DNA of 63,847 bases, filler included, from Hyphochytrium catenoides (Eukaryota > Protista > Hyphochytriomycota), in NCBI GenBank assembly GCA_900088475.1. It is 6 parts of 6 records of this genome, joined end to end, with 100 filler letters (N's around TTAATTAATTAA, not from the genome) between each part and the next. Parts side by side here need not be neighbours in the genome. Positions count along the whole stretch, not along the records: positions 15,248 to 39,641 come from FLMG01004033.1; 5 more parts are not named here. One strand, written 5' to 3'. Below the pieces are notes generated by a model. That model was not told where the DNA came from and searched no databases. It saw only the letters and a list, made by a program, of their open reading frames with translations. Below, piece by piece: positions 1-63,847 of this stretch. The translations under genes were made by a program, and so were the position numbers. How positions within the stretch are numbered: position 1 is the stretch's first letter; each line of letters starts with the position of its first letter.

Positions 1-1200
1 AGCCATGATAATAGACAGAAATGATTGCATCCTACCACGCGGCTTGAGTTCCTCGTCATCCTTCACCATGAAGAAGACTATGATCTTCATCTTCTCTTTC
101 TCTCTCTCTCTTCTCCTGAAGTTTCTCCAACATCGCTAGGGGACGGCGTCTTCGTTAAGATGCATGCACGGCGCTTGAGTGCCTTCGGCAGACTTATATG
201 GGCTCTCCTTCAGCGGCCAGGAGGAGAAGAGACTACCGTCCCTGGTTGGGACAGAGAGCTAGCAAAATAAGAAGAGAAGCTTCCTGCTGCTGTTGGAGAA
301 CAGCAACAATGGAAACAGATGATTAGCATCTTCTGGCAGCAGGAACTTCCATGATGAAAGGATGACGACGATGAAATACTCTGCAGGAAAGCGGCTATGG
401 TAGTATAGACATAGTACTAGAGCTAATGAACGGGTTTCAAGAAGGAGGCAAAGAGAGAGAAGAAGCGAAGAAGAAGTGTGATATGAGTTAAGCAAAGAAG
501 AACAGGGCGAGAAGCAGCACGAAGGGCTATCATAAGATGTTTGCAGAGCGAGAAGACGAGCTTAGGACTACTCCTTCTTCATTGCTGAATATGCCCAGCA
601 GCGGCGGGGCCAGCAGTGGATCCTTCCCGATCAATAACGACAGAGAGCGACATTGTTGACCGGCTGGCATCACGCCGGAAGACGAAGAAAGGCCGCCCTC
701 CAACAAATATAATAGTCATATCAGAAAGAGGAGGACGGAGCGAGGCGGGAGGAGGAGTGATGATGAATAATGGTGTGCTTCATCAGAGGGCAAAGCAGCG
801 GAATGTGTCAGGCACAAGTAAGAGGAACATATCATCAATGTATGATGATGGGCCAGCAGACGACAAAGCATTGTTCGAAAGGGTAGAACCTCCTCTCGCT
901 CAGCAGCAGCAGCGGTGGCAGCAGCAAGAAGAAGAGAGAGAGGACGAAAGCCAAGAAGAGAAGATGACCTTCAACAGCAGCAGCAGACCATCCTCCGGCT
1001 GAGCAGCAGCCCAACAATGGGCTCAGACGACATGACCGAAGTTATTTTCCATGTACGAAAGCTGGGTAGACTGTGTACGTAAAATACTGGTGGCCTTTTG
1101 TTCTTGTAATTTAGTTTCCGGATTTACAGCTGTGTCTACGAATTAGAGTAGCTTGGCATAGGATTGTGTGGAAAGCAGACAGACACAGCAAGAGAGAGAC

Positions 1201-1243
<43 letters not shown>

Positions 1244-1551
1244 NNNNNNNNNNNNNNNNNNNNNNNCAAAGCGGGTGAAGAAAGAGCACAAGTCAAATGC
1301 GGCCAGACAGAGCTCTGCCTCTCCGCCTGCTGTCAGAGCTCCTGCGTCTCATCTCCCAACCTATCACCTCCTTCCCGCAGCTCTTCCTCTCCCAGGATAG
1401 ATCAAAGAGAGGCCGGACCAAGCCAGCTGGCCTTAGCAGTACACATTCACAAAGAGGAGAGACCGAGAGAGAGACAAAGAAAGGCCGAGAGAGAGAAAGA
1501 GAGAGAGAGAAAGATAGAGACCGACAAGGAGAGAGACGGTGACGGTGCATC

Positions 1552-4115
1552 ATGCTTCCCATATCCTCCAAGCCCTACAGAGCATCTCGGCACGGCCTCC
1601 GCCGGTCGCGTCAGCGGCCAGTAAAACTTCTGATCGCGCTTGCTACTGCCTCGATCCTACTCATCCTGGGTGCGTGCCTGCCTTGAGAGAACCTCTACCG
1701 TGACTTCTAGGAGGCCATGCTGTCCGCTTGGATACTTCTTAGTCTCTCTTTCTCTTTGTCTCTGTTTCTCTCTCTTCTCTCGGGTACTCGGCATGAGCTA
1801 TCATCGGGCTGAAGCCGTCCAAGATTTATATATCTCTCCGCTGCATTCTTATTGCCTCTGTTTGTCTGTCTGTCTCTCCCTCCCTCTCTTTCTCTCTTCT
1901 TGTCTCCCCACTTCTCGCTCTCTCCCGCTGCTTCTCTCTCAATGTTGTCTCCCTCTCTCTCCTATGTTCTCTCTCTCTCCTGTCTCTCCCTCTTTCTGCT
2001 GTGTGTGTGTCTCTCTCCCTGTCCCTCTTTTCCGTCGGCTGCTATGTTGTTCCTCCCCGTTCTCCTTCGTGGCGATCTTTCTCTTTGTGTCCGCTAATGT
2101 GGGCCTGTTGCAGCTGCGAAGTACTTTTATGAGGCTTGTGACACTCGAGCTCCGCTCAGTCAGCTCCTCGTGCAGGTAGAGAGGGAGAGATAGGACTCCT
2201 CGCTACTTTTTACTAGGTTCTTCCCTACGTCATCAACTTTTCCTTTTCTTCCGTCTCTTATCCTTTGCTGTCTGCTTGTCTCTCTCTTTCCAAATGTCCT
2301 TTCTCTTTCTTTATGTGTCTCTCCATCGCCCATCAAATAATCTCAGCATGAGACTTCTCTCCATTCGATCTAACATAATTTATGTACGGGCTACCTCTTG
2401 ATTCTCTCCGTTCAGTCTTCCTCCTCTGTTTTTCTCTCCTTTCCTTGGATGGCTCTCTACGTCTAATGAATCAAATCTCTGCTATTGACTTGGTCTGTCT
2501 TCCGCTCTATGTGGCTCTTTATCCTTTCCTTACTCTTCCCTCTCTGTCTCTGTCTCTCCCTCCCTCTCTCTCTCTCTCTCTCTCTCCGTCTCTCTCTCCC
2601 TCTCTCGTACTCTTTCACTTCCACATTTTAACTCTCTCTCTGTTTTTGTCTCCATCTAGCTGTCTCTCTTCTTTGTCCCCTGCTTTCTATGTCTCGAACC
2701 CACTCTGTCTTTAGCATGTCTAACTCTTCCCTTGGCAGGTGACCGATGTGTTAGTGGCGAACGGTGTGAAGGACTTCTGGTTAGACAAAGGAACACTGCT
2801 GGGAGCTATTCGAGAGAAAGATCTGATTCAGTGGGAGTATGACGTTGATATCTCGATGATGGAAGAGGATTGCAGAAAGTAAGAGCAAACGTCATCTCTC
2901 GTCTAGCTTTCTCTTCCTGCTTTCCTTCTACTTCTCACGCACAATTCCCTTTCTTTGTGTCCTTCTTGCTGCGACGGCAGCCTTTTCCCTTCGTCTCATA
3001 ACTTCTTCAGCGGCTTCTCTGATAAGTTCATCTTCGGTCTCCTCTCCTCTCCGCCACTCCGCCGTCTTCTGGTCTTCAACCTCCACTGTCTGCCTCCCTT
3101 AAACTTCCAAGTGCCCTTATAAATGAGTGTCTCTCTACCGCATCACCTCTATCTAGCCGCCTTCAGTCACTTTGTAATTCCCTTCGCTTCATGGTGCTCA
3201 CTGTCCCGATGCTAGGATGGACTCGATAAAGGACAAGTTTGCCGCCGCCGGACTGTTCGCGTACAATCGCTCAGACTACATTGAACAGAAACGAACGAGG
3301 ATCATCATTCCGGACGGATCCTTTCTCCCTAGCTACCAGAGCCCATACCTGACTGTCCCTTGTTATCGGATCTACGATGGACAAAAGAAGTACTTTATGG
3401 ATATTTATTGGAAGAATGTCATCCCTAAGGAGAAGGTGCTGGTCTCTTTAATTCATCCTTCCTCTCAGAAGGCATTTGAAGCCTGTTCCAAGGAAAGTTG
3501 TCGTTCTCACTCCGACCGCGTGTCTCTTTGTCCAGGTGAAGACAGACTCTATGAAGTTTCTTCTACCTCCTCATTATGCCTTTGCTGAGGACTTGCTGTG
3601 TGATGCAGAGGGAATGATACCCGAGGTACGGAGGCATGAGCCAACCGTCCATGTCCTTTTCTTTGGCCGGTCCTTGATGTACCTTCGGCGCTTGCCGCCA
3701 ATCTAGCTCGTCTGCTATGCCGATGACAAGGAGCTCTACAGTCTATGACTTCAGCAGTCTCCTTGCCCTGTTGGTGTTCGATGTGGGAAGCGTTGTCCAA
3801 CTTTTTCCCTTGTTGCTGACTCAGAACCTCGCCTGCCTTGACAGATGCACTGCTGTGGAGGCTGTGACGCTGTCAGCACCATTTTCCCTTTGCAGAGATT
3901 TTCGTTCGCTGGACGCGACCATTTCCACATTCCTCACAAGCCGAATGTCTCACTAGAAACTCAATTTGGGAAGTCTTGGACCGTGAAGATGATCAAGGTT
4001 TGGCTTGCGAACTATCAGTGTGCCAGAGAGACGATAACGAAGTGAAAGGAAAATGACAGCGACGAGACGGGTGTAGAATAAAAAGACTTAGAAACGGAGA
4101 GAGAGAGAGAAGGGG

Positions 4116-4153
<38 letters not shown>

Positions 4154-4154
4154 T

Positions 4155-4191
<37 letters not shown>

Positions 4192-4486
4192 AAGGGATAA
4201 CAGAGAAGGCGCTCGTCCCTGCAAACATGTGAGAGATTAAGCGCAACCCAGGAGAGCGGGCAGCAGAAGGACTGTGGATGATCGGACTTCCTGTTCAGTT
4301 GACGCAACGACTTACTCTTTCTCTCCGCAGGGGTACAAGAAGGTCACATGTCTGCACATTATCCAGCCTCAGCTATTCCGGTTATTATGCCTTCTGCTCT
4401 TAGGTTCAGTGGGCGCTGCGGTGTATGTCTGGGTGAGAGGAGCGCCCTACAGAATGGGATGGACCAAGCTTCGAAACCACGATTAA
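1552..4486 (+). CDS. LicD/fukutin-family nucleotidyltransferase-fold phosphotransferase, 7 exons (1552-1669, 2114-2175, 2739-2878, 3216-3435, 3536-3625, 3845-3997, 4331-4486)
   Basis: The exons join in phase across GT-AG introns. Exon 3 encodes FWLDKGTLLGAIREKDLIQWEYDVDISM, matching the LicD signature WLxxGTLLGAxR...W(D/E)xDxDI. A later exon encodes IFPLQRFSFAG..IPHKP..LETQFGKSW, typical of the LicD C-terminus. There is an N-terminal signal-anchor (LLIALATASILLIL) and a C-terminal hydrophobic segment. Confidence 0.85.
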
Positions 4487-5814
4487 CAGATAAAGACAAT
4501 GTCGCAAAGGAAGGAGAGAGAGAGAAAGACAGATTGGAGGAGAGATAGGGAGAGACACAAAGAGTGTTTGCAGAAAGTGGACGCTTTGCTGCGGTGCCGT
4601 CTTTTCTCCTGGTCTCGTGAGATTCAAAAGAAAGAGAGGAGACCGGGTTATTGCGGCGGGAGGTTGGGATACAGCTCGGTCAGCTGCTGCTATATTTATG
4701 CGACCGGCGCTAACAGTAAGCAGAGAGAGGGTCTATTTGAACTCTGTTAAGTTATCTAAAGGCTCTTGCGTACAAGCGACGGCCCGACTTGGCTCAGCTT
4801 CGAGGTGGGTCTCTCCTGAGGGGATGCTCTTGCATCACCGTGAGGCACACATTGTGAAGGCTAACAGCGCGGCAAAGAGAGAAGCAATTGGCCAGCAGCA
4901 TGGGCTTACAGACGATGGGAGAAGGAGTTAGAGACCAGGGAGAAAAGAGGGAATAGCGGGATGCTGACCCTTCAGACCTCAGCCATTCCAGGCCTTGAAG
5001 CTACTTTCGGACTTCATATGTGACGGTATGATAACAGGCGCATGCGTGGAGCTTCAGATCACGGTGTGAGCCAGAGAAAGGCGGAGAGGGAGTGAAGAGA
5101 AGAAGGAGATAAGGCTCGAGAGTTTCTGAGAGCGGAAGGATGGCCATATTAAAATAGTAACGCTCTTCTTGCCGGTAACACAATCAAGGCCTTCTCGGTC
5201 TCTGTCATTGCTAGAGCTCCTCTAGACTTCTCTCTAGCATTCCCCTTGTATCCTCATCCATAGACTTACAGCTCTTCGTCAGTAGAAAGTGCTGATGTAG
5301 AGATCTGAGTCCCGATAATCTCTGTTCCTGAAGTCTTCATCCGCAATTATTGGCAGCGCCCCCATCCCAAAGCGTGTACATAGCGGCGTTAGCGGCTATT
5401 GTTTTATCTGTAATACCATCTTATTTTAAGAGATTTGCATGTGCGTTGTACGCCGTCCGGGGCGAGTATCTTCATCAGAACTTCACACTGTGGTACAGTC
5501 TCTTTCTGAAGGTTTGAGCGCTTCATCAGACAAGTTGGCTGGCCTTTTAACACGCTTTGTAGGCCCTCGAGGTCGCACAGAGCTTGTGGTCTCTCTGACA
5601 ACGGCAGAGTGTAGGGCAGAGAAGTAGGATAGGGAGGAGAAGGTAACGTGCGGCTTGCCCGAATACCACCGCCGCCAATGCCAGACCTTGCTGGGTGGTG
5701 GGAAGCAATGTGAGCTTGTTGAGGTTCCGATTAAGCGAAGGGCAGGGCCGCCTTGGTTGAGCCAACCATCTATCAAAGCTGTTGTGCCGTGAGGCCGTTG
5801 AACTCACGCGGAAT

Positions 5815-7497
5815 ATGGCCACGGCGGAAGGAAGCTTACCGCTGCAGGATGCTCTGAATGGCGCTGCAGACGGAGTAGTCCTTGCATCACCCACTTCTGC
5901 AGCTTTCGAAGCCCTCAGTAACATCCACATAGTGCACCAGATAACCTTGTTTCAGCCGGGAATCAAGTTCAAAGACTGGGACGATGGGGATCTGGCCGTG
6001 TACCTTGGCTACTACTCTCTCCTTAGGCTTAAACACAGCCTCAGTAGTGCAGCTACGGCCGCGGCAGCTCCCCAAGGCACTGCTCAGGGCGACAGGAAAT
6101 GCCCTTTGGTCTACTGCATCAACTCTATGTACTATGCCGTCAGAGATGGCGACCTCGACCTGATGAAGTGGGTCCACAAGAATGCTTTTACAAGTGAAGG
6201 ACGCTTATTAGTGCGCTCAATCTCAGATATCAGCGAAGAAGAAGAGGCTTCAGATGACTCTAGTGACAGTGAAGAGTCGGCAGATGGTACTCCTGCCGCC
6301 GGAAGCAAGCCTCCTCATCGCACTCGCTTTGATCTCTTCTCAGAAGCAGCTCACTATGGCCATCTTCACATCCTTAAGTGGCTGGGAAAGAGAAACCCCC
6401 GGAGCGCGCATGGCAAACAGGGGCTCTTTGGAGCCATCAAGAACGGACATTTTGATGTTGTCCGCTGGTGTTGCAAGCGGCTACCGCCCAGCCCGAGAGT
6501 GCTGCAGGGTAGTTTGTGGGTGGCAATGTCTCACGGTCGGCTAGAGATCTTGACATGGCTCTCTGAACGGTATCAAGTTAAGCTGAAAGATCCCTTGTTG
6601 GTCGTTGGGCTTTGGGGAGCACTGAAAGCTGGTCATACGGCCACTGCGGACTGGGCGGTCCAATATTACGGAGTCCAAGTTACCGTGAACGCTGCCATCG
6701 CAAAGGGCCATCTACCCCTGCTGCGCTGGCTTCTAAAGCAAGGGCTGTATACCCCGCCTGAGGAGCTGCCAGGTCCGCTTCTCATCGCTGCGACTGCTGG
6801 CCACCTGGAAGTCCTTCAATGGTTTTTGAACAAGCATCTAGAGCTCAAGGAAAGATGGATAACACGGCCCCTGATGCGTCGGGTCGCTGAGGAAGGGCAA
6901 CTTACGGTTCTGAAATGGCTTGTGAACCGCCAAGTGTTAAGCTTCGGCGAGTTTGCGGACATGGACCCTTTTGATGAGCGGCCGGAAGCCAAGCTGCATA
7001 GAAATGTAGCCCTTAATGGCCATCATTCAATGCTACTATATCTTTATGAGAACCGGCCGACTCTTTTCCATGAGCCTCTCTCTGTGGAAGACTTTGATCA
7101 GATTGTCCGGAGCGGAGATGTCAATATTCTGACTTTCTTTAGCCTTGCCGTGGCTGGTGGCATCGTCTGTACATCTGCAGCTCTCAGACATGCCAGGAGG
7201 ATGGATAATCTGGTCCTGCTAACCTTCCTACAGTCTCAATTGGTCACAGTGGTGGAGTCTGGGAGTACTCTGTCAGTAGACGTTGATAACGGTGGCGCTT
7301 CTAGTTCTGATGATGAAGGCAGCATTGAGTTTTCTGACGAAGGAGAAGGAGACGATGCCGACGCAGACATAGCCTCGGATGACTCCTGGGAAGATCAAGA
7401 TATAGATGACTCGGATGAGGACACAGACAGTGATGGAGACACCATGTACGCGATAGCAAGACGGGTGAAGCGAGTGATAGAGAACATTCCACCATAG
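5815..7497 (+). CDS. Intronless divergent ankyrin-repeat protein with acidic low-complexity regions (~560 aa)
   Basis: Long uninterrupted ORF with first ATG at 5815. It carries repeated AAxxGHLxxLxWL motifs (AAHYGHLHILKWL, AIKNGHFDVVRWC, AMSHGRLEILTWL, AIAKGHLPLLRWL, AATAGHLEVLQWF, VAEEGQLTVLKWL) and a D/E-rich C-terminus. Confidence 0.85.
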   Translation: MATAEGSLPLQDALNGAADGVVLASPTSAAFEALSNIHIVHQITLFQPGIKFKDWDDGDLAVYLGYYSLLRLKHSLSSAATAAAAPQGTAQGDRKCPLVYCINSMYYAVRDGDLDLMKWVHKNAFTSEGRLLVRSISDISEEEEASDDSSDSEESADGTPAAGSKPPHRTRFDLFSEAAHYGHLHILKWLGKRNPRSAHGKQGLFGAIKNGHFDVVRWCCKRLPPSPRVLQGSLWVAMSHGRLEILTWLSERYQVKLKDPLLVVGLWGALKAGHTATADWAVQYYGVQVTVNAAIAKGHLPLLRWLLKQGLYTPPEELPGPLLIAATAGHLEVLQWFLNKHLELKERWITRPLMRRVAEEGQLTVLKWLVNRQVLSFGEFADMDPFDERPEAKLHRNVALNGHHSMLLYLYENRPTLFHEPLSVEDFDQIVRSGDVNILTFFSLAVAGGIVCTSAALRHARRMDNLVLLTFLQSQLVTVVESGSTLSVDVDNGGASSSDDEGSIEFSDEGEGDDADADIASDDSWEDQDIDDSDEDTDSDGDTMYAIARRVKRVIENIPP

Positions 7498-8770
7498 CCA
7501 TTGCCACCTCACAAGCTTTTCGCTCTCTGTCTCTTACCCTCTGGATTGTTTCAGATCTGTACTCTGGCCTACATGTAAATCATTCCTTTCCTATGGAACT
7601 GTCTGTCTCTTTTCTACACTCTCTGCTTGTCAGACTAGTCTATACCTGGCACTGAGACCTGGAGGGTCCCTCTAGACATGGCAGCAAGTTCAAGCCAACA
7701 GCAATGAGGAACATTGACCCCTTCTAGGTGTCAGTGGCCTGATTGATGAACTGCACTGCTAAGAATGCACGTCTGTAGGTTACTTCTTCTTCTCCTTGCT
7801 CGCTAAGTTCCTCTTGCATTCCATAAAGAGGAGAGATGAAGAGCGCTAACTTGGCCACTGCGATGTGAGCGAGGCAAATGTCAGCAGCAGCAGCACCGCA
7901 TGTCTCTTCCACCTCATCAATCTCTTAGTATCAGAAGGAGAGACTTGATGCTTTAAGCGCCTCTGTGAAGAAACAGAGGAAGCCTTATCCTTTCATAGAG
8001 GGAACATGAGAAGAGAGAGAGAGAGAGAGATTTTGCTGCCACCCTCTCTCTCCTCGAAGAAATGGACGATGACGCGGCTTTCCAAAGAAGTAAAAGGACT
8101 CCGAGGTAGAAGAGAGGTGCGGAGAGGACATAGATTTATTATAGAGTTTGATGAGACAGATTAAGCCCCGTGAAGAAAGAAGAAGAAAGACGCGAAGTGT
8201 GAGAGGTAAATTCTCGGTCTTTCAAGCAAGAGAAAATCATGATGTTTCTTCTCCTTTTTTTATTATAGGGAATCAAGAAAAAATGATGAAGATCAAGGAA
8301 GAAGAATCCTTCTACAAGGTAATCATAAACTGATAATCATTGGCTTTCTGAATACTCTTGCTCTCACACGGCTTTTCCTTCTGCTGACCCCTCAAAACAA
8401 GGTCAGAGGGTTATTACGTTACCTAGGTGTCCCGAGTAGACGGAGGGATGGGTGGGCCAGTGATGGGAAGAAAATGGCGCCGCTGCACAAAAGAACTTTT
8501 TTCACCATTTTTGCAGACTGCAGACAGAGTTGAGCTCGAAGGTGCAGTTCTATGGCTCTATTTATCGCGTTTTGGGTCTGCTTGGATCTCCTGCCAGTCC
8601 CCCAGAGACATTGTTAGAGCTTTGATACGTTGGGCCGAAGATAGTCTAAGAGACTCCTGTACTATAGACTTTCAGATCCATAGGGTTATAGTCCCTATTT
8701 CCACCAGAAGCGTTTGGAAGCGTTCTCTCTGCGTGGAAGTCCTGGAGGCTGGGCAATAGTTACTGGGAGA

Positions 8771-9394
8771 ATGACCTGCTTTAGCGCTCAAGTGCTGAGC
8801 TTCATCCTTTTCATTGCATTTGTTTCGGGACAAAATGCCGGTCCAGTCACAACCACCAAAAGAGCCTTCAGCGGCATTGATGAAGTTATGACTCTCAAGT
8901 GCGACAAGCCTGACGAAATTATGTGCTTACGCTTTTACCGCGTAGGAGTGTGCTGCCTGAAATCTTCTCCAGAAAACCTGAAGAACAATCCCGATGGCGA
9001 CTGCGTTTACCTGGGTCCAAAGACCAGCACTCTAGTCAACCTGGTCCGGAACTGCAGCGGTGGCGCGAATGATAGCGTCATCACAACCCCGTTCAAGTCT
9101 CCCTGCACCTTCAGAATCGGCAGCGCAGAACTAACGCCGGTGCCCAACGAGAGAATCATCAATACGAAGACCTGCCAACAGGCCCCCAGTCAAAATGCCT
9201 CCTCAGCGATTGAGGACAACCGCTTCTATGTACAATATGACTGCATCTCTGGAGCGACTACCTGCGATAAGCCGGCATCCCAGGAGGGCATTCTGTATCT
9301 TGCTCTAAGTGTTGCTATCGGCCTCGGTCTGACGCTCGTCGTGGGCCTACTAGGGGCGTGTACAAGGAACATGTTCAAGCCGAAGAAAGAGTAA
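8771..9394 (+). CDS. Uncharacterised Cys-rich type I membrane protein (~207 aa), intronless
   Basis: Signal peptide MTCFSAQVLSFILFIAFVSG, an ectodomain with 10 Cys and N-glycosylation sequons, a C-terminal TM (ILYLALSVAIGLGLTLVVGLLGAC) and a short basic tail (KPKKE). Confidence 0.75.
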   Translation: MTCFSAQVLSFILFIAFVSGQNAGPVTTTKRAFSGIDEVMTLKCDKPDEIMCLRFYRVGVCCLKSSPENLKNNPDGDCVYLGPKTSTLVNLVRNCSGGANDSVITTPFKSPCTFRIGSAELTPVPNERIINTKTCQQAPSQNASSAIEDNRFYVQYDCISGATTCDKPASQEGILYLALSVAIGLGLTLVVGLLGACTRNMFKPKKE

Positions 9395-10407
9395 GAAAAG
9401 GCAACAGGGCGGGAAGATGGATTGTCAAGAGATGGGGAAGATGGAAGAAGAAGAGGAGGTCTGAAAGTCAGGAATGTGGCTGCGGGTGAAACCTACCATC
9501 ATCAGACTAGGACGACAGATGTCAACAGCTTCTCATAGATCTTTGCGAAGGATTGGAGAGCGTTCAGTGTTTGCTCTCTTCTTGCGCTGGCTTTTGTCCT
9601 GCTGCAAACAGGGCAAGACGGACGAAGTGACGATGGCGGTGTAGGTATCTCTCTTTGCACCTCTTTAACCTTCTAATAATTCCATACCATCGAGCGTGTG
9701 GCCTTCGAATGATGACGTTTTGTCACTCTTAGTTAGGCGAATGACCTTACTTTCCCATCTGTGGCCGGCACTGCGGGTGAACAGCTGTAGATAGATTCTG
9801 TTGCATAGTTGGCACTGCAGCATGACAGTCAGTCCTCTGGGCGCACGATCCCTTCCCGCAGACCTGCGACTGCCGAAGCTCGCACGGCAGCCTAGTCAAA
9901 AATCTAGGGGAACAAGCAATAGGACGGTGGCTGAGGGACAGAGCGAATGACAGGGCGGCTGCAAGAACGATGTAAAGGTCATTCACTTGGTCAAGGGGCA
10001 CAGGAGGCGAGGAAGGCAACACGATAGGTCGGCGACTTTGCTTCAAACTTTAGTCATTGTACATATAGACGGCGTCCCTCCTCCCAGAGAAGTCTCTCTC
10101 TTGTTTGCTGGCATGCCAACCGAGAAGCTCAGTCTCTCGCTTGCTTCTTTCTATAAGATAATGTTCTCCCTTACGGCTGAGAGGAGAAGATGTTGAAGAG
10201 AGCTGGACAGACTTCCTATCATAGAAGGCGTTGCAGAGACTCTCTTCTTCATCATCTTGGAACAGAGGGCAAGATTTCTCCTCTATAACAAGAGTACAAG
10301 CAACTCAGCTAAGATCATCAATGAACCGGTTAACACCTAGGCAAAGGCTTATGAAGATAGCAGGCAAGCGTTCGCAAGGGAAAGGAAGGACATGATGGCA
10401 GAAAGCT

Positions 10408-10440
<33 letters not shown>

Positions 10441-11499
10441 TTTTTTGTTTCTGTCCTCTCTTCTCTCACTCTCTCTTCTAAATGTTTCCGAAACATCATA
10501 GGGATTTGCGAACGCCGCAAGAACCGAAGACGCTGCGCTCTCTTTCATCGTCACTTCTGTCTCTCTCTCTCCCCTGCACTCGCGCCTTCTGCATTTCCAT
10601 GCTTCCTGGACCATCATCAACCACTTTATATAAGGCTTCAGCGTCCGGCTTGCGGCTCATAGTCCCGCGGCGGCCGCATGACACAGGTTGAGGCACGGCC
10701 TGTGACTTCTGCCAGCTGATCGCGGCGCAGGAGGTAGCTGCCGGCTGTGAGGCAGCTGGGACCAGGCAAGAATCTCTCAACCTTCTACTGCTTCCCAAGC
10801 CGCTCATTCAACGCCTCGTTTCTAGGAACTCTTCCTTTCCTCGCGAAGCTCCTCTCCTCCGTCGCCGCAGCTGTACAGAGAGACCTATCACCTGCGCCTT
10901 CTCGTTGGGCTTTAATGTTCCGTCGTACTCCTGAGCTACCTGCTCTCTTGGGGTGCTACTCTCTCTCTCTCTCTCTCTCTCTTCTGTCTCACTCTCTCGT
11001 CGTCTCCCCTATTTCCTTTTGTCTCTCTTGCTCCTCTTTACCAAGCATCATCTGTCGCTCCTTAGGAAGGTAGATCAGATCCCTCATCAGCTGCTTCTCC
11101 AATAAATGAAGTGAGGGAAGCCAGACTCTCAACTCTTGGAGGAGGATTAGGAAGATTGATGAGGCATGTTGAAGGGAAAGAAGAAGAGTGAGTGCGGGAG
11201 AAAGTGATGGAGCTAGGGAGAGGAGAGAGACTCAGAGAGAGAGAGAGAGACTTAGAGAGAGAAAGAGAAAAAGACAGAGAGGGAGAGAGGAGAGAGAGGC
11301 GCCCACATACAAGTCGATCAAGCCTGCGAGTCAGAGCGGAATAGTAATAGGACAGAACAAGTACAATGGTAGCTTTGTTCAGCACATTGCCTAATAGTAG
11401 CATGCAACATCAAGAGAAAGAGATTCGTTGAGAGCTTGTAAAGAATCTTTCCTCACCAGATCTTTGCCCATTATTGAGAGGACTTGCTTCTACTACTTG

Positions 11500-11577
<78 letters not shown>

Positions 11578-12120
11578 TACACACTCGCTCGCTTCGCCAA
11601 TCCTCTCTTCCTTCTCTCTCCCGCTTCATATGTTGATCCCCATTCCCCTCGTCCTGTCCAGGCAGAGCCTTGTCTCTTCTCCCTTCTCTGCCCGCTCTTT
11701 CACTTCTCTGCTACCTTCTTTCCCCTTGTAAACGTTAGGGTAAAAGGCGTTGTGGCCGTTGTTGGCTCCCGCACGGCAAGAATGCTCATCTTGCTCCTCT
11801 CCTCTCTTTCCTCAGAGCCTCTTTCTCTGTCTTCCACACACACTTTCTCTCTCTCTCGCTTTGCTCTCCCTCTCCGTTGTCCGTCCTTCAAAGCTTGTCT
11901 GTCTCTTCTCTGTTGTCATTTCAAGCTTGTTCGTCTCTGTTTCGTGCCTCTGTTCTCTCCTTCCTTCAAGAGTTCTTTCTGTTCTTCCCCGACCTTTGTC
12001 CTCTTTCTCTCTTCATTCCTCTCTCTCCTCATGCGTCATTGTTCCGTCTATGCCCTTCACCTATCTCCCTCTTTCCCTGCGCCTGAACCATCCTAGTCCC
12101 CAGTGCCTAAGCCTTTCTAC

Positions 12121-12173
<53 letters not shown>

Positions 12174-13438
12174 GTCTTTCTTCGAACCGCTCTTACAACT
12201 ATCTTCCTGGATCCTTCTCTCCCACTTGCTGTCCAGTCGACCCCACGCCCTCCGAACGAAAGACTCTTCATTCTAAGAAATAGAAGGAAGAGTGAGCTCT
12301 CCAATGTCCTGGTGAGAGCACTTATAACCACGGCACTGAATCTGGGAACTGATGAGGGCTTTGGAGGAGAGAGGGAAATTCATCGGAAGTAATGGCAGAG
12401 GAAGAGAGTCCGAGAGAGAAAGTAACTTGATTGCACTGGGGACAAACGTTGTGCCAAACGTTGAGCAGCAGGAGAGAGAGAAGGAGAGAGAAAGAAGAGG
12501 GGCCGAGAGTCCCACGGCCCCTCGCCCGCAGCTTGATTGCTGCTCTTTTCTCCTTCGACAGTCTCTCTGGTACCACGATTCGGCAGGAGGAGAAGCTCAG
12601 AAGACTCTTTCTCTCGCGGCTTGAGTCCCCTTGGTTCTCCCGCGGAGACGTCCTCACTCTGTCTCCTCACAATGGCACTCTCCAGCCTCTCATCTTTTAT
12701 CTCTTTATCTCCCTGTCCGGGCCAGAGAAGAGGATGTGAAGCGGGCAAAACTGTCAGAAACTTTATAAAAGTTACATGGGGAGAGGGAAGGAACATTCNN
12801 NNNNNNNNNNNNNNNNNNNNNNNNNNNNNNNNNNNNNNNNNNNNNNNNNNNNNNNNNNNNNNNNNNNNNNNNNNNNNNNNNNNNNNNNNNNNNNNNNNNN
12901 NTCTTTTTCTCCTCTCGCGTCTTCAGTTAGTCACCTGACCCCTTTGGCGCGGCTTGAACCTTAAGAACTTGTTCGGTCTGTCTTTTCTCGTTCGCAGCGC
13001 TGCATTTCTCTCTTTCTCGCTCTTGGAGAAGGAATGGCGTTCCCTCTTCTTCTCCTGTCCTTGGGGCTCTCGCGTCCTTGTGTTCTTCTCTTCTCCGCAG
13101 CTGTACAATAGGAAGGAATATAGGCTGCTCATCGTTCTAAGCTCTCTTCCTTTGTTCTCCGCTCTGTCTCTCTTTCCTTCTCATAGCTCACCTCTCTCTC
13201 TCTCTTCCTCTTTCTCTCGACTAGCCAGCCTTCTCCTTTTGCCACCATCGAATTAGCGTCATATTCAAACCTCCGTCCCATCGCGCAGCAGATTCAAGCG
13301 TCGCCACCACCGACCGAGAGGCAAGCGCTTATCTTCAACAGCTATTCAACCTCGTTTTTCTCGCTCTTTCTCTCTCCTTGTCTACTCTCCTCAGCATTGC
13401 CCGGTCCCTTCCTAATAAAAGGCATCATCAATCTCCCC

Positions 13439-14254
13439 ATGAAGCTCTTAATCACTATCTCTCTCTTTCTCTCATCTCTTCTCCTCTTCTTCTCCTCCGC
13501 CTCCGCGCAAGATCAGATCACCGCTGCTGGGCCGAGCACTTATCTCTGCAATTGGCAGGATGTGGAGATCGCTCCAAGCTTCAATGCTAGCCATCTGACG
13601 GGCCTCTGGTACCAGATCGCCACCACCGCGGTGGTCAGAGGAACCACAGAGCAGAGCTGCGCCTGCACTGCTGCGCGCTTCACGCCTCAGAATGTGACGA
13701 TCGGAGATGGTGGAGGACAGGTCGTCGACCAGGAAGAATGGGAGAAGACAGGGAACTACACCGTGGATATTCTCTGCTATAACACCACGAACAACTCCAT
13801 CTCCCGCGGCACTGGAGACGCCTATTTTCCTCTCTCTCCCAGTGTCGGAGCCATCGCCTTCTCCTTCCCAGGCGAGGAAGAGCCGCAGAAACGACAGGAG
13901 AGAGCTCTTCTCTACCCAGGCGGCGCAGAATATCTCGTCTTGAACGTTAGCACTGACCCAAGCACGAACTCTGACTATGTCGTGCTGGGCTCTCCTTGCT
14001 TTTTGAACGCGTACATCTACTCCAGAAGCCCCACGATGTCTGATGAGGCGTTCGATGAAGCGAGGAGCACGCTAAGAGAGAAAGGTTATCCTGTGACCAT
14101 CCTGGGGCTGAGGAGAACGAACCAGAATGAGACGTTCTGTGCGCCGATGAGAGAGTACATCAGTAACGTCACCGAAGGGACGGGAGGAGCAGGCGGAGGG
14201 ACCACCTCGGCTCCTCCGACACTGAGAAGGCGCGCTCTCTTCTTTTATCCTTAA
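13439..14254 (+). CDS. Secreted lipocalin (ApoD/Blc-like), intronless
   Basis: Signal peptide MKLLITISLFLSSLLLFFSSASA, the lipocalin SCR1 motif FNASHLTGLWYQIA (GxW), and an SCR3-like AYIYSRSPTMSDEAFDEARSTLREKGY. It also has several Cys and N-glycan sequons. Confidence 0.85.
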   Translation: MKLLITISLFLSSLLLFFSSASAQDQITAAGPSTYLCNWQDVEIAPSFNASHLTGLWYQIATTAVVRGTTEQSCACTAARFTPQNVTIGDGGGQVVDQEEWEKTGNYTVDILCYNTTNNSISRGTGDAYFPLSPSVGAIAFSFPGEEEPQKRQERALLYPGGAEYLVLNVSTDPSTNSDYVVLGSPCFLNAYIYSRSPTMSDEAFDEARSTLREKGYPVTILGLRRTNQNETFCAPMREYISNVTEGTGGAGGGTTSAPPTLRRRALFFYP

Positions 14255-14302
14255 AAGCAAGAGCGAAGCAACAAACAAGAGATGATCGAGAGAGAGAGGG
14301 AG

Positions 14303-14345
<43 letters not shown>

Positions 14346-14707
14346 GAAGAGAGACGTCTTCACACGGCTGCCCGTCTTCTGGTGGAAGACTAAGAGAAAT
14401 GGGAGAAGAGGAGGGGAGAGAAGAAGTGACATGGAAGTCAACCAAAGAATGCGTTTATGTCCATGCTTTTCTATAAGAATATTCATAACTATAATGCATT
14501 GAAAACACTAAGATCTCGTCGGAAGAAAGAGGCTATTATCTCTTTCTTCTCCCTTCTTCTTTCTTCTTCTTCTCTCTCTATTCTACTATCTCTTGTGCTC
14601 TTCCTTTAGAGTTCGCGGCAACTCTCTCTCTTCTCTCTCTCTCTTTCTCTCTCCTCTCACTCATTCTCTCTCACTCACACACACACACACACTCTCTCTC
14701 TCTCACC

Positions 14708-14745
<38 letters not shown>

Positions 14746-15147
14746 GTCTCTCTCTCTCTCTCTCTGCATTCTCCTACTACCTCGATCTAACTTCTCTGTT
14801 CTCTCTTTCTTCTCTCTCCTCCTCTTGCCTGCACTGCTCTCTTATGAGTACTACCAATTTATGAGAGAAATCTTTTTTTGTTGGGGGGTCGTTGTCTTCC
14901 GTCCCGAAGAAAGGAATGAAGAAAGGGCTCTTTCTTTCCTACTGTCTGCATCTCTTCTCTTCCTACCTACTTCTCACAGGAACCAGACAGCAGCTCGCGC
15001 GAGCGGCAAGAAGAGACATTTCCTTGCCTTCTCAACGTCGTCTATTTTTCTTCATTTCATCATCTGACAGGCGCCAACAGAGGAGGTGGTGGAAGATAAG
15101 AGAATGGAGACTTCCTCTTACGGTACTAGGGGGTTGGGGGAGAGAGA

Positions 15148-15247
15148 NNNNNNNNNNNNNNNNNNNNNNNNNNNNNNNNNNNNNNNNNNNNTTAATTAAT
15201 TAANNNNNNNNNNNNNNNNNNNNNNNNNNNNNNNNNNNNNNNNNNNN
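15148..15247. other. Artificial contig spacer (44 N + TTAATTAATTAA + 44 N)
   Basis: Exactly 100 nt. The palindromic 12-mer at 15192-15203 places stop codons in all six frames. Confidence 0.97.
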
Positions 15248-16473
15248 GTCAATATAGAAGAACTCGTTGACTGTCCTGCTAAGCCCTTTCCATGGAGCGA
15301 CACATAAATAAAGACAGATTATATCCTGGGTTAGGCTTGCTACTGCATTGACAATAGGTAACGTTCGAGCACATCCATGAATGGGCTTCTTACGTAGTTG
15401 AAGAGCAGTAAGAAGTTGTAGCCAGCGTTAGCAATATCCTTCAGCTTCTTAGAGAGATGAGAAGCAGGTAGAATACAATCACTCAGGAAGACATTGAGAT
15501 TGGCTGTTCTCATATACCGCGCTTGATACAAGTGTCACTTCCTGGGGCTCATCCAGGAGGGCTACATACCGAAGAGGTTGAACCGTATACTTGCTAGGTA
15601 GGCTTACAGAACCTTGAAGAGCGCAAACTGAGGGAAAGGCAGTTGATGAACAAGCTGCATCTTGCTTCCCCTGCTTTCCCCTACCTTTAATGGACTTATT
15701 GGTGGGGAAGGACAGTGAATGAAGAATAGTGCTTGGCAAGGTGAAAGGTCATTTCGATGAACTTCTTTGGTGATGATGACAGCCTTGGATCTTGAGTGTC
15801 GACTCGAGAGAGCCCACTATCGGGAATCAATGGATCAAAGAGCTCATGCCATTTCGGAATATTAAATGACTTATCATAGATGTTTACCATATCGTGGATT
15901 GCTTGAGCCCGGGAATGAAGGTCATAATCTATGGGATTCCACCTCTTTCCAGCTCTTTCGCCATAGTAATAATACAGGCACCTACCCCTTTATTCGACTT
16001 ATCACGATGTGTAGTAGTACGTCCAACGTTACATGAGTCTCGAGTATAGGCTAACCCGGGCCATGCAAAGTTAGAGGTAACATAGTTATGACTTCTCTGT
16101 CTCGGGTTAGGACCCGAGCCTTCTTGGAGACCAAAAGATCTTTTGGGTGTTGCGTTTGGTGATGGATCCTTCCCTTCCCTTCAGCGGGTCCAGCCTTTCC
16201 TGATGTTTCTTCTCCGCCAATTGCACTTCCATTGCCCTGCGACAAGATGCAGACTGCTACAGCTACTGCTACTTGTAGCTACTTGTAGCCTAGACCCTGT
16301 CTCTCCAGAAGTAACGTTGGGGGGCAGAAAGCACAAGCAACACGGAACCCGGAAGCTCTCTTCATCGTTTGTCATTCATCAAGTTTCAGCCTGCTTCAAT
16401 CATCAACATAACGCACTGCTGTAGGAGAAGATCCCTGCCCTTGACTCTACTTTTTGGCAAGACACCCAACACA

Positions 16474-17306
16474 ATGGCTCCTTCAATCAAGGTCTATTAT
16501 TTTGACATTGCGGGACGGGCTGAGCCAATTCGGCTTGCATTGGGTTGTGCTGGCCTCCCTTTCGAAGATGTTAGACTGAGCCGTGAGCAGTTTGGCGAGC
16601 TAAAAAAATGTAAGAGAGCTTGGACAGCCCATTCTGGTGAAAGGACTAACATCTTGCACTCGCTACAGCCGGAAAATTTCCAAATGGCCAGGTGCCCTTC
16701 GCTGAGATTGACGGCAAGCCACTTGCGCAGACCAACGCCATTTTGCGTTACGTGGGGAAGCTTGGGAACCTTTATCCTCAGGACGCTTGGGAAGCGGCAA
16801 AGGTTGACGAGGCGCTCTACTGGTGTGATGATGTAGGTCAGGCGATTGGCCCATCGTTCCGCGAGAGTGACCAGGAGAAGAAGGTGCGACGCGATCCTTG
16901 CCGATTATATAGTTCCCAATGGAGGACTGACTGCCAACCCTGCAACCTAGATGGCTCTGCGCAAAACCCTAGCTGAAGAAACCCTTCCCCTTTGGCTGGG
17001 TTACTTTGCCAAGCGCCTCGAGAGCAATGGTACCAACTTCGCAGCTGGCAATAATGTAAGATTCCAGGGGCTCTTCTTTCGTCAATATCTCTGTGTGAGT
17101 GACCTAACATAAGGTTGTCCTTGCTATAGTTGACTGTCGCAGATCTTGGTGCTTTCCAGATGCTGAACTGGATTAGCTCTGGCATCCTCGATGGCATTCC
17201 AACGACTATTCTCGACGGCTTTCCAGCTGTCAAGAGCTACCTCGAAAGAGTAAAGAACCACCCTGGAGTCAAGAAGTACTACGACTCCAAAACTCTGAAG
17301 AACTAG
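16474..17306 (+). CDS. GST: Glutathione S-transferase, sigma-like, 4 exons (16474-16609, 16669-16883, 16951-17055, 17130-17306)
   Basis: N-terminus MAPSIKVYYFDIAGRAEPIRLAL with the catalytic Tyr, G-site GQVPFAEIDGKPLAQTNAILRYVG, and N-capping box LTVADL. The GT-AG introns join in phase. Confidence 0.95.
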
Positions 17307-18061
17307 AGAGACAGGTAGCTATCGCATACAGCTGAAATAAGCTCTCTGCGTCTTTAGTTAACAATTAAATGTACGGCTAAGTTATTCGTCCTTAGTCTGT
17401 GTCCCTCTTCTACCTCTGTATCCTAGTTCTTTCCAGAAAGCTTGGTCGTAGCCGATTCTGGCATACAATTGGTGTCCAGTAAGCTACTCTCCTGACGTAA
17501 AGAATCATTAGTCTAGCACATCTACCGAAGCATCATTAGTAACTTTACAGCTGCGCTTTAGACTTTAGAACGTTATGAGTGGACGGTCCTCGGTGTAAAA
17601 AGCCTTCCGCAGCTAATACTATCTATCATTATGTGTTGTTCACTTTTCTCGCCTCAAAACAGAATCGGCAGCTCTTTAAATCTTGTTGGGACCGACTTGT
17701 TAAGTGAGATTGCTTGCCACCTGTGAAGCTAAGATAGCAAAGGTGGTCGCCCTGAGAGTGCTACGGACAAACGCTCATCCCCATTCTCAGCTAAAGCAAG
17801 AACGGGACTAGTATATGAAATGCCTACAGTGCTGAAGCTGGGACGCTTTGAATGATAGTTGTTAAACCTTCTTGCCAGAGAGACTGTAGGCAGACCAAGC
17901 TACTCGTAGAAGCGCTGACAAAGGATCATGGGCCATGACGACTGCGTCCGATCCTCACCCGTAGCTCTCAACCCCATCCATAAGTGTTCGATGTAGAACT
18001 CGATTGAAGGCAAGGATATTGCGTATTAAATAGAGACTAGCGCTCAAATACTACAGTTTAG

Positions 18062-21000
18062 CTAGAAACCTCCAAACATCTTCTGTGCCATTTTTTTCTC
18101 CTTCTCTTTCTGCTTTGCTTGAATTAGATCAAGTTTCTTTTGAAGGCGCTGGATCAACGGGTCTGAAGGAGCGATCTTGGCGGCCTTTTGAAGATCTTTA
18201 AGTGCCTGCAGGGTACAGTCTTAGGAGTGAAAATAGAGCCAATTGATTCCTATCACTCCGCAATGATCGCCCTCTTAAGTCCACATTATAAGACGGCTAG
18301 TTCCTATCAAATCACGCTATGGCTCACAACTGCTTAGTGGGAGCAAGCTCCATCGTTCAGATCTCCCTTCTCACCTCTGCATAGTTCTTCATGGCTTCCT
18401 CTGCCACAGCCTTCCTATAGAGCGCTTTAACCGACTCGGGATCAATCAATAAGGCAGATTTACAGTTCTCTGCAGCCTGACGCCAATTCTCGAGTTTCAA
18501 GTAGCACTGCGAGAGATTAAGGTACAAGGACAGCTTTGTCGTATCCACCTCCTTCTTTCCGTCGTCATCCAAGTCAAAGAACTTGGTGCAGTGATTGAGT
18601 GCCTTGATATACCTAGGAGAAAAAAAGTTCGGCGATTTGAGCAGAGCCAAGATATGCATGCGTCAACTCATAATAGGAAGCAGCGCCACGGAACTGCAGC
18701 CTCAGAGCCTCTATAAAAAGTCATGTTGGGCATCTCCATTTGCCCCATCCTGACTGACAAGGCAAGTGCACAGTCGTTATGGGCCGATCTCTCTTCCCCC
18801 GGCTTCCCGTGGTAAAGGAGGAATAGGTTGTCTGATGATGGCAAACTTTCACCTCGTCGCCACTCTTCTGACCCCTGTTGTTTTGCTCCTTCGCTCTCAC
18901 AAACCTAAGGTCCTGTTTTGCTCCAACTGAGCTTATGTTCTTCTTACCTGACAGCCGCCATTTCTAGGTTGCCACCTTTGAAGAGCTCGTTACCCTCGTC
19001 CTTATTCTTCATAACTAACCGCATGCGGTCCCCCTTCTTTAACTTGCGCCGGTCATGGTCGTCATCGTCTCCGCCTTCCGCCGCAGCTGACCATAGATAG
19101 GAGAGACGTTAGTTGGTGGTAAGACAACAAGAAGCACGGCCCGTCCAGGCTAGGCCACATCATCGCGCAACCCACTTTGTCCTCCACGCCTAGTCCGAAT
19201 AGATTGTCCTCTCCCTTCACCACAAGTGGAATCACCAACCAAATCCTCTCCCTCAGAAAGGGCTTACCTTCAGCCGCTGCAGCTGCTGCATCCTTGGCTA
19301 GTTCTTCCTCTATCTTCTTCCTCTCAGCCTCTACTGCTGCAAAATATTCAGGGCAAGCTTCGGTGATAGCGCCCTGTGATAATTAGAGCGGTTACCAAGC
19401 CAATCTCTCCAAGAGGTCTAATGGCCCAAAACTGATATGTGTAAGAATTTGGACCCAAAGTGACCGTACTTTTACGTCCTGTAGTTTACTGTCATATTCT
19501 GCAGCAGAACGATCATCAGCAGCCCACATCCAATCCTCAGTACCTAACACTAGAGAGTTCACGACATCGTCCTTCAAATGCTTCCTAGGGGACGGCGAGT
19601 GGTTCAGCTAGTGAAGTAGAGAGGATTGCGGAGGCGAGGCTCATGTCGCAGTTGTAGACAAAGCGCCTCAATGCTGAGAGACCAAGAAAGATCGAAGTCA
19701 GACTGAGTTAGAGGCCAATAAGCGCTTACTTGTGAGGTCCATTGAGCCCTCCCCGTAGCTCATAAAGGAAAGATTCTAAGCGGTTTCTCGCTGCCGTCGC
19801 CTCTCTCACTTCATGCTCCTGAATAAAAAAGGCATCGTCAACAACCTTCTCTTAGGTAAGACGTAGAGAACCACTCGTGGCTAACTGAGAGGAACGATTA
19901 GAGAGACTCCCATACAAAGATTTTAGACCGCCAAGAGAAGCTACAGGGCAGGTGAGGACCTGAGCCAGCATCTTTTCTTCGAAGCCGATGCACTTTTCAA
20001 TTACTTCTCCAGGCAGACTTCCAGCGTTTGCGACAACGTCAGCCTTCCACCTATGGATTAGAGGAATAGATGACACACACGGAAATTAGTGCAAAAATTT
20101 AGGAAACAGGACGGCGGACGGAATATCTGTAGCAAATGCAGGTCAGGTAGACATGGCCCGTATCTAAACCTAGCCACGTACTTTTCCAGGTCCACAACAA
20201 GCTCCCTGCCTGGGGCGGCTTCGCCATCGTTCTGCACTGAAACTCCATCTACCTCCTTTGAAACGGTCTGCAAGTGCGATGCGAGAATCGCAGCTCCTGT
20301 TGCCACGGAGTGCGACCCGTCCAACGTGTAGGCCAATCGGTCTCCGCCAATCTCAAAAATGAGAGACTTCACCCATGGGATACGAGTGCCACCTCCCTGT
20401 AGGCGCAGACATGAGGGCAAGGGTAGGTGAGAGAGTTGCGGATAAGTGGGGGCTAGGGCAGAAGCAACCAGTCTGCTTTAGCGTATTCATAAGAGTGGGG
20501 AGTATTAATAGCCTTTGAAAAGGAAAGGAAAACTGGAGAGCCACGAAGAGGCAGGAGGTGGTCCGTACTATTAGTTCAATTGCTCTACAGTCATTCAGGT
20601 TGACGCCGCTAGAGTAAATGACGGAAATCAGCAGCTCCTTCAGCTCTGCTCGCAGCTTCTCGCTTGCCTCCTCCACCTGTGCTCGGCTGATCTTCAGCCT
20701 CACATCGCGCTCTGATCCGTCCTCGCCGACCTTCATGGAAACAAATAAGCAGGTTTGAGGATAAGATTGTCTCTTGCGTCCTTTAGCTCTCTTAACCACG
20801 GTCGCAAGGCGACCTCCCCCTATCCAATAATGCCAGAAATACCGTCACTCTCTATCAGGTTCTCTCTCTGTGAAGTATTATCATTCCGTGCCTAGGAGAA
20901 TCTTGCATAGCTTACCACATGCTCGATATCAATGGGGGCTATGGCGACAGTACTTAGAACCTTCTTCGCCTTCTCGCATTCCTTTAGTATTCTAGCCCAC

Positions 21001-23339
21001 AAGCGGGACCTCGGTGCCACCTTAACTCCCTTCTGTGCACATTCCTTCACCACCCTGCACAAGAAATTACCGGCGGGTATAAAGCACAGGTGATTGAGAA
21101 AGAATACAAAGAGACGACGGGTCCACGGTAAATGAGCTTATAAGAATAGAACGGCCAGAGGTACAGAGTTGACTTTTCACCACCCTGCACAAGGAATTAC
21201 CGGCGGGTATAAATTATGAAGCACAGGTGATTGAGAAAGAATACAAAGAGACGACGGGTTCACGGTAAATGAGCTTAAAAATATAGAACGGCCAGATGTA
21301 CAGAGTTGACTTTTCATAACTCACATCTTGAATATGATGTCATCAATAACTCCTGCGCCAACTTTAGGCGAGGAGGCAGTGGCAAGGGGTTTTATGGTCT
21401 TGGGCGTGACAGCGAACATCCCGATGGAGGTGATGCTAGCGCCGATGTTAACAATCAGCACATTGGTTGGCGTCTCTGCGGAAGCCAGAGAGGTTAGCAG
21501 TGGCTATACTAACTTTCCTTTTCTTCGTGCGCTCTCCTGTTCCTCCCTCTCACTGTAAAAGCATCAACTCCACTTCAGGCGTACAGTGGCGGACATTGAT
21601 CGATTGGGTATCATGGTTTTGGGTCTTCTTTGCATTTAGACTCTTTTGTCTTCCTCCGACATTAGTGCTCCATCCATATCAACTATGTCCCATGTCTTTG
21701 GGCTATCTCTCGAAACCCCGAGTTACACTTCGTCTCTTGAAGTGCGATACCTCATCTTTGCCTTATAACATTGAATCTATTCTTCCTAGAACCATCGAGG
21801 ACGTGCCTGCCACAACGCACAAGAGACAATCTTTTTTGTCTTACCTGGCATGAGCGTCGTGTAATGCTTGAACATCCACTGAGTGGCAGCGCAGGTTAGG
21901 GAATCCACCAAGCGCAAGCTGTTACTGTCGCCAGTTTCTAGGCCCGCGATCTTGCATGCATCAAGTAGCGCGGCATACTGCTTTGGGGTATAGAAGGACG
22001 GTACGGCTGATAATAAAGGAAACGTGACATATATTGGGAAACGGAGGAGAATATCAAGTCAGAATTAGTCCAAGGGACAGAATAGAATTGGAAGCAGGAC
22101 ATGGCCATACAATCACCACCCCGCCTTTTCGTCAGCTCTTCCTCAGTGATGTCAAATATATAGAGGTTTCCCCCCATCTAAATGCGGGCAGCAGCTGAAG
22201 GTTAGCTGTGACGCTCTCTCTTTTCCCATCATGCCCTTTGTTGGTAAAGGTATCTTGGTTGCAATTTGCTCAGTAGGTTCCCGTCTACCTTACCAACAAT
22301 GAGATGAGCTGGTCCGTCGCCCTCAGACTCCTCTACGAAACCGAGGACCCGTCGCAGAATCATGGCTACGGCGGCCTCTGTCGGGATTGTCAAGCTCTCC
22401 CCTCTAAAGTTGACGGCCACCTGCCAATAGAGAGACGGGTTGAGAATATTCACGCTACAAGTCGCCTACCTCAAACACTCTTACCTGTGAGGAATTGTTA
22501 GCGCTATTTTCCGCCATATTGAACATCTGAGAGTCCTCTGTCAAAGAAACATACTCTTCTTTGCTAATACCTACAGCAGAGACGCTGCATGAGTCGAGAT
22601 GATTTTTGCCAAGTTTGTTTGCTAGTAGCGCTCTTTGGTACCACAAGCGATCTACCGAGAAAGCCCTCTCAATCAAGTTGCTATATGATCTGCTTACCTA
22701 GCAGCCTAACAAGGTCAGTGAGAACCGCGTCAGGCTGGAGCCGAAGCTTGTCAACTGCATGCTCTCCTAACTCTCGAGACTTTCCATGAAAGGAGATCAT
22801 GGTTGGCGTTCCCCAGTTTGAAAGATCCTGAGAGGTAAAACAAAGAGCAAATTATGACCCGATATTGAGAAAGAGAGTCAGAAAGTCAAGATGGATAACA
22901 AGGGGTGGAGCAACAATTGATAGAGATCTTCCAATGTAGGACGGAAGCGGACGTGAACGGGCATTGCTTGCAAGAAACAGCTAGTATGCGACGAGCAGGA
23001 GGGCAATATGAACCCTCCTAATCTCCGGAAAGGAAGTCTAAACGGTGCTTAGTAGGTGAGGAGAAGCTAATGAAACAGAGCGGCCGAGATGGCAGTAGAC
23101 ACATAGCCAGTACACCCTTGCCAAATAGCGCTGTCTTCTGGGCTTACATTCCTCACGATGCGGGCAGATCTTGATCCAAAGGCGTCACAAACTGCTGCTA
23201 CGACTTCACTGGTGCCCAGGTCGATGCCACATATCACAGGCCGCAGGCTTGAGAGGGTTTCAAGGAGCATCGTGAAGGCCAACTCTGAGCTGTTGCCCCA
23301 AGTGTCGCCTCCCTCTGCCTTCTTCTTCTCTGCTGCCAT
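18062..23339 (-). CDS. Hsp70/Hsp110-like nucleotide-binding domain + helical lid + C-terminal 3xTPR (multi-exon)
   Basis: Hsp70-family motifs appear in order: CGIDLGTSEVV, GTPTMISFHGKSRELGEHA, AVPSFYTPKQYAALLDACKIAGL, ILKECEKAKKVLS, IELIGGGTRIPWV, LDGSHSVATGAAI, and ARNRLESFLYELR. The TPR region follows: KNKDEGNELFK..YIKAL, LYLNLSQCYLKL, KALYRKAVA, ending KEKKMAQKMFGGF*. The start codon is uncertain (23339 or 23270). Confidence 0.85.
21046..21316. repeat. Tandem ~130-bp duplication inside an intron of the Hsp110-TPR gene
   Basis: The unit TTCACCACCCTGCACAAG(A/G)AATTACCGGCGGGTATAAA...GTACAGAGTTGACTTTTCA occurs at 21046 and again at 21176. The copies differ by a few substitutions and a short indel. 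Confidence 0.95.
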
Positions 23340-24833
23340 AGCCTTGAGGTCAGCCTTTCGGATATTTTTTGCTGCCTGAGGAGTGGCTTGGATCTGAAAC
23401 ATAGGGGAGAAAAGGGATTAGGTTACCGGAAGATAGAAAGTTAGGATCACCCCTTGAGACCCGACACACAGGATATAAGTGTCAGGGTACGTTAGAGAGC
23501 AGCTCTTGAGGAGGCCGGCTGCAGGAAGCAGAAGGACTTAGTGCGGGAAGGCCAAAGAGAGAGGCCGCACAGTGGGCGAGACAGAGTGCAAGTGTGAGAG
23601 AGATAGAGACAGCGTGGAGATCACAAGAGAGAGGAAAGCAGAGCAAAGATTGCCTAAAAGATGTCAAAGGCAAAGGGAGGTAGATGACATACAAAGTTTG
23701 CCAACTCAGCGAGCCCTTTGGAAATATCCTCGTCTGACTTGGCCTGCGAAAGGTTGAACGTGGCTTGGCGCCAGGAGGAGTTGTCCTCAGGGCCAAAGCG
23801 AGCTAAGAAGTTCATGGCAGGGAAGGCTGATAAGGCTCAAAGGCCAGCAATACGTGACCGAAAGGACTGTAGGGCGGGGCGATAGGGGGAGAGGCCTCAC
23901 AGTGCGAAGGTGGACTACGGGTGATCGAGGGTTCGTGGCTAGCGCTCTTCCTGCAGGCAGGAAGGGCACACCCTATCGCAAGGACTTCTTCGGCTTTCAA
24001 GAGCGGAAGCACAGAGCTGATGATCTCAACAGGGGGAGGAAAAACCCTTCAACAGCACCAGCGGACAGACCGAACGGCACGCTAAAGGGGCAGACTGTAA
24101 GGCCAAGAGAAGGAGAAAGAGAGCTGTGAAAGAGAGAGAGAGAGAGAACGAGAAAGAGAGAGAGAGAGGTCTTGGAATAGGAGATGGTCAGGGTCCTCTC
24201 CTCCTTCTAGAAGATGCCTTTCATGACTTCTTGATGGCTCTCAGGCCCTTCCCTCCTCCTCCCCGTAGATCGCCATCACTCCTCCCAAGGTCGAGCGGAT
24301 ATGGGTGACCTGGGTAACGGAGCTGGGTCGAGCTAAAGGACCTGGGTTGCCCACATAGCAGAACAGGACGGGGCAAAGCGGCTCTGTTATTGGTCTTCCA
24401 CACCACGGTCGTGCGTGGTGGTGGTGGTGGTAGGCCATCATCCACAGTATGATGTCTCTCTCTCTCTCTCTGTCTCTCTGTCTCTCTGTCTCTCTGTCTC
24501 TCTCTCTCTCTCCCTTCTCTCTCCATCTCTCTCTCTCTCTCTCTCTCTGTCTGTCTCTCTCTCACAGACTCCGACATTTTACCACGTCCTCACTCTCTCT
24601 CTTCCTCTTCCCCAACTCTTTGGTCTCTCTCCTCTCCCTCATAAATGTCACTATCTTGGCTCGTCTTATCTTGACTTTTTGCAAGTCGTCGCTACTCTTC
24701 AGCCCCACACAGCATCACCAGCTATTATTTAGGTTACATTAGGCGTTCTCGGTGACCTACCTAAGCAGAGGTCATAGTGATTGCCATCGACCAGCACGGA
24801 AGAGGAGACGAAGATCAAGCCCGAAGCAGAAGG

Positions 24834-25557
24834 ATGTCCAAGATTCTCAGCGCAGTACTGGGAGTTGGAGTTGGCGTCGTGCTCGGTCTGGTAGCAGCAA
24901 AGAAGGTTTGGAAAGCGGACGAAAGCGCTGATGAGCCCCCACTTCGTCTGAATAACAAGCAGGACCTCCAGAGCGAGAAGGTCAGTCCCTATGGCGGACC
25001 TCACAGGCCCTTCTCCGAGTTTGCCGTCCTATTATATGAGTCCGATCACCTCCTTCACAGTGTACTCATGGCTGGCTCCTTCCGTCAGTTGCCTTAGTGG
25101 GTGCTTCTCAAAACTCTCTCTCCTTAGAGATTGATGCTCTAGTCATGCCTCTCACACAGCGTGACTCCTCGCAACTCCCTGGTCCCATTAGATTGTTAAC
25201 ATTGCTAAGGTCAGCGACATTCCGGAGGGAGGGAAGGCAGTGTACTGCCGATGCTGGAAGTCCGACAAGGTAAGCTCTCAGGTCTCATGGCCCCTTGGTT
25301 CCCTTTATGTTCCTCAATGGTCGTTCTTGCCTTGCCCCTCCCGGATTACGAGTTACAATCTCCCTTCACTCACTACGATCGTCCCTTTACTGTCTGGTAC
25401 TTCGTTATCCCTCTGTCGCTAACCTACTTTATCGATGGTGTCTGTCGCCTGCTTCTCGGGCTTTCCACAGTTCCCACTCTGCGATGGTGCCCATGTGAAG
25501 CACAACAAGGAGACAGGTGACAATGTAGGACCCCTCATTGTCTCTAAGGCGCCATGA
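24834..25557 (+). CDS. CDGSH iron-sulfur (NEET, mitoNEET/CISD-like) protein, 3 exons
   Basis: N-terminal TM anchor [19 protein letters not shown]. The spliced exons read YCRCWKSDK|[24 protein letters not shown], the canonical NEET 3Cys-1His [2Fe-2S] motif. Confidence 0.95.
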
Positions 25558-25815
25558 TGCAGCTTAAATCTGAAGCCTGCTTCTTTTCTGAGAAACCTGA
25601 CCGTGGGTTAGCAAAGATAGAGAACAGAGCTGGCAAACTCCAAAACGGTGGCAACGACTGTTAGGACAGCAATAGACAGGCATCTGACATACCATTTAGA
25701 TACTATGAGACTCGTCAGCCAGCCTCTCAAAGCTCATAGATTATAATCTAGTGTACAACATCTTCAGNNNNNNNNNNNNNNNNNNNNNNNNCATAAATGG
25801 GTGGAATTCTAGCTC

Positions 25816-28800
25816 CTACATGCGCATGACAGGAACTAATGCGCTGGTTCTCACTGTTTCTCCGTGGTGGTACGGCTCGTTGTCGTCATAAAGGTATTGC
25901 TCGTGTCCATAGTCCGCTGGACTGTCGGGTAAATCTCTCTCTAGCTCTTCATAGTCCATCGGCACCACCCCAAAGCCTGAGTTTCGGGTATAGTGGCTGA
26001 CATAGGGCTGGGTCACACCATATTCAGAGGTGGAGAGGCCTTGATCTCCATCATCCTCATTATCGTCCGGATAGCGGAGGTGGCTGCAAAGAGGATCACG
26101 AGAAAGGCGGAATTAGGGATATTGGGCACGGTTCGTCAATATCATGACGGGTAGAAGAGAGGACACCCTAACAGCATCGGACCGCAATGACAGAACGATG
26201 AAGCACTCGCAGCCTATCCCAGATCCCTCTCTCAAGCTTAAGAAAGGGCCCCCTCGTAAGTCCAGGCATATAAAGATAGACAGTGAAAAGTGGTAGAAGC
26301 TGATAGTGGCACGAAGCTAATCAGCAGCTAGAGAACACTTCAAGAGTATACTCCTTTGCTCACCTCTTTCGTCTCCTTGTTCCTCTGTTCCTAGTGGGGA
26401 CAGGCACTGGGGAGTGCATTTGGGCCATTTGAGTGACAGGCGTGAGATTTCCAGGAGAAGGAGTATGCACCGGAGAAACGAGGTTTTGCGTCGATGAGGG
26501 CTGCAGAATGGGGCTATAATCTGAGCGCAGCCTGTGTGGAGTGAGGACGTCCATGTGGAAGTTGTCCCTTGCGATCTTGTCCATACTGCTTGGTTGCGCC
26601 CCGAGATTTCTTTCCTCAATCCTCTCTAGCCCTACCACACTGCTAACCGAGAGTCTGTCTCCTTTGTTACCGGCCCTAACCTTATCTCCACCAAGATAGT
26701 TATCCGCAAACTCGAGCGGATCAGGTGTAAGCGTTGCCCGGTCGCGGTCCATAGTCCGAAGAAGGTACATCAGGCGGCTAAAGCTATCCTCAAATCCAAA
26801 ACCCAACGAAAAGTGAACAAATCTCGATCGGGACAGTGTAAATATCTTGCCTGCAATTAGGATCAATTGGAAGGGAGAGAGTGAGCCGAAAGCATCAGTG
26901 GACACCGGCTCTCGCATGTGCAAGTGGATAATGTCAAACACAGAAGAGAAGTCATATAGGAAAGGGACTGGATATATAGGAAAGATACTGGACTTGCCTA
27001 AGCAACAAAGGACGGCTACAACTATTGGTAACCATCATGGTCCCAGGCATGAGAGGAAAAAGATGATCATTGTCTCGAGAATAAAAGTAATTGATAGATA
27101 TAGTGTGTCAACCAATAGAAAGGTAGATATAGCCGAGATCCACTCTCACCAGAATCAAGGTCAGGCTCGGAGAGTAAAATCGGTAGAATTGCCTTGCCCT
27201 TATCCTCAGCAAAGGAGAGTTGGTCGCTGAGGAAATCACTCTTGCCCGAGGAGTTGCTGAGGATAACCACAAAGAAAGTACATAGAGAGATTGCATCCTT
27301 GGCGTTGACGATTCTTTCCTTCAAACCCGCGCTGTGCATATCGTTGTCCACGTAGCATGGTACGCCAGCTCTTTGAAGGAATATTGCTACTTGACTGACG
27401 AACTCCAAGTGCTTGTCGCCATGAGAGATGAAGGCAAAATCTACGACAAAAAGAACATAACGTTAGCTGAAAGCCATGAAAGAAGTATGGGTAAGACAAA
27501 CGTTAACGAGTCGGCCGCACGAGGGGGCAAAATTGATATGCTCGACAGCAAGGAGTTCGCGGTTTGTGAGCGTACCTTTGCCCTTAACATCAGCGAGGGA
27601 GGAGAAGGCCTTGAGTTGCTGCGATATTCTGATGGCCTCTGGCAGCTTTCTCTTTCTCCTTCTCTTCGTTATGCGAGCGAGCTCGATCTCATCCCTGTGA
27701 AAATGCATGCTGTAAGTTTGCATTCTCTTCTCTACCGATCCTTCTCTATTTGGGATCCTTTTTCTAGTCGATGACCCGGCAATGTCTTCGGATGTCGAAA
27801 CTCACCTCAACCCATCAAGAAGCATTTTGAGCTGTCTGTCAAAGACCATCTCATCGTAGTTAAAGCGTACGTTCTTGACATTTGAGTAGTCGCCACTCTT
27901 GATACTGCTTTGAAACGGAATAATTTGGCGAGAATAGAGATATACCTAATAATAGCATCAACATTAGCTAAAGTGAATCACAAGCTAAGGAGAGACAAGA
28001 AAGAAGAAGCATGAGTTTGAAAAGTTGCTAAAATTAGAGGACTTGTGAGGAGTCGTCACGAAAATTTGAAGACTTTTTGTTCTTACTTGTAGTTCGTCTG
28101 TGATGTCAATGTCCTCACAAGTAATGGCGATGATGGGCTTCCTCTTCTGCTTAGCCAATGCCAACTCCTTAAGGCACCACTCGCTCTTCGGGTAGTCCTC
28201 ACTAATAATGGAAAGCACAACGGCTGCATCTGAGATGCCTCGAACTATTTCCTTCCTCCAAACAGCGCCCCCTCCAATGCCTGTTGCTCCCATAGTATCC
28301 ATCCAGGTCGTGATGTTATTTGCCTCAAGGGCTTCTCGGACCTGCGTACACATTAACAGAGATAAGCAACGCATTGACGCAAACAGTCAGTAGGTTAGAA
28401 GAGGTAAGTCGCAGCTGTGGCTCATCATTAAGAGTTGTAAGTGAAGTTATGTACCTTTGTCGCAAACTGTGCGTGGCTGTGAGTGTAGCTAATCATCACA
28501 TCTCTGCTGCCTGCCTCCTTTTTCACCGCAAAAGCGAGATCCGTGGACGTCGTGCAGTCAAGAGGCCTATGAAAAATGCTTAGATACCGCACTTTGCAGA
28601 AGTAGAGCGAGAAAGGACAGAGGTAGGCATACCCTACTACTGTACAGCTCCCAAATCACTGGGGAATCGAGATAACTCCATAAGAAAGAGAATCGTCACG
28701 GAGAAACCGCAGACGGTCCTCGTAGCAGACCAAGAACATAGAAGACGCTTGTACAGAGGCGGCTTACCTCAGTCCCTGAGCATTAACTACCGTCACACTT

Positions 28801-31800
28801 GCTCCACAGCGGATTAACGCTACAGCTGTTGCTCTATTCTCACACTTGAGCGCGACATGTAGCGCCGTATCCCCATTTTCTAGCCTGAAGGTATTGATGG
28901 CAATTGAACGAAGAGACAACCATTTTAACATTGAACAAAGGCCTGCCACTAGCGCCATAGATAATACCTGGCATTGATGTCTGCCCCTGCCTGGATGAGA
29001 CTGTGGATGACTTTCTCGCTAATCCCATCAAATTCCGAGGCAAAGAGAAGAGGAGTCATTTTGAATTTCCTGTACGGTGAACAAGAGAACAAAGACAAGA
29101 AGATAAGATTTCAGCAGCAGCTCTATCACGTGCGTAAATGGTATTAGTGCCATGTACCTGTTGTCGACTAGATTTGGGTCAGCACCACAGTCAAGTAAAA
29201 GGCGAGCGACATCAGCCCGGTTGCGGCGTACAGCCCAGTGAAGAGGTGTACGCCCTGTTCAAGGATTTGAAAGAGCTTGTCAGTTAAAAGAATCACCAGA
29301 GCAGACCAGCAGACCAGCATCAGAGGTAGGTTATCACAGCTGCACAGGGACACCGTAGAGCTATGAGAAACACCTGGGGTAGGAAGAAACATATTCCGGG
29401 AGTGCCGAGGTCCCCATACAAGTTCGGCAGAGGTTATGGTGCTTTGTGAAGTACTTCTTACCGGCAAGATCCTTGCTGTTGATCTCCGCTCCCGCCTGAA
29501 TCAGGAGCCTGCATGTCTCAAGATAGCCAGAGATGGCTGCCCAGTGCAATGGAGTGCGGCGGCAGAAGCCCATGTAGTGTTCACCCCTGGTGTTGGCATC
29601 AGCACCCTGCAGAGAGTTCACAGCGTAAGCGGCCTCGACTTAAATGTCAAAGAAATGCTGAAGTTAAGCATCGAAAAGGAACAAGCCAATAGTTGGAGCC
29701 AAACGTGCTTCTTGCAGCCCCCGATCTCCTTCAGTTATCGTACTGTGTCAGCCACTTCAACCGCTTAGGTTACCTTGCGCAGCAGCCTACTAACAGTAGC
29801 AATATCATTCACGGCGGCCGCTGAGTGAAGAGGTGTCAGCGAGATGTCTCCACCCCATTCCTCGAACAGGGTACAAAGATGGTAACGCTGTTTTCTATAG
29901 GCTTGCTCTAGCACAGTGACACTTAAGTATTGGTTTGGGTTCGGTACTAAGAGAATGTTGGCGCCAGCATGAAGCAGAGCTAGTGCAACCTATGAATAAC
30001 CGATGCGTCAGCAATTTCCAGGGAGATGCAACACAAGCAAAAGCGAAGAAAATAGGTGAGACGGAACCGCAAGCGCCAGTTAGACAATGGCAAATGGCCC
30101 GAACAACAAAAATAATTGTCTAAAGTGTCAACGGAGCAATGGCGATTGTGACGGTCGATGCCTCCTTTCAGTAGCACCCAAGATAAAGATTGAGTGAGAA
30201 GGTAAAGTACCTGCTTGTCATCCGCAAGGAAGAGAGGAGAAATGCGGCTTCCCACGTTGCTTGCCTTGGCTATGACATTCACAGATGCGCCGGCACCAAG
30301 AAGACACTTCACAGCGTTCAGGTGCTATTGGGACAACACATATGAGACCATAGCTACTAGTAAATTATAAAAATACGTTGAGGTAACGAAGAGTGAGAAG
30401 ATAGGAGAGAATGACCTACCCCTCGTGCCGTAGCCACATGTAGAGGTGTCACCAGACATGAGAAGAATGTAATAGTCCCCGAGCCAACGGTGGTTTGGTG
30501 GTTCTGTGCGTAGCGAGTGCCTGGGCCCATCCATCCAGTCAGAAAGACATACAAGGCGTTGATGCTGAAGCGCATTTTGTCAACCTGCCAAGAAGAATGA
30601 TATATTCAATACATACACTTCTTTTTTGAAGATGGATGTTAAGAGTATCCTGCCGGCACTCGGACATAAACCTCAGTAAACGACGAAGAGATCCACCCAC
30701 CTTGTCGAACATGTCAGCCTGAAATCCGAAGGAGAGCAATAGCTTCAGCATGTTGACGTTCCCCGTTGCCGCGGCCAGATGCATGGGGTTTTTGGTGGAC
30801 TTGGCAAAGAGGCCCAGCCTAGTTGGAACATCAAAGAAAGCAGATACAACCATCGTATTTAGCGCATTCAAGCCACCGTCAAACAAACGCAAGTAATAGT
30901 TTTACCAGAGGTGAGGGGGAGGATACAGCTCTTGGAGAAAGTGGATGCCAAACGTGTTTCGTGCTTCACAGAGCAACTTTCTTGTCTCCTTCTCGTCGTG
31001 GATACTGCAGACTCAGTATGAGAGTCTGTTCTCTATTTTCGCTAATTTGTCAAGGTACATGCTTCTGTGATCGCGCCTACCTGACACTTCGAAAGATCCT
31101 CTTTCTATACTTCTGGAGTAGCGCGCTTTTCTTGAATCTGCAGCACCATCCTCGTCCTCCTAGGAGATTGCTGGTCTGAGACATCTCATCAAAATTGCCT
31201 AGATGTGAACGCACGCGGCTGCAGGAAACTTGTTAGGAGCGCTTGAAGAGGAAGTAGACCAATTTGGAACCGAGGACTGACTGAAGCCTCAGCTTGAAGG
31301 TGTGGCTAGCTTGAGCCAATGAAAGTAGCTCCCGCAGAAGAAACTCAACATAGAGCATTTAGCGCAACAAAGAGGCTTACCTTCTATAGGAGCCAAAGAG
31401 CTTGATCTGCTGGTACAGCAAGAGGATCTTGATAATGCCGAGTGCAATGATGGCGCCTTCTACAGCTATCTTATATAGTCGATTCGTCTCTTTGAGTGCA
31501 CTTTCACTGCATTCTGTCGTTACAGAGTCTTTCAGCTGAATCAGCACCTGGGCAATCCAAGCAATCTGCAGAGAGGAGCTGTTAGAACAAGTGCTTCTGT
31601 TCCACACAACCCCTATCCCTAAGACAAGGTTGCCCAAAGAAGAGTAGGTTTAGGACCCCCTGCTTGTGACCTCCTTACCATGTAAAGGACTAGCACCACA
31701 ACGGCAAGCTCAACAATGCTTAGCCACAGAGAACGCTTCAGCTTTACAGATTTCGACTGCTTGCGATAGAGTCTAGAAGAGGGAGTACATCCTATTAGTA

Positions 31801-32670
31801 TAAGGGCAGATTCTACCTCTCCGTTGCTCTCCCGCACACGTAACGATGTGATTTCCGCGCTATGAGTATCAATGAATGCCTTTAGACCAGCGTTACTCTG
31901 TCACCCTCTTACCTGAACGGTCTGAAGCCGGTCGCTGACAGGCCGACTATGAAGCAGTACGGCACGGTGTAGTTGAGGAACAAAGAGTACTTGACGAAGG
32001 GAATACACACATCATTCTGGTTCAAGAGGCCTAACTTCGAGATCTGAGCGTCCAAGACTGTCCAGGCTAAAGCCAGGGCTGTCCCATCCACCACCAGGAT
32101 GGCTAGTGTGGTCTGTAAGAGATACTTTGCTACGTAGGAGTTCCTAAAGTTGTTGCCAATGGTGGATGGAGCTGTGATTCGCTTTGTGAGTGCAGAGTTC
32201 TTTCTGAGGTAAGAAGATCGTTTTCGCTCAGGTTCTTGTTGAGCATGACTTACCTGTCGGCTTGATGTTAATGGGCAGGGCTTCAGGTAGAGCGTGATTC
32301 TCCGGCACCCCTCTGGGCGTACCCACCATTCGGATCTCATCATCCCGTGGTGTATGTCCTTCAGAGTAATCTGTCACCGTGGTCTTGCTGTTGTTTAGCT
32401 TAGGCTTGCCCAAGTGCCCATTCTCTAGGTCAAACTCAACTAGCCTTTTGCCCCTCAGCCCGTCAGCTGCCGAATAGTTTGAGGTGTATACGCCAGCATT
32501 GACAGCGCCATCTCGTGCACCTGATAGTATATACATTGGTAAGTCTTATTATTACCCGTTCTTATTGATATCACGATGCACCACGTACCTCCTCTAGCAG
32601 GAAGTGCAGCCGGTATGGCTACGGCGGGATTAGTAACGATTCCGTCTTCCTGGAGCCAATCTTCGCCCAT
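25816..32670 (-). CDS. Multi-pass membrane (4 TM) - ankyrin repeats - tandem TIR-TIR protein (~20 exons)
   Basis: The spliced translation gives four hydrophobic helices (~32130-31400), then about 8 ankyrin repeats (NPMHLAAATGN, TPLHVATARGH, SPLFLAD, TPLHSAAAVND, TPLHWAAISGY, TPLHWAVRRNR, TPLLFASEF, TALHVALKCEN). TIR1 reads DVMISYTHSH..TWMD..GGGAVWRKEIVRGISDAAVVLSIISEDYPKSEWCLKELALA. TIR2 reads FAFISHGDKH..CYVD..AISLCTFFVVILSNSSGKSDFLSDQLSFAEDKGKAILPI. A disordered tail follows. Confidence 0.85.
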
Positions 32671-34700
32671 GGAATACCTACGGCCAGCATCTTTAGCCTC
32701 CGATCTCTCTCGTGCTGCATGTCGCTACATATAACTCACCCGGGAGCAAATTTGACGCCTACACCTGGCCCAGCTCCTCCATTCCAGGCCATCTTAAGTT
32801 AGCTGAGGCAGGTCGCCTGCACCGTTAGTTAGATTTACCATCAACTAACCATAATGAAGAGCTATTTCTGCCTTTCTTGGAGCAACTGCATACTGAGGAC
32901 CCTCTACCAGCGTTCTACTAAAGCTCAACAGGACAAATAGCCATGCGAGAGCTGCTCGAACAACTGATGATTCATCAGCAAGAATGGCTTTTTGGTCTCT
33001 CAGACTCGATGTAGCAGGGCGGCGGTGAGCAGCGGCGCTCTTGAAGAACAACAGCTCGATTCCAAGCTTCGCCTGCGTCTGCCTATTGCGTTTGCTTATC
33101 CTGGCCGTCCTGTCCTCCCCTACGAGTTCCGCCCTGATCGTGGGCCAGGCGCTGGAACGAGCACACAGTTCTGCTCTAAAAGCTTGCTAGTGACAGACAG
33201 AGTGATAAGGGTCCACACGCACTCACTGTCTGCAGAGCCGCAGAGTGTGATCCGTCAACACCGAGCTCTCTGTTGCAAGAAATGCAATGCGATACGGAGG
33301 ACGGGATCCGCTCTACAGAGGCAGAGAGCTTACTATACGGCGAGTCTCTTCGGTTTAGATGATGGGGGTGGCGATGGACCCATGGGGTGTAGGACGTCTC
33401 TCCCCCTGTTCGGCCTCTCTTCTATCATATCCATCGTTGCTGACGTTGCCTTGCTCCCTGGGGACTGAGACCCCAAATAACCTCACTTCTTGTTCGTTTC
33501 TTCCTGAATTCGTGGGACAAGGATTAGTGATTCGATGGTTCTATGTAATTCTGATTCTGGATATAAGAAACGCCTTTCTCAGGGTCGGACATCCTTACGA
33601 TTCCTAAAAGGATGACATAGATTTCAAGCGAAACTTTCCGTCTTGCTGATTGCCGTTACAACCTTCCCTTGGCGCTTCTTATCTACAGCATGGGCTGCTG
33701 AGCGATGATCATGATGATGTGATCATCGGTGGTGAGTGGCTGCTGTCAGGGTTCCTTCCTTCCTGCTTCCGGGTCATTGACCGTCAATGGAATGGGAGAG
33801 GGATGAAGTATAGTGTAAAAGGCAGGCGAGACGAAGGAACTTAAGGCAATCAAGCGGCAACGGGAAGATTCTGGTTGCTGACAGGAGTACGTATCCCCCG
33901 CAACAACGGCGTGGACAGCGCTACTGCTCATCAGCGGGGCACATCACTGAGCCTCGTTCTTCTACAGGGCGGCGGCCGAGAAGAAAATGGCGCCATCCTC
34001 CCCGATAACTTAATATGGTCATCATCATGAGCTGGAGTAGCTTTATCAATTAGTTGGAATGCATTAATGATACGTCGTCCTTATTCGGGCCCTCTTTCTC
34101 TCACTTGTCGCGTTTTGTGTGCATGCTTTCCCGGCTCCTACTACTTTCTGTAACAAGAAGCACCGCCGGTTATATAACATGCAACAAAAGCACTGATCCT
34201 CCCGTCGCGGCGGCGTTGTTGCAAGGAGGAGGGTAGAGGATTCATGAGGTTCTGCTTCGTTCTTGTCAAGAAGTAAATATGGCCGGCCGCTTGAGGAAGG
34301 AATACTGTTCATCATTCACTTTCATCGTTTCTTCGTCAGCAACCTCCTCCTCCTCCGGAGAACTAAATGGAAACAACAGGACAATCGCTTCCCCAAAAAA
34401 CTCAAGACCTCATTCCTTGCCGTTAGCGGAAACAGATGTCGTTTCAAGTTCTTCTTCCACAACTTGTCCATCCAGCTTCCTTACACCATCGTCCATTGCG
34501 CTCTAGAGTGATTGAGATCAGCACCACCACGCTGGTGTCTGAAGGAAGGATCTTTCGCTGCCACCGGTATTGGGGCGGCAATATTGCCGCAGTCCCATCT
34601 GCCATCATCGTCCTGACAAACCATCGTTCTGACTAATGTCAGTGTAGCTCTATGGCCACATCAATAATCACCTGTCTGTTAAGATCACGTAGAAAAAACT

Positions 34701-36180
34701 ATGAGGCGGCAGAGGCCAATCACCTTCGGGCTACTACTCTCGAGCTTGCTTGCCATCACCTCGGGCAAGGCTATTAATGCGGCAGTCAGAGTTTCTCCTG
34801 ACTTCGTCTACAAAGGTAACACATCGCGCTGTCCTTTTAACTTCAGTAGACTAACTGTTCCTACTGCCTCATAAACGACCATCTTTCTATGACAGCATCT
34901 CCAAACTCCGCCGCAATCATCAGTGAGTCGAGCTGTGAATGGAGTTCTGATATCCTGGAAGATGCGTCGTCAGGCTTTATCCTTTCCTGTCCTAATGACA
35001 AAGTTTTAGTTGGCCTCCGCTGCCATGGGGCTGACTGTGCTCAGTTTGATGCTCGATGTTGCCACGGGAAAGGCACCTTTCATGGAGGTGATGGGTCGCC
35101 ACTGGCGCCAGGTAGAGATCTCAAAGCCAAATGTGGAAAGCAAGTCCTATCCTACCATCGAGAGCAGCCCACAGATCCCCCGAACGAGACGAAAAGCACC
35201 CGTTACCTCGCTGTCCCTGCTCAGCTCAGTGATATTCCCAAGACCGCCATGTTGAACCAGGTCGCAACGGGTTTAATATGCAAAGACGAATCATGCACTT
35301 CACTCTCTCTGCAAGGTAGACCCTTGATGTGCGGTTCGTCAGAGTATCTGATACCCATCTCCGAGGAGAACTGCGGCTGGACCGAGGTGCTGGATAGGAC
35401 ACAGAGTGGCTCCATAACATGCTCCCCTAATCAAGTGCTGACCGGTCTTCGGTGTCTATCTGCTCAATGTTTAGAGCTAGCGATTAGGTGCTGTCCCTTC
35501 GGAGATGGTGAGGCGTCAAGAGACTGTGTCACTTCCCGCCTTTATAAAGTTCTTGGGAGAGGATTCATTTTGATTCTAACTCACTTATGACGTTGCACAG
35601 TCTGTCCTAGTGGACACTTTGGGGACAACATGATCTGCCAGCGTTGTCCGCCAGGTCAATACGGAGATAGCGCGGGCCTGACATCAGAGCGATGCTCGAA
35701 TCCATGCCCAAGAGGCACTTACTCGGAGAAGTATGGGCTTCGCAGCGCATCACAGTGCGAAAAGTGCCCCTTAGGGTCATACAACGATGTCCTGGGTGCT
35801 TCAAATGTGTTAGCATGCAAGCCTTGTCCTCCAGGTGATTGCACTGAATGCTCCAAATGAAAGACCAGTTGCTCACTCTCTCTTGCTTCCTCGCTGCTGC
35901 AGGTCGCTTTGGCAGCAGGAGAGGGCTCACTAGCAGAGAGTGCTCTGGAGCTTGTCCCCTCGGCACCTTTAGCAATAAAGCGGGTATCTCTAGCAAAGAG
36001 GGATGCAAGCTTTGTCCCCCTGGGACATACAATGATCGTACAGGTAGCACAGAATGCAAGCTGTGTCCAAAAGGCACGTACAATAGCGATTTTGGGGCGG
36101 CCTCACGGACCGCTTGCGAAGCTTGCCCAAGAAACTATTATCAATTTGGATGCATCAGCAACCTGGCCAGCATGAGCTGA
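34701..36180 (+). CDS. Secreted cysteine-rich protein: N-terminal internally repeated Cys domain + GCC2/GCC3 (ephrin-receptor-like) repeats, 4 exons
   Basis: Signal peptide MRRQRPITFGLLLSSLLAITSG at 34701. Repeats SCEW...SCPNDKVLVGLRC...C..RCC and NCGW...TCSPNQVLTGLRC...C..RCC. Then many CxxCPxGxY/F repeats (CQRCPPGQY, CEKCPLGSY, CKLCPPGTY, CKLCPKGTY). Confidence 0.85.
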
Positions 36181-36279
36181 TCACACTATTTAAATATCTA
36201 ATATGCTAGTTTACATCCTGATGCTCAAAGCGCGCGGGTATCATCTCCGCAGTTCCTGGTGCTGATGTACAGGGAACCT

Positions 36280-36854
36280 TCATAGCACTTCCTTCATTCC
36301 TCCCGGGAGTTCAAAGACCTTAACGGGCTTGTAGAGAAAGTAGCCATAACATGATGCAAGGCCAAAGAACAGTAGGATATTTAACCAGTTGAGGATCGAA
36401 TGACTGTCTGGAGACGCCACCTGCGCGCGCAGTAGTACCAAGCCCTGCCTGCAGCGTCAGTTGTGACTCAGCGGCAAACTTAACAGAGGAATCTCACCTG
36501 GAGAGCAAAGGAGATGCAATAGGCTTGGCAGAAGGTCTTCCGTACAAAGGCATCGCTTACTCGCCTAGTTTGCCAAACTAACCATCCTTGAGCGAGGGTT
36601 AAACAACCTAAAGAAAGAAACCGATTTGCGACAAGCAGGTCTGAAGCTTAGCAAGCTGACGCTGAACATCATTCGTTCGCCAATCAAGTCGCACCATATA
36701 GTCTGACCATTTCATGCACCATGTGGCCGTATATTCCTCCTACCATTGAGGCTGCTAGAGAATGTGGAAGGAACACGCATGCTCCTCCAGTGATGATAGC
36801 GATGACTGCATGAGCGTGAAACAGTTGATCTAACTGCCGCCGCGTGCTGTTCAT
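36280..36854 (-). CDS. Small 4-TM membrane protein, TP53I11/PIG11-like, 3 exons
   Basis: Spliced translation MNSTRRQLDQLFHAHAVIAIITGGACVFLPH...EMVRLY|GCLTLAQGWLVWQTRRVSDAFVRKTFCQAYCISFALQ|GLVLLRAQV..NWLNILLFFGLASCYGYFLYKPVKVFELPGG..* has four hydrophobic segments. The RLYG motif resembles TP53I11; that family call is from recall only. Confidence 0.75.
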
Positions 36855-37350
36855 TATGCACAGCGTCAATCCTTCAGCCCCAGCTTGGGAAGCGATAGCG
36901 GATCGCTGCTTGCGTAGCAGGAGGTACTCCTTCTGGGTTCCTCCTAGCAAATAAGCCGCTAAGAAGGTTGGCCCATCAAAGAGTTCATCGCAGCTTCAAT
37001 GTAACGAAGTTGCTACGAAGATTCAGATGGATCTGTATTAACCTAATGAAGATTGGGAACTGGTCGGTTAACGGTAAAAAAGCAGCAAGACGCAGTAATG
37101 ATAACTCTGATTCTGATTGATGGTCAATCGTTGATTGCTTTGCTGGTTTGTATTTATAATTATGTGATCAAAGCAGCTTCTTCTTATGCTTCAAGCTTCT
37201 CAGTCCGAGGTCTACAGGGGAGCTCTTGATTAGTCTCTGACGCTCAGTCTGCAAGTGTGTCAAGAGACTGACGCCGAGCAGACCTCCTTTACAGGCTTCT
37301 TGAAGAGGACGACACGAGTGCTCTCGTCCAAAGCTTGTAAGGGAGGGTTG

Positions 37351-38613
37351 ATGGTTGGACTGATGGGGGAATATCTGAAAGACAAGGTTCTATCCATACA
37401 ATCTGAGGGAGCAGACACTGCAGACTCTGCGGATGCCGGCGCGTTATCGGACCTCTTTGGGGCCGAACTGGAGGAAAATGAAGAGGGACAGGAAGCCGTG
37501 GTGACGGTACAGACAAGCTATGTTAGGAAGCCAGCAGACGCGCATCCGCAAGTTTTACAGCTGGAACTTATAAGCTCAAAGCACAGTCTCTGGGTAAGAA
37601 GGGCTTGGGATGCTTTGTAAGGCCGTCCGCTTCCTAGTCTTATAAGCGCTTCATGTATGTAGGGCCATCTTATCTGGAATGCAGCCATCCTTTTAGCAGG
37701 TAGACGGCGACCAGTGTGCCTGTTTGACTCCGCTGATGATCTGTCATGTCTTGCATCCCTGCCGCTTATCGACAGAGCGCTTTGATACTGGAGCGCTCTC
37801 TTGCAAGGGAGCTACGGTTCTAGAGCTTGGAGCAGGGGCTGGTTTGCCGGGGCTGGTCTGTGCACTGGTAGGCATGGATGGAATGCCGTATTGCAGAGTT
37901 TTATAGCTTTCGCCAAAGACTCGATTTTATATCTGTGACTGACAATGGGTTCTTTCATGGCACACCTTGTAGAAAGGAGCTGGGACTGTGGTCATCTCAG
38001 ACTATGCCACAGAAACTGATCAAGCTCTAATTGAAGTCATCAATCGCAACATTGAGTCTGTGAAGCCTTACCTTACAACAGGTAGAGTCTCTGCAACCCT
38101 TAGCACTTTGGCATGCGTAGCACCAGTACTATTTGCTCATGGTTCCGACACGCAGACTGCAAGCTAGTGGGTGCCGGACATGTTTGGGGGCAAAGTGTGT
38201 CACCTCTTTTGCAGCAGTTGCCACCGCCTCCGGATATGAGCGAAGAAGCCACGTCGCCTGGCTTTGACCTTATTATTTTAGCAGATTTGCTCTTCAACCG
38301 ATCCCAGCACCAACAGCTGTTACGGTCCTGCCATGATGCACTAAGTCCAAGTGGAAGAATCCTCGTAACATTCTCCCACCATGACCCTGGTGAGCTTGAC
38401 TCAGAGGGATGCAAGTTCTATGGCGCTAACTGCTCTATCACCCCTACAGAGAAGGCAGAGCAGGACTTGAAGTTCTTTTCGCTAGCTGCCAAGGAACCCT
38501 TTAACTTCACAGTGCAGAAGCTTGAACAGGTGCAAATGGTAGACCACTTCATTATGAACGACGGGCTAGACGATGCAAGGGGAGTTGTCTACTTCTATGA
38601 ACTTCGCAAGTGA
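37351..38613 (+). CDS. Seven-beta-strand protein methyltransferase, EFM7/NNT1-like (Methyltransf_16 family), 6 exons
   Basis: Motifs HSLW|GHLIWNAAILLA, motif I VLELGAGAGLPGL, post-I VVISDY, GHVWG, motif II FDLIILADLLFN, and ILVTFSHHDP..DLKFF. Confidence 0.9.
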
Positions 38614-39641
38614 CCACCTATAATGGTGAAGAAGGGCATCAGGCAGACAGCTGGTCTGAAGGAGGAAGCTCCTGCAATTGGCATTTGTCCTGTGCTCGTG
38701 GCCCTCCAACAGAGAAACCAATCCACGGTCCTGAAGTCGTAGAAAGAAAAGGTCTGGACAGAGCGCGAAACTGAAGATACTTCCTCTCGCCATACATGAA
38801 AGGAGGAGAAAGGGGGGGGGGGACCATATAGAGGACAAGAAAGAGAGAGAGAAAGAGACAGCAGGGTGTGGAAGAGAGGAGAGTCAGACCTACGGGTAGT
38901 AGCGCTGCTGGATACCTGCTGGTCTCAAGGTTAAGTAGTGCCAGACTCCACGAGTCTATGCGGCATACTGTGGCTACGCTACTTCCAGATGGTGATCCTA
39001 CCTTAAAGCCTAGAATCAGGCTCACGCAGAGTCTGGGCTCTGTTCCTTTACTCTTCCCGCTTCTTCTAGGACGCTTCTCGCGTTTTGCCTCCTTCAAGAG
39101 TACGTTTGTTTGCGTCTAATCCCTTACGGACCAGCAAACTATCACTGTATACTTGTTCGGCGCCACGTAAGAGGGTGACAGCTAAACTGCACTTGTGGGC
39201 TTTTGCTTTCCATCCATCTGACGCGGTGCGGGTAGCAAGTGTTCCGACAAGCAAGAAGCTACCAATCTAAAGCTAAATTAGTAGAGAGCACAAGGATAAT
39301 CACGGAGTGGCGCTAGTTCCCCGGGAATCTAGCGTAGCCCTCATGTTTTCCTTCGACAGGTGTTAACGTCGGATGACCATCACATTCACACGCTGCCATC
39401 AAGAAGTGTGCCCTAAAAAGAGATTGCCACCCGGATGGTTCTTGTTGGAAGGCGCGACATATGTGTTCGAGTGCTCCATGAGCTACAAGGCTCGGCCTAT
39501 GTTGAAAATGTCCCATGAACTTCACTGATGCACAACTCTTTAGCAGAGGCATCCCTGGCTCTTCAAAAGCCATTGAACAGACTCGTCTTTCACATGCGTC
39601 TCTCGTAGCAGCCCATTGCGATAGCTCAGAGCGCCGCTCCA

Positions 39642-39741
39642 NNNNNNNNNNNNNNNNNNNNNNNNNNNNNNNNNNNNNNNNNNNNTTAATTAATTAANNN
39701 NNNNNNNNNNNNNNNNNNNNNNNNNNNNNNNNNNNNNNNNN
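39642..39741. other. Artificial contig spacer
   Basis: 44 N + TTAATTAATTAA + 44 N. Confidence 0.97.
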
Positions 39742-39847
39742 AGCCAAAGAACCCAGCAATCAGATGCGTCAACAGCCATGTACAGGCCAATGGACCAGTG
39801 AGAACGAGAGAGAGACACACATGCAACAATTGCTGCCCTCGATACCC

Positions 39848-40163
39848 CGCCCTTACCATCCTCATCGCTGCCCTCATGGCCATCCGTGCCCTCTTCTTTC
39901 TTCTCTTCTCCATCCTCTCCGTCCTCTCCATCTCCTCCCTCATCGCTGCTACCGCTAGACTCCTCTGAGGCACTGTCGCCCGCATCCTCCTCGGAAGAGG
40001 CAGCGGTGCCCTCGGCGTCCGATTCTGAGTCTTCTGCCGCCGCTTTCTGCAGCTCTTCCGCGGTCCGTCCCTTCATCATCAGTTGCAACTCTTCGGCCCT
40101 CGCTTCATCCTTGTGCTGCCCAGGCAGCGCCGAGCTCTGCTGATTCCGTCCTCTTTTGGGCAT
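39848..40163 (-). CDS. Probable first exon of a gene with a basic start and highly acidic N-terminus, 3' truncated by the contig end
   Basis: ATG at 40163 gives MPKRGRNQQ...AEELQKAAAEDSESDAEG...EDGEEKKEE, followed by a possible donor (GTATCG). No domain was recognised and the exon end is approximate. Confidence 0.5.
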
Positions 40164-40436
40164 CGTTTTACCAGGTTTGTCCCAGCAGCAGGCACTGAGC
40201 GTCACAGGTTACGGTCTAGATCAGGCGCGGCTGTGTCGCTTCTGTCTCCTCTCTCTCTGACCTTTCCCTTTTGCCCTCCAGAGACTGTCAGTGGTTTGTG
40301 CAAACGTGGCTTGTAAGCTAGGGGACACAGAGAGAGAAAGAGAGAGACCAGGTCACGGAGTGCGGCTTTCTCTTTAGAGCGCCGAGAGAGAGAGAGAGGG
40401 AGAGAGGAAGGGAAGAGGGAGAGGGAAAGAGAGAGA

Positions 40437-40470
<34 letters not shown>

Positions 40471-40917
40471 CAGAGAGAGACACGGAGAGAGAGAGANNNN
40501 NNNNNNNNNNNNNNNNNAGAGAGAGAGAGAGAGAGAGAGAGAGAGGTCTGAAGGGTCAAAGCGGCCACAGCTCCGTCAGCCAACCACAGAAACATCAGAA
40601 TCGCTCTATATTGCGTCATTCTTAGGAACACAGCGGCGGATCTCTCAGCGGTAAACATACCAACTTATTGGCCGCCCTTCTGAAGGACCCTTGATTTCTC
40701 CCATACTAATACTCTCTATAGTTTCAAAGGCTAGTAATAATGCGACAAGATTAGGTTATATATGGGTGTCCTATAACAAAAGGGAACCGAGAGAGAGAAG
40801 TAAGAGAAAGAGGAGAGACAGAATAGAGAGAGACGGAGGGGAAACAGAGAGTAGAAAGAGAGAGAGGAAGAGGAAAGAGAGGAGAGAGAGGCATTGCGAG
40901 AGAGAGAGAAAGAGAGA

Positions 40918-41055
40918 GAGGAACAGCGAGAGAGGAGAGAGAGAGCCACTGCGTGGAGAGAGAGAGAGGAACAGCGAGAGAGGAGAGAGAGAGCCACTGC
41001 GAGGAGAGAGAGAGAACGAGAGAAAGAGGAACAGCGAGAGAGGAGAGAGAGCGCC
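40918..41055 (+). repeat. Three-copy GA-rich minisatellite (GAGGAACAGCGAGAGAGGAGAGAGAG..CCA)
   Basis: The unit recurs at about 40920, 40968 and 41028. Confidence 0.75.
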
Positions 41056-41652
41056 AATGCAAGAAGGAGAGAGAGAAACAGAGAAACAGAGAGAGAAGGG
41101 AGAATGGCAGTAACTGAGAGGGAAGGAAGGCGAGAGAGAAATCAGAGAGGGAGAGAGAGGAGACACAATGAGCTTCTCGAGCGTGGCCGAGGAGAGGCGA
41201 TGACAGGCGGTAGAGGCCAGGAACAGACAGCAAGGGAGGTAATAAAGGCCTTGAGGCTGTCATGAGAGGGCGCAGGGAGAAGAGAAGGAAAAGAGAGAGA
41301 GACAGAGAGAAAGGGAGAAAGAGAGAGAGAGATTCCTCGGAAGAAAATTGAGAGCAACTCCGCAAGCAGCAGCAGACAATGATGCTGATGTTATAAATAG
41401 TTTAGGAGCCCTCTCCAAGGCGCTGATAAATATATCCCACTCTTCTTCCGACCACACATTCTCTCTCTCTCTCCCTTTCTCTCTCTCTCTCTGTGTTTCC
41501 CTTCCCTTCTCCTCTCTTTCCTCCAAGCTCTCTCTTTCCCTCTCTCTCTCCTGCTCTCTTAGATTCCATTGACTTCCTCCTGGTTGAGCCCTTCATAACA
41601 GGTGAGGCCCTGCCGGTTGACGATCCCGTCATCAGCGCCTTTCTCTCTCAAA

Positions 41653-41752
41653 NNNNNNNNNNNNNNNNNNNNNNNNNNNNNNNNNNNNNNNNNNNNTTAA
41701 TTAATTAANNNNNNNNNNNNNNNNNNNNNNNNNNNNNNNNNNNNNNNNNNNN
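41653..41752. other. Artificial contig spacer
   Basis: 44 N + TTAATTAATTAA + 44 N. Confidence 0.97.
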
Positions 41753-42142
41753 GCAGGACAAGATATATGAGAGAGAAAGACGTATATGGAAGTTAGGTAG
41801 AGAGAGAATGTGAAAATGAGAGTGCGAGTGTGTGAGAGAGTTAGTGAGAGAGAAAGACCGCGAGCGACACAGAGAGAGAGAGAGAGAGAGAAAAGAGAGA
41901 AGCAAGGAGGAAAAAGGATTTGAGATAGAACGAACAGAAAAGATTGGAGAGACGGAGATTTAAGAGCTAGTGAGGAAAGTCTCTCTACCTTTGGCGCCTT
42001 CTGCGTCTTTTCTCTCTTCTGCTGCTCCTTTCTCCGCCCACTGTGTTCTTTGTCTTACATTGTGTTTGTCTCTCTCATCTTCTCTCTCTCACGATCCGCC
42101 TCCCGTTCATTGCCTGACTTTCCCGTTTCCTTCTCTCTGCAG

Positions 42143-42916
42143 CGCTGTGGAGCTTCTCAAGTCTGCCTGTCCGCCCGACTATCGGACGAACCATCAGTAC
42201 TGTCTCGGCTCTAAGGCGCTGGAGGAGCTGGAGCTCAGGATCTGCGGGCTGGTCCTAAGAATCTATGACACCTTCCTTAAGAAGAAGAAGAGAGAGATGA
42301 AAGAGGGAAAAAGGAAGAAGAGAGAGAGGGAAAAGGAAAGAGAAGAAAAGCAGAGGATAGGAAGAGGGACGGGGAAGCCGGAGAGAGAGGAAGAAGAACA
42401 GGCACAGATGAATGCGAACAAGCAGCCTAAACTTGATAAGCGGGAGACCAAGAGAGAAAAACGAGAGAGAGAGAAACGAAAGAAAAGACAGAGAGTGTCT
42501 CTTGAGGAGGTGGAAGAGTCGAACCAAAGAGAAGAGGAACAGCCCCCGTGGATGGCGAAGGCCTGTGTCTCAGAGGTAATCTCAGAGGAAGAGAAAGAGC
42601 TCTTTACGCTTCCGATCCCTGGGATGACGCTTAACCTTTCAGCCTCTGCGGTCACACAGATTGAGGTACGCAGATTCTCTCTCCACTCTCCACTCTCTCT
42701 CTCTCTCCCTCGCTCGCCGGCTCTCTCTTTCTTCCTTCGTTTTCTCTTATTTCTCTCTCTCTTTCTCTATTTCCATTCTCACTGTTCTATCTCTGTCTCT
42801 TTCCCTCTCCCTCTAAAGGATATCTCGGCTCCTTCCGTGCTCATCCTGTCTCATCCTGTGTCACTGCGTCCGCTGTTTCTCTAATAATGCGGTACACTTT
42901 CGCGTTGTCCTCTACA

Positions 42917-42963
<47 letters not shown>

Positions 42964-45946
42964 CTCTCTGTCTCTCTCTGTCTCTCATACTACTGAGCTC
43001 TGTTGGCCATTCTAGTCACAGCTATCGGATCGTATCCTAGCTTCTTGTCTCTTGCTGGCCATAAGCATCTCGTCGAACCCTCTCTCTCGCGCGCGAGGAC
43101 GCCCTCTTTCTCTCGCTTTCACTTTACCTATCTAACCTGATCCCGTCCCTCTCTCTGTCTGCCTCTCTTTTTCCTGTCGTCCTCTCTCTTCTCCTTTTCC
43201 CTCGGTGATCGTCAGAGCTCGGAGTCATCGATACGCCTGGCCTACGAGGAACGAGTCCACGCCATTGAAACGATGCTGAAGAAGAAAGAGGCGGCGTTGC
43301 GGAGAGAAGAAGTGAAAGAGAGCCCAGCTCTTGACCTTGAGGAGCTGTGTGGCATCTTCAGAGAGGCAGAGCTCCAGGCGCGGCAGATTGTCCAGCGTCA
43401 TTGCAATCTTCAGGCAATCAATCTTAGAGGAACTGGAATCAGCCCCAAGCAGGTGCGTGAGCCGGTTGGAATGCTCCTTTCTCTTGCTATGACCGTTCTC
43501 TTGGTTCTCCTTCTTCTTCTCCTCTCTCTCGCGCCCTTCTTTCTCTCTCTCCTTCCCTCTCTCTATCTCTTGGCTTCCTTTCTTTCTCTCTTTCTCTCTC
43601 TCTCTGTGTCTCTCTCTCTTTCTTTCTCTGTTCTCTTCTTCGATCTCACTTATTAGGTTGAAAAAGAAAGAAAGTGATCGCCACGCCCTCTTCCTCTGGG
43701 ATGCGATCTTCTCTCCTCTTCCGCCTCAGATCTCCTGATCCCACTCAGTCCTTCTCTCAATCTGTGCCCACACCTTGTGCCTTCTTCTCTCTCTCTCTCT
43801 TTTTCCTCTCTCTCCATCTCTAGGCCGCCTCTCTCCTAACAGTGATGAGAGAGAGAAGGGGTTTTGCTCACCTGAATCTGAGCCAAAATCTTATAGAAGA
43901 CGCAGGAAGCGCAGCCGCGGAGTGCATCCGAGAGGAGAATAGCGCGATCCTCTCTCTCGACCTGTCTTTCTCCTCTCTCTCCGTTCAGAGCGTCAAAGAT
44001 ATCTCTTCGTCTCTCTTGAAAGGGAGACTGACTGATCTCTCTCTGTGTGGAAACAGGTTAGAAGACAGCGTCGGCGTGCTGCTAATGGACTCTCTCTCTA
44101 AGAATAGCACGGTAAAGAGAGTGCGACTTGACCAGAATCTCTTTGGAGAGAAAACAGGTCTTGCCTTAGCAAGAATGCTAGTGATGAACGGGTCAATCGT
44201 GTCTCTCTCTCTCTCTTCCAACCAAATCAACACCGTGGCAGCCATAGAAATAGCCAAGAGTGTGGGCCTAAACGCCTCTCTCTCTTATCTCTCTCTCTCA
44301 CACAACATCATCTGCTCTCCAGCAGCACCTGCTTTGGCCTCAGCTCTGAGAATGTCACGGCAACTCACGCGTCTGGACGTCTCTCATAACTTTCTCGGGC
44401 TACTGACAAGCGAAGAGGGAGATCAAAAAGGAGAGACAGGAGACAAGGAGAAGAATGTGTCTCTCTCCCATCTTTCTCCGCCTTCTTCAGCATCTCCACC
44501 GGACACTCCTGATAAGGAAGACACAGCCCAAGGCTCTCCCTCTCAGACCTTCCCAGCAAGTCTCTTCCGATGGAAGGAGACTGCGAAGAAGCACCTTCTC
44601 TCTCTTTCTTCTGCTTTCTCTCGTGCTCTGGCAGAACAGCTGGAGGTGATGGACCTGAGAGAGAAAGCTTCAATCCGCTCCGCAGAAATTATCTTACACT
44701 CTCTCCTGGCTCATCCCGGGGTCCTGCAGGAGCTCAATCTCTCATATAACGCTCTGGGAAAGAGCAGCGCCCGCATTGGAGCGCTAACAGTGAAGACACT
44801 GAGCTCTCCTCACTGCTCTCTTCGCTCTCTCTCTCTCTCGGGCAACAATCTCAGTCCTAGCGATGGCCTTCGCATTGCCAAGGCTTTAGCTTCTAACAAG
44901 AGAGTGACAGCTCTCGATCTCTCCGATAACGCATTCGGCGAAGAGACAGTGGAGGCGTTCTCTCAGATGATGAGAGAGAATGACACGCTTCTCTCTCTCT
45001 CTCTCCGCAACTGCAACCTTGGCCCTCTCACTTCCCCTGACTCGTCTTCCTCTCTGTGGAGCAGTGTCGGTTCTAACTCATCGTTAGACCTCTTGGATCT
45101 CTCGAACAACGCTTTCGGTCCCTCTTCTGTTCTCTCTCTCTGCGGCGCTCTGACTCGCAATATAACTCTTAGGACGTTGGCACTGGCTGGGAATAATTTG
45201 GGGGCAAACACTCCGGCGCAGGCGCGGGTCCTGGTAGATATTGTCAGAAGCAATAAGACTCTCAGAGTGCTGGATATGGACAGGTAACCTACCTTCTGAG
45301 TCTCTCCCTCTCTCTCCCTCTGCCTGTTTTCTCTCGACCTCTCTCCCTCTCTCGCACTTCCCATTTCTTTTCTCTCTCTTTTTCTTTCTCTCTGTCTCTC
45401 TCTCTTTGAGACGCGCACAAGTCTTCTCTTTCTCTTTGGCCGTTTATCGTCTTCCCATGAGGAATCACGTTCAGTTGGCTGCCCTGGCGTCCTCCTTCTC
45501 TCTTAAGACCTCCATCTCTCTCTCTTTTCTTTTGTCTCTCTCTCTCTTTTCTCGCCAACTTCCTAACCCATCTCTCTCTCTCTCTCTCTCTCTCAGGAAC
45601 AGGCTGGGCTGCTCGGTGATGAAGGCGATGGCTAGAGAATTAGCCGTCTCAAACCGGTCTCTGAGGGTCATCAGCTTTCTAAAGAACCAGCTAGATGCCG
45701 GTACGCTCCTCTCTCTCGTGCATGTTTCTCTCTTCTCTTTGTTAAAGCCTTCTCCTTTCTTCTCTTCTCTCTCTTTCTTCTCTCTCTCTCCCTCTCTCTC
45801 CGTACTTTAGCAACCCACAGTCCTCGGGTGCTTTCCTCGTATTGTCATATCTTCGTCCCTCTGTTTCTCTCTCTATTGTTATCTTCTCGACCGCCAAGGA
45901 TCCAACTCTTTCTATGCCTCAATTTCTCTTCCTCTCTCTTTTCCTT

Positions 45947-45977
<31 letters not shown>

Positions 45978-46151
45978 TCAGGTGCGGGCAGCGCTCTGGC
46001 CGCCGCGATGCGGAAGAACAGGGTCCTGGTCTACGTGGGAGTAGATGAAGAAGAGGTTGGGAGAGAAATGTTCCTGGCGATAAAAGCAATCATAGGAGAG
46101 AGAGCCACCACCGCTACGATAGAGAGAGAGAGAGAAGAGAGGAAAATATAG
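42143..46151 (+). CDS. RNI-like leucine-rich-repeat protein, probably 5' partial; exons ~42143-42665, 43216-43451, 43824-45282, 45597-45700, 45982-46151
   Basis: Many 28-residue-type LRRs (LNLSQNLIED, LDLSFSSL, LSLCGNRLED, LDQNLFGE, LSLSSNQI, LSLSHNII, LNLSYNALG, LDLSDNAFG, LALAGNNLG). CT-rich introns have GT-AG ends, and there is a charged K/E/R-rich N-terminal part. Confidence 0.85.
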
Positions 46152-46739
46152 GCGAATGCAAAGACAAGATGTTCAGGCCGAGAACTAAATGATTGCAATA
46201 AAAGGAGAAAAGAGAGAGAGAGAGAGAGAGAGACATGACCGAAAAGCCATGGTAGGAAGGGGCATGTCCAGAGCCTCCGTCTGCGTATAACTCTATTTAT
46301 TGACCGTTTACCTGCTAATGTCCTTCTCCTCTCTGTGTCCCTCGAACCCTTGGCTCTCGCTCTTTCGTTTCCTCTCTCTCGCATTTTCCCCTCCCTTTCT
46401 CTCTTTCGCGCTCTCGGCGTTGTTCTTGCGTGTCTTTCTCTCTCTTTCTCTAGCTTGTAGGTCTTTCTCTATCTCACTCTCTCTTGAGCTCTGAGCAATG
46501 TCTCCCAATCTCGCACTGGAGTCGCTGATGTCGCCAGGGAGACGGGAGAGCTAAAAAGCATTGGAAAAGGGATTGTAAGAGAGAGAAAGTCGTCAAGAGG
46601 AAGAGAGAAAAAAGAAAGACATATTAATTGACCGAAAGAGAGAGCGACAGCGAGAGAGAGAGAGAGAGAAAGAGAGAGAAAGAGAGAGAGAAAGAGAGGG
46701 AGAGAAAGAAAGAGAGAGAGAGAGAGAAAGAGAGACAGA

Positions 46740-46796
<57 letters not shown>

Positions 46797-47184
46797 TGCA
46801 TCAAACACAGCCTTTTGAGGAATAGGCTCCAGAGCTCCTCCTCGAGTACTAGTAATAGAGTCAACAGGCAAAACAGATACATCAGCAAGAGAAGAGAGCG
46901 TGGAGAGAGACAGAGGAAAGAGGAGGCGGAGAGAAAAGTGGGAGACAGAGAGAAAGAGAGAGGAAGAGAAAGGAGAGAAGAGAGAAGCCCATCTCCTCTG
47001 TCTCTCGAGCGTCCCAGAAGGAAAGCTTCCTGAGCAAAGCTAACCAGCAAACCACGAACTCTAAGCAGAAAGGAAAGAAGAGACAAAGAGAGACAGAGAC
47101 ACAGAGAGAGAGAGAGAGAGTGAGACGCAACAAACCACCAGCGTGCATTCGATAACCAGCCAGTCTTCCCCTCAAAGAACGCTT

Positions 47185-47947
47185 ATGACTGACCTCCAAG
47201 GCCCCTCGTCTCTCCCGTCAAGCGGACCTCCGCCTGCAGCCTCTGGAGAGAGATCTGCGCTGTCTCTCCTGCAGTCTCCGCGCCATCGCTCTGGAGTACG
47301 CACCGCGCTCATTGTGACGCTGGGAGCAGCGATAGGAGCGGGAATAGGGTATCGACTCACTCTCCAGAAGAGAGAAAACGTCAAGGTTGGGCTATTTCTC
47401 TCTCTCTCTCTCTCTCTTTCTCTTTCTCACACTCTCTCTGTTGGCACATCCTTGATCTCTCCTTTCCCCATTCCGGTTTCTTTTTGCCCTCTTCATCTTC
47501 CTTTCTTTGCATTCAGCTTCCCTTTCTTTCTTCCAGCTTTGCCTTGACGTTGATGGAGGTTTGAGCAGCGGTCAGATCGTCTTTTGTGTCTTCCTCTCTC
47601 TCTCTCGCTCTCAACCCCCCTGCCCCTCCGGTCTCTCTCTCTCTTCTCTTTCTTGCTCTTGACTCTCTCCTGATTCTTTCTCCATGTCTTTTACTTCCGC
47701 TCCCCCTTGCTTTCTCTATGATAAGATATCTCTCTCTCTCTGTGCCTCAATTATAAGTCGCGGCTTATCTAATCAGCTTCTCTCCTTCCTCTCTCTCTTC
47801 CGCTGTCTCTCATGTCATGCTGGTTCTCTCTCTCTCTCTCTCTCTCGCACGAACCAGACCGCCGCCTTCGTGGAGCAGAAAGCACAGGAGAGGTTCTTAG
47901 CTTACAGGGAACTAATGGAGAGAGATAGTAGAGCTCAAAAGCCCTAG
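47185..47947 (+). CDS. Small single-TM protein (~96 aa), 2 exons (47185-47385, 47858-47947)
   Basis: MTDLQGP...RTALIVTLGAAIGAGIGYRLTLQKRENVK|TAAFVEQKAQERFLAYRELMERDSRAQKP*. The phase-0 intron is CT-rich and the TM is rich in GxxxG motifs. Confidence 0.65.
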
Positions 47948-48160
47948 TCACTTCTAGTTCTACTATTTATGTCTCTCTCTCTCCTCTCTCTCTCTGCTTC
48001 TCTCTCTTCTCTTTTTCCCTTCCTCTCCTCCGGTTGTTATTGGGGTTATTGGGGTCTGTCCAATCCTCTCTGTCTCCTGTCATTCGCTTCTGTTTGCCTC
48101 CTTTCCAGTACCCCTTCGTAATAGTTTATCTATGGTACAACGTCACTAATATATAAACCT

Positions 48161-48260
48161 NNNNNNNNNNNNNNNNNNNNNNNNNNNNNNNNNNNNNNNN
48201 NNNNTTAATTAATTAANNNNNNNNNNNNNNNNNNNNNNNNNNNNNNNNNNNNNNNNNNNN
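48161..48260. other. Artificial contig spacer
   Basis: 44 N + TTAATTAATTAA + 44 N. Confidence 0.97.
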
Positions 48261-48369
48261 TGCATAGATGAATGAGAGATCTCGTGCTCATTCGTGAGAC
48301 TTATTTTCAGGATAAATAAATAGGAATAGTGAACAGAGAAAGATAGGGATGATGGAACTCAAAAAGGGG

Positions 48370-50462
48370 TCAGACAGTCTTTAGAAGCACCACAATAAGA
48401 AGGATCTGTGCCGCTAGTACAAGGAGGAAACGGATGTTCTTTAACAGCCACGAGCCCAGGCCATCAAAGAGGCGCATGATCCTGGAGGTAAAAGAAACCT
48501 TAGTCAGCTGCGTATTGGTGGATCAAAGAGAGAAACTGGACAAGATAGCTTTTAGGTGAGACGAAGACACGCAGAGTAGAAGCAATACAGAAATTGGACG
48601 GCGAAAGAAGAGCTGAAAGAAAGTTGGAAAGAGCGTAATAAGAATCACTCACTCATAGTCAAAGGTGCAAGCCTTGAACCTCCCGGCCGGGTCCCCACAA
48701 TTTTCTATGAGGTTGCAGATGATCCCTTCCATCATGTGGCAACTATTCTGGATGGACAGGTGAGCAGTGTCACAGGTTATCCTGCACAGCCAGCGGAGGA
48801 CGGTGAGATAAGGAACAGCAAAGTGGCTTATGGTGGACACCTACGTAATGTAAAGACAAACCAGAGCCAGCAATGACGAGGACATCCTTGCCTCTCAATC
48901 ATAGACGGAAGGAGGATGAAAGGCTATCTCAAGAGCGACTTTGAGAAAAATAGGACGTAGACAAAGTGGAGCAGAGTCAACGGGGTAGGCTGTGAACGAA
49001 CTCAATCTCCGAGACAGTCCACCGCAGAGTGAGGGAGAGGACACGGCCAAAGCACACAACATAGGAAGTTCAAGGAGACAGTATATTCATCAGAAAGCAC
49101 AGGAAGTTTCGGGCCTAAGATGCGGAGGCAGGCTAGATGGATAAGGACTTTGAAACGAAGACTCTGAGTAGTCAGAGATCAGGGAGAGTCGACCTTTGTA
49201 TGAGTCCGGATTGTGACCCGATCATTGGCACTATGTCATAGTCCGGCACGATGTTGATGGATTCAAAGTGTCGAGTGCCGCCACGAGAAGCCTCACTAAG
49301 CCTGAGATCCTTAGAGATGTGGGAGAACTTACGCAGACTCTGACTGACTCCTGTAACATGGAAGAAGAAAGGGAGCGTTATAAACTTGCTTGATCTACAC
49401 AGGACCCTTATTTGCGCCTCACTCTTACGCATGCCATACATAACGAGCCTTCACTCCTAATAAGGCCAGGACACGAAGGTCGATGAGTGTAGAGGAGAAC
49501 AGGCGCATTTTGACTACCCTTCTCGCTCCATATTTCTTTTCTTTCTTTCTTTTTCAACTTTGTCTTCTTGCTATCTATTGGTGCTCCCTTTCGCATTTGC
49601 CAGAGACGGGCTTTGCAACTCGAAGGACCTAAGCAGCTATGATCCCTAAGCAACCAGCTCTCTCCCCACGTTCATCTTGCTACACTGTGAGGTTTTCTTT
49701 ACCTGGGGCGGAGAATAGCACCGCGGGAAGCCCTTCCGTTGCCCCGACAATCCTGTTGGTTACATCAGGAGTGAAGATGTCAGAGAGAGCGGCGGCATGG
49801 CAGAAGCACTGAAGGAGCAAGGATCTTAGACGGACGTCAACCGGCGAACGCACGGTAGGGATTCTTACCTGGCAACTAATCCTGCCAAAGAGTGTCCAGT
49901 GATCACCACTTGCCTATCCTTGATTGTTCGGACATACTCTACGACCTATAAAGAGACATATGTCAAAGAGAAGCGGCAAGGAAGGGCCCAAGCAACAACC
50001 ACAACGACGTAACATGAGATCGTCTCATGCAATAATTGAGATGATTTGGTGTACATAAAAAAACTGTGAGAGAGTCGATTGCAGAGAAAGCGCTATCCAG
50101 ACAGTGGAGGCACGCACATTAAGAAGTGAGACAGCACTTTACCTGGCTATGATACCAGTTTTCCTGCCCGAGTCCGAACATCTCTAGCGTTTCATGAAAG
50201 AACTCTATCATCACGGCCAAGGTTTCGTCCGGCCAGATCCGGATGGTAGGGAAGACAGTGGACAAGATTGTGAAAATGACAGGCTCTGCGAGGAATAGTA
50301 GGCTATTAGTAAGCAGTAAGGGAAGCATAGCATGTCAAGACAGGAGGATGAAGTTAAGAACTAACCTATACAGAGCTTCACGTCCTCAATAAAGTCGCCA
50401 GTTCGGCCAACGTCTGTCCCTCGAATAGCGATAACGGACAGATTCTTTGAGGGTATGAACGC
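48370..50462 (-). CDS. Class 3 lipase (Lipase_3/Atg15-like) with C-terminal TM, 5' partial, 7 exons
   Basis: Motifs SVIAIRGTD...DFIEDVKL, VVITGHSLAGLVAR (nucleophile Ser), AVLFSAPG, NIVPDYDIVPMI (Asp) and SCHMMEGIICNLIENCGDP (His). The last exon encodes FLLVLAAQILLIVVLLKTV*. Confidence 0.85.
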
Positions 50463-50562
50463 NNNNNNNNNNNNNNNNNNNNNNNNNNNNNNNNNNNNNN
50501 NNNNNNTTAATTAATTAANNNNNNNNNNNNNNNNNNNNNNNNNNNNNNNNNNNNNNNNNNNN
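50463..50562. other. Artificial contig spacer
   Basis: 44 N + TTAATTAATTAA + 44 N. Confidence 0.97.
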
Positions 50563-50949
50563 GAGAGAGAGAGAGAGAGAACAAAGTGAGAGAGAACAAA
50601 GTGAGAGAGAATGAAAGAGAAAATTAGAGAGGAGAAAGGGGAAACAAAACACAATGACATTTAAGGAAAAGAGGCGTAACACAGACGAAGAACGGTAAAA
50701 AAGTAAACAGCAATTTCAGATCTCTCTCTCTCTCTCCTTCTCTTTCTCTCTCACTCTTCACCCCTTCTCTCTCTCTCTCTGTCTCTTCCTCTCTCTTTTG
50801 TGTCTCTCTTTCCCGCTTCTCCTCTTCCTCTCGACTGACCTCTGGGGACGACTCCATAGCCAGGTCGGGGCTGGTGATGATGGGAGGAGGAGGAGACATT
50901 CTCTTCCGAGGAGATGTCTCTCCAGTCTGGCAGTTAGCCTTCTCTTTCA

Positions 50950-51011
<62 letters not shown>

Positions 51012-51390
51012 GCTGCTGCCCCTCCCTAAGTCATGGGAGGACTAAGCTCCGTCAGGTCTGAAAGGGAGAGAGAAGACAGGAGAAAGAGAAGATTAAGAAG
51101 AAGGGAGTTCCTCTCTTGCCCTTCTTGCTTTCGTCAGCACCTTGCATCTTCCTTCTTTTGCTGTCTTCCTCTGTCCTTTCCTGTCTTTCTGACAGACATT
51201 CTTCGCTAGGGGCTCTCTTTCTCCATCTCTCTCTCTCTCCTTTTCTCTCTGTCTCTCTCTCTCTTCTACAATCCGCCCCTCTCTCTTCCGTACAGTCTCA
51301 GGCTGTCTTCAATCTTCTCCAGCGGTCTCCCCGCTGCCGTGCTGCATCATTCTTTTCTTCCCTTCCTCATTTCTTTCGAGCTCCCTCTTT

Positions 51391-51463
<73 letters not shown>

Positions 51464-51498
51464 CCTCTTCATCTTGGCTATGTTCTGACGGGAAGCAG

Positions 51499-51852
51499 CG
51501 CCTCTTTCTTTCGTTGGTGAGCACGCTGACTCTCTCTCCCACACGTAAACTCTAGAACCTCTTCCCTCTCTCTCTGTCTCTCTCTCTCTCTCGTCTTCTG
51601 CTCTGCTTTCTCTTCCGCCCTCCACTTTGAAATTCTCTTATGAGACATGAAATACTTTTTTCTCGTTCTATTTGACTCTGCCTTGTGCTGTCTTTCTCGT
51701 CCATCTTTGTCTTTTTTCACCTCTCTCTCGTCTCACCACTCTCTCTCTCTCTTGTCACCACTCTCTCTCTCTCACTCTCTTTCTCTGTCTCTGTCTCTCT
51801 TTCTCTGTCTCTTTCTCTCTCTTTCTCTTTCTCTATTGTTCTCTCTCTCTAT

Positions 51853-51891
<39 letters not shown>

Positions 51892-52083
51892 TCTNNNNNN
51901 NCTCTCTCCTTCCCTTGGTCTGCTCTACAGTACAATCAAGGGATTGTTCTGCGGCCGTTTTATAGAGCCGGTAACTGGAAGATGATCCGTCACAGTAACT
52001 CGGCGGCCTTTGATGTGATTATCGATTATGTGATTCGGCACCTCATGCAGAGGAAAGAGTCGGCGGAAGATCTTCATAAATAA
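51499..52083 (+). CDS. 3' end of an unidentified gene: 18-nt micro-exon (51499-51516) + terminal exon (51931-52083)
   Basis: CTGAC..CAG|CGCCTCTTTCTTTCGTTG|GTGAG encodes RLFLSL. After a CT-rich intron, CAG| gives YNQGIVLRPFYRAGNWKMIRHSNSAAFDVIIDYVIRHLMQRKESAEDLHK*. Both are complex-sequence islands within microsatellite DNA. Confidence 0.5.
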
Positions 52084-52109
52084 AGAGAGAGAGAGAGAGA
52101 GAGAAAGCC

Positions 52110-52154
<45 letters not shown>

Positions 52155-52258
52155 ATGAGAAAGTGAGAGAGAGAGAGATGAGAAAAAGAGAGCAAGAAAG
52201 GGAGAGAGAGAGAGAGAGAGAGAGANNNNNNNNNNNNNNNNNNNNNNNNNNNNNNNNN

Positions 52259-52295
<37 letters not shown>

Positions 52296-52479
52296 GAGAG
52301 AAAGAAGAGAGAAAAAGAAGAGAGGTCATTGATGAAAGGGAAACAAACGCCAATCCCGGAACGAGTAACTTCAAAGGGAGAACGGCACCTTCTGGAGTTA
52401 GAAAAGAGAGACAAGAAGAGAAAAAGAGAAAGACATCACCGAGGCTCAGTCATTCACTTGGATAAGCTTCCAAAAGAAA

Positions 52480-52532
<53 letters not shown>

Positions 52533-53382
52533 TAGCAACTCTGCACAGGCTCTGTCTGAAGGAACACTGAAACATAGCCAGCCACGGCTTCTGGAAGAAA
52601 GAGAGAACGAGAGAAGAGAGTCGTCAAGCCCAAGGGAGAAACGAGAGAGCGACAGACAACCCAGAAAGTACCATCACGTCAGAGCGAGAGAGAGAGAGGA
52701 ACTACCAACAGGTATGAAACGAAGACAACTCTCTCCGATCATAATTGCTGCTTCTCTGTCATCGCTGTCTCTCTCTCTGTCTCTCTCTCTCTTTTTCTGT
52801 CACTCTCTCTCTCTTTCTCTCTCTCTTTTTCTCTTTCTGTTTTGCACTCTTTCTCACCAATCTCTTCCTCCTTTATAGGGCAGGCAAAAGCCATTGTCTC
52901 ACAGCGGAGAGATCTAAGGCGGTGGTCAAGTCTTTCTCTTCACGTTCTTCTCTTATTCTCTCTCTTTGTGTCTCCCTTTCTCTCTCTCTCTTCCTCTGTC
53001 TCTCTCATTCTTCTTTCTCTTTACGGCGGCAGGACGTGGACAGCGCACAACATGTCCTGAGGGCTATTGCCCTGCCTCCACGCTGAACTTAGGAATATAC
53101 AGGTGACAGTGAGGAAGAGAGAAAGGAAAGAGAGAGAGAGAAGAACGAAAGAAAGAAAGCAACAATGCACTCCCTGCATCCGCTTGAAGTCAGAAAGGCA
53201 AGGCTGCACACACGCAGTGAGAGAAAATGAAGAAGAGGGAACAAGAGCAAGCTAGAGAGAGAGAGAGACAGAGAGAGAGAGAGAGAAAAGAGAGAGAGAG
53301 AGAGAGAGAGAGAGCAGGAAAGAGAGAAATTGAATATACTGCTTCCTTCAGGCAGCGGCTCCAGTAGATTATATTAGGAAAA

Positions 53383-53457
53383 ATGGGAGCAGAGGCGTCG
53401 AAAGCGCTGGCGGAGGGGACCACGCCTGAGGCTCTCAAGCACGGAGAGTCAGGTGTG

Positions 53458-53507
<50 letters not shown>

Positions 53508-53671
53508 CTCTCTCCCTTCTGTGTAGTTCTTTCTTTTCTACCTGACCTGTCGCGACTGTCTCTTGTCTCCTGGAGGATTGATTTTCATATCTCTTTCTCC
53601 TCACTACGGACTTTATAGTCTGAACGTTGGCGTCTCTTTCTCCCTTGCATGCGGTCCTCTCTCTCTCTAAC

Positions 53672-53702
<31 letters not shown>

Positions 53703-53741
53703 CTTTCTCTCTCTTTCTCTCTCTTTCTCTCCTCTCTCTCG

Positions 53742-53775
<34 letters not shown>

Positions 53776-54020
53776 GACTTCTCTCGCTGTCGTGCTTCTC
53801 TTTCTCTCATCCTCCCTCCTCTCCTCTCCTCTCTCTCTCTGTCTCGCTTCGCACGCCCCTTCCTCTCTTATTTTTCCCTCTTCTGTCCCTCTGTCTCGGT
53901 GTCTCTCTCTTTCTCCCTCTCGCTCTCTTTCTCTCCTCTCTCTCTCTGTCTCTCTCTGTCTCTTCCTCCTCTCTCCCTCTCTCTCTCTTTCTCTTCTCTT
54001 TCTCTCTTCTCTCTCTCTCA

Positions 54021-54081
<61 letters not shown>

Positions 54082-54539
54082 CAGTGGACGAGATGGCGGA
54101 GATGCTCCGCGCCAATCTTGAGCGGCTGCTGGCGTACGCTCAATCCGCAGACACTGCTCTCCAGAGAGAAATAGCAGAGAAATTAGCGAATGAGGCAGTC
54201 AAACGTAAGGGAGAGAGAATGAGAGAAAGGGAAAGAGGAGAGAGAGGGAGAAAGAGAGAGAGAGAGAGAGAGAGAGAAAGAAATAGGGGAGAGAGAGAGA
54301 AAGAAATAGGGAGGGAGAGAGAGAGAGAGAGAGAGAGAGAAATAGGGGGAGAGAGAGAGAGAAAGAAATAGGGAGAGAGAGAGAGAGAGAGAAAATGGAG
54401 AGAGTAAGGGTGTGAGAGTGCAAGCGCGAATATATTAAAGAGTTGGAGGTCCCAAGCGCGAGAGAAAAGAGAGAGAGAGAGAGAAGAGAGAGAACGGGTA
54501 GGGAGTGGAAGAGATAAGGGGAGAGACAGACAGAGAGAC

Positions 54540-54577
<38 letters not shown>

Positions 54578-54728
54578 CTAAGAAAGAGGAATTGGAAGAA
54601 GGGAATGGGCCAAGGAGAAGATAGCAGAGAGCGATCGAGGGCAAGGAGAGAGAGTGAGTGACGGACGGGAGAGAAGCCACAAGAGTAACCGCAGGTTTCT
54701 GACTGTTTCACGCAATCTCTCTCTCTCT

Positions 54729-54759
<31 letters not shown>

Positions 54760-55105
54760 CGTTTCTCAGCTGATCGTCAAGTCCAGATCGTGGAGTTGGA
54801 AGGGTTGAAGCTTCTCCTTCCTCTCACCAAATCTTCCGATACGGAAGTCCAACGACTTGCGGCTCACGCCCTAGCAAACCTCTCCGTCAATTGTCAGTGT
54901 CTGTCTCTCTCTCTCTTTTTCTCTTTCTCTTTTCCTCTCTTTTTGTCTCTTTCTCTCTCTCTTTTTGTCTCTCTCTCTCTCTTTCTCTCTCTCTCTTTCT
55001 CCCTCTCTCTTTCTCTCACTCTCTTTCTCTCACTCTCTTTCTCTCACTCTCTTTCTCTCTCTCTCTCTCTATCTCTTTCTCTCTCTCTCCCTCTCTCTCT
55101 CCCTT

Positions 55106-55137
<32 letters not shown>

Positions 55138-55654
55138 ATATTTGTATCATGAGGTTTCGCTTTCATTCCTCTTTTCTCTCTTCAGCTTCCTATGTGTCTC
55201 TGTTTCTTCTTGCTCAGTCATTTTGGATTACCTCTTTCTTGTCCGCGTTGGTTCTTTTTCTCTATCTGTCCCTCTTTCCCTTATGCTCTCTCGTCCTTCT
55301 CTCTCTCTCTTTCTCTCTCGTCCTTCTCTCTCTCGCTCTCTCGTCCTTCTCTCTCTCTNNNNNNNNNNNNNNNNNNNNNNNNNNNNNNNNNNNNNNNNNN
55401 NACGGAGCGAACGAGCATGTACAGAGACAAGCAGCCAAAGCCTTAGCTAACCTAGGAGTCAATGGTACTTCACCCTCTCCCTTCTCTCTCTTTCTCTTCT
55501 CTCTCTCTCTTCCTCTCTCCTCGCTCTCTCTCTCTCTCTCTTCCTCTTTGGCTAACTGTTTCTTCCTAACATGGTCTGTCTTCTAACTCTTCTTCTGCTA
55601 TGGATTTCTCGTCAATCTCACTCTTCCCCTCGGGTGCTGACTTTCTCTGCAACT

Positions 55655-55719
<65 letters not shown>

Positions 55720-56025
55720 TTGTCTATCTCCCTTTCCTTCCTTCTTTCTGCTCTGTTCCTTCTCTCTCTTCCCTTCTTACTCTCTCTCTCTCGTTTTCTC
55801 TCTCTTCCTTCTCTCTCTTTTTCTCTCTCTCTCTATATATATCTCCTCTCGCTCTCCTCTTCTCTCTCTCGCTCTCTCTCTCTCTCTCCAGTGGATAACA
55901 AGGCAAAGATTGCGGAGGCCGGGGGAATCGGTCCTCTCATCGCTCTCGCGGGATCCTCAAACCTCGGAGTCGCCGTCGAAGCCGTCGCCGCTCTAGCCAA
56001 CCTCGCAGTCAATGGTAATAGCATC

Positions 56026-56072
<47 letters not shown>

Positions 56073-56193
56073 AAAGAGACAGAGAGAACAACCGAGGAAT
56101 CTGAGAAATAAGAAGAAAGAGAGACCTAGAGGAGACAAAACAGGGGAGCAGACGGAGCAGAAATGAGAGAGGAAGCGTAAGGCAAAACGAAGA

Positions 56194-56273
<80 letters not shown>

Positions 56274-56409
56274 TAGAGAGAGAGAGATAGAGAGAGCAAC
56301 GAAGGGGCAAAATAGGGAGGTAGGAAAATGGAAGTGGCGAAAGCTGACAGGGGAAAAAGTCACCGCGTTGTTGGCCGGTTGAGACCGTCAGCCTTCTCAT
56401 CCGATCTCA

Positions 56410-56441
<32 letters not shown>

Positions 56442-57075
56442 NNNNNNNNNNNNNNNNNNNNNNNNNNNNNNNNNNNNNNNNNNNNNNNNNNTCTGGAGCA
56501 TATTCTGAATGGAGCAAACTCCACCTCCATAGAATTGCAGTCACAGTCCGCGAGGGCCCTGCGGAATCTGTCTGTTAACGGTGAGAGAGAGGGAGAGACT
56601 GAAAAAGAGAGAGAGAGAGAAAAAGAGAGAGAGAGAGAAAAAGAGAGAGAGAGAAATATATGGAGGGAGAGGAAAGGAGAATGAGAGAGAGACGAATAGA
56701 GGAGGGAGAAGAAAGAGAGACACAAATGCCCCATTTTTCTCAATTGCTTTTCCTCTCTTTGGCACATCCATACCGCCCTCCTGATGCGCTCTTGGCGCTA
56801 ATCCTTTCTCTCCTTTTCTTTCTCTCTTTCTCTCTCTCTCTCTTTTTCTCTCTCTTTCTCTCTTTTCTCTCTCTCTCTCTCTTTAGCTGAGAACAAGAAG
56901 CTTATCATTGAGATGGGCGGTCTAGCAATTCTGCAGAAGCTCACTCGCTCTCCAAATGACAGAATCTGTCAACAGGTTCGTCTCTCTCGCCTTTCTTTTC
57001 CAACCTCTTTGTCCNNNNNNNNNNNNNNNNNNNNNNNNNNNNNNNNNNNNNNNNNNNNNNNNNNNNNNNNNNNNN

Positions 57076-57108
<33 letters not shown>

Positions 57109-57215
57109 GTCTCTCTCTCTCTCGCTTTTGCCTTTGTGGCATCCGTCCTCTCATATTCTAATCCCTCTTCCAGGCATCTCGCGCTCTCATGAACCTTGGC
57201 GTCAACGTTGACTAG
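53383..57215 (+). CDS. Armadillo-repeat protein (Vac8-like) with N-myristoylation motif, 8 exons, two partly in N gaps
   Basis: Exon 1 reads MGAEASKALAEG. ARM repeats end in ...EVQRLAAHALANLSVN, HVQRQAAKALANLGVN, AVEAVAALANLAVN, LQSQSARALRNLSVN and ICQQASRALMNLGVN. The segment IAEAGGIGPLIAL is also ARM-typical. Confidence 0.88.
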
Positions 57216-57686
57216 GAAAGAGAAAGAAAGAACGGGAACAAGAGAGACAGAGAAAAAGAGAGAGAGAGAGAAAGAGAGAGGGAGAGGGAAAGAGATCCCG
57301 AGGGACAAGAACTAAGAGGGGAAATCGGAGGAAAGAGAATATAAAGAGAAGAATAGTGCAACTATCTCTGGTGCTCCATAAAGAACCAAGTGCGATTAAG
57401 AGAGTCTCTTCTTCTCTTTCTTTCTCTCTCTTTCTTTTTTGCCTCTTTTTCATTTCGTTTTGTGCATTTTCTCTCTCTCTCTCTCTCTCTCTTCATACTT
57501 CTTCCCGTCGCCTCTTTCTCTCTCTCTCTCTTACGTGTCTCTCTTTTTCTTCACTAGTCTCTCTCTCCTCTCCTCCCTTCTTTCTCTCTCTTTCTCCCTC
57601 ACTCTTGTTGCAGACCTCAGGCTAGACAAAGAAGTAGAAAGGTAGCAAGAGGGATTACAAAGAAAGAGAGCGAGAGAGAGAGACGG

Positions 57687-57735
<49 letters not shown>

Positions 57736-57833
57736 CAAGGCGAGAGAAGAGCGGAAGAGAAGGAGAAGATGCGTTGACCTCATGATAACGCTTACATTAC
57801 TAGTATATTTCCCACTCTATGGCAAGTCCAATT

Positions 57834-57885
<52 letters not shown>

Positions 57886-57898
57886 ACACTCTCTTCCT

Positions 57899-58147
57899 CT
57901 AGTCCGTAGACGGCGCGTGGTAAGGCGTGTGGGCTTCTATCACATAATTATTCCCACAGTGGGGACACAGCTCGTCTGACTCGTCAAAGAGACTGGAGGA
58001 AAAAGAAAGAGAGAGAGAAACAAGGGGGAGAGAGAGAGAAAGAGAAAGAGTAGGTAGACGTTAGGAGGAAGGCAAACACATAAGAGATAACAGGGAGAGA
58101 GAGAGAGAGAGGTAAAGCGTAGTTAAAGAAGCGAAGGGCACAAAAGG

Positions 58148-58196
<49 letters not shown>

Positions 58197-58469
58197 AAAG
58201 AGTGTGACATGCGAAGAGATGAAAGAAATACAGCGAAGAGAGCAATTCAGAAGAAAGAGAGAGAGTGATAGACGAAAACGATACTAACGATAGAAGAGAG
58301 AGGAGAGACAGTTCCGATGAAGGTAAAGAGAAAGCAAGAAAGAAAGAAAGAAAGAGAGAGGTGAAGGGGATGCGAGAGCAATAGAAAGGAAGGAAACGAG
58401 AGCGATTCCTTGAGGAATGATAAAAAATGAGTAAACGAAAGATAGAAAGAACGAAAGAAAAAAGAGAAC

Positions 58470-58519
<50 letters not shown>

Positions 58520-59600
58520 GTGTAGCTCTGACCTCATATCCTTCTGGAAAGCCTTCTTACACTGTTTACACTGGAAGGCGAGGAGCGTGGCGAGGTCCAG
58601 GGGATGGTCTGAGGCCTCCGCGTGACAGGCATGACAGTCAAACCAGCGCTTGCAACAGGGAGCTTGGAAGGAGACCTAGAGAGAGAGAGAGAGAGAGAGA
58701 GAGATTGGGGGAGAGAGAGGGAGAGAGAGAGANNNNNNNNNNNNNNNNNNNNNNNNNNNNNNNNNNNNNNNNNNNNNNNGGGGGAGAGGGAGAGAGAGAG
58801 AGAGAGAGAGAGATTGGGGGAGAGTGAGAGAGAGAGAGTGAGAGAGAATGAAAGAGAGAGAGAGGATGAGAGAGAGAATGTGAGAGAGAAACAAAGAGAG
58901 AGAAAGAGAGAGAGAGAGAAAGAGAGAGAGAGAAAGAGAGAGAGGGGGGAAGAGGAGGAAAAGGAGAAAAGACATGGGGATAGAAAAAGAGAGGTTGGAC
59001 AGAAGATGATGATGGAGAAGAGAGACAAAGAAAGAAAGAGGGAGAGTCAGGAGGGAGAGACAGTGGAGGAGATAGAGAGAGACAGTGGAGGAGACAGAGA
59101 GAGACAGCGAGATTGAAAGAGAGGAGAGACAGGGGAGAGAGAGAAATGAAATGCGAGGTGAGAGAGAGAGCACAAAGAGAAGAGAAAAAAGGGAGAAGAG
59201 AAACAAGGAATGAGAGAAGAAAGAGAGATAATATAGGAGGACAGAAGTGCGGCAAAGAAATACCCCGAGAGAGAGAGAGAGAAGAGAGAGAGAATTTCTT
59301 TTATCTAGAGAGAGAGGGAAGAGAGAGAGATGAAGGAAGAGAGAAGAGAAGACTCGAAGACGAGACGAGGAGGATGAGATAGAGAGAGTGTGATATGGGG
59401 AGAGAGCCTAGTCCAGAAAGACGGAGAGAGAGAAAGAGAAAGCGTAGTGCAAGAGAGGCGGAGAGAGAGAAAGAACATAAAGCACGAGAAGAGAGAAGAA
59501 AGACACAGAGAAAAATGAGAGGAAAGAGACAAAAAGAAAGAGAGAGAAAGAGAGAGAGAGAGCGGGGTAGTACCTGCGCATTGAGAACGTGTTGGCACAT
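57899..59600 (-). CDS. CHY zinc-finger protein (87 aa), 3 exons (59600-59574, 58675-58533, 57992-57899)
   Basis: Spliced translation MCQHVLNAQ|VSFQAPCCKRWFDCHACHAEASDHPLDLATLLAFQCKQCKKAFQKDMS|LFDESDELCPHCGNNYVIEAHTPYHAPSTD*. It has the full CHY Cys/His pattern and consistent intron phases, and it is absent from the ORF track. Confidence 0.92.
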
Positions 59601-59658
59601 TTGCCCTTCAGATGCTTTTGCTGGACAGGCAAGAGAGAGAAGCACCTTTCCGACTTTT

Positions 59659-59699
<41 letters not shown>

Positions 59700-59700
59700 C

Positions 59701-59925
59701 CTTGCGTGTGCACGGGCTTTGCTGACTGACTTCTCTCTTCTCTATCTCCAGCGCTGTCTTCCGCTATCCGGCACCCCGTGGTGCCTCCTTCTCTCTCTCT
59801 CTCTTCTGTCTCTCTCTCTCTCTCTTGCGTGCACACCGTCTTTGCTGACTGATTCCTCTCTTCTCTATCTCCAATTTCCAGCGCTACCTCCCACTGTCCG
59901 GCATCCCGTGGTGCCTTCTTCTCTC
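59701..59925 (+). repeat. Two imperfect ~120-bp direct repeats upstream of the CHY gene
   Basis: CTTGCGTG..CTTTGCTGACTGA..CTCTCTTCTCTATCTCCA..GCGCT..TCCGGCA.CCCGTGGTGCCT at 59701 and 59824. Confidence 0.85.
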
Positions 59926-59947
59926 TTTCTCTCTCTCTTCCTGTCCG

Positions 59948-59979
<32 letters not shown>

Positions 59980-60271
59980 CTTTGTCTCCTCTCTCTCTCT
60001 CGTTCGCCACTGCTTCTCTCTTCCTCTGTTGGCTGATTATTCTCTCTTCCAAGCCAATCTGGCTCTCCGTTCTGCGACGAAGGAAGAGGTGAAAATGAAT
60101 GTCAAAGCAGCCGCCAGAGAGAGGATGACGGGGGAGAGAGAGAGAGAGANNNNNNNNNNNNNNNNNNNNNNNNNNNNNNNNNNNNNNNNNNNNNNNNNNN
60201 NNNNNNNNNNNNNNNNNNNNCCCTTCCCCCCCCCCACCGTCTCTCTCCCTCTCTCTCGCTTTTTCTCGATC

Positions 60272-60309
<38 letters not shown>

Positions 60310-60858
60310 GCTCTCTCCTCTCTGTCTCTGTCTCCTCTCTCGATCTCACATGCGATCACTTCTCCCCCAACTAGAAGATATTCTAACAACAGCAGCATCT
60401 GTTCATTATCATAAGCAATACTTCAGTTCCGTGACTTCACTTAAAAGAGAGTCAGGCAGCAGGAGAAATTGATGATGGACTCTTTCTCTCTCTCTCTCTC
60501 TCTTTCTTTCTTCTCTCTCTCTTTCTCTTTCGGTCCCTTCTCTCTCTCTGTTATATGTGTTCCTTCTTCCTCTGACAGCCCGCCGGACTATCGCTCTCCT
60601 CTAGAGTAGACCACGGATGGTTGTGAATCTCTCTCTCTCCTTTACCTGCCGCTATGTTTTCAGTGAATAACCCTTCTCTCTCTCTCTGAGATTGAAGACA
60701 CTTTGTTGCGCTTGCTCTCCCGCCCGAAGAAGTCTTTCTCTACCTCTGGAGGAGGACGACCGAGAAGAGAGAAGAGAGAATAAGAAAAAAAGCAGCGAAG
60801 AGAGTCAAGCAACAGGAGTGTAGTAGAAGAGAGGATCGGAAGAAGAGGAAAGAGAGAG

Positions 60859-60894
<36 letters not shown>

Positions 60895-61639
60895 AGAATA
60901 ACTGGCGCTACCGGACAACAACCTTGGCGCCCTATAAACGTTATTTCTTCCTTCTTTCTTCCCTGTTCCTCCTCCCCTTCTGTTCTTCTTATCCTTCTTC
61001 CTCCCAGAGTTGATGGAAGAGAGACGCAGATGTTCCCTCGGTCAATTTTTTATCTTCCTTTTCTCTCTCTCTCTCTATGTCTGTCTCTGTCTGTCTCTCT
61101 CTCTCTCTCTGTCTCTCTCTCTTCTTCGTCTCTGTCAGTCTCTGTCTGTCTCTCTTCATCCCTCTCTCGCTTCTCTTTGTCTCTCTTTCTGTTTCTGCTT
61201 CTTCTCCCACTTGTGGTTCCAGGGATTAAGGAAGAAGAGAGACGCAGATAATCCCTTCTCGGTTCCTTTTCAAGTTCTTGGTCTATCTCTCTCTCTCTCT
61301 TTTCGTCTCTTTCTCCTTCTTCTCTCACCCTCTCTCCCCTTGTTCTTCCATTTTAAGGTGAAAGAAAACATCATGACCAGCCGCTTCATCGTGTCATGGG
61401 AAAGAGGAGAGAAAAGAGAGAGAGAGAGAGAGACGAAGACTGACAATGAGATAAGAGAAAGGAAAGAGAGAAAGATCTTTCTGCTGTTCAGAAGACAGAA
61501 AGAAAGAGAGAAGAAGATCCACAATGGAGTATCAGAACATAAGGCAAGCATGTCAGGCACAAGAAAGAAAGATGCGATGATGAAGAATAAACGCCAGCAG
61601 TTCTGACCACTTTGATTGATATTGACAACTACTTCCTCG

Positions 61640-61670
<31 letters not shown>

Positions 61671-62579
61671 NNNNNNNNNNNNNNNNNNNNNNNNNCTCTC
61701 TCTCTCTCTTCTTCCGTTTGAATAGAAGGGCGCATCTTCTGTTATCTGACGACGTTATTCGGCCTCTGACTCAGCGATCCTGTCTCCATCCCGTTGGCAC
61801 CCAATCCAAGACATAAGAGAGAGAAAGGCCAGAGAAAAGGAGAGAAGAGAAAGAGAGAGAAAGAGGATTCAACGTCAACAGAGCAGCGCCGTCTCTGGCC
61901 CCATTCCCTTGCTGCGAGCCCCCAAGTAGTAGGCAAAAAGGACCTTCTTCCGACAGTAGAAAGGATGAGAGGAAAGAGAGAAGCAAGAGAGAGAAAAGAG
62001 AGAGAGAGAGATTGTTTCTTACTCTTCTATTTTTCTGTCTTCCGCCGAGGGGCTTTACTTTCTGTTCCATCCATTTCTGAACGCTCAAATATCCTCGTTG
62101 GGGCTTCTTCTGACTCAGCGACCCAAGAACTTTCTGGGTCAAAAGAGGGAAGGAGGAGGCCAGCACTTCTATTCCCTCTCTCCCTTTTTTCTCTTCCTCT
62201 CTCTCTCTCTCTTCATCTCTCTAGGTTCTTCTCTCTCTTTCTCTCTCGTCTTTCTCCTCTTCTACGATGGATCAGCTCGTCTTCGTCCACCTGACCGCAG
62301 TTCTGCTACGACTACGAGTGATCTCCTGGAGGAGTCTTCCTTTGCCTTGGTCTCTCTCTTCTTTCTCTCTCTCTCTCTCTTTCTCTCTCTTCTTTTGCTC
62401 TTTCTCTCTCTTTTTGCTTTCCTTCCGTTTTGTCTGGTTGTTGAAAAGGCAATCCTCCTGCTCTCTAACCACATTCTCTGTGGGTCGCACCACATTCCTC
62501 CCTTCACTGCTTGGAAAGAGGAGAACAGACAAAGACAGCCACCAAGCCCGCAGCCTACATACTGCCTTGGTAACTCTCA

Positions 62580-62633
<54 letters not shown>

Positions 62634-62865
62634 TCTCTCTTCTCTCTCTCTCTCTCCGCCTCTTCCCTCACCCTCTCTTTTCTCAAGAACGTTGTTCCTT
62701 GCTCCTCCTTCCTCTCTTTCTGCTACAGTACACCAGCATCTCTTTGGCTTCTCTTCTTTCATCAGAAGTAGTTGATAATCAGGTGGGAAACAGTGAGTGC
62801 AAAGAGAAGAAATGAGAGAGGAGAGAGAGAGAGAGAAAGAGAGAGAGAGAAAGAGAGAGAGAGAA

Positions 62866-62913
<48 letters not shown>

Positions 62914-63248
62914 GGACAGTGCAGCAAAAAAATATTTCCCACCTTGAAAGCGTGTCCACGGCCCACCCACCTTCGCGACTGTTCATGCCAACCTAAGGAT
63001 TAACCGCTAATACCCTTAAAGCTATTAAAGGCTGAGCATATTATTCTGATCCTACGCCGCTGTCCCCCCTGTAGATCGATGGGTGTTGTAATCTTGGCGC
63101 CTCAGTTTCTGAGTTCTGCGACCCCTCAGGCCCGCAGGAGAGAGGAGGAGAGAGAGAGGGGAGAGAGAGAGAGAGAGAGAGTAAAAGAGAGAGAGAGAAA
63201 GTGCCAGGGAGAGGGACGGGAAGAGAGAGAAAGTAAGAGAAAGAGAGG

Positions 63249-63281
<33 letters not shown>

Positions 63282-63659
63282 GAGAGAGAGAAGATGGGGT
63301 CAAGCGGGTGAGGGACGGTTGGACTGATTGTCTCTCTCTGCCCGCCTCTGTCCCTCTCTCTCTTTCCTTATCCTTCTATCTCCCTCTCTCTCACAAGCCC
63401 ATTTTGCCATTTTATTTATTAGTAAGACACACCTCGGGCCAGTCCTCGTTCTCTCTCCTTCCTTCTCTCTGTCTCTCTCTTCTCTCTTTCTTAGCCCTCT
63501 CCAAAGGGAAGCTTCCTCTCCCGCCCCATCCACTTCTTGGCTCTTCTTAGATCAGCCGCCACATTTGCTCTTCAGCTTGTCAGGGCATGGAACGGACAGT
63601 GTAGGAGCTATATCTTTGCGCCTCTCCAGCTCTCTCTCTCTCTCTCTCTGTCCTCCTTT

Positions 63660-63692
<33 letters not shown>

Positions 63693-63847
63693 TTCTCCCA
63701 ATTTTGTTTGCTCTCTTCACTTCATGCCTTTCATCTACTTCTCTCTCTTGGCTCTGTTTCTCATCACGTCCTTTTTTTACTAGTACTGCCTCTCTCCTTT
63801 GTCTCTCTCTCTCTCTCTCTTCGTTCTCTCTCTCTCTCTCTCTCTCT

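What the first reader, a model, noticed from the sequence alone, without database searches (positions are those of the whole stretch)
25816..32670. 4TM-ankyrin-TIR-TIR: candidate membrane-anchored immune or cell-death receptor in a protist
Seen: manual splicing of about 20 exons gives one reading frame with four TM helices, short loops each containing a Cys (NDVC, TTEC), about 8 ankyrin repeats, two TIR domains and a disordered tail. Established: TIR domains with the catalytic Glu cleave NAD+ or make signal nucleotides in SARM1, plant TNLs and bacterial Thoeris. TLR/IL-1R receptors are single-pass with LRR or Ig ectodomains, so this architecture differs from all of these. Inference: with four TMs, both ANK and TIR would be cytosolic, giving a membrane-tethered sensor-enzyme, possibly oligomerising or pore-like, for antiviral or antiparasite defence. 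Homologues may already exist as hypothetical proteins in oomycetes.
Basis: partly seen in the sequence, partly recalled or inferred. Interest (0 to 1): 0.82.

Follow-up and report, generated by a model that had tools for sequence, protein, structure and literature searches.

The report
Membrane-anchored ankyrin–TIR enzyme gene
This is a real, intact 23-exon gene for a four-pass membrane protein carrying ankyrin repeats, one catalytic-type TIR domain and one degenerate TIR domain; it belongs to a family found in every sequenced oomycete whose TIR domain makes the messenger cADPR in a test system, and whose role in the cell is still unknown.

Summary
On the minus strand (32670→25816), 23 exons joined by 22 GT-AG introns give one 1,239-aa frame. 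It contains an N-terminal tail, four TM helices with a Cys in each outer loop (NDVC, TTEC), eight ankyrin repeats, two TIR domains and a tail.

The spliced protein aligns end to end (38.7% identity over 1,062 columns, E = 0) with more than 100 oomycete proteins of the same architecture. In run contigs, all 12 listed indels fall in predicted introns, and 8 of 9 exonic substitutions are synonymous.

The 4TM module is family-specific, with an invariant Asn and two invariant Cys, no Pfam family and no convincing fold match. TIR1 keeps the catalytic Glu in 65 of 65 homologues. TIR2 never has it (Gln in 58 of 65, and in the window).

A 2026 preprint shows that TIR1 of a Phytophthora paralogue makes cADPR in E. 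coli. So "membrane-tethered TIR enzyme with cytosolic ANK and TIR" is well supported.

"Immune or cell-death receptor" is untested. The stable, low-copy, strongly conserved orthologues point at least as much to core second-messenger signalling. No RNA run was listed, so the splice chain rests on homology and variation. This is a new, divergent member of a catalogued but uncharacterised family.

The parts
25816..32670 (-). Whole gene: 23 exons, 22 GT-AG introns, 1,239-aa product (model3)
   Evidence: model. (end-to-end homology). (splice consensus; variants).
32589..32670 (-). Exon 1: ATG at 32670, N-terminal low-complexity region
   Evidence: Not conserved in homologues, so the start codon is provisional.
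32250..32520 (-). Exon 2: N-terminal disordered region. The donor is uncertain (32250, or the consensus donor at 32254 with an acceptor giving an exon start at 32171).
   Evidence: One synonymous variant at 32333.
31913..32203 (-). Exon 3: NSYV motif (Asn139, 32142-32140), TM1 (32121-32053), outer loop 1 with Cys184 (32007-32005), TM2 (32004-31933)
   Evidence: (P0007/P0012 tblastn hits)
31679..31772 (-). Exon 4: basic cytosolic loop (8 K/R) and first part of TM3, including the near-invariant Glu236 (31711-31709)
31381..31565 (-). Exon 5: end of TM3, outer loop 2 with Cys265 (31511-31509), TM4 (31478-31413), start of the juxtamembrane helix
   Evidence: Synonymous variant at 31464.
31081..31218 (-). 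Exon 6: juxtamembrane/linker segment (HLGNFDE corresponds to the family's LGAFKE motif)
   Evidence: Synonymous variant at 31167.
30906..31004 (-). Exon 7: linker before the ankyrin repeats
   Evidence: (tblastn of P0012, P0022, P0044)
30701..30818 (-). Exon 8: ANK repeat 1 (NPMHLAAATGNVNMLKLLL)
   Evidence: Synonymous variant at 30791.
30420..30584 (-). Exon 9: insert plus start of ANK repeat 2
   Evidence: P0001, P0012 and P0070 align here at 28-35% identity
30211..30324 (-). Exon 10: ANK repeats 2-3
29774..29989 (-). Exon 11: ANK repeats 3-4
29462..29606 (-). Exon 12: ANK repeat 5
   Evidence: (Ank E 1.7e-9)
29158..29254 (-). Exon 13: ANK repeat 6
   Evidence: Ank E 6.5e-12. Synonymous variant at 29196.
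28968..29069 (-). Exon 14: ANK repeat 7
28768..28884 (-). Exon 15: ANK repeat 8
   Evidence: Synonymous variant at 28866.
28455..28566 (-). Exon 16: conserved RPLDCTTST motif and start of TIR1 (RDVMISYTHSH)
   Evidence: (62-79% identity to homologues)
28087..28341 (-). Exon 17: core of TIR1, including the GIGGG loop and SEWCLKEL. Catalytic-type Glu841 is at 28167-28165.
   Evidence: TIR_2 E 1.2e-13. (Glu aligns with that of RPS4, L6 and Cat1). (Glu in 65/65).
27806..27945 (-). Exon 18: C-terminal extension of TIR1 (VYLYSRQIIPF...LLDGLR)
   Evidence: (start moved to 27945 to recover a conserved 16-aa block). Synonymous variant at 27826.
27576..27694 (-). Exon 19: long helix/linker between the two TIR domains
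27150..27440 (-). Exon 20: TIR2, a degenerate TIR with Gln1027 (27222-27220) at the catalytic position
   Evidence: TIR_2 E 1.7e-10. (Gln aligns with the Glu of Cat1 and RPP1). (never Glu in 65 homologues).
26549..26850 (-). Exon 21: conserved post-TIR2 motif KIFTLSRSRFVHF..GF..SF, then a poorly conserved tail. It may instead read through to a stop near 26361.
   Evidence: (acceptor moved to 26850 to match homologues)
26364..26390 (-). Exon 22 (27 nt): doubtful, weak donor on the preceding intron
25816..26055 (-). Exon 23: acidic, Tyr-rich tail and TAG stop. Provisional.
   Evidence: No homology support.
25768..25791 (.). Assembly gap of 24 N, 25 nt downstream of the predicted stop codon (interrupts the 3' UTR)

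Best explanation
The locus encodes one polytopic membrane protein of about 1,240 aa.

Domain order:
- a disordered N-terminus;
- a family-specific four-helix TM bundle, N-in/C-in, with one invariant Cys in each extracytosolic loop (probably a disulfide);
- a basic juxtamembrane helix;
- eight ankyrin repeats;
- TIR1, which has the catalytic Glu;
- a long helix;
- TIR2, a pseudo-enzyme with Gln in place of the Glu;
- a short conserved C-terminal motif and a tail.

It is a divergent, intron-rich orthologue of a family present in all sequenced oomycetes.

Most likely mechanism: the protein is held at a membrane by the 4TM module. TIR1 cleaves or cyclises NAD+ on the cytosolic face, giving cADPR and possibly ADPR. 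This activity requires TIR self-association, which the ankyrin solenoid and the non-catalytic TIR2 restrain or template. The TM module and its outer loops set the location and possibly gate activity.

What is shown: the gene structure, architecture, homology, conserved residues and TIR fold. Shown elsewhere for a paralogue's isolated TIR1: cADPR production that depends on the Glu. Inferred: topology, the disulfide, regulation by ANK and TIR2, and the biological role. I rate conserved second-messenger or NAD+ signalling as somewhat more likely than pathogen sensing.
For: - Pfam finds TIR_2 twice plus Ank repeats in the exon pieces.
- The curated 23-exon model has a consensus splice signal.
- Collinear full-length homology to oomycete proteins, E = 0.
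- In Achlya a single uninterrupted ORF of 499 aa holds the N-terminus, the 4TM module and the first ANK repeats.
- In an 83-sequence alignment of the 4TM domain, Asn, Cys and Cys are invariant and are present in the window.
- The AF2 model of the 4TM domain has pLDDT 87.6 and pTM 0.80.
- Positive-inside charge counts support the N-in/C-in topology.
- The TIR1 Glu is present in 65/65 homologues. The TIR2 position is never Glu: Gln in 58/65. The window residues align with the catalytic Glu of RPS4, L6, Cat1 and RPP1.
- The AF2 TIR1-TIR2 model (pLDDT 82) matches RPP1, RUN1, RPV1, SARM1 and Hydra TIR structures.
- Indels are confined to introns, and 8 of 9 exonic substitutions are synonymous.
- TIR1 is the most conserved part: 93%, 73% and 64% identity at three depths.
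- Preprint 10.64898/2026.04.20.719644, Table S4 row 122: a family TIR1 is active and makes cADPR. Exact 25-mer matches place it in clade D, whose members carry the 4TM domain.
Against: - No transcript evidence for this locus. No RNA run was listed.
- The N-terminal exon boundary and the last two exons are uncertain.
- The assayed TIR is from a paralogous clade and was tested as an isolated domain in E. coli. The window's TIR1 is about 60% identical to clade D TIR1.
- Several near-invariant TM-domain residues differ in the window protein: the Pro of LGLPASG is Ser, the Cys of the CE pair is Val, and the juxtamembrane His is Arg.
- The relative arrangement of TIR1 and TIR2 is not confidently modelled (pTM 0.54).
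- Nothing here shows what activates the protein.
Confidence: 0.7

Rival explanations
1. Immune or cell-death receptor. The 4TM module or the ANK repeats sense a virus, parasite or damage signal. TIR1 then depletes NAD+ or makes a signal that triggers defence or cell suicide, as in SARM1, plant TIR proteins and Thoeris.
For: - TIR domains with the catalytic Glu are immune or cell-death enzymes in bacteria, plants and animals (established knowledge; PMC9153377).
- The nearest bacterial profiles are defence TIRs: ThsB, SAVED-TIR, PDC-S66. The nearest solved sequence is CRISPR-associated Cat1.
- A paralogue's TIR makes cADPR, and the preprint's text lists the Phytophthora TIR among those shown in the figure panels that include the Thoeris type VII growth-arrest assay. 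The supplementary-table row I read shows only 'active' and 'cADPR'.
- Pseudofungal genomes carry giant-virus insertions, so antiviral pressure exists (PMC5795050).
Against: - The family shows three ancient clades with stable orthologues in Saprolegniales, Pythiales, Albuginales and Peronosporales, including reduced obligate biotrophs.
- No lineage-specific expansion or hypervariable sensor region was seen. All regions are at least 55% identical, and the outer loops 71-75%, within Peronosporales.
- No known immune partner domains, and no clustering with defence-like genes in the window or around the Achlya gene.
Confidence: 0.25
2. Channel or 'chanzyme'. Oligomers of the 4TM module form a pore whose gating is coupled to the TIR product or to TIR assembly. 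This is the idea behind the database label 'TRP Ca2+ channel family'.
For: - There are near-invariant polar residues inside the TM helices: a Glu at the start of TM3, a His and Pro in TM2, and an invariant pre-TM1 Asn.
- VIA-align lists 4TM oligomeric membrane proteins among its best matches: tetraspanin PRPH2 (Z 10.5), a de novo Ca channel (9.2), LRRC8 (8.1), connexins (7.1-7.4) and Otop (7.2).
- TIR domains work as oligomers (established knowledge).
Against: - Those Z-scores are below the tool's own noise level of about 13 for helical bundles.
- Foldseek against PDB, AFDB and the ESM Atlas gives nothing significant.
- No ion-channel Pfam family, and no six-TM or pore-loop layout.
- The TRP label evidently comes from the ankyrin repeats alone.
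Confidence: 0.1
3. Non-enzymatic scaffold. The TIR domains act only as protein-protein adaptors, as in MyD88 or TLR signalling, and the ANK repeats recruit partners to a membrane.
For: TIR2 lacks the catalytic residue throughout the family. Many animal TIRs are adaptors (established knowledge).
Against: The TIR1 Glu is invariant in 65/65, and TIR1 is the most conserved region. A family TIR1 is catalytically active, and the preprint states that activity of the cADPR-producing TIRs depended on the catalytic Glu.
Confidence: 0.07
4. The chain is an artefact. Two or three neighbouring genes (TM protein, ANK protein, TIR protein) have been wrongly spliced together, or the gene is a pseudogene.
For: No RNA evidence is available. 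Two weak donors exist, at introns 2 and 21.
Against: - A single alignment runs through all the junctions against more than 100 single-gene homologues.
- The Achlya ORF joins TM and ANK without any intron.
- All reading frames are open, and the polymorphism pattern indicates purifying selection on exons from the N-terminal tail to TIR2.
- DNA contigs of the other runs show no joints.
Confidence: 0.04

Closest known systems
Oomycete 4TM-ankyrin-TIR-TIR proteins. Examples: Pythium insidiosum GLE04463.1, Achlya hypogyna OQR96094.1, Albugo candida A0A024G7A5, and the Phytophthora protein D0N4Z2 assayed in bioRxiv 10.64898/2026.04.20.719644.
   Same: Same domain order and collinear homology over about 1,000 residues. 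Same invariant Asn/Cys/Cys in the TM module. Same SEWCLKEL Glu in TIR1 and a non-Glu residue in TIR2. Same post-TIR2 motif.
   Different: Only 36-41% identical overall. It branches outside the main clade that unites Saprolegniales and Peronosporales sequences (SH-aLRT 81, long branch). It has 22 introns, against about 2 inferred in Achlya. Outer loop 1 is much shorter. Several near-invariant TM residues are replaced.
SARM1 (ARM-SAM-SAM-TIR NADase of animals)
   Same: A helical-repeat regulatory domain lies upstream of a Glu-dependent TIR. It is conserved as stable orthologues rather than an expanding receptor family. Membrane association holds in a loose sense only. The SARM1 TIR is among the structural matches.
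   Different: No ARM or SAM domains (Pfam finds only Ank and TIR). It is an integral 4TM protein. It has a second, catalytically dead TIR. The oligomerisation device is unknown.
Plant TIR domains (RPS4, L6, RUN1, RPV1, RPP1) and bacterial TIR enzymes (Cat1, Thoeris ThsB)
   Same: TIR_2-type fold. The S-x-W-C-x-x-E-L helix carries the catalytic Glu, as shown by sequence alignment and structure matches. PADLOC gives ThsB and SAVED-TIR hits.
   Different: No NB-ARC/LRR, no CARF/SAVED sensor, no ThsA-like partner seen. It is fused to a membrane module and ANK repeats.
Toll-like and IL-1 receptors
   Same: A membrane protein with a cytosolic TIR.
   Different: Four TM helices instead of one. No LRR or Ig ectodomain: the outer loops are 16-40 residues. 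The TIR is of the enzymatic TIR_2 type. There are tandem TIRs.
TRP channels (the label several database entries carry)
   Same: Ankyrin repeats plus TM helices.
   Different: The TM helices are N-terminal to the ANK repeats and number four. There is no S5-pore-S6 unit and no ion-channel Pfam hit.
Tetraspanin, MARVEL and MS4A four-helix membrane bundles
   Same: An up-down four-TM bundle with cytosolic termini and Cys-bearing outer loops. These are the best VIA-align matches, Z 7.7-10.5.
   Different: No sequence or profile similarity. Z-scores are below the helical-bundle noise level. No large EC2 domain or CCG motif. A long conserved juxtamembrane helix is present.

Membership tests
Oomycete 4TM-ANK-TIR-TIR family | Collinear full-length homology (TM module, then ANK, TIR1, TIR2) | tested here: met
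   One BLASTP HSP covers q109-1138 / s100-1133 at 38.7% identity, E 0. One phmmer domain covers q139-1033.
Oomycete 4TM-ANK-TIR-TIR family | 4TM module with an invariant pre-TM1 Asn and one invariant Cys in each outer loop | tested here: met
   Alignment A1: N13, C75 and C162 are invariant in 83 sequences. The window has Asn139, Cys184 and Cys265.
Oomycete 4TM-ANK-TIR-TIR family | Near-invariant TM-module residues (LP in TM2, CE at TM3, juxtamembrane R-x-R-x-H) | tested here: inconclusive
   The window keeps the Glu, one Arg, the Phe and the Gly. It has Ser for Pro, Val for Cys and Arg for His. This fits a divergent outgroup member.
Oomycete 4TM-ANK-TIR-TIR family | TIR1 with Glu in SEWCLKEL, and TIR2 without Glu (D-Q-L-x-F-A-E) | tested here: met
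   Glu841 and Gln1027 in the window. The family shows 65/65 Glu in TIR1 and 0/65 Glu in TIR2.
Catalytic (NAD+-processing) TIR domains | TIR fold | tested here: met
   Pfam TIR_2 scores 52 and 41.9 bits against a cut-off of 28. The AF2 model of the homologous module matches solved TIR structures.
Catalytic (NAD+-processing) TIR domains | Catalytic Glu on the alpha-C helix | tested here: met
   TIR1 Glu841 aligns with the Glu of RPS4, L6 and Cat1. TIR2 does not meet this: Gln aligns with the Glu of Cat1 and RPP1.
Catalytic (NAD+-processing) TIR domains | Measured NAD+ cleavage or cADPR production | not testable with these tools
   Reported for TIR1 of a paralogous Phytophthora protein in E. coli (preprint Table S4). 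Not measured for this protein.
Toll-like / IL-1 receptors | Single TM helix with an LRR or Ig ectodomain | tested here: not met
   Four TM segments, outer loops of 16-20 aa, and no LRR or Ig Pfam hit.
SARM1 | ARM repeat plus tandem SAM domains upstream of the TIR | tested here: not met
   Pfam finds only Ank-type and TIR-type families in seven full-length homologues, and only Ank and TIR in the window pieces.
TRP cation channels | Six TM helices with a pore loop between S5 and S6, C-terminal to the ANK repeats | tested here: not met
   Four TM helices N-terminal to the ANK repeats. No ion-channel family even at E of 1 or less.
Tetraspanin / MARVEL / MS4A | Family-level sequence or fold match | tested here: inconclusive
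   No Pfam hit. Foldseek is not significant. VIA-align Z of 7.7-10.5 is below the stated helical-bundle noise of about 13.

The most novel reading that the evidence does not exclude
The 4TM module is not a passive anchor but a sensing or conducting unit. On this reading the family is a transmembrane receptor-cyclase (or chanzyme). An extracellular or intramembrane cue is relayed through the conserved juxtamembrane helix and ANK solenoid to assemble TIR1 against the dead TIR2. This produces cADPR as a second messenger, for example for Ca2+ control in zoosporic pseudofungi. It would be a membrane TIR signalling system that arose independently of animal TLRs and predates the oomycete radiation.
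Probability: 0.2. Interest if true: 0.8.

Novelty: new member of a known kind. Interest (0 to 1): 0.45.

Why it matters
Oomycetes include major crop and fish pathogens. This is their main conserved TIR protein family, yet no member has a known cellular role.

This analysis adds three points that I did not find discussed in the main text of the papers I read:
- The family has a conserved, family-specific four-helix membrane module with a probable extracytosolic disulfide.
- Its second TIR never has the catalytic Glu in any of the 65 homologues examined. Table S2 of the 2026 preprint lists Gln (and one Thr) at this position for individual oomycete proteins, so the residue itself is already tabulated.
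- A divergent, intron-rich orthologue sits outside the main clade of the family, probably in a hyphochytrid. That would date the family to before the oomycete radiation.

Together with the reported cADPR production by a paralogue's TIR1, this gives a concrete, testable model of a membrane-tethered TIR enzyme in a lineage where TIR biology is unexplored. If the role is immune, it would extend TIR immunity to pseudofungi. If it is Ca2+ or NAD+ signalling, it would be a non-immune use of an enzymatic TIR. Either result is informative, and the protein could be a lineage-specific target.

Tried and rejected
- **RNA evidence.** Two run searches were made. None was listed for RNA. Only DNA contigs could be laid, so splicing could not be observed directly.
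- **First gene model.** The automatic dynamic-programming model missed four ANK exons and chose wrong acceptors for exons 18 and 21. I corrected these by hand against homologues.
- **The window's own annotated protein.** It was not among the listed database results, so no independent gene model could be compared.
- **Kinship of the 4TM module.** Pfam at E of 1 or less gave only sub-threshold, inconsistent hits. PADLOC gave none. Foldseek PDB gave a best E of 0.22. AFDB clusters gave TM below 0.5, with generic MARVEL and PalI bundles. The ESM Atlas gave nothing by shape or by features. VIA-align wide gave generic 4TM bundles below noise. A profile search for short stand-alone copies found only partial oomycete gene models.
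- **TRP-channel annotation.** Rejected.
- **Second paralogue in this piece.** None found by tblastn.
- **Functional link to neighbours.** The neighbours are an HSP70-family fragment, Ephrin_rec_like Cys-rich repeats and a methyltransferase-like ORF. There is no evident connection.
- **Organism identity.** Not established. Hyphochytrium catenoides fits the tree position, the intron-rich structure, diploidy, and the pattern of two 2011 runs from one sample plus one 2017 run (PMC5795050). This is circumstantial.
- **Spliced protein as a query.** The spliced protein has no reference id, so it could not be given to the structure, Pfam or large database tools. Homologues and exon pieces were used instead.

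Full report
**Location and strand.** The feature is a gene on the minus strand. Stop-to-stop translation of 25.5-33.0 kb shows many short open segments with ankyrin-like and TIR-like sequence in all three minus-strand frames. Pfam confirms TIR_2 in pieces 28386-27988 (E 1.2e-13) and 27462-27070 (E 1.7e-10). It also confirms Ank, Ank_2 and Ank_3 in five pieces between 30901 and 28767.

**Gene model.** A simple dynamic-programming chain was refined by reading the sequence and by comparison with homologues. The result is 23 exons and 22 GT-AG introns of 46-308 nt, giving a 1,239-aa frame.
- The donor sites show a real consensus: A at -2 in 17/22, G at -1 in 19/22, A at +3 in 16/22 and G at +5 in 14/22.
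- Exons have 50.8% GC and introns 45.4%.
- 17 of the 22 introns carry an in-frame stop on read-through.
- Weak points are the intron-2 donor and the last two introns. For intron 2, a perfect CAG|GTAAGT lies 4 nt upstream and would pair with an acceptor giving an exon start at 32171, changing 11 residues of the disordered N-terminus. At the 3' end, exon 21 could instead read through to a stop near 26361.

**Is it one gene?** No RNA run was listed, so I used three other lines of evidence.

1. *Homology.* A search of 1.84 billion representatives with the TIR1 exon gave 1,312 hits. The best were 45-59% identical oomycete proteins of about 1,000-1,600 aa from Pythium, Achlya, Lagenidium, Thraustotheca, Phytophthora and Plasmopara.
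   - Laid on the window by tblastn, they are collinear from the TM exon through ANK and TIR1 to TIR2.
   - The spliced protein gives one BLASTP HSP with P. insidiosum GLE04463.1 (q109-1138, s100-1133, 38.7% identity, E 0).
   - It gives one phmmer domain (q139-1033) with dozens of homologues.
2. *An intron-poor homologue.* In Achlya hypogyna the gene spans 3,303 nt for 1,058 aa. Its first uninterrupted ORF (499 aa) contains the N-terminus, the four TM helices and the first ANK repeats. The TM-ANK junction therefore exists without any splicing inference.
3. *Variation in public DNA runs.* Contigs from three public DNA runs carrying the same species label show two haplotypes and no joints.
   - All 12 listed indels fall in predicted introns (P about 8e-5).
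   - Only 9 of 40 listed substitutions are exonic, although exons make up 54% of the stretch (P about 4e-5).
   - Eight of those nine are synonymous third-position changes, spread over exons 2, 5, 6, 8, 13, 15, 18 and 20.
   - Only the best-supported variants were shown by the tool, so these counts are a sample.

**The membrane module.** Hydropathy finds three of the four TM segments in the window protein above threshold, and typically three or four in the homologues, always just upstream of the ANK repeats. The window's TM2 is less hydrophobic and is placed by the family alignment.

An 83-sequence alignment of this region has three invariant columns: an Asn before TM1, a Cys in the TM1-TM2 loop and a Cys in the TM3-TM4 loop. 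Near-invariant features are an LP in TM2, a CE pair at the start of TM3, and a juxtamembrane F-x-R-x-R-x-H...G motif. The window keeps the Asn (NSYV), both Cys (NDVC, TTEC), the Glu, and part of the juxtamembrane motif.

Charge counts follow the positive-inside rule. K+R is 6, 8 and 4 on the N-terminal side, the TM2-3 loop and the post-TM4 segment. It is 1 and 3 in the two Cys-bearing loops. The termini, ANK and TIR domains are therefore predicted to be cytosolic, and the two invariant Cys extracytosolic, where a disulfide is plausible.

AlphaFold2 on the P. insidiosum module with the family alignment gives a confident four-helix bundle plus a juxtamembrane helix (pLDDT 87.6, pTM 0.80). No relative was found:
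- Pfam and PADLOC give nothing.
- Foldseek against PDB, AFDB clusters and the ESM Atlas gives nothing significant.
- VIA-align ranks generic 4TM proteins first (tetraspanin PRPH2, synaptophysin, uroplakin, MS4A, connexins) at Z 7.7-10.5. That is below the tool's stated noise for helical bundles.
- A profile search for short proteins found only truncated oomycete models of the same family.

**Ankyrin repeats and TIR domains.** Eight ANK repeats can be read in exons 8-15.

TIR1 (exons 16-18) is the most conserved part of the protein. It is 93% identical within Peronosporales, 73% between Peronosporomycetes and Saprolegniales, and 64% between the window and three homologues. Its SEWCLKEL helix carries a Glu that is invariant in 65 of 65 homologues. 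That Glu aligns with the catalytic Glu of RPS4, L6 and Cat1.

TIR2 (exon 20) is a genuine TIR_2 domain. At the same position it has Gln in the window and in 58 of 65 homologues, and Thr, Leu, Ile, Ala or Val in the rest. It never has Glu.

A model of the TIR1-helix-TIR2 module (pLDDT 82, pTM 0.54) matches the solved TIR domains of RPP1, RUN1, RPV1, SARM1 and Hydra TRR-2. The mutual orientation of the two TIRs is not reliable.

**What is known about the family.** Database names are 'hypothetical', 'TIR domain-containing', 'ankyrin-like' or 'TRP Ca2+ channel family'. The last name is not justified: there are four TM helices N-terminal to the ANK repeats and no channel family hit.

Lapin et al. 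2022 (PMC9153377) mention 'uncharacterized ankyrin repeat-TIR proteins' in oomycetes.

The preprint 10.64898/2026.04.20.719644 reports that a Phytophthora TIR produces cADPR in E. coli.
- Its Table S4 row 122 gives the assayed domain: residues 816-972 of a 1,179-aa protein, catalytic residue 892, marked 'active' and 'cADPR yes'.
- A 25-residue stretch of that sequence occurs exactly in clade D members of this family, which carry the 4TM module.
- Table S2 lists the other TIR of oomycete Ank proteins with GLN at the catalytic position. This agrees with my alignment.

So the enzymatic capacity of TIR1 is shown for a paralogue's isolated domain. I found no discussion of the membrane module or of a cellular role in what I read.

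**Evolution and source organism.** A maximum-likelihood tree of 42 sequences shows three deep clades, each holding both Saprolegniales and Peronosporales or Pythiales members. The clades therefore predate the oomycete crown. The window protein is sister to the largest clade (SH-aLRT 81; the clade itself 100), on a long branch.

Every listed hit with an organism name is an oomycete; many others come unnamed from metagenomic or run assemblies. The window's 22 introns contrast with about 2 inferred in Achlya.

These points, the diploid variation, and the run pattern (two 2011 runs from one sample plus one 2017 run, with about 100 Mb of contigs) fit Hyphochytrium catenoides as described in PMC5795050. 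I could not verify the organism, so this is a guess.

**Interpretation.** The best-supported mechanism is a membrane-tethered TIR enzyme. TIR1 turns over NAD+ (cADPR and possibly ADPR) on the cytosolic face, with activity depending on TIR self-association. The ANK solenoid and the dead TIR2 are the obvious candidates for restraining or templating that association. The TM module localises the enzyme and may transmit a signal.

The immune or cell-death reading is possible by analogy with SARM1, plant TIRs and Thoeris, but nothing here shows it. The family's stable orthology, its retention in obligate biotrophs and its uniform conservation fit a core signalling role at least as well. A channel function is speculative.

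**Verdict.** The gene is a new, divergent member of a catalogued but functionally uncharacterised family.

Noticed in passing
window 26900-32700 (variants in runs X1-X3): Two haplotypes are present in the DNA runs, with roughly 1-2% differences concentrated in introns. This fits a diploid, heterozygous organism. Unitigs break at polymorphic sites.
   Followed up: partly
window 27791-27941: A 2025 soil metagenome run (X4) holds a 151-nt contig identical to this stretch (exon 18 and its flank). The organism or a very close relative therefore occurs in soil.
   Followed up: no
window 25768-25791: A 24-N assembly gap lies 25 nt downstream of the predicted stop codon. The 3' UTR, and possibly the true 3' end, is interrupted.
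   Followed up: no
window 20058-20420 (-), with further ORF pieces up to 23402 (-): A fragment of an HSP70-family gene (Pfam HSP70, E 5e-5). It probably belongs to a multi-exon divergent Hsp70/Hsp110-like gene on the minus strand.
   Followed up: no
window 35848-36180 (+), and the ORF at 34889-35590 (+): Cys-rich Ephrin_rec_like / TNFR-like repeat (E 1e-12), next to a second Cys-rich ORF without a Pfam hit. Possibly a secreted or surface protein gene.
   Followed up: no
window 38113-38613 (+): Terminal exon of a methyltransferase-like protein. The Pfam Methyltransf_12 and Methyltransf_2 hits are weak and below cut-off.
   Followed up: no
window 24221-24577 (-): An ORF with a long Arg/Glu dipeptide-like low-complexity run (ERQTEREREREMEREGRERERQRDRETERQRERER). 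It may be a simple repeat rather than a gene.
   Followed up: no
Homologues P0001 (Lagenidium, 2,664 aa), P0006 (2,513 aa), P0015 (Thraustotheca, 1,678 aa): Some family members are much longer. P0001 contains two complete 4TM-ANK-TIR units in tandem. P0015 has extra C-terminal TM segments, and the preprint's table lists a GT-B glycosyltransferase domain for that protein. These are either real fusions or merged gene models.
   Followed up: partly
Homologue P0204 (Hyaloperonospora arabidopsidis): One family member is named 'RxLR effector candidate' in UniRef. With four TM helices and cytosolic domains this label looks spurious.
   Followed up: no
L001 (Achlya hypogyna contig, locus coordinates 1-19303): The Achlya orthologue is flanked by two dynein heavy-chain genes, a signal-peptide-peptidase-like gene, a cytidylyltransferase gene and a CCDC61-like gene. 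There is no defence-like neighbourhood.
   Followed up: no
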